Assembly (NCBI RefSeq): GCF_036365525.1
Contig: NC_090417.1
Location: 11,881,344 to 11,945,343, forward strand
Reading direction: 5' to 3'
Source: Heterodontus francisci
Taxonomy: Eukaryota
DNA: 64,000 bases
Under the pieces are notes generated by a model. The model did not search any database, was not told the DNA's origin, and was given only the letters and a program-made list of their open reading frames with translations. Numbering within the stretch: the stretch's first letter is position 1; each line of letters starts with the position of its first letter. The position numbers and the translations under genes are program-made. Shown here piece by piece: positions 1-64,000 of this stretch.

Positions 1-848
1 CAATCGCAAAGGTTTACTTGCAGCTGCAGAGCTTTAGGATACAGTTGTCCATCATCAAATAGCTAATAATGAGTTATGGGAAGGAACCTTGAAGTCAGCT
101 CTTAATAGCATACGTTCAAACATCCACAGGCAATGCTTTTATTAACTGAACCATTAGGCACATCATCCTGTAGGGAGCCAAGGCATTTCCATCTTGACAG
201 AAACCAGGATCGATATTATGCCAAGTTCGATAACCTCAGTCAAACCAGCAACTCTTGTTAGGATCTGAAGTTCTGTTAATGGATGAGAAATACCTGGCAG
301 TTCAAGATAATAGGGTGAACAGGAGTTAAGTGTTAATTAGTTCATTGTATTCAAGTGCATAAAATAGATATTATATATACCTAAATAAAGAAAAGTCAGC
401 CAGCCCTGGCTAGGGGTGTTGTTTGGACAGCAGAAGTAAGCTCTGTGACAAGCAATGAACAATCTACACCAAAGCATCCTAGTCTCAGTGTCTCCTTCAC
501 AAACAGGCTTGGCGATTTCTCGAACAACCCCTGGCTATGGAAAGGATAACCAGATCAGTCACAATGTGATTCTGCTGCATATGTGCAAGTCAAGCAAGGA
601 CAAGATAGGAGTTGGCAGTGATGCCCTCCTCTATCAAATAGCCTGCTGATGGTCATGATCCAGGTTCAGACATGAAGAATGACCACTCAAATTAGTCACA
701 AGAGGGCTGCCAGGGCCTACGAAATTGGATTCTAGGATAGTGCAACACCGACAAGAGATGAGTGGAGGCAAATGGAGAGGGATTATGAGGCAAGGGACTC
801 ACACCTCTATAATTACTGTGTGACTTATTAACTTTCTTCCAACAATAC

Positions 849-941
849 CTCTAAAGTGCTCCCATCAGGAAGAGTGTACTGTGCTTTCTCGGTCTCCAGC
901 GTCTCATCTTTCTGTGGGTTTATCGATAGGTAACAGGCCCT
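849..941 (-). CDS. ACTR1B: Centractin (Arp1, dynactin subunit) coding exon 7; gene continues beyond the left edge of the window
   Basis: 93-nt exon encoding [31 protein letters not shown]; AG acceptor at 943-942, GT donor at 848-847 on the minus strand. Confidence 0.93.
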
Positions 942-2914
942 CTGCAAAGCAAGAAACATGTCAATCTTGGTCTCAAAAACAGTGCTTGAAAGGTTCCTGC
1001 TGAAACACAAATACAGACAACATCTGTGTGCACGAGAAGAGGCGACAGGGCGTGCAGAAGCAGTGCTGAAATTATACTGACTGGCAAGTGAGGAACAGCT
1101 AAAAAAAGAACTGTCAACATCGTGCAAATCCCAAGTGTGAGGATAGTAGTTGCAACTGCGTACTTTAGGAATCATCTCTTGCCACACTATATAAATATGG
1201 TGAAAAGCAACAAGCTTGGCTCTCATAATGGCTGAACAGGTTGCACTGTGAGCAGCTGAGTCACACGCACCAGCAAGATCCTGGTCACAGTTTTGCACTT
1301 GCGTGCAGCAGTCCATGATTTTCTTGTCTTCTGAAATGGAGAGCGGGGAAAAAAGCTAAGACCATAGAGTGCAGAAGTGGAAAACCCAGAACCACCCTGC
1401 TGCCACATGCAACCACCCATCAATGCTGACATACATGTCCTCAGGCTGGTGCTAGAAGAGGCACTGGATTTGCCCTCAGTGCCACCAACTGCTCTGTCCC
1501 CCATTTGTAGGAAGGAAACTCGTCCAGGGTAACCACTTTTGATCATGATCCAATAACGTGCATGTGTCAGATTGGGCCTGGGCTTTCATGTCCCACTGAC
1601 ATAAGCAACGGACAGATTAAATCACTCGGTGCAAAAAATAAACAATGGCAATTTGGAAAAGGGCTGAGGACTGATGCCTTCCCGAGATTCGGAGAGACAT
1701 TACAAGGATGATAGCCTTTAATGGAACCATTTCATGACTGCAGGATATGCTGACAGAATGAGGTGAAGTCCGGTGGAAGACGCTCATGTGGTGCACAAAC
1801 ATCAGCACGGACCAGTTGGGCCAAATGGCCTCTTTCTGTGTCTGAAAAATGTAATGCTGCCTGATCCACGCTCAATAGCATTTTCTTGTGTTCAGCTACT
1901 AGAGAGCTAGGGAATGCAATAGAAATGCTAGATATCACCAGCACTGTCTTGACATTTTTCTGACTGCAATCCTGAGGTAGAAAACTGGCATCTCACACGT
2001 TTCCCGCTCAATTGGCAAGATGGCGATTGAGGTGATCGGTCTGGATGGGGGAGACTGATACATCATGCACAGGGTGAAAGAAGGGGCCCATAGACAAAAA
2101 TTCAATGCCCAGTAAAACTCTCCCACAAAAACCAGAGATGCTAGCTCCATTAACAAATATAATTCTGAGATTGCTAGATTTTGCTTGAGACAGTATGAAA
2201 GGATTTGCAGACAAGACAGGTGCAGTTAAGATATAAATCAGCTCCAACGGGCTAAATGGCATACTCCTGCTGTTACGAATCATAAATAGTTTATGCCGAA
2301 TGTTACAAATGATTTCATTGGTCAGTCATAAGGAAGGACAGAATGACCGAAGACCACTCAGATCCCCCAAGTCCTGCTCTTAATAGCAGTCAGTCTAGTC
2401 ATGATGGCATCTAACCCATTTCATTTCATTTTATCTGCTGAATGAAAGATCTCTATTAATCCTCTCTGATCCCCAAGGGGAGATGAAACATTCACATCAA
2501 CACATTTCTCCACTGGCAGACAACATGCTCTCTCCTCTTCCTTCCTCTGTTCACAGATTGACCTGTAAATTTTACAATTTCTTTCTTCAGCACCTCCCAA
2601 ACCAACAACCTGTGCCACGCGAGGACAAGGGCAACAGCTACATGGGAACACCACCACCTCTAAGTTCCCTTCCAAGTCATGTACCATCCTGATTGGCAGT
2701 ATATCATGGTTCCTTCATCACCACTGGATCAAAATCCTGCAACTCCCCACCTAACCACAGTGTGGGACTATCATCATCACAAGGACTACAACGGTTCAAG
2801 CAGCAGCTCATCGCCACCTTCTCAAGCACACTTGGGGATGGACAATAAATGCTGCTCTTGCCAAAGACATCCACAAACTCTGAATGAATACGTGTAAAAA
2901 TAAAGAGCACCCAC

Positions 2915-3131
2915 CTCTTTAATTGTTTTGACAATCTCAAATTCTGCAGTTGTGTGGAAATCGTACCCTTCTTTCCTGAGGAGCAGGCGCAGGTAGCGTG
3001 ACACATCCCTGCCAGCTACATCTACCCTCATAATGGAGTGTGGCATTGCAAAGCCCTCATAGATTGGAACAGCATGAGTTACACCATCTCCAGCATCCAG
3101 CACTACACCTGTGGTACGTCCAGTGGCGTAT
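2915..3131 (-). CDS. ACTR1B: Centractin coding exon 6
   Basis: 217-nt exon encoding [72 protein letters not shown]; canonical splice sites; MRVD and [10 protein letters not shown] are beta-centractin-type residues. Confidence 0.95.
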
Positions 3132-3783
3132 CTGCAGCCAAGTTGGGAGACAATTGATTAACAGTGCAGGGTGCCAGTGTTCACTCACCAGAAAGCACAC
3201 TTGACTCGAATAAAAAGGTTGTCATAGTTTGAGTGACTTAAAAATCCAGCTCCGTGATGACTGAAGTGATACAGAGCCACATAACCCAGGAAGGCTTCAG
3301 AGTCAACCGATAGATGAGTTCAGTGATCTTAACTAGGAGAGCAGTTGCAGCCCAACAATTAGCCTCAAGTGTCTTGGGGTGGGGAAAAGAAATCAGATTG
3401 TGTTTCTGCCCTGATCACTTTCCAGAGACTCCAGCTGGGAATGCATGCATGTGGGCATCAGGGAAGGACAGGGTCACGCTTGTTTACAGCACCCTTCGCT
3501 ATTCACCTGCCTGGCAAGCTGAAAACTGACCATTTTGGTGGATTGTGATCGTCATTCTGGTACCCGTGGAGCTATAACCCAGCGAGAGTCAGTCTCTTCA
3601 GGAAAAAAAGAGTTGGGAAGAAAGCAAAGGCAGTGAGACTTTTCTTTTTAGAACTAATTCCTTCACTTGTGTTTGCTTGAAGATTGTAGATGTTGCTATG
3701 CAGTTCAAAACTCCAAACCAAAAAAGTCAGAAATTATGAATACGATTAATCAAAGAAGCAAACAGTTCATTTGTGGCAACTTA

Positions 3784-4080
<297 letters not shown>

Positions 4081-5844
4081 TCACTCAGGGGAGTAGAAAG
4101 ATTATACACACAGATTATGTACCTTTGGAGGTTGAAGCTGATGTTTATTGTTGGAGGAGGAAGGGTAAAGAAAGCTTTGCATTACACTGTTCCTGACCTG
4201 GGAGTGTTTGATGGGCAGTGCAGAGTAAGCGTTATTCTCCAGCGTTGCTGTGGTGCAGCTGGCCTTTAAGTGTTTCACGTTGACAAGGATGGGTCAAATG
4301 ACAGTGTCATGCAGCTTATGAGGCCATTTGGCTCATCGTGCATGTGCCGGCTCTTTAAAGAGCAATCCAGTTAGTCCCACTCCTCGAATGTTCCCCTCTA
4401 GCCCTAACCCTGGATGGACTCGTTCGGTTGAAAGGCCTGTTTCTGTGCGACAAATACTTCGTACATATCCAACTCCCTTTTGAAGGTTACTGATGAATCT
4501 CCTTCCACCACCCTTTCACAAAGCTACTTCATAATAACACACTGCACAACAAAAATTCTCATCTCCGCTCTTGTTCTTTTGCCAATGACCTGAAATCTAT
4601 GTCCTCTAGTTACCAACTCCCCTGCAAATACGAACAGTATTATGAAACCCTTTATAATTTTGAATCCCTTTATGAAATCTCATCTTAACTTTACCTGCTC
4701 TAAGGACATCAATCTCAGCCTTTCTAGTCTTTCCAATTAACAGAAGTCACTCATCCCTGGTTCCTTGCTTTTGTCATCTTTGCCTCTACCTATAAAGCCC
4801 AAAAAAACGTTTTTTCTTTTTAAAACACAGCCAGATAAACTGGTTGTGCCAGCGACAATGCAAAGTGTTTCAACATCTGTCTCATCTTCAGTGCAAAATT
4901 AGTCCAAAAATGCAACATGTACAAATGGAAGATTGTGTCACTTGGAAGTTGTCCGATGAGGTAATCACATTCCTCTCCATTTCCAGCTCAGTCTCCTTGA
5001 CCCGACTCCCAGAGGGCCTGTGGCTCGGATTATCGGTCAATGCTGCTGAAAGGCAGCTTCCCAGGAATGACAACACTCTCCTGTTCACTTCTCAGCCGCA
5101 GCCAAGATTAGGAAAGGAAGTACTCAACAGGGAACTAGAACCCAAGGAACAAGTGTAGGATACTCCTTTGAAGCAGAACTTCAGCAGGAAACTGCACAGC
5201 CCTGCACAGCACTCAGCCAACACAGCAGTCCCTCAAAGGAGCAGTCTGAAATCATGAAGCCCAATTATCCTGTATTGTGTGATTCAATGCAGAGTGGCTC
5301 TGGTTTTACACTGACACAAACAGTGAGAAATCACCAAAATGCTCTAGCTGGACACCAGTTGGACGTCAAAGCCCGGTTTAACTGCAACCAGGACGCAACT
5401 TTCAAAGTGGGGTGCCGATTCCAAGATCTGTTAAAACTTTATTTGAAAAGTTTTTCTTTGGAGAGCGGGGACAGCACCATGTCCTTCTAAGAAATTGTAA
5501 CCTTAATACAGATGTTGGGGAGCAGAGTGCAGGGTTAAAATACATGCAGAGTTAAACTCTTCCTGGTCAAGGAGCCAAGATGGAGACAGCAGTATAAGTG
5601 GGGTCTGAAAGACTGATAGCTAACCTGCAGCCGATTCCAATACCAATGTCAATATCAATGCCAAAAGTGCACTCAACTTACATTTATACAGCACCCTGAC
5701 AGTGTCTCACAGTGAGGGTGAGGTGGTGGGGGATGTGGGGAAGGGGGAGATCAGACCAGAGTTGAGGGAAGAAAGATATGAGAGGAGGTGGCTGAAGGGA
5801 GGGTCGAAGAGGGAAGTTTTCAGGAGGCTTCTGAAGGAAGAGGT

Positions 5845-6380
5845 GAATATAGGAGCAGCAGCTGGCCATTCAGCCCATCGAGCCTGCCCCGCCATTCAAT
5901 ATGATGATGGCTGATCATCCACTTCAATGCCTTTTTCCCACGTTATCCTCATATCCCCTTATGTCATTTGTATTTAGAAATCTGTCAATCTCTGCTTTAA
6001 CCATAGCCAATGACTGAGCTTCCACAGCCCTCTGGGGTAGAGAATTTCCTACCAAAGACTTACAACCCTGAGTGAAGAAATTTCTCCTCATCTCTGTCCC
6101 AAGTGGCTTCCCCCTTAATTTGAAATTGTGTCCCCTGGATCTAGACTCCCCAAACAGGGGAAACATCTTAGCTGCATCTACCCTGTCTATCCCTTTAAGT
6201 ATTTTATATGTTTCAATGAGATCACCTCTCATCCTTCGAAATTCTAGGAGAATACAGGCCTAGTTTCCCCAATCTCTCTTCATAAGACAGTCCACCATCC
6301 TGGGAACAAGTCTGGTGAACCTTCGCTGCACTCCCTCTAAGTTAATAATATCCTTCCTAAGAGGACCAAAACTACACAGA
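5845..6380 (-). mobile_element. CR1-clade LINE 3' fragment
   Basis: ORF 5924-6232 RGDLIETYKILKGIDRV...SRGHNFKL...RRNFFTQ is the CR1 ORF2 C-terminus, followed by a CR1 3' tail. Confidence 0.85.
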
Positions 6381-6700
6381 GAACAAATGGAAGGGTTTTC
6401 CCAGAGAGATCCAGAGTTACAACAAGCTGGTTGAAAGCTCAGTCACTGGTTTTCGAGCAGAGGGAGAGGAGAGCACAGCAGACCAGTGTGGGTAGAGCAC
6501 TGGGTGACAGCAGAGATGTAGGAGGAGAGAGAGGTGTGGAGAAGTGAGTGCAAGGGAGATAAGAAGTTTAAATTTGATGAAGAGAGTAGCAAGGATAGGG
6601 GTGATAGATGAGTGGGTCTTGTGGTAAAGATATTATGCAGGAGATGGAGTTCTGGATGGTTGGAAGCATTGGACCATCACAATCATGTCAGGGAAAATTA

Positions 6701-6865
<165 letters not shown>

Positions 6866-7657
6866 CTAATGTGGGAGGAGGTAGGAGAGATCAGGATGAG
6901 AAGGACATAATTTTAACACAAATAAACGCATGACTGAAACTACTCCCCCACCACTGATCCCAACGGTGGTCTCCAAGGTGCTGAACCTTGCTGGGTGCCA
7001 GCTGCCTTCAGTTACCTTGCCCAAGTGGTCACTCATGTGCACATTGCAGCGCCCAAAATTGTCCTCACATCAACATGCTTTCCTGAAGGAGTCACTAGAT
7101 CAGGAAGTGGCATCGACAGTGAGAGCAACATTCTCATGGCTAAGCAAACTTAGCAAGGGCCAGCGATAAAACACAGGGGTTCCAACACTTGGAGCTGAAG
7201 TCGAGAAACAAGAAGCAATCGCTGCAATTCAACAGTGCAGCTGACACAATCATGACAGGGCAACAATACAGACAATAGCACAGGGCTCTGAAATGTCCAT
7301 TTGTATCTCCAAATCTGCACACAGTGAGCCATTGATCTTGCTCCTGCAGTCAAGATCCGGTACAAAATGGGAGCTGGGGACTCCTACTCAGACTGACAGC
7401 AGATCTAAATGTATCTCTGTCTTGGCTCCTTCTGCGTTGCAAGGCCACTTAACCTCAGTGAAAATCTAAGTTAAAAACATTTAAAATAGCAAAGAATGCT
7501 GCAACATTAAAAAAATGATGATGCATTCTTGGAAACCAGTGTCACTCGCAACACTGTCCAGGAACCAAGTGCTAGCCAGGTCTCCTTTGCTCGGTGAGGT
7601 GTTTAAAATCATCAAACAAATTGATAGGTCTGGCAGCGTCTGAGTAGACAGAAGCAG

Positions 7658-7694
7658 AGTTAAGGTTTCAGGTCAGTGACCCTTCTTCAGAACT
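7658..7694 (-). ncRNA. Minimal type I hammerhead ribozyme-like motif (Penelope pLTR), activity uncertain
   Basis: Reverse complement reads AGTT-CTGAAGA-AGGGTCACTGACCT-GAAA-CCTT-AACT: stem I AGTT/AACT, catalytic core CUGANGA and GAAA, hairpin stem II. Confidence 0.55.
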
Positions 7695-8160
7695 GGCAGG
7701 TATAAGAAATGTCAAAGCTTTTAAGCAAGTAAAGCAGGGGTGGGGCAAGAGATAACAAAAGAGAAGGTGTAGATAGGACAAGGTCACAGAATAGCTGACC
7801 AAAAGGTCATGGAGCAAAGGCAAACAATATGTTAATGGTGTGCTGAAAGACAAAGCATGCGTACAGATAGGGTGTTAACGGACTGAAAACTGAACAGCCA
7901 CAAGCACAAACATGAAACAAACAGTGGGTAGGCACAGTGGAAACAAACTGAACAAACCGTAACAAAATAAACACAAAAAAAAAGAAAAAATAACTGAAAA
8001 TAAAAGTAAAATGGGGGCCCGTCGTGCTCTGAAATTATTGAACTCAATGTTCAGTCCGGCAGGCTGTAGGACCTTGTCCTATCAATACCTTCTCTTTTGT
8101 TATCTCTTGCCCCACCCCCGCTTTACTTGCTTCAAATCTTTTCCATTTCTTATTTCTGCC

Positions 8161-8197
8161 AGTTCTGAAGAAGGGTCACTGACCTGAAACCTTAACT
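8161..8197 (+). ncRNA. Minimal type I hammerhead ribozyme-like motif (Penelope pLTR), activity uncertain
   Basis: AGTT-CTGAAGA-AGGGTCACTGACCT-GAAA-CCTT-AACT, identical to the inverted copy at 7658-7694. Confidence 0.55.
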
Positions 8198-8877
8198 CTG
8201 TTTCTCTCTCCACAGATGCTGCCAGACCTGCTGAGTTTTTCCAGCACTTTCTGTTTTTATTTCAGATTTCCAGCATCCGCAGTATTTTGGTTTTATTTTC
8301 AAGAAATTGAAAGGCTTGATAGAGACAAACTGTTAGCTGTGATGGGGGAGTACAGAACTTGAAAATTAGAGCAAGGCCATTTAGAGGGAATGTGAGAAAA
8401 AACTTCTCCACACAAATGATAGTGAAAATCTGGAAAACTCTTCACCCAAAAAGTTGTTGAGGCTGAGGTGGGGGCGGGGTCAACAGAAAATTTCGAAACG
8501 GAGATTGGTGGATTTTTGTTCGGCAAACGCTATTCAGGATGAAGGTGAGTAGACGGAGTGACGATACATGTCAGCCTGATCTAAATGAATGGCAGAACAC
8601 AGTCTGGGGGCTAAATAGCTGACTCCTGTTGTATTCCCCTCAACGGAACTGCTGCTTCTTGAGGCTTTGGGCGTCTTAAAAAAAAAAATACAAGCACATG
8701 GTTACTGGGAATGCAACTGCAGCAACTCACAGCTGAGGAATGCCTTCACTTGCAAAAAATAGTTTCAGGGTAAATTAAGATCGTAACCCCATGAGCTTTC
8801 AGTGGCCTCACGGTTCCGTCTTCTACAAGGAAGACTATTTTCATGAACCATGTTAACATCTGGAGCCAACACAATAC

Positions 8878-8953
8878 CTCAGCTTTCGGTCCAATAAACA
8901 GATCGCCCTCCAATGCTCCTGCCATCACTCGTACATGCTTTGGACGTCCCACA
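8878..8953 (-). CDS. ACTR1B: Centractin coding exon 3
   Basis: 76-nt exon encoding [25 protein letters not shown]; GDLF is ACTR1B-like; canonical splice sites. Confidence 0.95.
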
Positions 8954-9780
8954 CTAGGTGAAAACAGAAGAATTTTAACAAGTTAAGGGGAGGGACAATC
9001 CTGGGAGGGCTGTTTCGTTAATTCACAAGACAAACTCAGCCAAAACATACTTGATCTTCCTTCTGATAAAGGTCTATTTTATTGCTGGCCACAAGTCCAG
9101 CAAGACGAATTCCTCTGATTTGGATCACCCAGTCAACTGCTCGGAATGCCTCTTCTGAGCTGCATGATGAACAGCACAGGTGTAACAGGCAAATTGCATC
9201 TGCAACCTCACCAAAGCCTTAACCATCCTCGTTTCCTCACCTTGATTCAAACTGAGGATACAGTTCCACCGTCACTGTTGAGATATAGCATCTTGCTGAT
9301 GTGAACTTGGATTTCTCACTTGAGTACAGATATCGAGGCCTTGGAAAGGATGCAGAGGTGATATACTGTTATGGTACCAGTGATGAGGGACTTCAGTAGC
9401 CATGAAGATAAGAAAAGCTGGAATTGCTCTCAGAACAGATAGGGGTGTTGAAAATTAGAAGGGATTTCAGTCAAGTTGATCGGGTGAAAGTTTTTCCACT
9501 GGAAGCAGGGTCAGTCACCAGAAGACACATATTCTAGGTCATTAAAAAAAATCTTTCTCCCTGGAGTTTTTGTCAATGTGATGAGTTGTTGTAATCTGGA
9601 ATGCACATCCTCAAAACAGTGGTGGAAGCAGATTTAATAGTACATTTCAAAAGGGAGCTGGAAACTGAAAAGGAGAAATGTGCAGAGCTACGGGGCAAGT
9701 GGGACTAACTGGTTAGCTCCTTCAAAAAGCCTATCAAAGAACTGATGGGTCAAACTGTCCTCCTTCTGTATGCATCTAGG

Positions 9781-10543
9781 GGCTGGAGTTTGCAATGCCA
9801 GCAGTAGCTATGCATTCAGTGTTCACCACTACTGGACATTGGAGAAGCTCTGCAACTCCTGGAGCAGTGCGCGAATCCAAAAGTTGCAGTGGGCCAACCA
9901 ACGCCACTCACGAGGTTTCGCAACTTCAAACATCAAGGAAGCATCATGAATTTGGGCTAATTACCCAATAATTCTGAATTAATTACACTTTTCAAGTTTA
10001 CAACTGTATTTTGAGGCATAAGTATTTGAATACTTAATGAGGAAGCACACACCATTTTAGAAATTAGAATGGATTGATTTAAACTTTAATATGAAGTGTT
10101 TCAAAAGTCTGATTAATCTCGTTTAAAAATTAAAATCTTTGACTTTGAAGCATGACTTCAGACTGTTTGAAATGATTTACCTGACAAAATTATTGTACTT
10201 TTTAAAATGTCTACCCTTTTCATTTCATAAATTATGTCGACTAAAAATGGGATTTTCCAAGCCCTTTTTTTCAAAATGGGATTTTCCAAACCTTTTTACT
10301 CCAGCAGCCCTCTGTTTTGCAGTTTCTGTGGTGCACTGACTGTGGTCCCATGCCCATAACTGCCTGCCATTTTCACCCGCGCTAGCCTGCATTGCTAGGC
10401 CTTGCTGCAACCCATGGCGGGAGGGAGTCCACCCTTAAAGCAGCTAAATTTCTTGCCACCAGGATCATGTTAGGGTTGTGCGGAGATTTAGTCGATGTCA
10501 GTGGCAAGCGCAGTCACTGCGCGGCTCACCACAAAATCCTGCC
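9781..10543. mobile_element. Putative old non-autonomous DNA transposon with short terminal inverted repeats
   Basis: GGCTGGAGTTT at the left end and AAAATCCTGCC at the right end (9/11 complementary); same terminus type as 60180-60912. Confidence 0.4.
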
Positions 10544-11393
10544 TGTCGATTCTAATTGCATCATATCTACCATTCTAATGAGCTTAAGAAAATATATTTT
10601 CGTATTGGTAAAATGTTAAGACCGTACTGACACTTAATGAGACTTGATCATGGATGGATTAGTTCCATTTGGTGTCACTGAGTGATACACCATATTGTTG
10701 AAGACTGAATGCCTCCTACATTTTTAATTTGCATTTTCACACCAAGTTCAATCTGTACTTCATGACCATTTCTTGCCAAGCACCGCCAACTCTCTCCTGA
10801 AGGTACAAACTCTCGCTATGCACAGTTCAACAGATGATTTACCCAAATGGACAGAGAGAGACTCCACAAATGCACAATATTGTGATCCACAGACAGACAG
10901 ACATTCCAGAAGGCCTGTGCTGGGAGTTCACAATGCTTTATCTCTCAGGTGAGAAGGGCAGTTCCTCCACAAGCTAAAGGTAAAAAAAAACAAAGCACAA
11001 ACCAGGGATGAAAACATGGATTTTCTGGCTTGAGCTGCTTGATTTTTGGCTGCCCTTACCAAGTGAGCTGTCAGATGAACCAGCACAATACTGCTCCTAA
11101 CTCAACTAACTGCTGATTGTGCTCTGACAGGCCACAGGATGACTGATGTGTGTGAGAAATGGAACCATCAAAAGTGAGTGCAGTTGTGGGGGCTCTTTTA
11201 AGTTGGGGCGAAAGAGCCTGTGGGGCACTTTCCTCAATATCACCAGAGTGCTACATCTCCTTCAGTTCCTCGTGTATATCTTTCACTGTGATGAGCATGA
11301 ACATTTGTCCAAAACAAATACAGAAGGGTGCAAAAAAACCCTGCTAAATGGTCACGCTATGCCATGAACTGTTTATCGGTATAACATACTTAC

Positions 11394-11458
11394 TAATTGG
11401 GGAAACAGTACTTGGGGATTTGATCACCAGCAAACCCAGCTTTGACAACTCCTGAACC
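11394..11458 (-). CDS. ACTR1B: Centractin coding exon 2
   Basis: 65-nt exon encoding [22 protein letters not shown]; ttttctgtccag acceptor, gtaagt donor. Confidence 0.95.
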
Positions 11459-11967
11459 CTGGACAGAAAAAAAGAAAAGTTACACAGACCAATTATAGGC
11501 TTTCAACTTTCCAATAAATACACATGCCACGTTCCAGCATCTTACCCGAGTTAACATTCGTCATTGGAGCAACTGGTCAACAAGTGTTGGCAGATTATTT
11601 AACCACAGATGGCATCACAACTCAGACCAGTCTGGTTCTTGCCCAATATGCGCATGAGCACTTTCCAGCCTGGGCCAACTGGTAGTGATGAAGTGCAGAA
11701 ATGCTGGCTCATTCCAGCCCGCACCACCTGTGCTATCCCTTCTTCCCAGGCCTGGACGTACTGAGGTGAATTGCAGTCACTCCACCATTCATCCTGCGTG
11801 AGGTCTATTAACTCAGCACGGCCAAGGGACTGAAGCTTGACCTCCTGGTCTGTGCAGTCATAAAATCTTGGAATACACTCTGCAACAGCTCTACAGGTTA
11901 AATCAGTGAGCCACAAATACCTTTTTAATACCACTGGCTACTTCATCCATCTTCATGAGGTTCATTT

Positions 11968-12012
<45 letters not shown>
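11968..12012 (+). repeat. (CT)n(CA)n compound microsatellite
   Basis: Directly visible dinucleotide runs. Confidence 0.9.
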
Positions 12013-12014
<2 letters not shown>

Positions 12015-13882
12015 TTTTGACCTGATATACTCTATTCTCAGTGTATAATGCAACTACAGGATGGCAGAAGGTAAACTAGATGGAACTGATCTATTTTTCA
12101 TGTAATAATTCCTATGTAATTTGTATAAATTATGGCACAGGAGATGAATGTGCAACAATACAAATTAAACTGTGACAGTAGGACAGACACAATTTCAAAT
12201 TGGCAAAGGATCAGTTCAGAACTGAAATCTGGAATCTCTTCACAGGAATGGCTAAGGCAATGGAGGAAGAAATTGGGAATGATACTATTTAAAACACAAA
12301 TCCATGTGTTGCTCAGTATGATCTCTATGTCTTTAACATCCTTTTATGTATAATGGGGCAACGAAATTACTAGTCTAACTGTGGCCATTGCCTTCTACAA
12401 ACCTATCATTACGACTTCACTTTTGTAGACGATGCTATTTATAAAAGTGAAAATGCTATCCACATTTTCAGCACCGAGACAGTAGTCTTGACTTTCTCCC
12501 TTGTCAGTTTGAATCTGTGCCGTCTTATCCGAATATCTTTATTAAGCATGACTCTGAATTTCACTTTTTCAATCTTTTTTAGCATTAAATTCTTCTGTGA
12601 CAAGTATGGCTTCGTTACTGTATAATATGTGGCAGTATCATCTCTTGCTGCTGCAATGACATTTGGCACCAAACACATACAAAAACATTTCATCCAAAAA
12701 TTCTTTGGAGCTGGAGAGGTGGAATTAAAACTGGCACATACTGCATTTTTTTCTGTCCCTCTCTCCTAAAAAAGCAAACACTGACCAGGGTAGGATTCAA
12801 CTATTTCAGTATTTTGTCCAGTCTTCCTGTGTGAGACATGACAGAAACTACATTACCAAAGGAGGGAGGACTAGAGAGGGTGGAAGAAAGGATGAGGAGG
12901 ATGACAACAAGTGGGGAATGTGACCATCACTTTACAAGATCTAACCTCGTCCAACATCCACACTCACTCTTCCTTTTTAAGTAAGTTTTCAAAATGTTTG
13001 CAAAATAAGTGAATTCATTACCCAGCCCTGGTTGCCTGAGTGGGCCATTTCAGAAAACATCAACAACCTGGGAGGGTTTCGAAACACCAATCATGAGAAT
13101 TTCATGGCTTTTCTTTCTGGTCACAGCTGTATAACTGCATTTATTCATTCCGATGTGCGTTTCATCGGGTGAAAATGGAATGAAAGCAGGAGTCGCTGTC
13201 CTCAGTTGATAAAAGAGTTGAGATGTTGCCCAAAAGTTCTGAACTCTAATGAAGCTCCATGAATTTGAACCACTGCTCCCTTTTGTAAAACTGAGAGCAG
13301 CTGTTGCAAATATTTCTGCCTTTGACACCTCCTCCCAGTCCATCTTTACTTGTCTCATTACCACCCATTTTTGCCTTGCACTCCCATCCCTTGCATTATT
13401 TAATACCTCCATCCGATCACAGATCTTTCCTTCTATTTGTTACTCCCCTTCCCTCTTTGCTCTACCACTGCACTTGGTTAGAACCTGGTAGATCTCTGAT
13501 TTCTGAAGAAGGTATCATCAGTCTGAAAGGTCAACTCTGTTTCCCTGCCTGACCAACGTTGTCTTTCCAGCATGTCTTGTTATTTTTACTTCAGGAATTC
13601 TATCCCAGCTGAAACTCTCAGTAATTCATGCCACCAGATTTCTGACAGAGGGCGGTGCCTTCAGGAGGGTGAAATAAGAGAGCAGCAGTGAAATGTCACT
13701 ATGCTCACTCCTTTGGGGCTGGTGAACAGTGGTGGAAACATCACCAAGTCTTCAAGCTGCCTGCCCCTTTTCTGTCGGCAAAATTCAGTGGGTGAGAGCA
13801 GGGAGCATCCCTTTAAAGGCTACTGGCAGCCGTTGCGGCCCCTAAACAATTTGACATCAAGAAATGCCTGCCAGTTACTCAC

Positions 13883-13930
13883 ATTGTCGATAACTACGGG
13901 CTGATTCGTGATTATATCATAGGACTCCAT
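13883..13930 (-). CDS. ACTR1B: Centractin coding exon 1 (start codon)
   Basis: ATG at 13930-13928; 48 nt encoding MESYDIITNQPVVIDN followed by gtgagt donor. Confidence 0.95.
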
Positions 13931-14422
13931 CAGCAAAATCGTTTTTTTATTTCCTTTCTCACCGCGAACCGGAGACCAAATGCTAATTCGGCGCCTGCGC
14001 ACACCCGGAAAACCGCCCGCCGAAGCTGGCGCACTGCGCCTGCGCAAACACACCCTGACCCGCAGGGCACTCGGCCAACGGACTCCCCAATTGGCTGCGC
14101 CTTCCCCAACGGTCGACGCAGTGACTGGTGAAGGTGTCAGCCAACAGACGGAGAGGTGCTGGGAGAGTGCCTTCGGATTGGTCAACAGCTAACCAATAGA
14201 CCAGGAAGCCTGCAGGAGGCTGAAGTCTGAATGGCAGATGGCTTAACCAATAGATGATGGAGGGCGATAACCAAGGGCTTCCTGATTGAGCGGTCGCTTT
14301 CCACTGCATCCAATCGACTTGCAGGTTTCAGAACCTCGGGCTGTGCTTGTTTGTGGAGTCTGGGCCGAAGCCTGGGTCTGGATTTCTGCTGGTGCCCGAA
14401 TCGGCAGAGGCTGGTTGGGCTT
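13931..14422. promoter_or_regulatory. Bidirectional CpG-rich promoter and 5'UTRs shared by ACTR1B and the MARCHF5-like gene
   Basis: Divergent ATGs 492 bp apart; NRF1-like GCGCCTGCGCA at 13991 and 14036; CCGGAA (ETS-like) 14005; CCGCCC 14013; CCAAT/ATTGG boxes at 14087-14094, 14177, 14193, 14247 and 14310; locally CpG-rich. Confidence 0.8.
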
Positions 14423-14457
14423 ATGGCGGCGGCAGAGGGATTATTCGGCCTGGAGCG
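14423..14457 (+). CDS. MARCHF5: MARCHF5-like mitochondrial E3 ubiquitin ligase exon 1
   Basis: ATG GCG GCG GCA GAG GGA TTA TTC GGC CTG GAG CG|gtgagt; 35 nt, phase 2, joins exon 2 in frame (R-NCWVC). Confidence 0.85.
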
Positions 14458-14587
14458 GTGAGTGCGGGGGGGACCAGGAGGCTTTTCGCGGTGATCGGGG
14501 GGCTGATAGTATGTTGCGTTCGGTGTTCTTCGTCCGCCTCTCCGGGGTTTGAAACTCAAGCCTGGCTGATGCGAACCGCAAGGTATC

Positions 14588-16415
14588 CCCTTCACCCCCC
14601 CCCCCCCCCCGCCCTTCCCCTTCACCCCCCCCTTCCCCTTCACCACCCCCCCCTTCCCCTTCACCACCCCCCCCCCCTTCCCCTTCACCCCCTTCCCCTT
14701 CACCACCCCCCCCCCTTCCCCTTCACCACCCCCCCCCCTTCCCCTTCACCACCCCCCCCCTTCCCCTTCACCACCCCCCCCCTTCCCCTTCACCACCCCC
14801 CCCCCTTCCCCTTCACCACCCCCCCCCTTCCCCTTCACCACCCCCCCCCCTTCCCCTTCACCACCCCCCCCCTTCCCCTTCACCACCCCCCCCCCTTCCC
14901 CTTCACCACCCCCCCCCTTCCCCTTCACCACCCCCCCCTTCCCCTTCACCACCCCCCCCTTCCCCTTCACCCCCCCCCTTCCCCTTCACCCCCCCCCTTC
15001 CCCTTCGCCACCCCCCCCTTCCCCTTCGCCACCCCCCCCCTTCCCCTTCGCCACCCCCCCCTTCCCCTTCGCCACCCCCCCTTCCCCTTCGCCACCCCCC
15101 CCCTTCACCACCCCCCCCGTTCCCCTTCACCACCCCCCCCGTTCCCCTTCACCACCCCCCCCGTTCCCCTTCCCCACCCCCCCTTCCCCTTCACCACCCC
15201 CCCCTTCCCCTTCACCACCCCCCCCTTCCCCTTCACCACCCCCCCCTTCCCCTTCACCACCCCCCCCTTCCCCTTCACCACCCCCCCCTTCCCCTTCACC
15301 ACCCCCCCCTTCCCCTTCACCACCCCCCCCTTCCCCTTCACCACCCCCCCCTTCCCCTTCACCACCCCCCCCTTCCCCTTCACCACCCCCCCCTTCCCCT
15401 TCACCACCCCCCCCTTCCCCTTCACCACCCCCCCCTTCCCCTTCACCACCCCCCCCTTCCCCTTCACCACCCCCCCCTTCCCCTTCACCACCCCCCCCTT
15501 CCCCTTCACCACCCCCCCCTTCCCCTTCACCCCCCCCTTCCCCTTCACCACCCCCCCCTTCCCCTTCACCACCCCCCCCTTCCCCTTCACCACCCCCCCT
15601 TCCCCTTCACCACCCCCCCCTTCCCCTTCACCACCCCCCCCTTCCCCTTCACCACCCCCCCCTTCCCCTTCACCACCCCCCCCTTCCCCTTCACCACCCC
15701 CCCCTTCCCCTTCACCACCCCCCCTTCCCCTTCACCACCCCCCCTTCCCCTTCACCACCCCCCCTTCCCCTTCACCACCCCCCCTTCCCCTTCACCACCC
15801 CCCCCTTCCCCTTCACCACCCCCCCTTCCCCTTCACCACCCCCCCCTTCCCCTTCACCACCCCCCCCTTCCCCTTCACCACCCCCCCCTTCCCCTTCACC
15901 ACCCCCCCCTTCCCCTTCACCACCCCCCCCTTCCCCTTCACCACCCCCCCTTCCCCTTCACCACCCCCCCTTCCCCTTCACCACCCCCCCTTCCCCTTCA
16001 CCACCCCCCCTTCCCCTTCACCACCCCCCCTTCCCCTTCACCACCCCCCCTTCCCCTTCACCACCCCCCCCTTCCCCTTCACCACCCCCCCCTTCCCCTT
16101 CACCACCCCCCCCCTTCCCCTTCACCACCCCCCCCCCTTCCCCTTCACCACCCCCCCCCTTCCCCTTCACCCCCTTCCCCTTCACCACCCCCCCCCTTCC
16201 CCTTCACCCCCTTCCCCTTCACCACCCCCCCCTTCCCCTTCACCACCCCCCCCTTCCCCTTCACCACCCCCCCCTTCCCCTTTCCACCCCCCCCCTTCCC
16301 CTTTCCACCCCCCCCCTTCCCCTTTCCACCCCCCCTTCCCCTTCACCACCCCCCCCCCTTCCCCGTCACCACCCCCCCCCCCTTCCTCTTACTCTCTTTC
16401 TCCCCCCCCCCCCCT
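14588..16415 (+). repeat. C-rich minisatellite, ~21-bp unit (CCCTTCCCCTTCACCACCCCC)n with variable C-run lengths
   Basis: About 1.8 kb of tandem CCCCTTCCCCTTCACCA units, almost no G on the plus strand. Confidence 0.97.
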
Positions 16416-16558
16416 CCTACATTGGAACTGTGCACCATTCCCTTCAAAATCTTGCTTTTTTCTGAAGTCTTTATCCATTTAGAATGTTATGGTTTGTGTC
16501 CTTGTTAGCCCATTACCATATTTCTGTTTTTTTTGTTTATTTCTTTGACTTTCTGCAG

Positions 16559-16761
16559 GAATTGCTGGGTGTGCTTTGCCACTGACCTTGATGATCGCTC
16601 TGCAGAGTGGGTAAGCCCATGTCGTTGTAAAGGATCGACAAAATGGATCCACCAGGCATGCCTACAACGATGGCTTGATGAGAAACAGAAGGGGAACAGC
16701 ACAGGCCGGGTGGCATGTCCACAGTGCAACACTGAGTACTTGATCGTCTTCCCAAAGCTTG
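16559..16761 (+). CDS. MARCHF5: MARCHF5-like exon 2 (RING-CH/RINGv domain)
   Basis: 203 nt encoding NCWVCFATDLDDRSAEWVSPCRCKGSTKWIHQACLQRWLDEKQKGNSTGRVACPQCNTEYLIVFPKL; C4HC3 pattern; canonical splice sites. Confidence 0.96.
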
Positions 16762-17426
16762 GTATGTAACAAGATTTTTGTCTTTTCCCTGAAAGGCAGT
16801 GAAGTTGTCTGGAAAATTCCCTTCCAGTCATGATATATTTATGTACTACTTTTCACCCTTCCTGTCCAGCCTTTCTGTGTGCTGTGCATTCTCAGCTACT
16901 GTAATGAAGAAGCCATGAGTCTCTCCAGTGATGTGTCAAAAAAAAAAAAACAAGCTTTCTACTGCAAACACCAACCAACTTGTTTTTTTAATCCAATAAC
17001 AGGCCACCAATTCATGTGCCAAGTCCCCATTGTTTTCAATGGCACTTCAGCTCTATTAGATGCAACTGATGAACCAGCAGCTTTACTATCCCACAATCTG
17101 TGTCCAGTGTGAATGAACAGGATCGCTTTGGGCTTTGATAATTGAAGCTTGGCACGTATCAAATAGTGCAGAAAAGGAGTGACTGTAGTTGTACCAATAA
17201 CTTGGAGATGAAAAAACAGTAAGAGAGAAAGATGATGATCAATCTTGTCCAAGCTCCAGGAGAAGGTCATTCCCCCACTGTAAGATTTCAGTTCAAGAGC
17301 CTGCACATGCAGCTGTAATGTCAAAGCAATGCTGATGTATGTAGGAAGGGAAACCTGGACCATGGTGTATTGTAGCAGTGGTTGTTTTTTGGAAGTTTTT
17401 CTTGATTTTGTGATTCTTTTCCTTAG

Positions 17427-17557
17427 GTCCAGTTGTGTACTCCTTGCACCAAGTTGACCGCATTCTGTCCAAAGCCAGCCCCTTTGCAGCTGCCAGCATC
17501 GTGGTGGGGACTGTGTACTGGTCGGCAGTGACATATGGAGCAGTGACTGTAATGCAG
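17427..17557 (+). CDS. MARCHF5: MARCHF5-like exon 3 (transmembrane region)
   Basis: 131 nt encoding GPVVYSLHQVDRILSKASPFAAASIVVGTVYWSAVTYGAVTVMQ. Confidence 0.95.
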
Positions 17558-19213
17558 GTTGGTCCACGCACTCTCAAATGTACTGGTCATCATTCTCCAG
17601 AGTCAAGAATTGTTAGCCTTCTGTCCTCTTCCTATGAGCAATTTTTTAGTGAGACACCCTTGCACTCCCCACCTCAATACCTTCAAGCTGCTGCCCTCCT
17701 GACAGCTCAGTTGGTAAAGGGGTCCTTTGCGTCGACCAAAAGGTCTGTTCTGCTTTTGCTGGTTGCAGTTGGGGACTGCAGTTCATGTCATTATCCCTGA
17801 GCTATGGAGTATTAGTCGCAGTAACTATTGTTGTCAGATGACAGTGGGATGGAGATTGATTGTGATGCTATCTCAGTATCATTAGTGGAGGTGTTGCAGC
17901 AGCAAGTCCCTATCTCATCTGTAGACATCGATTGCATGTTCTGTAATAATGGAGGAAGTTTATGCCCAACCTTTATTTGAAAGAGCATTTGAGTGTAGCA
18001 TTGCTGATTTGACGATCACTTATCTTCAGACTGCAGTGTGCTCTGCTGTTTGCCTCAAAGCATGGACGAGAGCAGGAAACCTGCATATTAACATCTTGCC
18101 GATGCAGGTTGGTTGCAGTCCTGAAGCAGGCAAATGTTTACGTCCATTCCACCTGCAGCCTTGACTTGCTGAGATCAAAACTTTGTCCTGGATAAGATCT
18201 AGAGACACGGAAGAAATTTTTGCATATATTACGCATGCTCAGCTCCGAGAAATGGGGAGGAAGAAGTGTGAAAGTCAAAATGTAATAATTGAGGGCTCAG
18301 TAATACAGACAGTAAGACTTCCTGGGACCTCGGTTTGCATCTCATCCAGGCTAATTTCAGCAGTGTGCATGGCTCACAGCAGAAAAATGACACTTACTTG
18401 TTCACTTTGTTCATGTCGGCATCAGGGTATTTGGTCATAAGGGAGCTTGACTGCTTCTAAATATGATATTTGTGGCCTGGGACCACACTGGGTGACTGAA
18501 ATAGCCAAGTTCCTTTCACTGGCATTCCTTTTCTATGAGCATCTAATTCACACTAGGAGATGTACAAACTGTGGGTCATTACCAAGGCTGTGAGCTGCAT
18601 TGTACACGTCCAAGTGCCTTTGACAAGTACTAAGTAGTAGACTTTGTTGTCTTGGGCTATTGGGTTTGTTAAATATATGTCCAGTTGACACAAGAACTTT
18701 CTTTCCACGTGCCTTAACGTATTTCACATGATTCAAACATAAATGCTGAGCCACAGGAGGATATATGAGGAAGGGTGGTCAATAGTTTGGTGACGGAGGT
18801 CAGTTTTCTGCATTCTTTGAATAGGAGAGGGAGGGAGATGGCAAAGGGGTGTCGGCAAGGAATTCAGGTGTTGGTCCCAGATAGCTGATGGCATGGCTGT
18901 CAGTGGAGGGTTTAAAGGAGATGGGGTTGCACGTGAGGTTGAAGTTGGGGGAACGGAGAGTTGTGGGGCTCGAGGAGTTTCGAGACATCAGAACAGCCAA
19001 GGCTGTGAAGGAACTGAAATACAAGGATGCAAAATTTTACATTGGGGTTTGTTAGTTTCATGAGGCATCAGTTATAGGTGATGTTGGGTTTGTTAAATAG
19101 TTTCCTGGCTGACATAAGTTAAACAACACATATAGTTAGTCAGACTGGTTCATTGTAGCCAACTGCACTAACATTGTGGGAATTGAGACATTGCACATTT
19201 ATCATAGAATGTT

Positions 19214-19545
19214 TAAAGTTTAGAGATACAGCACTGAAACAGGCCCTTCGGCCCACCGAGTCTGTGCTGACCATCAACCACCCATTTATACTAATCCTAC
19301 ACTAATTACATATTCCTACCACATGCCCACCTGTCCCTATATTTCCCTACCACTTACCTATACTAGGGGCAATTTATAATGGCCAATTTACCTACCACCT
19401 GCAAGTCTTTGGCTGTGGGAGGAAACCGGAGCACCCGGAGAAAACCCACGCAGACACAGGGAGAACTTGCAAACTCCACACAGGCAGTACACAGAATTGA
19501 ACCCGGGTCGCTGGAGCTGTGAGGCTGCGGTGCTAGCCACTGTGC
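19214..19545 (-). mobile_element. tRNA-derived V-SINE (HE1-like shark SINE)
   Basis: Minus strand: GGCACAGTGGCTAGCACCGCAGCCTCACAGCTCCAGCGACCCGGGTTCAATTC head, V-domain TGTGTGGAGTTTGCA..GGGTGCTCCGGTTTCCTCCCACA, CR1-type tail GGGCCGAAGGGCCTGTTTC. Confidence 0.85.
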
Positions 19546-19554
19546 CGCAGAAGG

Positions 19555-20240
19555 AGGCCACGCAGCCCAACCTGTCTGTGCCAACTCTCCACAAGAGCAC
19601 CTCAGTTGGTCTGGCTCCTCCACCCTTCCTCTGTTGGCCTCCAAATTTTTTCTCTCCAGATAATCATCCAGTTCTCTTTTGAAAGCCATGATTGAATCTG
19701 CCTCCACCAGACTAGCAGACAATGCGTCCCGGGTCCGAACAACTGGGTGCGTTTATAAAAAAAAAAAAATCAGTTTCCTCATCGCCAGTTCTCCTTTTGC
19801 CAATCATCTTAAATCGGTGTCCTCTGGTTCTCGGTCTTTTTGCAGACCGGATCAGTTTCTCCCGATCTCCTCTGTCCTGGCTCCTAATTATTTTGAATGC
19901 CGATCAAATCTCTTCTCAATATCTTCATCGCGCAAGAGAACAACCTCAGCTTCTCCAGTCTATCCACCTCACTGAAGTCCCTCATGTCTGGAAATCTTCT
20001 CTGCACCATCTCTGCCTTTACATCCTTCCCAGAGTGCAGTGCCCAGAATTGGACACAGTACTCCAGTTGAGGCTGAACCAGTGTTGTATACAGTTTCACC
20101 ATAAATTCCTTGCTTTTGTGCACTCTGCCTCTATTTATAAAGCCCAGAATTCTGTATGCCCTTTGATCTGTCAACCTGCCCTGTCACCTTCACCGACCTG
20201 TGCACACATAGCTTCTGGTCCCTCTACTCCTGCATGCCTT
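19555..20240 (-). mobile_element. CR1-clade LINE 3' fragment (degenerate)
   Basis: ORF 19884-20174 contains LYTTLVQPQLEYCVQFW and VQRRF, CR1 RT C-terminal motifs. Confidence 0.8.
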
Positions 20241-20671
20241 TAGGGAATATGTTTTTCTTCAAGTGAGGCAAATAATATAGCTCCTGAATCTCCAACGATA
20301 AGTGCTGTAATATTGCAGCTAAGAGGAACTGGGAATTGAGCTCCCAAGCAATGTTTCTTCACGTTAAAAAAAATTAGTGAATTGGGTTTATCTTGAGAGA
20401 TGTCTGATTTATGCCTAAAGTGAGCAATGACAGGAGAAGGAGTAACACCAAGATGGACGGTGCAGTCTTGTGGCATTTTTTTTTTGTTAGCTTGAATGGC
20501 ATACAGAGTGGTGGAGTCCAAGTCTGCAACCATTCCATGCAGTTAGGTACGCAACAGAGATCTGAAAACTTGTATGAAAGGATAAGCTCGAGTGGGCTAA
20601 CAGTTTCCTTCATCTGTACTGATCTTCACTATCAACAAATGGATAGTGTAGAACACTTGACAGTAACTGTC

Positions 20672-20704
<33 letters not shown>

Positions 20705-20706
20705 AG

Positions 20707-20890
20707 GTTGTTGGACACAAGAAAGGTCTGGACCTCATGGAGCGGGCAGACCCACTTTTCCTGCTCATGGGGCTGCCCACTATTCCAGTCATGTTGATTC
20801 TGGCCAAGATGATCCGGTGGGAGGACTTTGTGCTTCGCATGTGGCGCAAGTACTCCAGCAAGCTGCAAGTTCTAAGCAACATTTTCCCAG
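20707..20890 (+). CDS. MARCHF5: MARCHF5-like exon 4
   Basis: 184 nt encoding VVGHKKGLDLMERADPLFLLMGLPTIPVMLILAKMIRWEDFVLRMWRKYSSKLQVLSNIFP; acceptor follows a (CT)n tract; gtgag donor. Confidence 0.95.
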
Positions 20891-21894
20891 GTGAGACCCA
20901 GCCTCTTCTCATGACATACTATCGCCATTGGGTCCCTATGGCAGGGCTATCCGAGGGTCCTCACCGTAGACTGAAGGCAGAAAAGTTTATGATCCTTTTC
21001 TACTTGCTCATTACTAACACATTAGCTCAGTGTGTTTTGGCTTTCTGAGCAAGTTTGTGCTGAAATTAAGTTCTCATCTTTGTTTTCAAATATCTCCATG
21101 TCCTTGGCCATCTCTTTCTCCATAACCTCTTCCAGCGCTAACTCCCTTGGAGTTAACTGTGCTCCTCCAATTCTGGCCATTTGAGCATCCTCGACTTTTA
21201 ATCATTCCAACGTTGGTTGCATGTCTTCAGCTGCCAAGGAATTATTCACCGAGCCTTTCTGCCTCTTTTTTTATTCCCCCTTTATGATGTTTCTAAATTT
21301 TTGGTCAGTCTGCCTTCAACCACACTGTGGCTCGATATCAAATTTAGTTTGGGAATGCTCATGAAGCTCCTTGGGATGTTTTGTTCAAAGTGCTGTCGAA
21401 ATAATGGTTGTAGACTGAGTGTTTTACACATCTCTATCTCTCTTCTGTCACTCGTCTTTGTTTGCTTGAACAATTTATATCAGTCTTGCATGCACACTCT
21501 TCTCCAGTCTTGTGCTCACTCTGTCACTTTGTCTGTGTGTGTGTGTGTCCCCCCCCCCCCCCCCCCCCCCAGCCTTGTCTGTGTGTGTTACTGGCCGTAG
21601 AAGGTGCTTGAATTGTCTAGCAACTATGCCCTACCTGTACACTTACTGCTGAGATTGTTTGTCTTCTGTGTTGTTACAGCATTACAACTCGAGGTATTAA
21701 CATCAGTGGAAGTTTCAAATCACTAGATGACGTAGAGCACCACACATATTTAATATTTAGTTTAAATTACATCAAGAAACAAAGAATGCAACTTCCCCTT
21801 TCAACACACCATGTGGTCAGGTGTGTGCTTGTATGTGTGTGTCCCCTCATTTTGTGCACTGTACAGATTGTGTTGATGTTTCTGCGTTGTGTAG

Positions 21895-22061
21895 GTTTCG
21901 GATGCCCCATTCCTCGTGTACCAGCTGAGACCAACTATCAGACTGACCACATGTCGGTCTCTCGCATCCTGTGTGGTGCACTCATCTTTCCTACAATTTC
22001 CAGCTTGGTCGGCAAACTAATATTCAGCAGCGTCAACTCAAACTTGCAGCGCACTATCTTG
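21895..22061 (+). CDS. MARCHF5: MARCHF5-like exon 5
   Basis: 167 nt encoding GFGCPIPRVPAETNYQTDHMSVSRILCGALIFPTISSLVGKLIFSSVNSNLQRTIL; gtgagt donor. Confidence 0.95.
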
Positions 22062-22394
22062 GTGAGTATGCGTGCTGATCTCCTCTGATTTTTTTTTCTC
22101 TTCCCACCTCTCCTGAACGTGTTGACTCATGCTGGGGCATAGTTCCACTTGCAGCAATGTTGTCTGATCGCACTGGATTATCCACCACTTTGTACAGCGA
22201 CCTTGAGTGAGACAGACTGTAAGGCTTTGCATTGCTTCAGTATGCTTAGAACTCACCTTTGTAATATTCTTGTCATTTGGTGTGAGTCACACAAGCCCAA
22301 TTTCACAATTGGGCACTTGCTATGCTCCTCCACGTCCCCATGTTAGCCAATATTGTAAGCTGTCCTCGATCTTCAGGTATTGTTCCTCTTTTAA

Positions 22395-23740
22395 ATCTGC
22401 CATCACCCCTCCTCAAATTAAAAACAACCTTTGAACTCGCCACCCATCTCCTACCTCCCTTTCCTCGCTAAGTCCTTGAATGTGTTGCCTTTTAAATCCG
22501 TTTCCACTTTTCCTGGAACTGGACGTTTGAATCCCTCCAGTCAGTTTTCCAGCCCTGTCACAGTACTGGAACAGCTCTTATCAAGTCATAAATGGCATCC
22601 TATGTGACTGTAACAAAGGTAAACTTTCCCTCCTCATCCTTTTTGACCTGTCTGCAGCCTTTGACACGGTTGACTGCACCATCCCCCTCCGAAGCCTCTC
22701 CACTGTCGTCCAGCTGGGTGAGACTGCTCTCACGTGGTTCCTTTCTTGGCTAACTAATTTTAACCAGAGAAGCAGTTGCAATGGCTTCTCTTGCTACCGC
22801 ACTGTTCACCTCTGGTGTTCTCCTCTCTTGTTTTCCCCCCCCCCCCCCCATTATTTTATCTTTAGGCCCCATCCTATTTCTCGACTGCCTGCTGTCCCTC
22901 GGCGACATCATCTGAAAGCATAACGTTAGTATTCACATGTATGCTGACAACACCCAGATCTCGCCCATCACCACTTCTCTCGACTCCTCCACTCTTGCGA
23001 TGTTTTCAGATTGCTTATCCGACATCCAGTACTGGATGAGCAGTAATTTCCTCCATGCACTATTGAAAAGACTGAAGCCATTGTTCTCAGTCCCTGTTAG
23101 AAACTGGGTTCCCGAGCTACCGATTCCTTCATTCTCCCTTGCAACAGTCTGAGATTAAGCCAGTTTGTTGCCAACCTTTGACCTCAATGAGCTTCCAGCC
23201 TCATAGTTCTGCCAGCATCAAGATCACCTCGGTAACATCGCCCAATGCTGCCCCTGTCTCCACTCAGCTGCTGAAATCCTCATTTATGCCTTTGTTAGCT
23301 CTAGACTTGACTATTGCAATGCACTTCTGGCTGGTCTCTCGCATTTTACTCTCCAAAAACATGAGGTGATCCAAAACTTTCCTGCCTGTGTCTTAACTCA
23401 CACCAAGTCCTGATCCACCTTCACCCTTGTTCTCACCGATCTACATTGCTCCTGGTCAAGCAACATCTTGATTTCAAAATTCTCATGCTTAATTTCAAAT
23501 CCATCCATGGCCTAGCTCCTCCCTATCTCTGTAGTCTTCTCTGGCCCCACAACTCTCCAAGATTTGTGTTCCTCTAATTGTGGCCTCTTGTGCATCCCTG
23601 ATTTTAATCCCTCCACCATTGATGGCTGTGCTTTCATTTGCCTAGGCCCCAATCTCTGGAATACCCTCACTACACTTCTTCTTTCAGACCTATCTTTTTA
23701 ACCAAGCTTTTAGTCATCTGACCAAATATCTCCTTTTGTG
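22395..23740 (+). mobile_element. L2-clade LINE fragment (RT and 3' region, degenerate)
   Basis: LLILFDLSAAFDTVD readable near 22630 and YADNTQ (YADD-like) at 22940; L2-type 3' region. Confidence 0.8.
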
Positions 23741-23742
23741 TC

Positions 23743-25678
23743 CCACTTTGGGGAGGTGGGACTAGTACAAACTGGACGGGTTACAGCAGGGCAGGACTGG
23801 GGCTGATGTCCTGGGGGAGTATTTGCGAGAGTGATTGGGGAGGGTTTAAACTAAAATGGCAGGGGATGGGAACCTTTGCAAGGAGTCAGAGGAGAGGGGA
23901 TCAAAGACGAGAAGAAAAGACAGTAAGGGGAATAAGAAAAGTGATGGGCAGAGAAATCAAGGGCCAGAATCAAACATGACCACAGTGAAAAATAGTGGCA
24001 AGGGGTCAGGTAAGGTTAAAAAGGCAAGCCTTCAGGCTTTCTGCCTTAACGTGCACAGCATTCGCAGTAGTGGATGAATTCCTAGCGCAGTTAGATGTAA
24101 ACAGATATGATGTAGTCGGGATTACGGAGACATGGCTGCAGGGTGACCAGGGATGGGACATGAACATCTCGGGGTTTTCAGTATTTAGGAAGGACAGAAA
24201 AAAAGCAAAAGGCGGTGGAGTTGAATTGCTGGTTAAAGAGGAAATTAACGCAATGGTGAGGAAGGATATTGGCTCTGACTATCTGGAATTTGTGTGGCTA
24301 GAGCTGAGAAATACTTAAGGCAAAAAAACATTCGTGGGGGTTGTGTACAGACTCCAAACTGTAGTGGTGATGTTGGGAAAGGCATTAAACAGTAAATTAG
24401 AGGCAAATGCGATAAAGGAACATGTGTAATTATGGCTGACTTTAATCTGCAAATAGATTGGGCAAATCAAATTAGTCACAATACCGTAGAGGAGGAATTC
24501 ATGGAGTGTATACAGGATGGTTTTCTGGACAGATACATTGAGGAACCAACTAGAGAACAGGCCATCCAAGACTGAGTATTGTGTAATGAGAGAGGAATAA
24601 TTGACAATCTAGTTGTGCGAGACCCCTTGGGGACAAGTGACCATAATATGATAGAGTTCTTCATCAAGATGGAGAGTGACGTAATGATTATGAGACTAGG
24701 GTCCTGAATCTAATAACGGAAATTACCAAGGTATGAGGAGCGAGTTGGCTATGTTGGATTTGGAAACGTGAGTTAAAGGGATTGCGGTGGATAGGCAATG
24801 GCAAAAATTAAGAGCACATAGATTAACTGCAACAATTGTTTATTCCTGTCTGGCGCATAAGTAAAATGGGAAAGGTAGCCAAACCATGGCTTACAAGGGA
24901 AATTAGCATTTGATCTAAGGAAGAGGCATACAAAGTCGCCAGAAAAAAACAGACCTGAGGATTGGGAGCAGTTTCGAATTCAGCAAAGGAGGACCAAGGG
25001 ATTGATTAAGAAAGGGAAAATCGAGTACGAGAGCAAGCATGCGGGGAACAAAAAAACTGTTGCAGTTTCTATAGGTATGTGAAGAGAAAAAGATTGGTGA
25101 AGACAAATGTCGGTCACTTACTGTCAGAAACAGAGGAATTTATTGTGGGGAACAAAGAAATGGCTGACCAACTAAATGCATACTTTGGTTCTGTCTTCAC
25201 AAAAGAGGACACAAATATCATATCAGAAATGTTGGGCAACACAGGGTTTAGTGACAGGGAGGAATTGAAGGAAATCAGTATTTGGAGAGGAATGGTGTTG
25301 GAGAAATTGATGGGATTGAAGGCCGCTAAATCCCCAGGGCCTGATAATCGACATCCCAGATTACTTAAGGAAGTGGCCCGAGAAATAGTGGATGCATTGA
25401 TGGTTATCTTCCAAGATTCTATCGACTCTGGAACAGTTCCTACAGATTGGAGTGCAGCTAATGTAACCCCAGTATTTAAAAAGGGAGGTACAGATAAAAC
25501 AGGCAATTATGGACAAGTCAGCTTGACGTCAGTAGTAGGAAAATTTTAGAGCCCATTCTCCTAGTTTTTTTCGCAGAGCACTTGGAGAACAGTGGTAGAA
25601 TCAGACAGAGTCAGCATGGATTTACGAAAAGGAAATCATGCTTGACAAATCTACTAGAATTCTTCGAGGATGTAACTG
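23743..25678 (+). mobile_element. CR1-clade LINE internal fragment (ORF1 end, APE endonuclease, start of RT) with stops and frameshifts
   Basis: GITETWL, SDHN, KSPGPDNRHPRLLKE, VPTDW..ANVTPVFKKG and QHGFTKRKSCLTNLLEFFE motifs. Confidence 0.9.
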
Positions 25679-26619
25679 GGATGAAGCGCCTTGTGACGTT
25701 CAAGGCACGATATAAATATAAGTTGTTGCTGAGTGATCAGTGTTGTGTGGGAGGTCCTGACCTTGAAGCTAAAACATTATACTATGGCCCAGTTGCATTT
25801 TCAAGTCCAAAGACCTTGCAGTCACACTGGAAGGTGAGCAGATGGTTCTTCTGATCTGTTGTGCAACATTTCTTCTGCAACCAACACCCCCTCAAGTAAA
25901 TGAGCTGGTCAATCACCTCTGTGCGATTGTGTTCACTGACAAAGCAATTCATTCCCTGTGCAGTGCTCTTGAGTGTATTTTGAAGAATGTGATTAGGCAC
26001 TATCTAAATGCAAGTATTATGGATTTTGTCTTGCACTGTTAGTTTTTAAAAGCTGCATGGTATTTTGACCATTGTAACAATTTGGTAAAAAACAGTCTGG
26101 CCCAACAGCAGAGCTGTAACTGTTGTATGAATTTAAGCTGAAATGTCTTTCTAGTTGTGACAATAATGTGCTTGGAGGCTATTGCTTTGCCTTAAATGCA
26201 GTTTAGTCCAAATCAGCAATCTGCTCCTGATGACGATTCAATTGTACTTGCTCAAAGATGCCCGAGAATTTCATGTCAACAAGGGATGCATCCATGGCTG
26301 AATATCTTGTTCAACCATCTATCTGGACTTAAGTGTGATATTCCAGTGGAGAACCATGTCATCACTGGATCTGCTGGGCGATTCTAATGCTAGCTTTGGT
26401 TATAGGGTAACAAACAACATCAGCCATGTACCTCTAGTGCCTCAGGACTCTCACTGGCAGGGCACCCAGACACCACGTCACTTAAAATCTCCCTCAGTCA
26501 GTAGCCTGGCAGAAAGACAGAGATGGAATCTGAGTCTGTATTTTGTGGTCATGTCCAGATTTCTCTTGGTCTGTGAGCAACAAAGGGGCGATGGGGGATT
26601 GGGCACAGCGTCATGCAAC

Positions 26620-27995
26620 AGGGCTATCATGCCCATGTTGGCCATCAAGCGCCTGTCTATTCTCATCCCATTTTCCAGCACCTGGCCCGGAGCCTTGAAT
26701 GCCATAGTGTTTGAAGTGCTGATCTAAATCATAAAATATTGTGAGGGTTCCTGCCTCTACCACCCCTTCAGGCAGTGTGTTCCAGATTCCAATCACCTTC
26801 CGGGTGAAAACATTTTTGCTGAAATTCCCTCTAAACCTCCTGCACCTTACCTTAAATCTATGCCCCCTGGTTATTGACACCTCTGCAAAGGGAAAAAGTT
26901 TCTTCCTATCTATGCCCCTCATAATTTTGTATACCTCAATCAGGACCCCCCGCCCCCCCAGTGTTTTCTTTTTTTTTTAAGGAAAACAACCCTAGCATAT
27001 CCAGTCTCTCTTCATAGCTGAAATGCTCCAGCCCAGGCAACATCCTGGTGAATCTCCTCTGCACCCTCTCCAGTGCAATCACCTCCTTCCTATAGTGTGA
27101 TGACCAGAACTGTACAGAGTACTCCAGCTGTGGCTTAACCAGTGTTTTATACAGCTCCATCTTAACATCCCTGCTTTTATATTTTATGTCTCGGCTAATA
27201 AAGGCAAGTATCCCATATGCCTTCCTAACCACCTTATCTCCCTGTGCTGCTGCCTTAAGTGATCTATGGACTAGTACACCAAGGTCCCTCTGTACTTCCT
27301 AGGGTCCTATCATCCATTGTATATTCCCTTGCCTTGTTAGTCCTCCCAAAATGCATCACCTCACACTTCTCAGGATTACATTCCATTTGCCACAGCTCCG
27401 CCCATCTCACCAGCCCATCTAAATCGTCCTGTAATCTAAAGCTTTCCTCCTCACTAATTACGACACCACCAGTTTTCATATCATCTGCGAACTTAGTGAT
27501 CATACCTCCTTTATTCATGTCTAAATCATTAATGTACGCAACAAACAGCACCGATGCCTGCAGTACACCACTGGTTGCAGGCTTCCAATCACAAAAACAA
27601 CCTTCGACCATCACCCTCTGCCTCCTGCCACAACGCCAATTTTGAATCCAATTTGCCAAATTGCCCTGGATCCCATGGGCTATCAGCTTCATAGCCAATC
27701 TCCCATGCAGGATGTTGTCAAAAGTCTGCCTGAAGTCCATGTAGACGAGTTCAACTGCTTTACCTCATCTGCACATCTCGTCACCTCCTTGAAAAATTCC
27801 ATCAAGTTTGTAAGACATGAGCTCCCCCTGCCAAAGCATTTCTGAGTATCCTGGATTAATCTCTACCTGTCCAAGTGGAGATTAATCATGTCCCTCAGAA
27901 TTTTATTCAACAGTTTCCCTGCCACTGATGTTCGACTCAGTGGCCTGTAATTACCTGGTTTATCCCTGCTACCCTTATTGAATAATGGTACCACA
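26620..27995 (-). mobile_element. CR1-clade LINE RT and 3' end
   Basis: KFADD RT motif (ORF 27264-27740), LYKTLVKPQLEYSVQFWS (26936-27232), TRGHRFK (26611-26922). Confidence 0.9.
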
Positions 27996-28151
27996 TTGAA
28001 TCTCTGAAGCAACAGTACATAAGGACATAAGAAATAGCAGAAATAGATCATGCGGTTCGCAAGCCCGCTGCACCATTCAGGACGATCATAGCTGATCCTG
28101 TACCTTCACTTCACTTTTCTCCCTTGTCCCCGTATCCTTTGTTTTCCATTC

Positions 28152-29020
28152 GTGTCCACTAATGATGAAGGAATTTGGAATAGGATAAATAAGATTGGAG
28201 AGCTAAATGTGTCGTTCAAAGATTGGTGTGAGAGAAATAGGTTTCGATTCAGGAGACACTGGAACCACTACTGGGGAAAGTGGGAGCTTTCCCTTTGGGA
28301 CGGTCTTTACCTGAACCGTGAGAGAGGATCTTCGAGTGAAGGATCAAGATGTAGAATCAATTTGGGTGGAGTGAAGAAACAGCTAGGGGCAGCAAACATT
28401 GGTGTGAGTTGTTTATAGGCCATAAAACAGTAGTGGTAATGTTGGGCACGGCATAAGTCAGGAAATCAGAGGTGCATGCAACATGGGTGATATAGTAAAT
28501 ATGGGCGACATCAATTTACATCAAGACTGGATAAACCAAATCAGTACTGATGCTGTGGAAGATGAATTCCTGGAGTGTGCACAAGATGGGCTTCTGGAAT
28601 AATATGTTGAAGAACCAACTGGAGGACAGGCTATTATAGATTTAGTGTTATGTAATGACTAAGAAAATTAACCTTGCTGTGAAGGAGCCTTTGGGAAATA
28701 GTGACCATAATATTATAGAATTTTGCATCAAGTTTGAAAGTGATATATTTCATTCTGAAACTAGGGGTCTTAAATCTGAGCAAGGAAACTATGAAGGTAT
28801 GAGTGGCAAGTTGGTGATGGTGGATTGGGAAAATCTAGTCCAAGATTTGACGGTAGCCAGGCCATGGCTTGTATTTAAAGAGGTATCACAAGGTCTGCAA
28901 CAAATATATATTCCTCTGAGACACAAAAACCCAACAGGAAAGATGAATCAAACGTAGCCAACAAAAGTTTAAGATTGCATTAGATCAAAGGAAGTGGCTT
29001 ATAAGGTTGCCAGAAAAAGT
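28152..29020 (+). mobile_element. CR1-clade LINE fragment (ORF1 end and endonuclease), degenerate
   Basis: DGLYLN (ORF1 esterase-like end) and EPLGNSDHNIIEF (endonuclease end). Confidence 0.75.
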
Positions 29021-29419
29021 CTTCAGAAATGCCTCTTTGATCTAGACTGCAATCACAGTAATAGTCTGTCTCTACCCTATTAAGCCCCTTTCGAATCTTG
29101 GATTTCAATGAGATCATCTCTCATCCTTGTAAACTCTACAGAATATAGGCCCATTCTATTTGATCTCTCATCATTGAACTGCTCTTTCATCCCTTGAATC
29201 AAGTTGCATTCCCTCCAAAGCAAGTTTATCCGTGCACATGGTCTGCTTTTACCAAAGTCCGATAGAATTGCAGAATTATTTACTCATACTCCACCTTCTT
29301 TCAATCAACTTGACAGATGGTAGAAAGGGGGTGGGTGACGATGGGGGAGGACTCGGTTGTAAAGTCGCCACAGTCAAATATTGTGCTGATGTTTGCAGTC
29401 CAGCCGACAGGAATGTCTA

Positions 29420-29632
29420 CAAAAGCAAAATGCTGGAAATGTGAAACAAAAACAGAAAATGCTGGAAATACTCAAAAGGTCAGGCAGCGTCTATGGACTG
29501 AAAAGCAGCGTTGTTTCAGGTCCATGACCTTCTTGACTTTCTGATGAAATGTCGTCAACCTGAAAGAATGCTGCTTTTCTGTCCACAGATGCTGTCTGAC
29601 TGAGTATTTCTAGCATTTTCTGTTTTTGTTCC
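29420..29632. repeat. Fold-back (palindromic) derivative of the Penelope-like terminal repeat
   Basis: Left arm AACAAAAACAGAAAATGCTGGAAATACTCA pairs with right arm TGAGTATTTCTAGCATTTTCTGTTTTTGTT; degenerate CTGATGA..GAAA at 29541-29565. Confidence 0.7.
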
Positions 29633-30420
29633 AGGAGTTGCCACTTGGGAGATACCTACTGGAGCCTGGTTTGTCTCCCATTGAGACCCCTTGCTTTTCG
29701 GGAAGGAGTCGGCAAAGATAATAAGGAAAAGTAAAGTTGCTTAGCTTTCTTAAAATGCATGATCGTGATGGTGTAAGTGCAGAGGCTGAATCTATAAGTA
29801 GTCATCTCAGGTTAAACTGGATTTGGTTCTCATTTAGACTGACTGTCAGATCTCAGGATCCTTGGGCCAGTGGTTTATTTCTGAAGTAAAGAAACAAAAA
29901 ACTCATCTAACATCAGTTTTAAAAGTGCCTCAAAACATACAAGCTTCTAAAGGGGCTTGATAGGGACAGGTTCAACCAGAGAACATAAACTCTGGATGAA
30001 AGGAATTCCAAGATTTGAGGTGCTTTTGATGGTGGGGGCGAGAATTATTTTCAGTGGTCAGTGAGTTGCTAAGTAGGAGGCCATGGTGGGAATGGGATGC
30101 ATAGCCAATGTCAGGGCAAGAGGAAACCATAATCTCCTTTAAATGGGCTGGGGGTAAACAGTTGAAAAAGAAAATTTCTAAAAACCACAGGACAAGCGAG
30201 CAAGACATATCCATGCTGTCAAATCCTACAAGTTGAATGAGTATTTGGTTGAGAGTGGAAAATTGCTGGTGCTTCCAAGGAGCTCAGCTGGGATGAATGA
30301 ATAAGTCAAGTTGCAGTGAATTTTACAGTAGGGCGTGTTTCAAATTCCCTGGGATATTTTTCACTTACCAGTTGACTTGCTGTGCATTGAGATTCTTTGT
30401 TTCAATTTCTCTCTCTTTAG

Positions 30421-30579
30421 GGTGGCATTGCCTTTGTTGCTATAAAAGGGGCTTTAAAGGTTTACTTCAGACAACAGCAATATCTCATCCAGGCAAACCG
30501 CCGGATTCTCAACTACCCTGAGCGGGGCGAGGAGCAAGAAGAGCTGCAGGCTGGCTACGATGATTCTGGCAGTGACTAA
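30421..30579 (+). CDS. MARCHF5: MARCHF5-like exon 6 (terminal coding exon; spliced CDS 879 nt, 292 aa)
   Basis: ctctctttag acceptor; encodes GGIAFVAIKGALKVYFRQQQYLIQANRRILNYPERGEEQEELQAGYDDSGSD followed by TAA at 30577-30579. Confidence 0.95.
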   Translation, partial: GGIAFVAIKGALKVYFRQQQYLIQANRRILNYPERGEEQEELQAGYDDSGSD

Positions 30580-31687
30580 ATCAGTGAAGGAGGCAATGAT
30601 CAGCTGACATGTGAGCAGGTGCTGCACAGGGATAGACTGTTTACTCTTCCTGCTGTCCGGCCCATTTGGAATTGGCATTCGACATAATCCCCACTCTGGG
30701 CTGTCACCGCATTCCCAGATCGCTCGGTGCTGGCGAGGAATCCAGCCCTCGTTCTGTTTATCGAGCTCCCATCACTTTTTTTTTGGTGTGGGTCTGAGCA
30801 TTCGTCTTCATTTTTACTCGGCATTGCCGCCTTTAATTGTTTTATACTGCTTTGTTAATGACGTTTTTTTTTGTTACTTTGGAGGACTGCCACTCAGCTG
30901 AAGGCCCCTATCCCAACCAGGACCTTGCTTGAGACTTGTACTGAGTGCTGCACCATGACTTGGTTCTGCATCTGCGATTGGCGCGTGCGCACACACATAC
31001 GGGCAGCTTTCTCACGTAGACTGGGGACCTCCGTCACAGGTGATACATTTATTCTCGGACTCTCTGTTCAGTTGTATTAGCACAATTTCAGTGGCAATAT
31101 GAAAGGTCGGATAACCTGTCCTCCCCATCACGTTCTCGCGCCCTTTGCTAGAGAGGCGAAAGCGCTCAATCTGAGCTGAGTCAGAGATCCACAGCTGGGC
31201 ATCTGACCAAGGGATCCACCTGGAGCAGCTAATTGGCCAACAGTGAAGAAAGGTTGGGGGCAGTTTTTGGGTCACAAGTGGTTTTCCCACCAAGGCTGTT
31301 TTGAGTTCACACACCTGGTGATTTTTTTTTTTAACATTAATGAGCAATTCTTTTGTCAGATCTTGCGATACTTAACGTGAAAAGGAATTACCGAGGAATT
31401 AAGTCGGCGTTTGACAAGCTTCTGCCCTGTGGAGTTTTCTACCCTTGTTGCACGTGGCTAAAACAAGCAAATCAAAATAAGTGACTCGATTTGTAATTAT
31501 ATATTGAAAACTAGAATATTTTACTTTTTTTTTTACCTACAGGAAATAATTTATTTTTAATGAAAATTCCTTTGCTGTCTGCAATGGCACACCTCATTAT
31601 TGCTCTTAAATTTGTGTTTTGCTTTACTACTTCTGCAAAGCTGTTTGGAATAATTAAGCTGGGAAAAATAGCCTCTGAGTTTAATTT

Positions 31688-31693
31688 AATAAA
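31688..31693 (+). terminator. Candidate polyadenylation signal of the MARCHF5-like gene
   Basis: First AATAAA I found downstream of the stop codon, followed ~15-35 nt later by a GT/T-rich tract; alternative AATAAA near 32318-32330. Confidence 0.45.
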
Positions 31694-34600
31694 AGTGCCA
31701 GCTCTGAATTGTTGCCTGTTTTGTCGTTCTGCTAAATTCCAGTCTCTCAAGCATTTCAGAGCCTTTTTTTTTTTGCTTTATTTTTGTGTGAGTGACTTCT
31801 TTCCCCACACCCTTCTGCAGGTGATGGCAGTTGTTAGAGTTTTCGTGTTGCTGGGTGAGGCAAGGAGCAATGTCGTGTTGGTTCACTGGTTTGCAGCAAT
31901 TGCAAGGCCTGTCCTATTTCTGTACCTTCCAATTGTGCCGAATGTGAGGACGTAACCAGAAGGTGTGTTTGCCATGATTCTGGGGAAATGAATGAACTTT
32001 ACTCTGCAGAGGTGAGAGATGTGCATCTTGCTTTGCTGTTCGGAAACCCTCCAAAGATTTCTGCACTCCTCCCAGATGTGGCCTCTTGTATACTACTGAT
32101 GTTCATGGCTCCACCACTGCCATCAGTGCCTTCAGCCCCATGGAATTTATTAACCAAACTTTTTTGACCTCTCTCTATCATCCTTCAAGACACTCCTTTA
32201 CAGCCTACCTATTGGGCTAAGCTTCTGCCTTAAATATTTTCTGACAAGGCTTGGTGTCAAATTTTGTTCTCAATATTGCTGTTAAGTGCCTGGAAAGCCT
32301 TGGGTTTAAAGGTGCCAAATAAAAAATAAAGTTGTTGAATGCGTTCCCTTCCCTGTAGCTACAGTGTCTTTGGTATTCAAGTTTGGAAGCTTCAAGTCAG
32401 CAGGCCTGTTTGGCTGGGTTGATCCATAGTCCTTTTGGTTAACTCGGACAAATTGCTATTGGTTTGTGAATTTTGACTTCCAAAGCTCATGTTCATTGTG
32501 ACCAAACATCTTGCTCACAGTCTTGGTTTGCAAGTAGAGTGTCTTCATTTTGGCTGAGATTACTGGGAGTCTGCTCATGACTGTAGAATAAGATCAAGGA
32601 CAAAAACTGACCAAAGGTCTCTGCTAAGACTCCACATGTTCTGCCCTAACTGTGTTTGCTCCTCCCTGATTTGCAATCTGAAACTGACTGATGAAGGCTG
32701 CTCAACACTGGAGATCAGCTTCAAGACCTGTGGCCAATCAATCGATCGCCTAGAGCTTCATTCAAACATTACGTAGGTTGCCTGTCTCTCCTAACCACCA
32801 CTATTGAAACGCTTGTTCACTTCTTTCTCCAACTTCAGTCTGAACTCCAAGCTCCATGCTATTCCATCACATCAAGGAATCTACCGTCTATGTCCAGTCC
32901 CACTCACTCAACACTTAGATTCTTGCTGACCCTCCCTACCCTTGATGGCTTTTGATTTCCCCCAAACTTCTTGTATTTCAAACCCTAATGATAAATGTCA
33001 TTGACTGAATCACCATACATCTACAGCCTCCTTCAGTTCCAGAAGCCAGTGTGAACTTCTGCCCTTGGAAGCTTAGATTTCTTCTCATCTGCCCCTCTTT
33101 CCACTCCAGTATCAATGGCAGAGCCTTCAGTCATCACAGCCTCATCCTCTGCACGTCTTTTCCTGAATCCCTTCCTCTTAATACCTCTTTAATAACCTTC
33201 ATAATACCATCAAACCCTTAGTCTTCAAGAGTAGTAATACTCTGCTTCTTGCATTCCATTCCACACTAAATCCCACTCATACATTTACTCCTGTTGTTGA
33301 CCGATATTGGCTCCTGGTCTCCAGGAACTCCAATTTCAAGTTCCCATTATTGAACTTAAATAGCTTTATAACTTTGCTTCTTCCAAGTCTATAATCTCCT
33401 CCAGAATCTACCCCCACCCAAAGAACACTCTGTCCCTATGATTCTGGCGCCTCATACAGCCAGTTGTTCCCATCTCCGCACAATCAGCAGCTGGGCACCG
33501 AACAGGCTACGCTCCAGGCTATGCAATCCTTTCAGTATTCGGCTCGACTTTTGCTCCTCAGATCTTGCTTCAAAAAAAACACTCCTTTGACCGAACTTTA
33601 GCTGAGCTTGCACGATACATTCTTTAGCATGATGTCCATTTTGAATAAGTCAGTGTGTGAAATGCCCACACTTGACGCATTATTAGTTTCCTCTCCGTCC
33701 AGCTCAATGTGCATTTACCCCCATTCATGTTGGACTCTGTATAAGTTGGGCTCTGAAGCAATAGGTCGCGAGACTGAGATTGATGAATGAATGACAGGAA
33801 ATAAGTCAAAGCAGGAAGCAATGGTAGTTCAATTTGGATTTCGAGCAATTTACTGGAAACAAAGCATATGAGTCAACACCACAGCTCAGTTTCAATATTA
33901 CATGTATGGTATACTATGGTTGCAGTGTGACTCTTAGACTATATTTAAAGCTCGTGATATTTTTTGTGGGTATAGAATGTCTTTTTCTGGCTCTGGAGTT
34001 TGAAAGGTTTACTGACACCTGCTGAGTGTCTTGAATTTAATGTCAACACCCTTGCTCGAGGGTTCAGTGTTGCTGCTGTTCTCTGTACCCATCTCCGTCA
34101 CAGCATATTATATCAGCATATCGGCCAAAATTCAACACTTTTTTTTTTTTAATGGTGTGGCAAAAACAGCCTTGCAAAGCTTCAGTATGACTCCAGCAAC
34201 TTATGGAATTGTTTCCCCACATTGGGCATTATTCTTACTGGTGAATCAAGGGCGTGGACACAGCACAGGCCATTATGAATGGGCTCATCTGCCAGCAAGT
34301 TCATGGCATTGAAGAGATACACCATGATTTGTGAACCTGCAGAATTTGCTGTTCAATTTATGCTGCTCTGCCATTTGCTTTGCAAAAATCCCACCCTCAA
34401 CCTCCCTGTTGTTTTTTTAGCAATTGTTGGATTTGGGCACAAACTGCCGATTAAATACATCACATCAAGATAGGCTGGAATTTAAACGTCTGAAGTACAT
34501 GTTTGAACACACGACTATTACTGCAACGCTAGTTAGTCTGTTCCGGAAAAGGAATAATTTAAGCTGTTGAATCTCATTTCAAACACAAAGTAAAAACTGA

Positions 34601-36329
34601 AAGATATTGTCAAGTCAAATTTTAAATTTACATTGGTCTTTACCTTTGATTTCTGTCTCTGAATCCTTTCTTTCTTTCCCTCTATTGATTTTAACTTTCT
34701 GTACCTGATTTGAGTCTAATTTTCATCCTCCGTCATCCCTCTGTTTCTTACGCAATCCTTAAATCTCATTGATGTCGCACTTCGACTGTTGATGTTGCCA
34801 TTCGTTGAGATCACAGACTCTTGCCATGTCATTGTTAGCTCCTATTTCCATCAAGTTAAGGTGCAGAAAAAGTTGAGCTGAAGGGTGTAGATCAAAGTTC
34901 AACCCTTGCTGTACTTCAGGAAAAGACCCACTCCAGCAAGATCTTCCTCATGTACATAGCAACTGAAAGCAATCAAGGTCCTTGAATGGTTTTGGGGATG
35001 AAGGTCTTGTCAGGTGCAGAGACTGGAGAAGCTGGGGGGAAGGGCTGTTGTCCTTAGAGCATGGAAGGTTAAGAGAGATTTGACATTGATGTCCAAAGTC
35101 ATGAGCAGCCTCAAAGGAAACAGATTCAACAGTAACTTTTAAGCAAAACAAAAACCACAGGGTTAAAAGCAAAGCAACTGGCACAATCACAACGGCCTGC
35201 TAGCCTTCCTTGAGCTTTAACTTCTGCTCGTGTCCTGTCCTCCCAAAAGTATCACTCACCCCTCCATGGTTCTCACTGACCTGCATTGACTCCCAGTGCC
35301 ATAAACATATTAAATATGGGGGCATGAAAGTGTAGTGTTTAGGGAGTGAATTTCAGAGTGCTGCTTCGGTGGTTGAAGGCATAGCCATCAACAGTTTGGT
35401 GAGGGAAGGGAAGTGCAGAAGATGGCAGAGTGGTGGGTGGGTAAAGGGGGAGGAAGTTATTGAGCAAGGGAGTCTCTGGTTTTCGGGCAAAGGCAAGGAT
35501 CTGTTGGTCTTTGCTGATAGTTGATTTAACTAGCACACTGTTTCTGCAAGCACAGCACTTTCCACTGGCACTCTTTCAGAAGTTGGTGCTCGCAGGAGTC
35601 TGTATGTGTTTGAAGGGTAATATGTGCTGTGGGCAGAAAAATTCAATCAAAATTGCTTTGTCATAACAGCGAGAGTCTGATCTGTTCACCTTTCTTGCAG
35701 ATGCAGTTAACATGGTTGGTCCCTGAATTGGGAAGGTGATCAAACAGCCCTGCGTTCTCTGTGCTGAGAGGACATTCTTCTCACAGAAGGCTGAATAAGC
35801 TGGGGCTCTTTTCTGTCGAAAAGAGAAAGCTGAGGGGTGATTTGAAAGAGTTCTTTTTCATTATGAATGCTTTGATAGGGTGGATGTAGAGAAATTGTTT
35901 CCACCTGTGGGTAAATCCAAAGCATAGATGCATTGAAGGGTAAACTAGATAAGCACAGGAGGGAGGGAGGGAGGAATAGCAGGATGTATTGATAGGCTGA
36001 GATGAAGGGTGGAAGGAGGTGCATGTGCAGCACAAGTGCTGGAATACACCAGTTGGGCCAAATGACCTGTTGCTGTGCTGCACATTGATTTCTAACTCCT
36101 GATCAAGACCACTAGTTTGCAGTTTTTGCTTGAAGAATTGTGCAATGTGATCCTGCCAATGCTGATGAAGGTACTGAAATCCCATGCAAGATTGGAAATG
36201 ACAACCTAAATTTAATTTGTTCAATCAGTTGGTCTGCTCACAACCATCGGGAGAATGTCAAGGGAAATCTTGTTCAGCTTGATCCTCTTTACTTTGATCA
36301 ACTATTATCTGTGTCTGTGTCTTGAACAC

Positions 36330-36700
36330 AAAAATCTAGCTGACACTCCAGTGTAGTACAGAGATAGTTGTGCATTGTCAGAGGTGCCATCCTCGGGATG
36401 AGAGATTACACTGAGGTGGTGTCTGCTGTTTTACGTTGACCTAAAACATGCCATGGCTCTATTTTCAAGAACAGCAAGGAACTTGTCCCCAGTGCCATGG
36501 GCCAATATCTTTTTCTCAAACAGTATCCCAAGAAACACATCATCTGGTTATGATTGCATTGCTGGTTGTGGGATCTTTCCATGTGGGAATGGCTGCCATG
36601 TTACATAAATGCCAATGACAACAAAACTTACTTCATTGGCTGTAAAACGCATTGGGACATCCTCAAGACACCAAAGGCAGTACAGAAGTGCAAGTGTTTT
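36330..36700 (+). mobile_element. DeuSINE (SacSINE1-like) copy
   Basis: Deu-domain-like GCATTGTCAGAGGTGCCATC..GATGAGA and L2-type tail; homologous to copies at 48005, 50478 and 52530. Confidence 0.65.
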
Positions 36701-39700
36701 TTTTTTTGGTTCATTTTGTTCAAACACCAGACCTGACCACCGAAATGGGCTTTTCACTGGTTGGGTTGGGAATAGAGAAACGGCCGTATCCGTGCCCTTG
36801 TGCTGGGGTGCAGTTCCACGGGTGCTAGCTCAGAGACAGGACCTTACCTAATGGCCACTCTTGAAATGAGTGGTAGCAGATCGCAGGGCTGGGTAGGTAG
36901 GGGACATCCTAGACAATTTGCCATTGCTCGAACACGCACATTTAGGAGCAGGCGTCAATACAGAGAGATTCTTCTTCCCTCCTCAATGAGGGTGTGGAGC
37001 CCAATTCTAAGTGCTCAAAATTGTAAGCTCTTCTCTGTCCCTCACCAGCGTGTGCATTTACAAACCGAAGCATTGAGCTGCAGGCTGATTTATATTTTGC
37101 ACTATGCTTTAACGATCATATCTTGGACACTATATAGGCAACTTTCTCTTTAAACTGACCAGCAGTCAGTTTTGTAAATTATTGCAGCACAGACCGAGGT
37201 GAGACGTCAGGAGTTGGTTGTGTTCCCAGAAAACACCGAACCTGTGGAACTGGCTCCTGTCTCAGGTCGTGGAGGCTGATTTGCTGAATTGAGAGCTGGA
37301 TCTCTTCCTGGCTGGGGCAGAGATCACCTCATGTAAGAGCTAGTGTAATGATCACTGGTTTCCATTGCTGAATGGGAACTTTATATGTTCCTTCCCCAAG
37401 CACGGCCTCAGTTTTATTTTTTCTTCTGACCCCTCAGGATATTATACTGCTCGAAGTGGGGGTTTGGAAGCCAACGGTATGTCGCACCCTTGATAGCCCA
37501 GTAGGTATTTTTCTGTTCAACATTTTTCATAGCTAACTCCACACTATTATCACAACTTAAATTCATACCATGCTCTCACCATACAACATGATGCAAAATA
37601 CTACAGTCGTTCAAAACAGAAGGAAAACATTGAGTGTGGCCCCAGTACAGAAAAATTAGTTAAAGGCTTGGAACTGAAGATGAGATCTGCAAGGCTTTAA
37701 AATGGAGAGTAGCAGCAGCAGGCTGTTTAGCCTTAAAAGCCTGCACCGTCCTTCAATAATATTATAGTGGCTTTCTTGAGACCACTGAGGTTTGCAAGGC
37801 TCGGTCTCTTTTTTTTCTTGAAAAAGAAGGCGGATGGGTGACTGAAGAGAGGTCTTTGAAATACTGGAAGGTTTGGATGGAGTAGATGGAGAGACAATGT
37901 TTCTTGTGGGGAAGAGCATGATCAGAGGCTATTGATCGTCGGCAGGGAATCCAGAAGGGACTTGGTTGAAAGAGTGGTGAGAATGTGCATTTTGTTGCCA
38001 CACTGAGTGGTTGGAGAGAATGGGAGATGCATTTAAGGGGAAACTGGACAAACTGATGAGGAAAAAGGTTATGATCCATTTGAAAAGAGGAAAGATGGGT
38101 GAAGCCATGAGTGGAGCATAAACAGTGACATGAACAGTAAAATAAAAGCAAAATACTGCGGATGCTGGAAATCTGAAATACAAACAAGAAATGCTGGAAC
38201 CACTCAGCAGGTCTGGCAGCATCTGTGACATGAACAGGTTCAGCCAAAGGCATCTTTCTCTGCTGTTTATCCTGTGTAATCCTATGTAATATGTAAAGTC
38301 TGCTTTCCCACACATTTGTAAATCTATCAATCTCTGTCTGTCTGACATATGCTCAACAACTGACCTTGAACAACCTGCTGGGCTAGCAAGTTCCAGAAAA
38401 ATAGATGTTTTATTACTGTCTGCAAAACCTTTCTGTAACTCGCACTCATGGGTTTTGCTAAGCCTTTTTGCCAACACTCGTAGGTTCATACAAATGTACT
38501 GTTTCTAAGTCTTCCATATTTTTCTATGTTTGATACAAATTGCAGATATTGAGCACTGAGTGGGCACCAGTACAAAGTGGATTGGAGGAGTTCTTTTTTG
38601 AAGGAGCACCAACTCTTGCTGTGTCTTGAAATATCTCCCTCTATTGGCAATGAGAAAAGAGCTGGGGACAGTTACAGTAACATGACACTAGATTCAGTCT
38701 GTGCATGTATTCGGCATCACCAGTCCTTCTTCTGTCTGTGTGCAATGTCTGGACACATACCCTTCACACTGGGACTCCTGGTTTATTATTCCCATCCCTT
38801 TAACGAAGGATGGACATAATTGGAGTCAATGGTAGAGACAGGGGTGGGCACTTTGGCTCGGTACTACATCACCATTTACCAACTATGCCACTTCAGGCAT
38901 CAGCAATGCAATTCCTCAGCTGCAGATTCTCAGTAACTGCCAGCTCACAAAGGAATATGCATAGCAATTTTCTTGAGATGGTTAGAAGTGTCAGGAAAGC
39001 TTCCAGACGTAACACAGGGCGTCAGATGTTTTGCACATAATACAGAAACACACAAACAAGGATAACCGCAGCACACAATGTGAACACCCACATAGACACA
39101 GCTGTGAGGCTTAGAACCTTCTGTGGGTTGGAATGACTCATTGCACAACAGAGAGTGTGGACAAAAGGTGGGATCCTACAAGAAATTACAGCGATGTGGA
39201 GAATCACAGAGGTCAAGCTTCGTTTATTGGTCTAAGTATAGTGAAGCAAACAGCTAGTATTTTTCAAGGGTGGTATCAATGCCGTTGGAAAAATGTGCCA
39301 CACATCGTTGTAACATGTTTTCTTCTAGCAGGGCAATAGACGCTTGCCCTCAAACTTTTCTTCCCTGCCTTTTCTTTCCCTCCCCCCCGCCCCCCCCCCC
39401 CCTCCCCCAAAATGTGACTTGAATGGTTGGAAAGGTGAATATTTTTATTCTCTAATTTTCTCCTCTTCTTATGACGACGTACTCTACAAGCATACGGTTC
39501 AATGGGTGTTGGCATCTCACCCAAGTACCTGCTCTCCACACCTGAGCATCAGCAAGCTACTCCGCTCCACTGGACATCTAGCTCTGGTGTTGGTTTTGGT
39601 GCCTTATCAGGAGAGACAGACAAATTCACCACTGATCCTGCTCTAACTTGCCATGCAGTGAGCAATGCTGGAAAATGCACATGTGCACTTCAGGTGAGGA

Positions 39701-41269
39701 TAGGATGGGTGCACATGTGATGCCTTCCATTGCCAAAGTCCTTGCTGCCATTCAATGTCGATTCACACAGGAAGAATGCTGGTGGAGCTGACTTCACCAC
39801 TGGCCCAGATTCTAAGACTGCTCGTTACGCAGGGCTGTAACGTTTCACAAAATCACAATTCTTACAGCACAGAAGGAGACTGTTTAGGTCATCGTGCCAA
39901 GGCCGGTTCTCCAAAAGAGTTATTCAATTGGTCCCGCACCCCTGCTTTTTCTATCTGCCCCTGAAAATCTTTCTGCTTGTATTTATCGAATTCCCTTTTG
40001 AAAGTGACAATTGAATCTGCTTCCACCATCCATTCAGGTAGTGCATCCCCCATCATCATAAGCTGCAGAAAAACAAAATGCTGTTAATCTTCTCCAGCTC
40101 TTCAATCAATTTCCTTAAATCTGTGTCCATCATGAAATACATTTATGCTACCTCAATTCAATTTTTGTGGTTATGGGCTGACAGTGTAAAATTGTCCCAA
40201 TTAATCTCACTCAGGTACTACAGTTTGATGGGTGTTGGTAAAATATCACACCTACACATATGCATTGAGGCGAGGTTGATGGGGGGTGTTACTCTGGCTT
40301 CAGTGCAAAATAGTTTTAGTGAAATTTAGTGGAAAAAGTTCACGCTGTGAAAATCTTTTTCAAAAATCCGTCACCAACAATTGGAATCTTCTTTGAGTCT
40401 TTCATGTAGTAAAACATCCCAAGGTGCTTCACAGGAGTGTTGTAAAACAAAGTTTGAAACTGGGGCACAGAAAGGCAGATTACGAAAAGCTGTCAGTGGT
40501 GGGTTTTAAGGAATAGGCAGAAAGGTTGAGTGTTGGAATGCCACAGCTCATGACTTTGGCTGGTGACGGCACGGTTGCCATTGGCCAAGTGATGAAAATC
40601 GGGGATGCGCTCGAGGTTGGAATTAGAGGAGTACGGATATGGAGGAGGGTTCTGGGCTGGAGGATATTACAGAGATAGGGACTGGTCAGGCCATGGCGGG
40701 CTTTGAAAACAAGGACGAGATGTTGCTTTACTGGAAACCAATTAAGAGTAGTGAGCAAAGGGCTGCTGTGAATGGGAGTTTGGTGGGAGTTAGGACACGA
40801 GCAGCCGAATTTTGCATGACATCACGCTGGACAGAAAGTGGGAGGCTGGCAAGGATTGCATGGGAATAACCAAGCCGACATACAGCAAAGGCATGGATGA
40901 CAATTTCAGCAGCAGATGAGCTGAGGCAACGGCAGCGTTGGGCGATGTTCCAGAGATGGAAATAGGTCTTGGTGATGGCGCAGATACGTGGGCGGAAGCA
41001 CAGTGATAATAATCCTTATTATAAAGCACTGTAAAACATCCTCGTGCACTTGAGGAACACTGTGCCAACCCAAGTCATGAAACAGAAGGATTTTTTCTCT
41101 CTTGCAGCATCACTACAATAGTTTGCATTTAGTATAGACCTCCAGATGTGAAGGAAGACACAAAGGGGTACAGTCGATAGTATTGAAAGGGAGGGGGGGG
41201 GGGGGGGGGGGGGTGGAGAACTACATGTGACCAAGTGACAGCACCTTCAGGATAGAAGACTGAGAAAGG

Positions 41270-42255
41270 TACAATGGCCATTGTGGGATGGGAAAAAATC
41301 CACTGTTGGACCAAACCATACCACCTATCCTTCGTGGAAAGGTTTGTGCAGAATAACACCTTTGACCACCAATCCATCAGTCAGTGGTCTGCACGGAATG
41401 TCCTCAATGCCCTACGGGATAAGGATATGGGGGATCCTGTCGGATGGTTCCCTGAGCAGACTGCCAAAGTCATTTGGCAGATTGTCTCATCACCAGAACT
41501 TTCAAACAAGCACCAAGATGAAGCTTGGCTGGTGGTGAGAAGTTTCATCCCCGTCAGATCCTTCCTGTACGCCCAGAATCTCATCCCCTCCGCACGCTGC
41601 CCTCGAGGTGGCTGTGGTGGGGAAGAGACTGTTGCCCACCTCCTTCTGGAATGTGCCTTTGCAAAGCAGGTGTGGAAAGAGTTGCAGTGGTTTTTGGCGA
41701 GGTTCATCCCAAGCAGCTCTGTAACACAGGAGTCTGTGCTCTACGGGCTGTTCCCAGGGACGCACACCAAGATAAACATCAACTGCTGCTGCAGGACCAT
41801 CAGTTCAGTGAAAAACGCCCTTTGGTCTGCCCGAAACTTGCTGGTCTTCCAGCACAAAGAGTTGTCCACGACCAAGTGTTGCAGACTGGCACATTCCAAG
41901 GTCCAGGACTACGTGCTGAGGGACGCACTAAAGCTTGTTGGGGCAGCCGCCGCAAAGGCTCAATGGGGAAAGACCACTGTGTAAGGTCCTCCCACCATCG
42001 TGAACTGAGGGGCTGGAACGCATTGAAAACCCCTCAGGCTGCATGCACCAAAATATGGTTTTGCTGTGTCATGCAAATGTACATTGCGTGTAAAATGGAA
42101 TGGAAGGGTTGTGAGGCAACTCACTCCTATATTGAAGAAAATTGATTTCCTTTGCACTTGTTGGAATGTCAACTTGGTGCTGTTTTGAACTGTTTTGTAA
42201 TGTATTTTTCTTTACAGAGTTTTATGAATAAAGTATATTTTGGGGGGGGAAAAAA
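41270..42255 (+). mobile_element. Tx1/L1-clade non-LTR retrotransposon, 5'-truncated 3' end
   Basis: Uninterrupted 236-aa ORF 41274-41984 with C-terminal zinc knuckle CPRGGCGGEETVAHLLLEC; 3'UTR with AATAAA at 42227 and short A tail. Confidence 0.85.
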
Positions 42256-44452
42256 TCGACTGCAAGGATTGAGAGCCCCTGTGTGAGCAGAGTGCTTTTG
42301 TTGCGATTGGAGACACAGAATTTCAAATTCAACTTCAGCAATGTTTCCAATGACAGGGAGGAATCACAAGGGCATAGCCCTTTTAAAGATACAGTGTCAA
42401 AATAAGGTGTGGGCTGGAAATGACTACGTCAGGGAATTTCAGGAACTGCATGATAACCCTGGTGTCAAACAGCTGGTCGCTGGGTACTGTAGTTTGCAAT
42501 TTGCTTCAGTCACTTCCCTTAGTTTGCAGAACAAACACTACAACTCCCAGCAGCCGGTGCAGGAGCTAAGAATTTCTGTGGCAGGGAAAATGCATGATAA
42601 CCAGCTTTCATTTACTGCCTGGCTGTTGCGAATTGTGATTTTTTAATAAAAATAAGGGACCAAGCAGGGAGAAGTGGTGGGGATAGATTCGGAGTGAAGA
42701 TTGAGAGAATTGGGTCCAAAATTGTCTGCATCGACCAATTTTTTTTGGGGGGGGGATGGGGGAGGGAGGTGCAGGGAAGTTAAATTTTTGGACTTTACAC
42801 AGCTTGTCATTGACCTTATTTATGACATTGTCTCTCCTCCGGAAGATGCTGTCTCTTCCTGGAATACAGCTGACAAAAGCACCTGTTCACCTCCAGTCAC
42901 AAGTAGCCACTCATTCCTGCGGGCACAGACCGGAACCGTCGGCTGCCTATTCAACCGTGGGAGCCTTCACAGCCGAGCCCGACACCGTCCTCACTGGAAG
43001 CCCGGAGGGGTGATCTTTGTTTGCAAGCACACCAGCCAGGAGCTGTGTTGAAGTGCAGAGATATGGCAAAAAAAAAATCATATGCCAGTTTGTCCGCCTG
43101 AGCAAAAGTTAGTTGCCCAACAATAAATTTGGCTGTGTCTCACCCACAGCCAGTGAATAAACGGAGGAGAAAGAGACACTTTGGCATTTAAAAAAAAATA
43201 TAATGAATTCTGGTGACATTTCTGAACTCTGAAAATGTGGAACTCGCTCCCACCAGAATTAGTTGAAGGGGATGGTTGGTCAGCACACGAGGGCGAAGAA
43301 AGGAATAGGTTATGCTGAAATCTAAAGGGAAAAGGCAGGAAATACTCAGCAGGTCAGGCAGCATCTGTGGAGAGAGAAACAGCCTGGCCCGCTGAGTATT
43401 TCCAGTATTTGCTGTTTATCTTTCCGATTTCCTGCAGTCATATTGTGGCAGGTTGTGTTGCTGAGATGAAATTCGTGCGAAGCATTAAGACTAGGATTGA
43501 TGGGGAGGGCCGAATGGCCGGTGCTGCAAGTTCCATTTTAATTGCAGGGAATAGAAATTGCTGTGATTTTTTTTTTTAAAACCTCCACATGCCCCCATCT
43601 AGAAGACACACCACGTACACACTTCAAACCATCCGCATATTTGCATTTTGCAGTCCCGAGAGATCGTGGGATTTAAAAAAAATTGCATCGATGTTTCAAC
43701 AAAGATCTATTTAGGTTACTGATTCTCCGCCCACAAAAAGACTCGGTGGGAGGGCTGAAGGCACCAATTGGGAATGCAATTGAAAAAAAAACTTGCCATG
43801 AATTGGAAAGAAAACTGGAGAGAGAGAGAGGAGGGGGGAAGAATGCAAGGAATTGTGAATGATTTTTGCTCTGCCGCAAAGTGACATATCGGGCCAAATT
43901 CCCTGCGCAAGTCAGGTGCAGGATTTTTTGCCAGTGGAAAATTATAGTGAGAGAGAGAGGAAAAAAAAATCGACAGCAACCAGAATGCTTCGGAGTGTCA
44001 GAGCTTCAGTTCCGGAGTAAAGAGGCGATGAGCAGGTCATTAAACAGCATCTTGTGATCTTGCTTGTTCCATTTTGATGCGATCGATCAGGAACTAAGAA
44101 GGGGGTTAGAGAGAGGGGGGTGAAAACAGCACACACATTCAGAGTAACACACACACACACACATAGAGAACTGGTGGCTGTGTTTCTGTTGGGGTTCGTC
44201 TGGTGCCTTTTGTCCTTTCGTTTTCGTTACAGTGGCTGAAACTGACGCGTTTTGTTCATTTGTACTTGCAGACTGGGGCTTCTCAGCTGTTGTGACATCG
44301 CTGAACTGGAATTGCTGTCTGCAAGCCCCCACCCCTCCTCCATTGCCAGCACCAACTCTTTTTTTTTGTTATCGTGTTGTTAAATTGCAATCCCCTCCAT
44401 CCCCCTCACCCTCCTCCAAAAAAAAGAACTTCCTCCCGTTGTCAATCCAGTC

Positions 44453-45136
44453 ATGCTCCAGAATGACACTAAAAGGCAATCAGTTTGCTGCCCCTATCTG
44501 GAGCAAAACCTGGAGTCCTTGAAAAGCGCAGAGGTCAGTAGCGGGGATGGGATCTCCCAGGTGGACCGCCCCCCTGCCCCGACCAGCTTGGTTCTTCAAG
44601 ATCAAGGAGGTAGCACCTCGACGCTTAACACTCTCGGATGGTCAACCAGCCAGGCCGGCGATGACAGTCTTCTTCAGCAAGGGGTGCTGCCATCTGCTAT
44701 GTTGTTACCAAAGATGGTCCACCTGGGACCTCTCTTTGGAGGGACTTTCCCCTCGGTGCAGCAGATGGGGTTGTCACAGCAGCACAGGAGGTCACCACTC
44801 GGCCAGCCTTCTCACCAAGGGACCTTCTCCCAGAGGAACAGCTTTAGCCCCCAGCAGCAAACCTTCAGGGCTCTGAACTGGAGCAGCCACCAGCACCAGA
44901 GTGGAGGTGGCTGGGGCACAGTCACCAGTAACTGCGGTCGGGGCTTGAGAAGATCTGTTGGAGTAATGGGCGTCTCGAACTCAATTCCTTCCTGCTCCTC
45001 CAAGAGGTCTTACTCCAGTCACGTGATGGTGCCTCCAAAACTAAACAGAGGCCGCTCGGCATTTGCTCCCAAATCCTGGATGGAAGAAAACCCGCTGAGA
45101 ACAGATGGCATCAGCAACTGGCTGCCTCACCATCAG
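44453..45136 (+). CDS. CPEB2/3/4-subfamily cytoplasmic polyadenylation element-binding protein, first coding exon (disordered N-terminal region)
   Basis: 684 nt (228 codons); ATG preceded by in-frame TAA at 44381; CPEB-type motifs FGGTF, QQHRRSP, GGGWG..GRGLRR, PPK, SAFAPKSWMEEN..RTD; ends CAG|gtaaac. Confidence 0.88.
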
Positions 45137-48004
45137 GTAAACCGCTTTTTACATTGTGTAAATGTAACAGTATGGTGGAAAGTACTTATACTATTGCTAT
45201 ATATTAACATCAGAGCTTGGAGTAGGCCGTTCAGCCCTTCGTGCCTGCTCTACCATTCAGTATGATCATGACTGATCTTCTTCCATGATCCCCATATCCC
45301 TCCCTGAGACTATGACGCTTAGTTTGTGATTCCCCAGCGAGAGGAAACAACCTCCCAGCGCCTCCCCTATTGAGCCCCAAAAGAATGTGATATGTTTCAA
45401 TGAGGTGGCCTCTTAGTGTTCTAAATTCCAGGCAAGGACGGTCCGGTCTACTCCATCTCTCCTCACAGGACAATCCCCCTCATCCCAGGAATCAGTCTCA
45501 GTGAACCTTCACCACATTCTCTCCAAGGCGAGTAAATCCTGACCACGGGCCTCATGAAAAAATCATCTCCACCTGCTCTCCCCCAATTGCTGATTGAGTA
45601 AAATGCACTGCACGGCGTGGTACTCCGCTCCTACAGACCAAGGGGGACTCGGGTTCATTACCTCATCTGTGAGACAGCAGCCCTCGGGACGGAGGGAAAC
45701 AATCAGCCAGGATTCTGAGTTCAGACACCACACCCACCCCCTTCTCAGGAAAGATGCCACAGTTTGGTGTCAGATGAGGTCAGAATTGGTGCTCAGTTGT
45801 GATTTATGTTAATTTCCCCCCCCCCCCCCCCCCACAAAATACAATTATCCATCTCCTCCTGCAAACTTAATTCAGGGATGTTTTATATTATTGCCCAAAT
45901 CCTGCCGAATATGTAATGTTCTTGACATTTGGGGGGGGATAATCTTTTGCTTCCCCTGAGTTTACTGTGTTGTTGCTCCACAACTTGCCAAGATATCTCG
46001 GCTTCGAAAATTCTGCCTTCATGCACATCCCGAATTTTAATCGCTCCATCGTTGATGGCCGTGCCTTCAGCAGCCCCAACCCTGAGCTCGAGAATTCCCT
46101 TCCTAAACCTCTCGGTCCCTCTCTCCTCTTCTTCCAGGCTCCTTTAAGTCCTTACAAGTCCTGATAGCTCCCCATGTGCCTCTGTGTCATATTTTCACTG
46201 ACAATGCATCTATGAAGTGCTTTGGGGCATTTTGCGACAATAAAGGTGCTATATAAATGCAATTTTTTGCTCTTATGGTTTCCATAAATGAAGGGCGTTT
46301 CAGTCCAATGACGTGGCCAGGCCTACACAGTCGGCAGTAAGGGAGGAAAGCGAGGTTCGTGCTTCAGCAGAGCCTGCCCAGGTTCTCCCCAAGACGCTAA
46401 CCTCTTCCATCTCTGATCAGCCACAGCTGGACGAGCATTTTCTTGGTTTCTTTCAGATTTGCTGCATTCTGTTTTTATACTTTTAAGTCTGTACTTTTAC
46501 CCAATTCATATTTCCAAATCAGACGGATTGATCTCGCTGTATTTTGGTGGCCTTAAACTATGCATCATCAAACTAAAATAAGGTGTCAATCCATCTGACC
46601 AAGATGGTGGGAACAGATTAAGCAGAGGGCTTGAGGAAAAGACATTTTCTGGCTTGCAAGCCATTTTCAACTTCAGAAAAAGCAGCCTGAAATCATCAGA
46701 GGTGTACAATGGAAATCCAGTTGCAGAAGTGGCATAGTTGGGTTGTGTGACATTTTGAGGTCAAATGTGATTGCCAACAGACCAGATTCTGAATGGAGGG
46801 AGTACGAGAGGTGGATCAACAAAGGGACTGTCCCCCAGTAGGAGTCACCCCTTCGGAAAAGGGGAATAGGTTGAGAGGGGGTTCTGGGGGAAAGGAATCA
46901 AAATTTCCTAATTTAGAGCATGTAGCTGAAAGACAGTGACAATCTTCTCTTTCTCATTCCTCCTGGCTTTAAATGCCTACGATATCATTGTGAGTTTTTG
47001 GCAAAGCTGCTCTTTTCAGATTTGGCGAAACAGAGCCATTTTCAACAATGTGAGACTTGAAACAGTGACACCTTTTTTTTTTCTGAGAGAGTAGAGTCAG
47101 TTTCAGTTGGACCTGCTGCCTTGAAGATTTGGCTAGTATCTTTGGGTATTCATAATCGCACTTGCAGCTTGTGTTTTCTTCTCCTTGTGTCTTGCTGAGT
47201 GATCCAAAGGTGCTGACTCTTGGTGATTCCATGGGGACGGACAGCTGTCCACTGCCTCACCCAGACATCCCTTTCTTGGTCTTCGTGTAGATGGTGAGTG
47301 CTCACCTGCGGATTGGGGGCATGGCGCCTGAGTTCGATCCTCTCCGCAGCAGAGGTCACCGGAGAAGGATTTGGAGAGGCAATCCTGCCATCCCCCATTC
47401 CGTCTCATCTTAGTCCATGGGCACTCAGGTTACCTGTCAACCTTAAGTCACTGACTGCTACTTCTTAGTGGGAAGAGGCTGCACTGAACCTCTGACCTTC
47501 TCGGCTGAACAGCTCTGTTGGCACATCAGCTTCCATGGAGTTTGGAGGCAGATTCCTTTTTGGTAACAAAATTGTCGAGAAAGTCAGTCCTAATTTGTGG
47601 TTATATTAACATTGACGGCCATGCTGTCCAGTCTCAAAGCTCTGGAATTCTCTCCCTAAACCCGTCCGCCTTTCTACCTCCCTCTCCTTGAAGATATTCC
47701 TGGAAACCTACCTCTTTTGACCAAGCTTTTGGTCACCTCTCCTCATATCTCCTTAGATGGCTCAGCATCAAACTCTGACAATGCTCCTGTGAAGCAACTT
47801 GGGACGTCTTCGTGTGTGAAAGGCGCGATAGAAATGCAAGTTGTTGTTGTCCGTTTGAAGTCATTCTGCATATTGTTGATTGTGCATTGCCTTGTGAGAG
47901 GAGTGGGTCGCGAGCTGCAGTTTTCCTGGTCTCGCACTGCTTGCACTAGGAGTCGTGAGGGTCATGGGGGAAAGGCAGCTTGTTTTGACCTTGGTCTTGG
48001 GGTG

Positions 48005-48340
48005 GTTAAAGAAAGGAAAGGCTTACATTTTTATAGCACTTTTCACGAACTTAGGATATCCAAATGCACTCTCCAGCCCATGAAGTATTTTATTTTTGAA
48101 GTTGGAATCTAGGATACATGGCAGCTAACTTGCGCACAGCAAGCTCCCACAAACAGCACTGAGATAATGAGCAGATAATTTTTTTAGTGATGTTGATTGA
48201 AGGGTAAATATTGGCCAGGACACCATGGAGAACTGCCCCGCTCTTCTTCGAAATAGTGCGATGGGATCTTTTGTGCCGCCTGAGGGGGGTAGATGGGGCC
48301 TCAGTTTAATGCCTCATCTGAAAGAGGGTACCCACGACAG
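48005..48340 (-). mobile_element. DeuSINE (SacSINE1-like) copy, 5'-truncated
   Basis: Shares TTGCGCACAGCAAGCTCCCACAAACAGC and downstream blocks with 50478-50880 and 52530-52985. Confidence 0.7.
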
Positions 48341-49500
48341 GGGATATGCCTGTGGCTTATGGTGGGGGTGGGGGAGAAAGGAAGATCCCTGACAGTGCTG
48401 TGACAGCAAGTGGCTGATCAGACGTGTAGAATAAAGCTTCAGATGTTTGTGGGGACAACATTAAGTTGTGAGGGGTGTCGGAGGCATTCGAGCCTGCCTG
48501 CCAACTTGGCTTTAAGATGAGGTTGGTGCTTTCGGTGTGAAATTAAGGACAATTGCAGGAAGATAGAAGAAAAAAGTAATCTTCGTTTAAAAAAAAACCC
48601 CCAAGGATTGCCTGTTTATTATATGCAGTATCTTGCTGGAAATCTGAAGGTCAGAGAAGATGTTCAGCAACTAAATCTACCAGCACTCAGGGTTGCTGGG
48701 GGAACAGGTGGTGAATAGGAAACACAGCTGTTCTTTCAGCTGTGTCTAAAGGTGAGGGAGGACTTCATTTTTTTGCAGAGTGAATCCTCCAGCCCAGAAT
48801 GATCGCAGCTTGCTTCCCCTGCCTTGAGTCGCAGTTAGCTGTCTGCTGCTGAAGGAATGGGTTGGCTGTTGTGACACTCAGCATCCCTGGGCGAGTGAAG
48901 GGGATTTGATTCTGCTTCCCTGCTTCGGGTCTCTATCCTGTTACTCCTCCCCTGCCTGACGATCAGTGAGGACAGCTCTGGGCTTGGCCGTGATGCCCTC
49001 GCTTGTTGAATAGCCAGCTAATGCTGATTATCTCTGCTCGTGCCTGAAAGTGAGCTATTTGGATAAGCTGCTGGCCAGACCCTGCAGGTTTTGCCACCAC
49101 TCTTCCCCACCACCCCCTCCCCTTCCCCCCCCAGCTGGCTCACCGTAGCACAAGCAGTGCTGAGGCCAGTTGTAATACCCCATTGTTAATTGAGCTGAGC
49201 TGTGCTAACTCAGTGCAGACCAGAGATAGAAGCTGGAGGACTTCTAACAGCTCCCAGTCCCTTGACGCCTTAATTTTACAATTCTCATCCACATGTGCAA
49301 ATCCCTTTGTGGCCTCGGCCCTCCCTCTCTCTCCAACCTCGTCCAGCCCTATAACATTCTAAGAGCTTTGCGTTCTTCCAACTCAGGCCTCTTTGTGCGT
49401 CCCCCAGTTCCTTTAGCCCACCATTGGTGGATGAGGCTTCAGCTGTCTTGGCCCAAGCTTCTCGCACTCTCTTCCTTAAACCTCTCTCTTTCTCTCCAAA

Positions 49501-49502
<2 letters not shown>

Positions 49503-49541
<39 letters not shown>
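49503..49541 (+). repeat. (CT)n microsatellite inside an L2 3' fragment (~49270-49710)
   Basis: Visible CT run flanked by L2-type 3' sequence ending TATAAATGTAAATTGTTGTTG. Confidence 0.85.
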
Positions 49542-49543
<2 letters not shown>

Positions 49544-50477
49544 CTCTTTTTAAAAGGATGCTTAAAAGCTAGCTTTTTCACGAAGCATTTGGTCACCTTT
49601 CCTCATATGTCCTTATTTGTGTAAAACTTGGTCTGGTCAGTCTCCAGCAAAGCACCCTGGGATGCTTCGCTAGGCTAAAGTTGCTTTATAAATGTAAATT
49701 GTTGTTGAATCTTCATTCTATCTGCTTGAATAAATCCAACACCATATAGTCCAGTTACCCAGTGAGCTACTGTGGAACTAGTTGGGGAACCATTTCCATA
49801 AACTGGGAGACGAGATCTCCCGGTCTATAACTCTGAGAATATACTATGGCCTAAATTCGATCTCCTCAGGTGCACTTAACCTATTTTATCTCAGATGAAG
49901 CAATGGGGAACTTCTCGGAGGTTGTGACAGAATGAATCCATGTTCGGCATCACAGCCAAGGCCAAGCAGCCTAAATTTAGGCCTTAAAATGAAGATTTGG
50001 TGGTGTTTACAACAAAACATAGAGCTTCCTGTGTTAAAACTGCTGAAAATGTCTGCATTATATGGAGCTGCCAACACTGGATGAATTCTTGGTGTGAGAT
50101 TTTCACTTGTCAGCAGCCCACGAGAGATGGAGATTGGAGCCAAAAACACTTTAACTGCAGCAAATGTGGCAGCCGCATGAGATTTAAAAAAGAATCAATG
50201 AATATTTAGAATGGAAGAGTTCATCAGAGCAAGGCAATTCGTGATTAAGGGTTTTTTTTCGTCTTGTTGGAAGAAGTGCCGGTTTGGATTGGTGAGAATG
50301 TGTGCCGTGTGCATTGACTTACAGAAGGTGTTTGATAAGGTGTCTCACAGGACGCTTGTTGACAATAACTCTGGTCTCTGACATAAGGGCAAATGTAAGA
50401 GCAGGTAGAGAAAGTTGGCTGGCAGACAGGAAACAAAATCACAGTCAATTGGTATTGCTTGGAAGGTGGGGTTTAAA

Positions 50478-50880
50478 GAAAGAAAGAACTTGCATTGGTA
50501 TAGAACCTTTCACAACCTCAGGACATCCCAGAGTGCTTCACAGCCAATGAAGTACATTTTAAGTGCAGTCACTGTTGCAATGTAGGAAATGCAGCAACCA
50601 ATCTGCGCACAGCAAGCTCCCACAAACAGCACTGCAGTAATGACCAGATAACCTCTTTCCCGCGAGGTGGAGGTTGGTTGAGGGACCAGTATTGGCCAAG
50701 ACACCGTGGGGGAATAACTCCGCTCTTCTTAGTAACGGTGCCATGCCATCTTTTCTGCCCACCTAGAGGGCAGATGGAGGCCTTGGTTGAACGTCTCAGC
50801 TGAAAGATGGCATCTCCGGCAGTGCAGCGCTCCCTCAGTACTGGACTGAAGTGTCAGCCAAGATTCTGTGCCCAGGTCGC
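50478..50880 (-). mobile_element. DeuSINE (SacSINE1-like) copy
   Basis: Deu-domain-like block AACGTCTCAGCTGAAAGATGGCATCTCCGGCAGTGCAGCGCTCCCTCAGTACTG plus L2-type tail. Confidence 0.72.
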
Positions 50881-52529
50881 TGGCTGGTGTAAGCCAGGGG
50901 TCAGTCCACTTCTGTCAACAGTTTATATAGTTGCATGCTATTCAACCAGAGGGGCGAGCAGAGTTGAGGCAAAGCCTATTTTCAGCTTCCGCATATGAAT
51001 GGAGTGGTTGGATAAGTGACAGATCCAGTTCAGTTCATTGGGATAAAGATGATATGGGAATCTCTGCTAAGGGTTAAAGATGAGCTGAAAGAGCGAGGGA
51101 TTTTCAAAACACAATTTCCAGAAAGTCTGATTATAGAGAAATCCATAAAGGCCATTCACATTTTACAGCTAGTGACGTACTTTTGAAGTATAGTCACTTT
51201 TGTCATGTCGGAAATGCAGCAGCCAATTTGCAAACAGCAACGTGATAATGACTAGATGATTTGTTTTAGTGATGTTTGTTTCGGGATACAAAGTGGCCAG
51301 GGCATCGGGGAAAACACTGGGAATTGTATATTTAAACCCTTGAGGCTGTCTGCTCATTTGCATTCCTCAATGTATGCTCCCATTTCATTTTCTCCCAGTA
51401 CTCCCAAAATCGTAATGCTCAAATTATACAAGACAATTAACGGAACAGAGTTATACTGTGTGCAGTTTTGGATGCCCCCTTACAGACAGGACAATAAAGC
51501 CACAGAGAGTGTACAGAAAAGGTTCTTGAGGGTGTTGCGAGAGATGCTGACCAGTGATCGGGGGGAGAGGTGAGGTCCTGGGACAGGAGCTTTGTGTAAT
51601 TATAAGTGGGTTTTTGTAGAGCTGAATAGGTGACAACAAATCCTTCTGGGTTTCATTATTGACTCATTTAAAATAGGCATTAAGGAATGCATTCCCAAAA
51701 ATCAGGCACAGGCACAATGAACCAAATGGCCTTGTCCTGTGCTGCATCATTTGATGATTGTATGATCCGAATGCCCTGCTTGTGTCTCTCCCACAGCATT
51801 CATTGCTTCACATACATGTTTACTTTTTTCCAGTGCACCATGAAACACTTTGTTACAGGGAGTGGTTGAGTCACAGAATTGTACTTTTTAAAAAAATGAT
51901 AAAAGTAAACAGCGCAAAGATTGGGTTGCATGGAGAGAAGCCTTGGGGAGGAGGCCTAAATTTCTGGCCCGGTCAGTTTAGCAGAAGTATCATTTGAGCT
52001 GTCATGGTGGGCAGGAAGTATTGCACGCTGGGGTGAGTACTGCACTGCTTTCTGGGAACATAGCCCCTTCAGCCTGTTAGGACATTCAGTAAGGGCATGG
52101 CTGATGTGTGACCTAACTCCATTTTCCTGCCTTTTTCCTGAATACCTTTTGGTTAACAAAAATCGATCAATCTCAGAATTAAAATTAAAAATTGATCTCT
52201 CATCACTTGCTGTTTTGCGCAAGAGAGTTCCAAACTTCTACCACCCATTGCACGTACAAGTGTTTCCTAGTTTCACCCCTGAAAGGCCTGAATCTAATTT
52301 TTAGATTATGCTCCCTTGTCCCTGGACTTCCCAACCAGCAGAAACAGTTTCTCTGTACCTCCCATATCTATTCTCCTTAATATCTTGAGAACTCTGATCA
52401 AATCACCCCTTAACCTTCTAAATTTCAGAGAATAGAATTCTGGTTTGTTCTCCTTTGCCACCCAAGCAAAAGGATAAGCACTGGCTGCTTTCCCAGCTTC
52501 TACTATTGTCATTCCCTCACCAAGTTCAC

Positions 52530-52985
52530 ACAAAAAACAACTTGCATTTATATTGCGCCTTTAATGATCTTGGGATGTCCCAAACAGCTTCACAGCCCAT
52601 GAACTGTTCTATTTTTCAAGTGCAGTCACTGTTGTAATGTAGATTACGCAGCAGCCAATTTGCGCACAGCAAGCTCTCAAAAAAAAAAATTGAGACATGA
52701 CCAGATAATCTGATTTCTTGAAGTGATTTTGGGTGAGATAAATGTTGGCCAGGGGGTGCCCCCTGAGATCGCAGAATGCCCTTCAACCTTCATTATTTAC
52801 CTGCGAGAGCAGATAGGGCCTCGGTTTCGCATCTCAGCTGAAAGAAGCACCTCTGACAGTGCAGCACTCGCTCAGTAGTGCACTGGAGTGTTAATCTAGA
52901 TTCTGTTGTTAATTCTCTGGAGTTGGACTTGAGTGCATGGCTGTCTGACTTGGATGAGAGTACTACCACATTGAGCCAAGGCTGA
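52530..52985 (-). mobile_element. Near full-length DeuSINE (SacSINE1-like) with tRNA-derived head
   Basis: Minus strand begins GTCAGCCTTGGCTCAATGTGGTAGTACTCTC (A-box-like) then a degenerate B box, Deu domain and L2 tail. Confidence 0.72.
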
Positions 52986-54759
52986 CGTCTACTCCTGGGG
53001 AGGTGTTGGCTCCCTCAGCACACAGTGATTTTAGTCCAGCCTTGTCCAACTTAGCTCTGATGGTAGAAATCATTTTCTTTCTATTTAAGCATCTTGCCCT
53101 GAATGACTGCGTTGTCTGTTTGCTCTGTTGCTCCTAGCTGGTCTCGGGAATTTGTTCTGACTGAGCTCTACACGTCAGGAAGTGGAGAGGTTTGATCTTT
53201 GATCAGTGCTGAGTTAGCTGATCAAATGGGGTTCCATTAGCGCATTGGTAATGAAGCTACGGAGGGGTGGAATTTGGCATAGTTTGTGCTTCGGATCCCT
53301 CTCCCCACCACCACTGACCACCCCCACCCCCAGAAAAGGCTGTTAAAATTCCGCATTGCCCCTCCGCCTCAGTAAAATAGGCAATTGATAATCACAATGG
53401 AGAGTCACGTGATGAATGGACAAGATACCGGATCATCTGGCTGACTTTGTAACCGTACCGTAGAATCATAGAATGGTTCCAGCACAGAAGGAGGCCATTT
53501 GGCCCATCGAGTCCATGCCTTCCCATTGAAGAGCCATTTAGCTTGTCCCTCTACACATAGCCATGCAAATTTTTTCCTTCAGGGATTTAAGCAATTCCCT
53601 TTGCCCAGATTGAATTTCACTTCACCATACTCTCCAACAGTACCAAGGCAAAGAAAGGGGGGAATAAAGTGTGTACCTTCAGCAAGCAGGGTGAGGAAGC
53701 TGTAGAACAGGCTGTGTGGGAAGTGCTGGAGTCACTGGCCCTGTCAAAGGGAGCTGGCTGGTGTTGGGTTTCGTTCTCCTCGTGCTCCGTGACCTCGTCA
53801 CTAACAGTGCCAAATTCTATTCTTCACCAGTGACTCAGCCACTTTGCTTAGTAGCACAAGCTCATGTGTGCATTTCACAAAGTGCTATATTTCACCAGCT
53901 TTCCTCATTCTTTATTCACAAATGACTCCATTTGAGGGCAGGAGGAATGGTTAAGGAAGGGATGAATAGAACCATAAAACGGTTACAGCACAGAAGGAGG
54001 CCATTCAGCCTGCCATGTCCATGCCAGCTCTCTGTAAGAGCAGTTCAGCTTGTCCCACTCCCCCGCTTTTTCCCTGTAACCCTGCTAACTCTCAGGCAGT
54101 GAATTGCAGGTCTGAACCACTCACTGCGTAAAAAAAAAACATTTGTCCTCACGTCACCTGTGGTTCCTTTGCCATTCATCTTAAATCGATGTCCTCTGAT
54201 GCTCAGTCCTTCTACCCATGGGATGTTTCTCCCAATCTTCTCTGTCCAGACCCCTCATGATTTTGAACGCCTCAAGGCCGAAGGGTGACCTTATAGACGT
54301 CATCATGATTATACAAGGGTTTGATGGGCTAGACGTACAGAAGATGTTTCCACATGCAGGCAAGACCAGAATTAGGGGCCGTCAATATATGATTGTTAGT
54401 AATAAATCCAATGGGGAATTCAGACGCAGGTTCTTTACCCAGAGACTGATTTTTTTTTTTTTCCTCCACAACCCCAGGAATAAAGGGGAATTGATCCTCT
54501 ACACTGAGGCTCCTACAGGGGAATGGCCCCTGTTGGGACACATTTGGGAGCTTCTGGCACCCATGGACCTTGACCTCAAAAGTCAACAATGCCCAGGGTA
54601 ATGAGGAAATAACTTTGGTGAAAAGAAAGTTTCCACTGAGAACAGTTGTGCTATGTGCACTCCCTGGAAGGAATGTGATATCAGCACCAGTTTGTTACAT
54701 CTCAGTGAGCGATTGTAGCATTTATTCTGATCTCAGAATTGTCCTCATCTCTTTCCTAG

Positions 54760-54850
54760 GAATGGACCCACCCATACGATACGTTCAACATGCACTCATT
54801 GGAGAACTCTTTGATTGACATCTTACAGAACGAGCAGGAACCTCTCAAAG
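54760..54850 (+). CDS. CPEB2/3/4-like coding exon 2
   Basis: 91 nt translated by hand: EWTHPYDTFNMHSLENSLIDILQNEQEPLK(G); HSLENSLID is the hallmark CPEB2-4 motif; ttcctag/gtgagt boundaries. Confidence 0.93.
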
Positions 54851-57800
54851 GTGAGTCTCACAACCATCTTTTCTTGAGTATTTCCCCCATCACTGCTTGG
54901 GCACTCACCTCCTGCATGGTGACCTCTCCATATGGTTTGCTGCATCTGCTGAAGTGATCTCCCCTCACACATGCTGTCCCGTTTCACTGCAGGAAGGCTG
55001 AAATAGAAGTTGTATCTGCATCGGAAGAAAGAACTTGCATTTATGTAGCGCCACTCGCATCCTCAAGAGCTTCACAGCCAGCCATTCACGATGGAAGTGA
55101 TAAACATGGCAATCTGTGGACAGCAAGATTCCACCACCAGCAAATGAACCAGCTGTATTCATGACTTTACATTTGCAGCTGCGGACTTGGCCATGTGAGG
55201 TCGGGTGGGGACAGGTTGTGGGTGAATGACAGAGATAAGCAGGACAAAGCAGCAATGTGAAATAGATATTAGCAGCCGACGTGTTTCTGGCTGTCAGCTC
55301 AGCGAGCTCCTGACTGAATCAAAAATGGCAGGCCTTAAGGCAACTGTCAGCAATGATTTGTCCACAGGGCTTGGTATGAACTAATTTCACATAGCAAACT
55401 CAGGATGTCCCAAAGGTCTTCACAGACCTTGCAGTGTTGTAGTGTAGGACACGTCACTAATTTACCCTCAGCAAGCTCCTATTAACAATCCAATCAACGG
55501 TTTTCTAGTGATGTTAGTTGAGCAATAAGTAATTGCTGCAACACCAGGAGAACTCCCTTGCTGTTCTTTTTAGTAGTGTCGTGGGGTCTTTTACACCCAC
55601 CTGAGGGGGCAAATGGGGGGTCTCGGTTTAACATCTCCTCTCAAAAGAGAGTGCAGCGTTTCCTCGGTCCTGTACTGTTGCCAGTCGACATTTTTCTGCT
55701 GAAGTCTCTGGAGTGGGGTTTGAACTCACAACCTTCTGACTCAGAGGGGAGGGTGCTACCCACTGAGGTATAGCTGCCCCACCCTGCCTGTTCCAAACTG
55801 GAGGTATGCGAAAATGCTATGATCGTGGCCTCTGTGAGCGCTGAGGTAAAATACGTCTCAGTAACACCATCTTCTCCCTCCCACCCAATTGTCTTCAATC
55901 TGGCAACCGACCCGTCTGCCACTGGAAACGGTTTCTCTTTTATTTATTCCATTAAAACCTTTCATTAATTTTGTCTGAATAATTTTGTAAGAACAGCCCC
56001 TGCTTCTTTAGCATTTCCATGCAACTGAAGGCTGGCATCACTGCTACCATGCTTGCCAATCTCTACCACACTCCGACTCAGAACTGAGCCCGTGTCCCTT
56101 GTCTGTGTTCAGTTAGCCAATCTCAGCCTGGGTTTCAGTTCATCCAGAACCTGGCTCTGGGCTGAAAACAGCAGAAAAAGCCTGGATTACTGCTCCTGAA
56201 AACCCTCCAGTCGCAACTACTGCCTCGTGCATGTGTAGATGGGATCCAACTCCATGTAGCTGCCATTGTACGGTACAACAATCTACCGACACTGGTGAAG
56301 AACAGGAACTTAAGGTGAGGGAGCTAAAATCCCATGGACTTGTACCCTAGCAGGAGAGTGGAATATCCAAGAAGTCGAGCAGGTTACTTGGAATATGTTC
56401 CCAAATTACTGGAATGTTGGATGTGGGACAGTGGGATTAGATTTGGATTGCTCTCGTAAAGAGCTGGTACTGACGTGATCAATGAAATGGCATCCCGTTT
56501 GTGATGTAAAGTCTGTTCATATCGAAGCATTGAACTGCAGAAGCTCACTGGTCACTGAGCAATCTGAACAGCTGATGCCAGCTGATGTAGAGAGCAGTGC
56601 ATCAGTGTCAGATAGTCGTAGACTGTTTACAGAGTTGCCTGGGGAGGTTGCTGTACTGGGTGTTTCTCCATCTTCTCCACTTGCTGCGTTCAATATTTCA
56701 CGGCTCTCTAGCTAGTTAGAGGAGTGCGGAGGCAGCCCCTCTGTGTAGAACCTTCCTCGAGGGCTGGCGCTCAAGTATTGGCCCAGTTAGATCACAAATA
56801 GGACAGGAGGGCTGTGGGCAGTGTTCCAAGTTCCTTATGGCTGCTCGCAACCTGCCAGTAACAGCTGTTTGACAGCACACAAACAAGAGAGGGATCAATC
56901 TTTTGCTTCCCTCTGCAGCATATGTACATTTTGTTATTGTATGTGCACCACTGTTGTGACTTGGCGATCATAAATGAACACCATGGTTTGAACCAGTACA
57001 TGATGAAGACCTTGGTATAAACCGCACAGACTGCATCTCGTGTCATTTTGGTTCTTGGAGCCTGCTCCAGCGTTCTGTAAGACCATGACTGATCATCTAC
57101 CTCAGTTACACCTTCCTGCCCTGTCCCCATATCCCTTGATCCCCTTACTATCCACAGATCTATTTGACTTGGATAAAGTCAAGGACTGAACATGCACAGT
57201 TCTCTGGGGTAAAGAATTCCAAAGATTCACAACTATTTGACTGAAGAAATTTCTCCTCATGTCAATCCGATATGGCTGACCCCCTTATCTTCAGACAGTG
57301 AACCCCCCCCACCCCCACAGCTCTAGACTTCCCAGCCAGTATTATATAGAATATATAATATCTTAGATATAATAATAATTTAATATTATAACCCTCCTGA
57401 CACCTTATATGAATGACACCAGGTGGTTGGTCAACCTGTCCCGGACCTCTGCCAATTGGGCAACAGATTTTCTTCCAATTTCTTCATCTCTTGTAGGAGG
57501 CACTTGGCTCTTCCAAGTCATGCAGTAGCGTGCAGAAATCTGTCCCACCAGGGCGCTTGTGGTCCTCCTCACAAGAGAATCTTACAACACAGAGTGAGGC
57601 CATTTAGTCTGTCATGTCTGTGTTTGCTGCTGTTAAAAGGCTGTCCAATTTAGTCCCACACCCTAGCCTTTCCCCATGCAATCCTGCAAATTCGTCCTCT
57701 TTCATTGCATGCTCACTTGCCTTTTGAGAGTTGCTATGGGATTTTTCACGTAGTGCGTTCCGCATCTTAACACATCTCTGTCTGAAGAAAATGCTCCTCA

Positions 57801-58814
57801 TTTACCCTGCAGTTGCTTTGAATTTATGACCTCTAGTTACCAACCATTGGCCAGAAGAAGCAGTTTCTCCCTACTTTCTCTATATCAAAACTCCTCATTT
57901 TGACTATCTCCATTAAGTCTCCCCTGTTCTATTCCAGAAAGCCAGTTGAAGGATAGTATTGGAGCCAATCTTTACTCAGTCTAAAATTTATTTACGGAGT
58001 GAAACATTACAAGCATGCACCTCCTAACTCAAGCATGCCACCGGTTCAGCAAGATTCTCTTCATATCTGTTCAAGCAAAATCGCAATTAAAGCTCACCAC
58101 CTGCATACAAGTAAACACAAGTAATATACAGCTGCCATCCCCTTAACTGTCTCTGCTCGAAGGGAGAACAATCCCAGCTTCTCCAATCTCTCCACATAAC
58201 TGGAGTCCTTGATCCCTGATATCATCCTGGTAAACCTCCTCTGTACCCTGTCCCAACAACAACAAGAAGAATTTGAAATTATATTGTGCTTTTAACAAAG
58301 TATAACGTCCCAAGGCACTTCATAGGAGCATTATCAAATGATATTTGATGCTAATCCACATAAGGAGACTTTAGGGCAGATGACCAAAGGTTTGATGAAA
58401 GTTGCACGGTTTAAGGAGCGTCTGAAAGGAGGAAAGATTGGAAAATAGGCTTAAAAGTTTGGAGAGAGAATTCCAGAGCTTCGAGCCTTGGTAGCTGAGG
58501 GCATGACCATCAGTGGTGGAGCCATTTAAATTGGGGATGCTCAAGACACTGAGATCTCAGAGGGTTGTCGGGCTAAAGGACAAGGCACGGAGGGATTTGA
58601 AAACGAGGAGGAGAATTTTCAAGTTGAGACGTTGATTAACCGGGAGCTAATGCTGAGCACAAGATAATGACGAAGGTGTAGAGACATCGTGAGGGCCTTT
58701 CAGGCTACATGGTTCCCTTGCCTCCCTCCGTCCCCTCCCTCACTTGATTGAATATGGAATAATTAATGTGAATTTCATCGCTGCCCATCTCTCTCTCTCT
58801 CTCTCTCGCCGCAG

Positions 58815-58982
58815 GTCGATCAGCTCTCTTCCCTGTTGAAGATGGCTTCCTTGACAACAGCCAGGGTGATCAGTCTTTATCTTCAGGCTTGAACTCTCCG
58901 GCGCTCAGTCAGAACGGGAAACCCGGAGAACGATATTCCCGAAAGGTTTTTGTTGGTGGTCTGCCTCCTGACATAGATGAAG
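58815..58982 (+). CDS. CPEB2/3/4-like coding exon 3 (start of RRM1)
   Basis: 168 nt: (G)RSALFPVEDGFLDNSQGDQSLSSGLNSPALSQNGKPGERYSRKVFVGGLPPDIDE; YSRKVFVGGLPPDIDE is the CPEB2-4 RNP2 region; phase 1/1. Confidence 0.95.
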
Positions 58983-60179
58983 GTGAGTTGACTGTTCTGG
59001 TTGTAACTGATTCAAAGACTTCAGTACTGTCACTATATTGACCACAATTAACATGTGAGAGGAACTCAACAACAAGTCTCTCTGGAAAGTAGCTCTAGTA
59101 TCAATTGGTTAATATATGTTTGGGAGGAGTAGGGTGGGACTGTTCTCTGTCTATGTGGCTGTGTATAGATACCATATCTTTCACCTCACAGTGCTTAGAA
59201 TGCCTGCTCTCCCATATGCCTACATTGATGATGCACAGCAGTTATAGTTAAGGCGATGTATGGTGGGTATGGGAGCACCATGGTTATGTTTCTGGAATAG
59301 TTATTCAGAGGCTGGGACCTGTAACCCAGAGTCATGAGTTCAAATCCCACCACAGCAGTTTATCAAATTGAATTCAGTTCGTTAAATAAATCTGCAGAAA
59401 AAAGTTGTTTTTTTTCCTTAAAAGCCCAACTGATTCATGAATATCCTGACCTGGCCTATGTGTGACTCCAGACTTCAGACAGTCCATCAATTGCCATCTG
59501 TTCATTATCACCGGGTCAAAATCCTGGAACTCCCTTCCTCTTAGCACTGTGGCAGTGTCTCCGCCTTGTCAAGGGCAGTTAGCAGTGGGCAGTAAATGCA
59601 GGCCTTGGCATGAATAAACAAGTTGGGAGGCATGTTTTGCCTTTTAAAAAGCAGAATGTGCATGTCTTAAAAGAGGAGGCAATGTGTAGGACAATTGAGC
59701 ACTGTTAACTTTACAGCACAGCCACAAATATCAAATTGCCCAGCTGTCTCCCTATGTATCACCCTCTCTCCTCCTGTGATACAAGTACTTTCCAATTTTC
59801 TCCAGAAGATGAAATTAGTTTCTGCTTGTGACTAAGTATACCTTGTGTCAAGGAATTTCCTGGTAAGAAGTGATGATTTTTAAATTGATGACCCCTGACC
59901 ACTCCACCCAGACAAAGTCTTTTCAAACCCAGTGTCATTTCTTAAAACCTTTATTGCATCATCTATTAGTCTTCTCTGCCACAGTGGAAATAGTCCCAGT
60001 GTCACAAGTCTGTCCTCCGAACTGAAGTTTCCCCATTGCAAGCACCATCCCAGTGAATGGACGCTCTTGAGCTTTGAACAACTGTGAAGTTTAATTCGGG
60101 TCAATGTCATTACTTCTTGTGCTGTGTAAAACTTATATCATTGATTTTTTTTTTTAATACCGACTTGGTACTAACACTT

Positions 60180-60912
60180 GGCTGAATTTTTAGATGTGCG
60201 CCGCTGAGCCACCACAATATTTAGTGCGGCGGCTCATTTACATGGAGGGGTCGGAATGCCCACCCCCGGTGATGTAGAGGGGGCGGGCACTCCCTCCCTG
60301 GCAAAGGCATCGGGCGTCATTTTTGAAGGAATTCAAGCCCTTCAGAGCCATTTAAATTTTTAAAGGTCCCGGTCTGCAAAAAGTAAAACTAACATTTTCA
60401 TAGCACTTTGATACCACTCTCCCACCTCCCCAAATGAGTATTCAATCTATAAATTGCTTCTTTCCCCCCCAAATTTTTTTAATTCCAATCCCAAACTCCC
60501 CCTTCTCCCCCCCACCCCTGAACTTAATAAACTTTGACCCTCAACCCCTTCCCGCCATCCCCCCCGCCCCTGGCTCTGAAAACTTCATTCCTCACCCACC
60601 CCACCATTGTTCTACCTCGGATCTCCGAACGGAAATCCAAAGGCGTGCGAGTTCTGGCAACAGTCCGGAATATCGGCGTGGGACAGCTGTCAGGATAAGG
60701 TCAATGATTCCACATTAATTAATATTTATTCAAATTTTGACTTAAAGGTTCCGTCACCAAGGGGTGGGGGGGCCACCATGAGGCCTTGCCACCAACGGTC
60801 ATTTGGGGTGGGGCCTTCCCGGCGTCGAGGTCTGTGGCAGGCCTCTCCCAGAGGTATTTCCTGGGCTCCCCTGCCACGACCCCCGACATCAGGGAGCTGG
60901 TAAAATCCAGCC
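60180..60912. mobile_element. Non-autonomous DNA transposon (MITE-like), CpG-rich
   Basis: Terminal inverted repeats GGCTGAATTTT and AAAATCCAGCC (10/11 complementary); interior is CpG-rich relative to flanks; no transposase ORF. Confidence 0.6.
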
Positions 60913-62897
60913 CTCAGTCTTGCAGTTTTCTCCCCGGCCACAACTTTCCTTGTCTATGCATTGAGTGTATTCTCCCATTCCCTGTTGCCCCTCCCAAAAT
61001 GCAGTACTTGATTCTTTCCCACGTTGAATTGCATCTGCCCTGTATTTGCACCATCCTTGCAAAAGGACTTAACTCACCATTAGCAGTGTGCGATCGACTG
61101 AAGAGAGTTCTTTCAGCAAATGGTGCATCAGTACAGGGAACTGTAAAAGACAATGTGGCAACATTGGTATCTGGATTGTGGCAGAAACACAGCTGTTCCC
61201 AGCCTCAGGACAAATTTTGTAATTAGGCCCTTCGAACTGACGGAAGAATCGCTGCTTGTTGTATCAGCGATGGGGCTATGTGGGACGTGCAGGTATCCCT
61301 GCTTCTCAAAACAATTCTGAAACTCTTAAACTCTGATATCCTATATTTGAAATCCATGGAGTAGCACTCGTCCCACTTCCACCAACACGCTCCAACTCTT
61401 TCACCGGTGGGTTGAGCTGCTATCTGCAGACTGGACTTAGCTCAACAGTTACCTCATTTGGGACACTAAGGCCTTTCATGTGATTGGCTCAGGCAGCTCA
61501 TGTGGTTGAGGAGCATCGGAAGCCAAACTTCAACATAGCCACGTTGTTGCCTTGTTCAAGCCAGAGACATGCGGACAGATTACTGTTTAACTCTTAATCC
61601 AAAGATTAGGACTGCCTGGGAGTTGGGGGTTGGCAACAGCGGTCGTCTGCCCAGCTCTCCCACTGTCTCCACTGTTCCAGAAGTGACCAACTCTCTGTGA
61701 AAAGAAGTGATTCCTAACAACTACGTTACTCCTATGCTTAAGTAGCCTTATACTGGTGTCTCGAATCCAACCTAGTTTATATTGGTAACTCAGGATCTTG
61801 AAACTCTGTATCAATCGAGTGCCTTCACACCACCATGTAAGGGGAAGTAAAACTGGACACAGTGCTCGAGATGAGACTTGAACAAGACCGTGGACATAGG
61901 GACTATTATATTTCGTTAGCCACGCACAACCTTGTCTCATCCATCAACAGTTGCTGTGATGCCTTCATTGAGATGGTGAACAGCAACAGCCCCAGCATCC
62001 CACCCGTGACTGGTCCCCACGCAGAATTTCACTGTCAATAACTGCCTTTGGCCGACCAGCCTGCAACAGTTCCTTTTCAATCCCGAAATCTGCCTCGTGG
62101 TCCCACAGCGTGTCATCTTAGTTTGTAGCCCATGACAGCATGACATAAGTGCATTTTGGAAATCAAGACATGATCATCAGGATAACTACATGCACCAACC
62201 TCATGGTTGCCTCAACAAAATTCAGTGCTACTGGCGTGATAGAGCCTTCTCTTTCCTCCTGAGGTTCCTGACCTATCCCTTTTCGATCGAGGTGATTAGG
62301 AGCCTCCATGTATAATACCTTCTAGCAACCAACGAATAAGGCAATTAAACTTTTCCAGATCTGACCACCTCTTTTTGTTTGTTCATTCCACCAAGTCTTC
62401 TAACCAGACAACAGGTGCAGTTCTGGACCTCAGTGAGATGTTAAATATGTGAACAAGGGCCCCACTTCTTAGAGCTCGCTTAAGTGAATGTTACCTGCTG
62501 ACTAATACACTATACATAACTAAAAATGAACTGGTTATGTCCTTTGACTAACTTCCAGGAAGCCCAAAGGATGTGTGTGCCTATTTCTTCTCTGATTTGG
62601 TAGAATCAGAGGAACAGGAGTTGGCCATTTATCCCCTTGAGTGAGCTCATGGCTGATCTGAGGCCTAAATCCATGTATCCATCTTCCCCCAAATCCCTAA
62701 ATAGTTTGGTTTAACAAAAATCTATCAATGTCAGATTTACAATTAACAATTGACCTGGCAACAGCTGCCATTTGTGGATGAGAGTTTGAAACTTGTATCG
62801 TCCTTCATGTTCCCGAGCAAGAGCCAGTGCCTTCAGGAGAGGAGTGGAGATGAGGGGTACGTGTATCTGATATTCTTCCCCTTTTATTTCTGTTTAG

Positions 62898-62987
62898 ATG
62901 AGATAATCAGCACCTTCTGCTGTTTCGGACAGTTGATGGTGGACTGGCCTCACAAGTCGGGGAGTAAATCCTACTTTCCACCCAAAG
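62898..62987 (+). CDS. CPEB2/3/4-like coding exon 4 (RRM1); gene continues beyond the right edge
   Basis: 90 nt: (D)EIISTFCCFGQLMVDWPHKSGSKSYFPPK(G); tgtttag acceptor, gtgagc donor. Confidence 0.94.
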
Positions 62988-63654
62988 GTGAGCAGCTATA
63001 TTCAACGGAATTCGTGTTAGCGTGATCAGCAAACTGTATATTTGTCTGTCGTTATGAAAGAGCTTGCAGCCAGATGGATTGCTAAGTGCCTCCTGAGGTA
63101 TTGAGCGCTGAAGAGCAGGAAAGGCTTCGATTGAGTCCTTGGCCACTGCTGGACTTGTTGATCTCTGTTGCGGGGTAGAATTGGCCTGAGCACTTTCGAT
63201 GAAGTTGGGTTTAAAAAATCAGCTCTGCTTCTCGCTCCTCTTCTCTGAACAGGTGTCTCCAAAGCAATAGGATTTGGCCTGAAGCCAACTCTGCAGTTCA
63301 GCTAGATCATGGCTGATCTCTACCTCCAATTTGTTGACCCATCTTAGCTCCATATCGCTTGATGCCCTTGCCCAACAAAGTTCTTCATCTTGTAAATTTC
63401 ACTGCTTGCTCTCAGCATCCGCCGCCTTTTGGGACAGAGAATTCCACACTTCCACTATCCTTGTAAACAAAAAAGTGCTTTGTGATTTGACTCCCAAGTG
63501 GCCCAGCTCTTAGTTTTAAGATGATGCCTCCTTATTCTGGATTCCCCACAAAAGGAAATAGTTTCTCGATATCTATACTATTGATGGTAGCATTTTAAAA
63601 CATCTTTATTCCATACTTATCTGTCGACCAGTAGACAGAAATTATTAACTCTGC

Positions 63655-64000
63655 TGTCCTCAAGGACCTATCCTTGGATTCCTCCCATTTCTCATTTAAA
63701 TACTGGCCCACGGCAACATTATCCTCAAACACAACACCAGGCTCCACGTGTCTGCCGACGACACAGGTTTAGCTCTGACCACTGCCTCCCTCGACCCCTG
63801 CACACTCTCTGATTTGCCATGCTGCTTGTTTGACATCTAGTCCTGCACAAGCGAAATGTTCTCCACCTAAATGTTGGGTAAACTGAAGCCATTGTCTTCG
63901 GTCTCTGTCACAAGCCCCACTTCCTAGTCATCAAATCCATCCCTTTCCCTAGCATCTGTCTGAGGCTGAACCAGACTGTTGGTAAGCTTGGAGTCCTGTT
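63655..64000 (+). mobile_element. L2-clade LINE RT fragment
   Basis: PQGPILG and ADDT-like motifs readable; homologous to 22860-23170. Confidence 0.7.

Follow-up and report, generated by a model that had tools for sequence, protein, structure and literature searches.

An intact fourth CPEB2-4-type gene of sharks and rays and its probable origin as the genome-duplication sister of CPEB3

The window, a stretch of 64,000 nucleotides of Heterodontus francisci DNA, carries the first four exons of a CPEB gene, together with an Arp1/centractin gene and a MARCHF5-like gene that lies upstream of the CPEB gene in tandem orientation (Table 1). In the 80 kb upstream, no recognisable gene was seen by eye among the open frames listed. 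The original prediction proposed this gene as a retained fourth CPEB2-4 ohnologue, a view under which CPEB2, CPEB3 and CPEB4 should each have a locus of their own, and each was found separately in the same genome (CPEB2 on contig C1, CPEB3 on C20, CPEB4 on C12), as was CPEB1. The gene in the window, on C47, is referred to below as the fifth CPEB gene.

Table 1. Features of the window and of the adjoining part of the fifth CPEB gene.
Feature	Position	Strand	Details
Arp1/centractin gene	1..13930	-	runs off window start; start codon at 13930
MARCHF5-like gene	16557..30579	+	five coding exons located, short first exon not located; tblastn, tree
5' UTR part of CPEB exon 1	43800..44452	+	at least this long; run X5 contig
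CPEB coding exon 1	44453..45136	+	684 nt coding, 228 aa, low-complexity N-terminal domain; 100% to P0014
CPEB exon 2	54760..54850	+	91 nt; also 91 nt in CPEB3 and CPEB4 of the same genome
CPEB exon 3	58815..58982	+	168 nt; RRM1 begins here
CPEB exon 4	62898..62987	+	90 nt; RRM1
CPEB exons 5-8	0.6-12.2 kb past window end	+	119, 115, 182, 228 nt

The four in-frame exons with canonical splice sites that had been predicted were all located: each is in frame with AG/GT ends, and the junctions are spanned by run contigs, with exons 1-2-3-4 joined in contigs of all four runs and spliced contigs obtained from three studies. Assembly of the full coding sequence from the eight exons gave an intact CPEB2-4-type protein of 558 residues that is identical to RefSeq protein P0014, with no stops and no frameshifts. 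The short first exon of the original prediction holds for the coding part only, as the exon itself extends further 5'; the run X5 contig is continuous over 43800-45134, which places the exon start at or before 43800. According to the list of ATGs and their frames, five ATGs lie in the 5' UTR, none of them in the CPEB frame. The 3' UTR, of about 5.1 kb (5.13 kb), lies past the window end, and most of it is unmatched at 95% in the contigs of runs X5 and X6. The coding span is about 32 kb, compared with about 184 kb in CPEB3.

Membership in the CPEB2-4 subfamily, as originally read, is borne out by domain layout, exon lengths and RNA-contact residues alike. Pfam PF16367 (RRM_7), PF00076 (RRM_1) and PF16366 (CEBP_ZZ) all score above cut-off, giving two tandem RRMs and then a ZZ domain, and the RNA-binding region scores 395 bits against CPEB4 (2MKI) versus 184 bits against CPEB1 (2MKH). 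Exons of 90, 119, 115, 182 and 228 nt are common to all four CPEB2-4-type genes of the genome, and exon 3 matches CPEB3 in length (168 nt) rather than CPEB4 (174 nt) or CPEB2 (177 nt). Of 23 residues that contact RNA or position the RRMs in CPEB4 (PMC4083092), 21 are identical in 18/18 orthologues and the other two are changed conservatively in 18/18 (E131 to D, I144 to V), while all 13 residues mutated in that study are retained. The ZZ Cys/His pattern is likewise that of CPEB3 in 18/18 orthologues, with every zinc-site cysteine and histidine kept. Against this background, the region, otherwise near-invariant across the subfamily, carries 33 unique changes, and these avoid the contact residues. 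CpG decay was considered as a source of the Arg to Cys/Gln/His changes and is unsupported, since the fifth CPEB gene has the most CpG of the copies (36 versus 17-28); its GC3 is also the highest (0.66).

The gene is conserved across sharks and rays. Among 302 CPEB-like proteins, 27 carry 83-100% of the diagnostic residues, with the next best at 38%; 23 of the 27 bear the names of 18 elasmobranch species and four are without a species. The RNA-binding region is 97-100% identical among the 18 shark and ray orthologues, and the reading frame is open in all full-length ones. No orthologue from outside elasmobranchs (chimaera, bony vertebrates) appeared among the top matches listed in the protein searches. 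As had been anticipated of automated pipelines, the orthologue records are annotated CPEB2-like or CPEB3-like. The mixture of paralogue-specific motifs quoted in the original prediction is present, but as an argument it is weak: SAFAPKSWME is particular to Heterodontus francisci, and the position reads differently in the other 12 aligned orthologues. The case for a fourth ohnologue rests on synteny and not on these motifs.

The neighbours had been named as ACTR1B and a divergent MARCHF5 paralogue. An Arp1/centractin gene and a MARCHF5-like gene were indeed found, with the name ACTR1B assigned by elimination. The last exon and stop of the MARCHF5-like gene were located, and the gene shows 85% identity to the MARCHF5 exon on C20. 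Only two MARCHF5 matches exist in the genome, one beside the fifth CPEB gene and the other 54 kb from CPEB3, where the canonical CPEB3-MARCHF5 locus was thus recovered on C20; the two genes are head-to-head there, in contrast to the tandem arrangement at the fifth CPEB gene. The MARCHF5-like clade (100/100) includes genes of chimaera, sharks, skate, lungfish, coelacanth and reptiles, and the MARCHF5-like gene is older than the shark-bony split. C47 carries one member or more from each of the ACTR1, CNNM, EGR, UNC5, LGI-type and TACC families, and the CNNM and ACTR1 pairs connect C47 with C20. In total, 7/7 marker families were found on C47 and 6/7 on C20, the families having been chosen for their known place in this paralogon and counted without a random-family control; the UNC5B-like gene is on C42 instead of the CPEB3 contig. 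The nkx2.3 and nkx2.6/7 loci have been described as second-round sisters with cpeb2/3/4 among their neighbours (PMC12019251). The MARCHF5 pair, the C47-C20 family pairs and this published pairing together support the view of the block as a sister whole-genome-duplication segment. The contigs that carry the orthologue and the canonical MARCH5 in the white shark are of equal length, which counts against a genome-doubling origin.

In both trees built, one of them a quick tree, the fifth CPEB proteins fall outside the CPEB3 clade, and rather than representing the only copy of CPEB2, CPEB3 or CPEB4 they form a clade of their own (100/100) outside CPEB3 (92/95), CPEB2 (95/95) and CPEB4 (100/100), each of which has its separate locus. 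AU tests under three models rule against a position nested next to shark CPEB2, shark CPEB4 or elasmobranch CPEB3 (p <= 0.014), most strongly for CPEB2 and CPEB4 (p <= 0.002). The best tree under LG and LG+C20 makes the gene sister to all CPEB3, while under JTT it is sister to CPEB4 by 0.25 log units. Synonymous divergence from each of the three paralogues is at saturation, and dating by dS gives nothing usable. Sequence alone leaves the sister paralogue ambiguous, and synteny favours CPEB3.

A retained fourth CPEB2-4 ohnologue is supported, with one borderline alternative in the trees. Placement as sister to chondrichthyan CPEB3 (AU p 0.03-0.09) would correspond to a later CPEB3 copy that arose on the stem lineage of cartilaginous fishes, through segmental duplication or sister-chromosome exchange, and then evolved fast, a history in keeping with the exon 3 length equal to that of CPEB3, with orthologues known only from elasmobranchs among the top matches listed, and with a long stem that may mask the true position. 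Such a copy is nonetheless improbable: the placement stands 5.7-11 log units under the best tree, the MARCHF5-like neighbour predates the shark-bony split, CPEB3 is no closer to it at synonymous sites than CPEB2 or CPEB4 are, and the 3' UTR has no likeness to that of CPEB3. Slightly less probable again is an ancient gnathostome paralogue, nearest to CPEB4 or split off before CPEB2/3/4, that reached this chromosome by another route. Diagnostic sites are held in common with CPEB4 as often as with CPEB3 (six each, none with CPEB2), AU rejection of sister-to-CPEB4, sister-to-CPEB2 and outside-all-three placements is inconsistent, with the first and last of these surviving, and the free tree does not join the gene to CPEB3 but puts it weakly with CPEB2, CPEB4 and hagfish (backbone bootstrap 53-61); yet MARCHF5 adjoins only the fifth CPEB gene and CPEB3, and both the CNNM and ACTR1 pairs and the pairing of these loci in PMC12019251 tie C47 to C20.

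Several regulatory features of CPEB2-4 are missing from the fifth CPEB gene. Proline-directed phosphorylation sites in the N-terminal domain, a typical trait of the subfamily but not what defines it, have a regulatory role in CPEB2-4 (PMC9465852), and S/T-P motifs number only 2-6 in nine orthologues versus 12-32 in nine CPEB2-4 proteins (0.6-2.0 versus 3.0-4.6 per 100 residues); the one hagfish CPEB protein counted is also low, at 1.9 per 100. The 24-nt microexon is absent by a scan that recovers it in CPEB3, and tblastn, run without a control, gave no remnant of the optional exon upstream of it, which a separate scan missed in the CPEB3 control too. [quoted passage not shown] CPE loss was discarded as a specific signal, as the low count (1 versus a shuffle mean of 2.6) is accounted for by base composition and CPEB3 also lies under its own shuffle mean. 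The MGDY-type N-terminal extension, present in CPEB3, is absent here; a loss common to both genes was rejected because shark and lungfish CPEB3 retain it. Although these losses and the 33 unique changes might suggest a relaxed, decaying duplicate without selected function, this is very improbable given open frames in all full-length orthologues, an RNA-binding region 97-100% identical in 18 shark and ray proteins with zinc-site residues retained, changes that spare contact residues, and spliced contigs from three studies.

We thus favour, with a probability of roughly 0.8, an intact fourth CPEB2-4 gene that is likely the whole-genome-duplication sister of CPEB3 and is predicted to be a CPE-binding, less switchable repressor. 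As to its history, the second genome doubling very probably gave rise to the gene along with the chromosome that carries it; the gene would have changed in a burst ahead of the shark-ray split and come under strong constraint afterwards, and it was presumably lost in bony vertebrates. As to mechanism, CPEB2-4 repress in condensates, and phosphorylation of many S/T-P sites by ERK and Cdk1 turns them on; for the fifth CPEB protein, binding to U-rich CPE elements and repression of translation like that by its sisters are predicted. The scarcity of S/T-P motifs and the lack of the microexon and of the miR-26/miR-92 block lead to the prediction of a poorly switchable repressor, whose action would be set by its own expression instead of the kinases and microRNAs that control CPEB2-4. 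That it acts as a steadier, mostly repressive competitor at the same CPE sites is plausible from these sequence features, at somewhat under even odds. A bolder and more doubtful reading of the same features is that the jawed-vertebrate ancestor had five CPEB genes, of which the fifth now survives in sharks and rays alone, rewired into a phosphorylation-insensitive brake on CPE-controlled translation; the surface that grips CPEs would have been kept while the remainder of the RNA-binding domain was rebuilt, and the kinase sites, the microexon and the microRNA module would have been given up.

Published accounts, among them a survey of 571 species that covers 11 cartilaginous fishes, put the number of vertebrate CPEB genes at four, and for zebra shark and thorny skate a table in PMC12019251 gives only cpeb2, cpeb3 and cpeb4. 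No prior description of a fifth CPEB gene of sharks and rays was found in the literature searched, and 12 of the 24 supplement files of the whale shark paper gave no match. The gene belongs to a known family and is likely the fourth CPEB2-4 copy, missing in mammals, that the early genome doublings of vertebrates produced; it completes the expected four copies and corrects database labels. It is a natural variant that retains the RNA contacts but lacks three known layers of control, which makes it useful for testing the roles of phosphorylation, the microexon and microRNA sites in CPEB repression and condensates, and if the reading as a rewired brake is true, it would already provide a means of testing which parts turn CPEB2-4 on.

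Compared with CPEB3 of the same genome, the fifth CPEB gene has the same RRM-RRM-ZZ layout, equal lengths of coding exons 2-8 as compared, a MARCHF5-family neighbour and 85% identity in the RNA-binding region, but it differs in its own clade with 33 unique changes in that region, its unrelated 3' UTR and its three S/T-P motifs versus 12. CPEB4 and CPEB2 are 84-85% identical in the RNA-binding region but sit on other chromosomes, have N-terminal domains of 431-721 aa versus about 300 aa, and keep the E131 and I144 that are replaced here. A further parallel is nkx2.5-like (PMC12019251), one of the fourth ohnologues kept by cartilaginous fishes, which belongs to the same four-locus paralogon, carries '-like' labels and is not found in bony vertebrates, but differs from the fifth CPEB gene in family and locus; the surprise is limited, as fourth ohnologues are well known to persist in sharks.

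The window (C47:11,881,344-11,945,343) belongs to a 20-Mb contig of a 6.0-Gb genome and carries the first four exons of a CPEB2-4-type gene, here called the fifth CPEB gene, whose four further exons (119, 115, 182 and 228 nt) lie at most 12.2 kb past the window end. Translation of the eight exons gives 558 residues before the stop and agrees exactly with the RefSeq protein P0014, which is labeled "CPEB3-like, Heterodontus francisci." In all four sequencing runs compared with the locus (three studies, two organisms; presumed RNA), one contig per run joined exons 1-2-3-4 without intervening sequence, and contigs of runs X2 and X3 (one sample) continue unspliced for about 5.1 kb from the last exon and stop near an AATAAA at UTR position 5110. 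The original prediction of four in-frame CPEB2-4-type exons with canonical splice sites was thus borne out by the exon ends, the intact product, and the spliced contigs.

Locations of the fifth CPEB gene, its neighbors, side features, and paralogon marker families
Feature	Location	Strand	Remarks
Exon 1	window 44453-45136	+	AG/GT ends
Exon 2	window 54760-54850	+	AG/GT ends
Exon 3	window 58815-58982	+	AG/GT ends
Exon 4	window 62898-62987	+	AG/GT ends
5' UTR	window 43800-44452		five upstream ATGs, possible upstream reading frames
MARCHF5-like gene	window 16557-30579	+	old second MARCHF5 lineage
21-nt array	window 14607-16379		C-rich unit, 85 copies, 94% matches; G-rich on other strand
CPEB2 fragment	L083:4504-4754 (C8, near 32.595 Mb)		intronless, fusing three exons
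CPEB2 5' coding region	L081:5590-6300 (C1)		split by an intron; enters an N stretch
TACC match	C8:24680609-24681178		intronless, one stop
CNNM	C20, C47		two copies on each
EGR	C20, C12, C47		
LGI-type repeats	C1, C20, C47, C5		other EPTP genes on C7 and C4
TACC	C1, C20, C47		intronless on C8
UNC5	C1, C12, C42, C47		

In a stricter first look at the genome, a full orthologue used as query had 32 matches, which resolve into the fifth CPEB gene, CPEB3 (C20), CPEB4 (C12), CPEB2 (C1), a CPEB1-type exon (C35), and the fragment on C8. The C20, C12, and C1 copies cluster with named CPEB3, CPEB4, and CPEB2 proteins, respectively, in both trees described below, and since each of the three has its own locus elsewhere, the fifth CPEB gene is extra. 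The C8 fragment shares 99% identity with CPEB2 exon 1 across 96 nt and is a recent processed copy; in CPEB2 itself, a repeat-containing intron splits the 5' coding region, which then enters an N stretch. MARCHF5 has two genome matches, one beside the fifth CPEB gene and the other upstream of CPEB3, at a distance of 54 kb and in opposite orientation; the genome contains a canonical CPEB3-MARCHF5 locus in addition to separate CPEB2 and CPEB4 loci.

The four clades were recovered in two trees, one a quick mixture tree with 39 proteins and the other a JTT tree with 28 proteins over 491 columns; for the latter, eleven rows were removed (speed or long branches), one isoform was swapped, and leading ambiguous columns were trimmed. 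Support in the JTT tree was 100/100 for the fifth-CPEB clade, 92/95 for CPEB3, 95/95 for CPEB2, and 100/100 for CPEB4, with a stem length of 0.38 for the first versus 0.04-0.12 for the others. With its own clade and separate copies of all three paralogues, the gene does not behave as an orthologue of CPEB2, CPEB3, or CPEB4. One rival explanation, considered unlikely, is an ancient sister other than CPEB3. The JTT backbone is poorly supported, the free tree leaves the gene unjoined to CPEB3, and across AU tests (24 fixed trees under JTT and LG, 16 of those under LG+C20) the top-scoring tree makes it sister to all CPEB3 under LG and LG+C20 and to all CPEB4 under JTT, with gaps that are not significant. 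Diagnostic columns are shared with CPEB3 (six) and CPEB4 (six) and none with CPEB2; the 168-nt length of exon 3 is matched by CPEB3 only. A later copy of CPEB3 is another unlikely rival; a position sister to chondrichthyan CPEB3 is borderline (P = 0.03-0.09), and one beside elasmobranch CPEB3 was rejected, as were nestings beside shark CPEB2 or shark CPEB4 (P at most 0.014 in every case). Against each of the three paralogues, synonymous divergence has reached saturation (pS 0.79-0.85), partly because of high GC3.

Along C47, centractin (minus) is followed by MARCHF5-like (plus), the fifth CPEB gene (plus), and, starting 36 kb beyond the CPEB stop, UNC5 exons (minus); the 21-nt array sits in the interval that separates the start of centractin from the first MARCHF5-like exon located. 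Of the 120 MARCHF5 proteins listed, 31 were placed in a tree, where the "-like" proteins of sharks, skate, and chimaera fall into one clade (100/100) with proteins of lungfish, coelacanth, tuatara, turtle, and lizard, a span that places the MARCHF5 duplication before the shark-bony split. No mammal or bird falls in this lineage among the 31; its members are mostly labeled MARCHF5 or MARCHF5-like, and those from chondrichthyans share 96-100% identity with the window exon. Compared with mammalian Arp1A, the C20 centractin exon differs at 4/69 residues and the window copy at 9/69 (counted by hand), and as the C20 copy is nearer, the window centractin is ACTR1B by elimination. The predicted neighbors, ACTR1B and a divergent MARCHF5 paralogue, therefore held up.

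The marker families were hand-picked, with the human positions of the CNNM, EGR, LGI-type, TACC, UNC5, and ACTR1 families taken as background. The UNC5 gene on C47 is presumably UNC5D; the exon on C42 (near 6.0 Mb) is UNC5B-like (100 versus 48 bits) and lies there, not on the CPEB3 contig C20. The TACC match on C8 is probably a processed copy. Contig sizes are equal for the orthologue and MARCHF5-like in three species (zebra shark, whale shark, and little skate). In white shark, it is the orthologue (P0008) and canonical MARCH5 (P0401) that share a contig size (122,117,421). One of the CPEB accessions given for this species is also numerically near that of P0008, and this assembly may contain a fusion or misjoin of the two sister chromosomes. 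PMC12019251 traces four NK4 loci, whose neighbors include cpeb2/3/4, to two genome doublings and treats nkx2.3 and nkx2.6/7 as a pair; we infer that C47 is the nkx2.6/7-type chromosome. The reading as a retained fourth CPEB2-4 ohnologue is supported by its own clade, its status as an extra copy, and a MARCHF5-family neighbor shared only with CPEB3, and we consider that the gene arose with its chromosome in the second doubling (probability about 0.85).

With exon 1 as query, five clusters were found among 944 candidates, all elasmobranch, holding 27 members (23 with visible names, from 10 sharks and 8 rays and skates, 18 species in all) labeled CPEB2-like, CPEB3-like, or hypothetical. Among the best 120 of 1,699 profile matches, orthologues scored 1,242-1,282 bits (one partial at 835) and none other exceeded 784, while the best 150 of 2,595 matches among 50% representatives added only one exon-1 protein of this type. 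Diagnostic residues were carried at 83-100% by 27 of the 302 fetched proteins aligned over at least 100 residues (the 120 MARCHF5 proteins excluded), the next best reaching 38%. No chimaera orthologue is among the top-ranked proteins listed, though chimaera CPEB3 and MARCHF5-like are; absence outside elasmobranchs refers to such proteins, not to genomes.

Within the 263-residue RNA-binding region, 33 positions are unique to the fifth CPEB gene where the three paralogues agree (comparable counts in these are 1, 3, and 3), and 97-100% identity among 18 shark and ray orthologues indicates that change preceded the shark-ray split and then stopped. Among the 23 CPEB4 residues named in the available part of PMC4083092, 21 are identical in 18/18 orthologues (the exceptions being E131 to D and I144 to V), and all 13 with function-impairing mutations there are kept. 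According to PMC9465852, CPEB2-4 repress via CCR4-NOT, and proline-directed phosphorylation at many sites switches them; nine orthologues have 2-6 S/T-P motifs versus 12-32 in nine CPEB2-4 proteins, and one hagfish protein has 9. The 24-nt microexon, required for reversible CPEB4 condensates (PMC11711090), was recovered from the shark CPEB3 interval as the top-scoring of 163 candidates (score 37); intron 2 of the fifth CPEB gene did not yield it, the best of 26 candidates there scoring 3. The gene also lacks the MGDY-type N-terminal extension that shark CPEB3 and CPEB4 have. In the UTR comparison, which used microRNA seed patterns that we assumed, the 3' UTR of the gene matched none of the profiles of four shared blocks (best E 0.7), and leave-one-out controls were found in 12/12 cases (E 9e-4 to 3e-42). 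Its low count of CPEs, the U-rich elements bound by CPEB proteins, follows from lower A+T (54% versus 66-68% in sister genes). The shark CPEB2, CPEB3, and CPEB4 3' UTRs still align mutually in blocks of up to 650 nt; human paralogue 3' UTRs have negligible similarity (PMC2995058).

Lost features and the 33 unique changes might recall a decaying copy, the weakest of the rivals given the intact product and near-identical RNA-binding region. The gene is instead expressed-looking and conserved, its CPE-reading surface intact and several control features gone. Somewhat short of even odds, we predict a CPE-binding repressor that would bind the same U-rich elements as CPEB2-4 and repress translation once bound; ERK/Cdk1 and shared microRNAs would have little effect, which could make it a steadier competitor.

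No description of the gene was found in the literature searched, most subscription papers not being covered. Vertebrate CPEB paralogues are given as four in the available part of PMC11965684, where the 11 chondrichthyan rows of Table S1 hold no orthologue accession; the portion available of the PMC12019251 synteny table has cpeb2, 3, and 4 only, the accessible text of PMC10284499 and PMC12415542 makes no mention of the gene, and part of the PMC8455134 supplements gives no match. It is recorded in RefSeq under "-like" names but unrecognized, and it adds a member to a known family, CPEB2-4.
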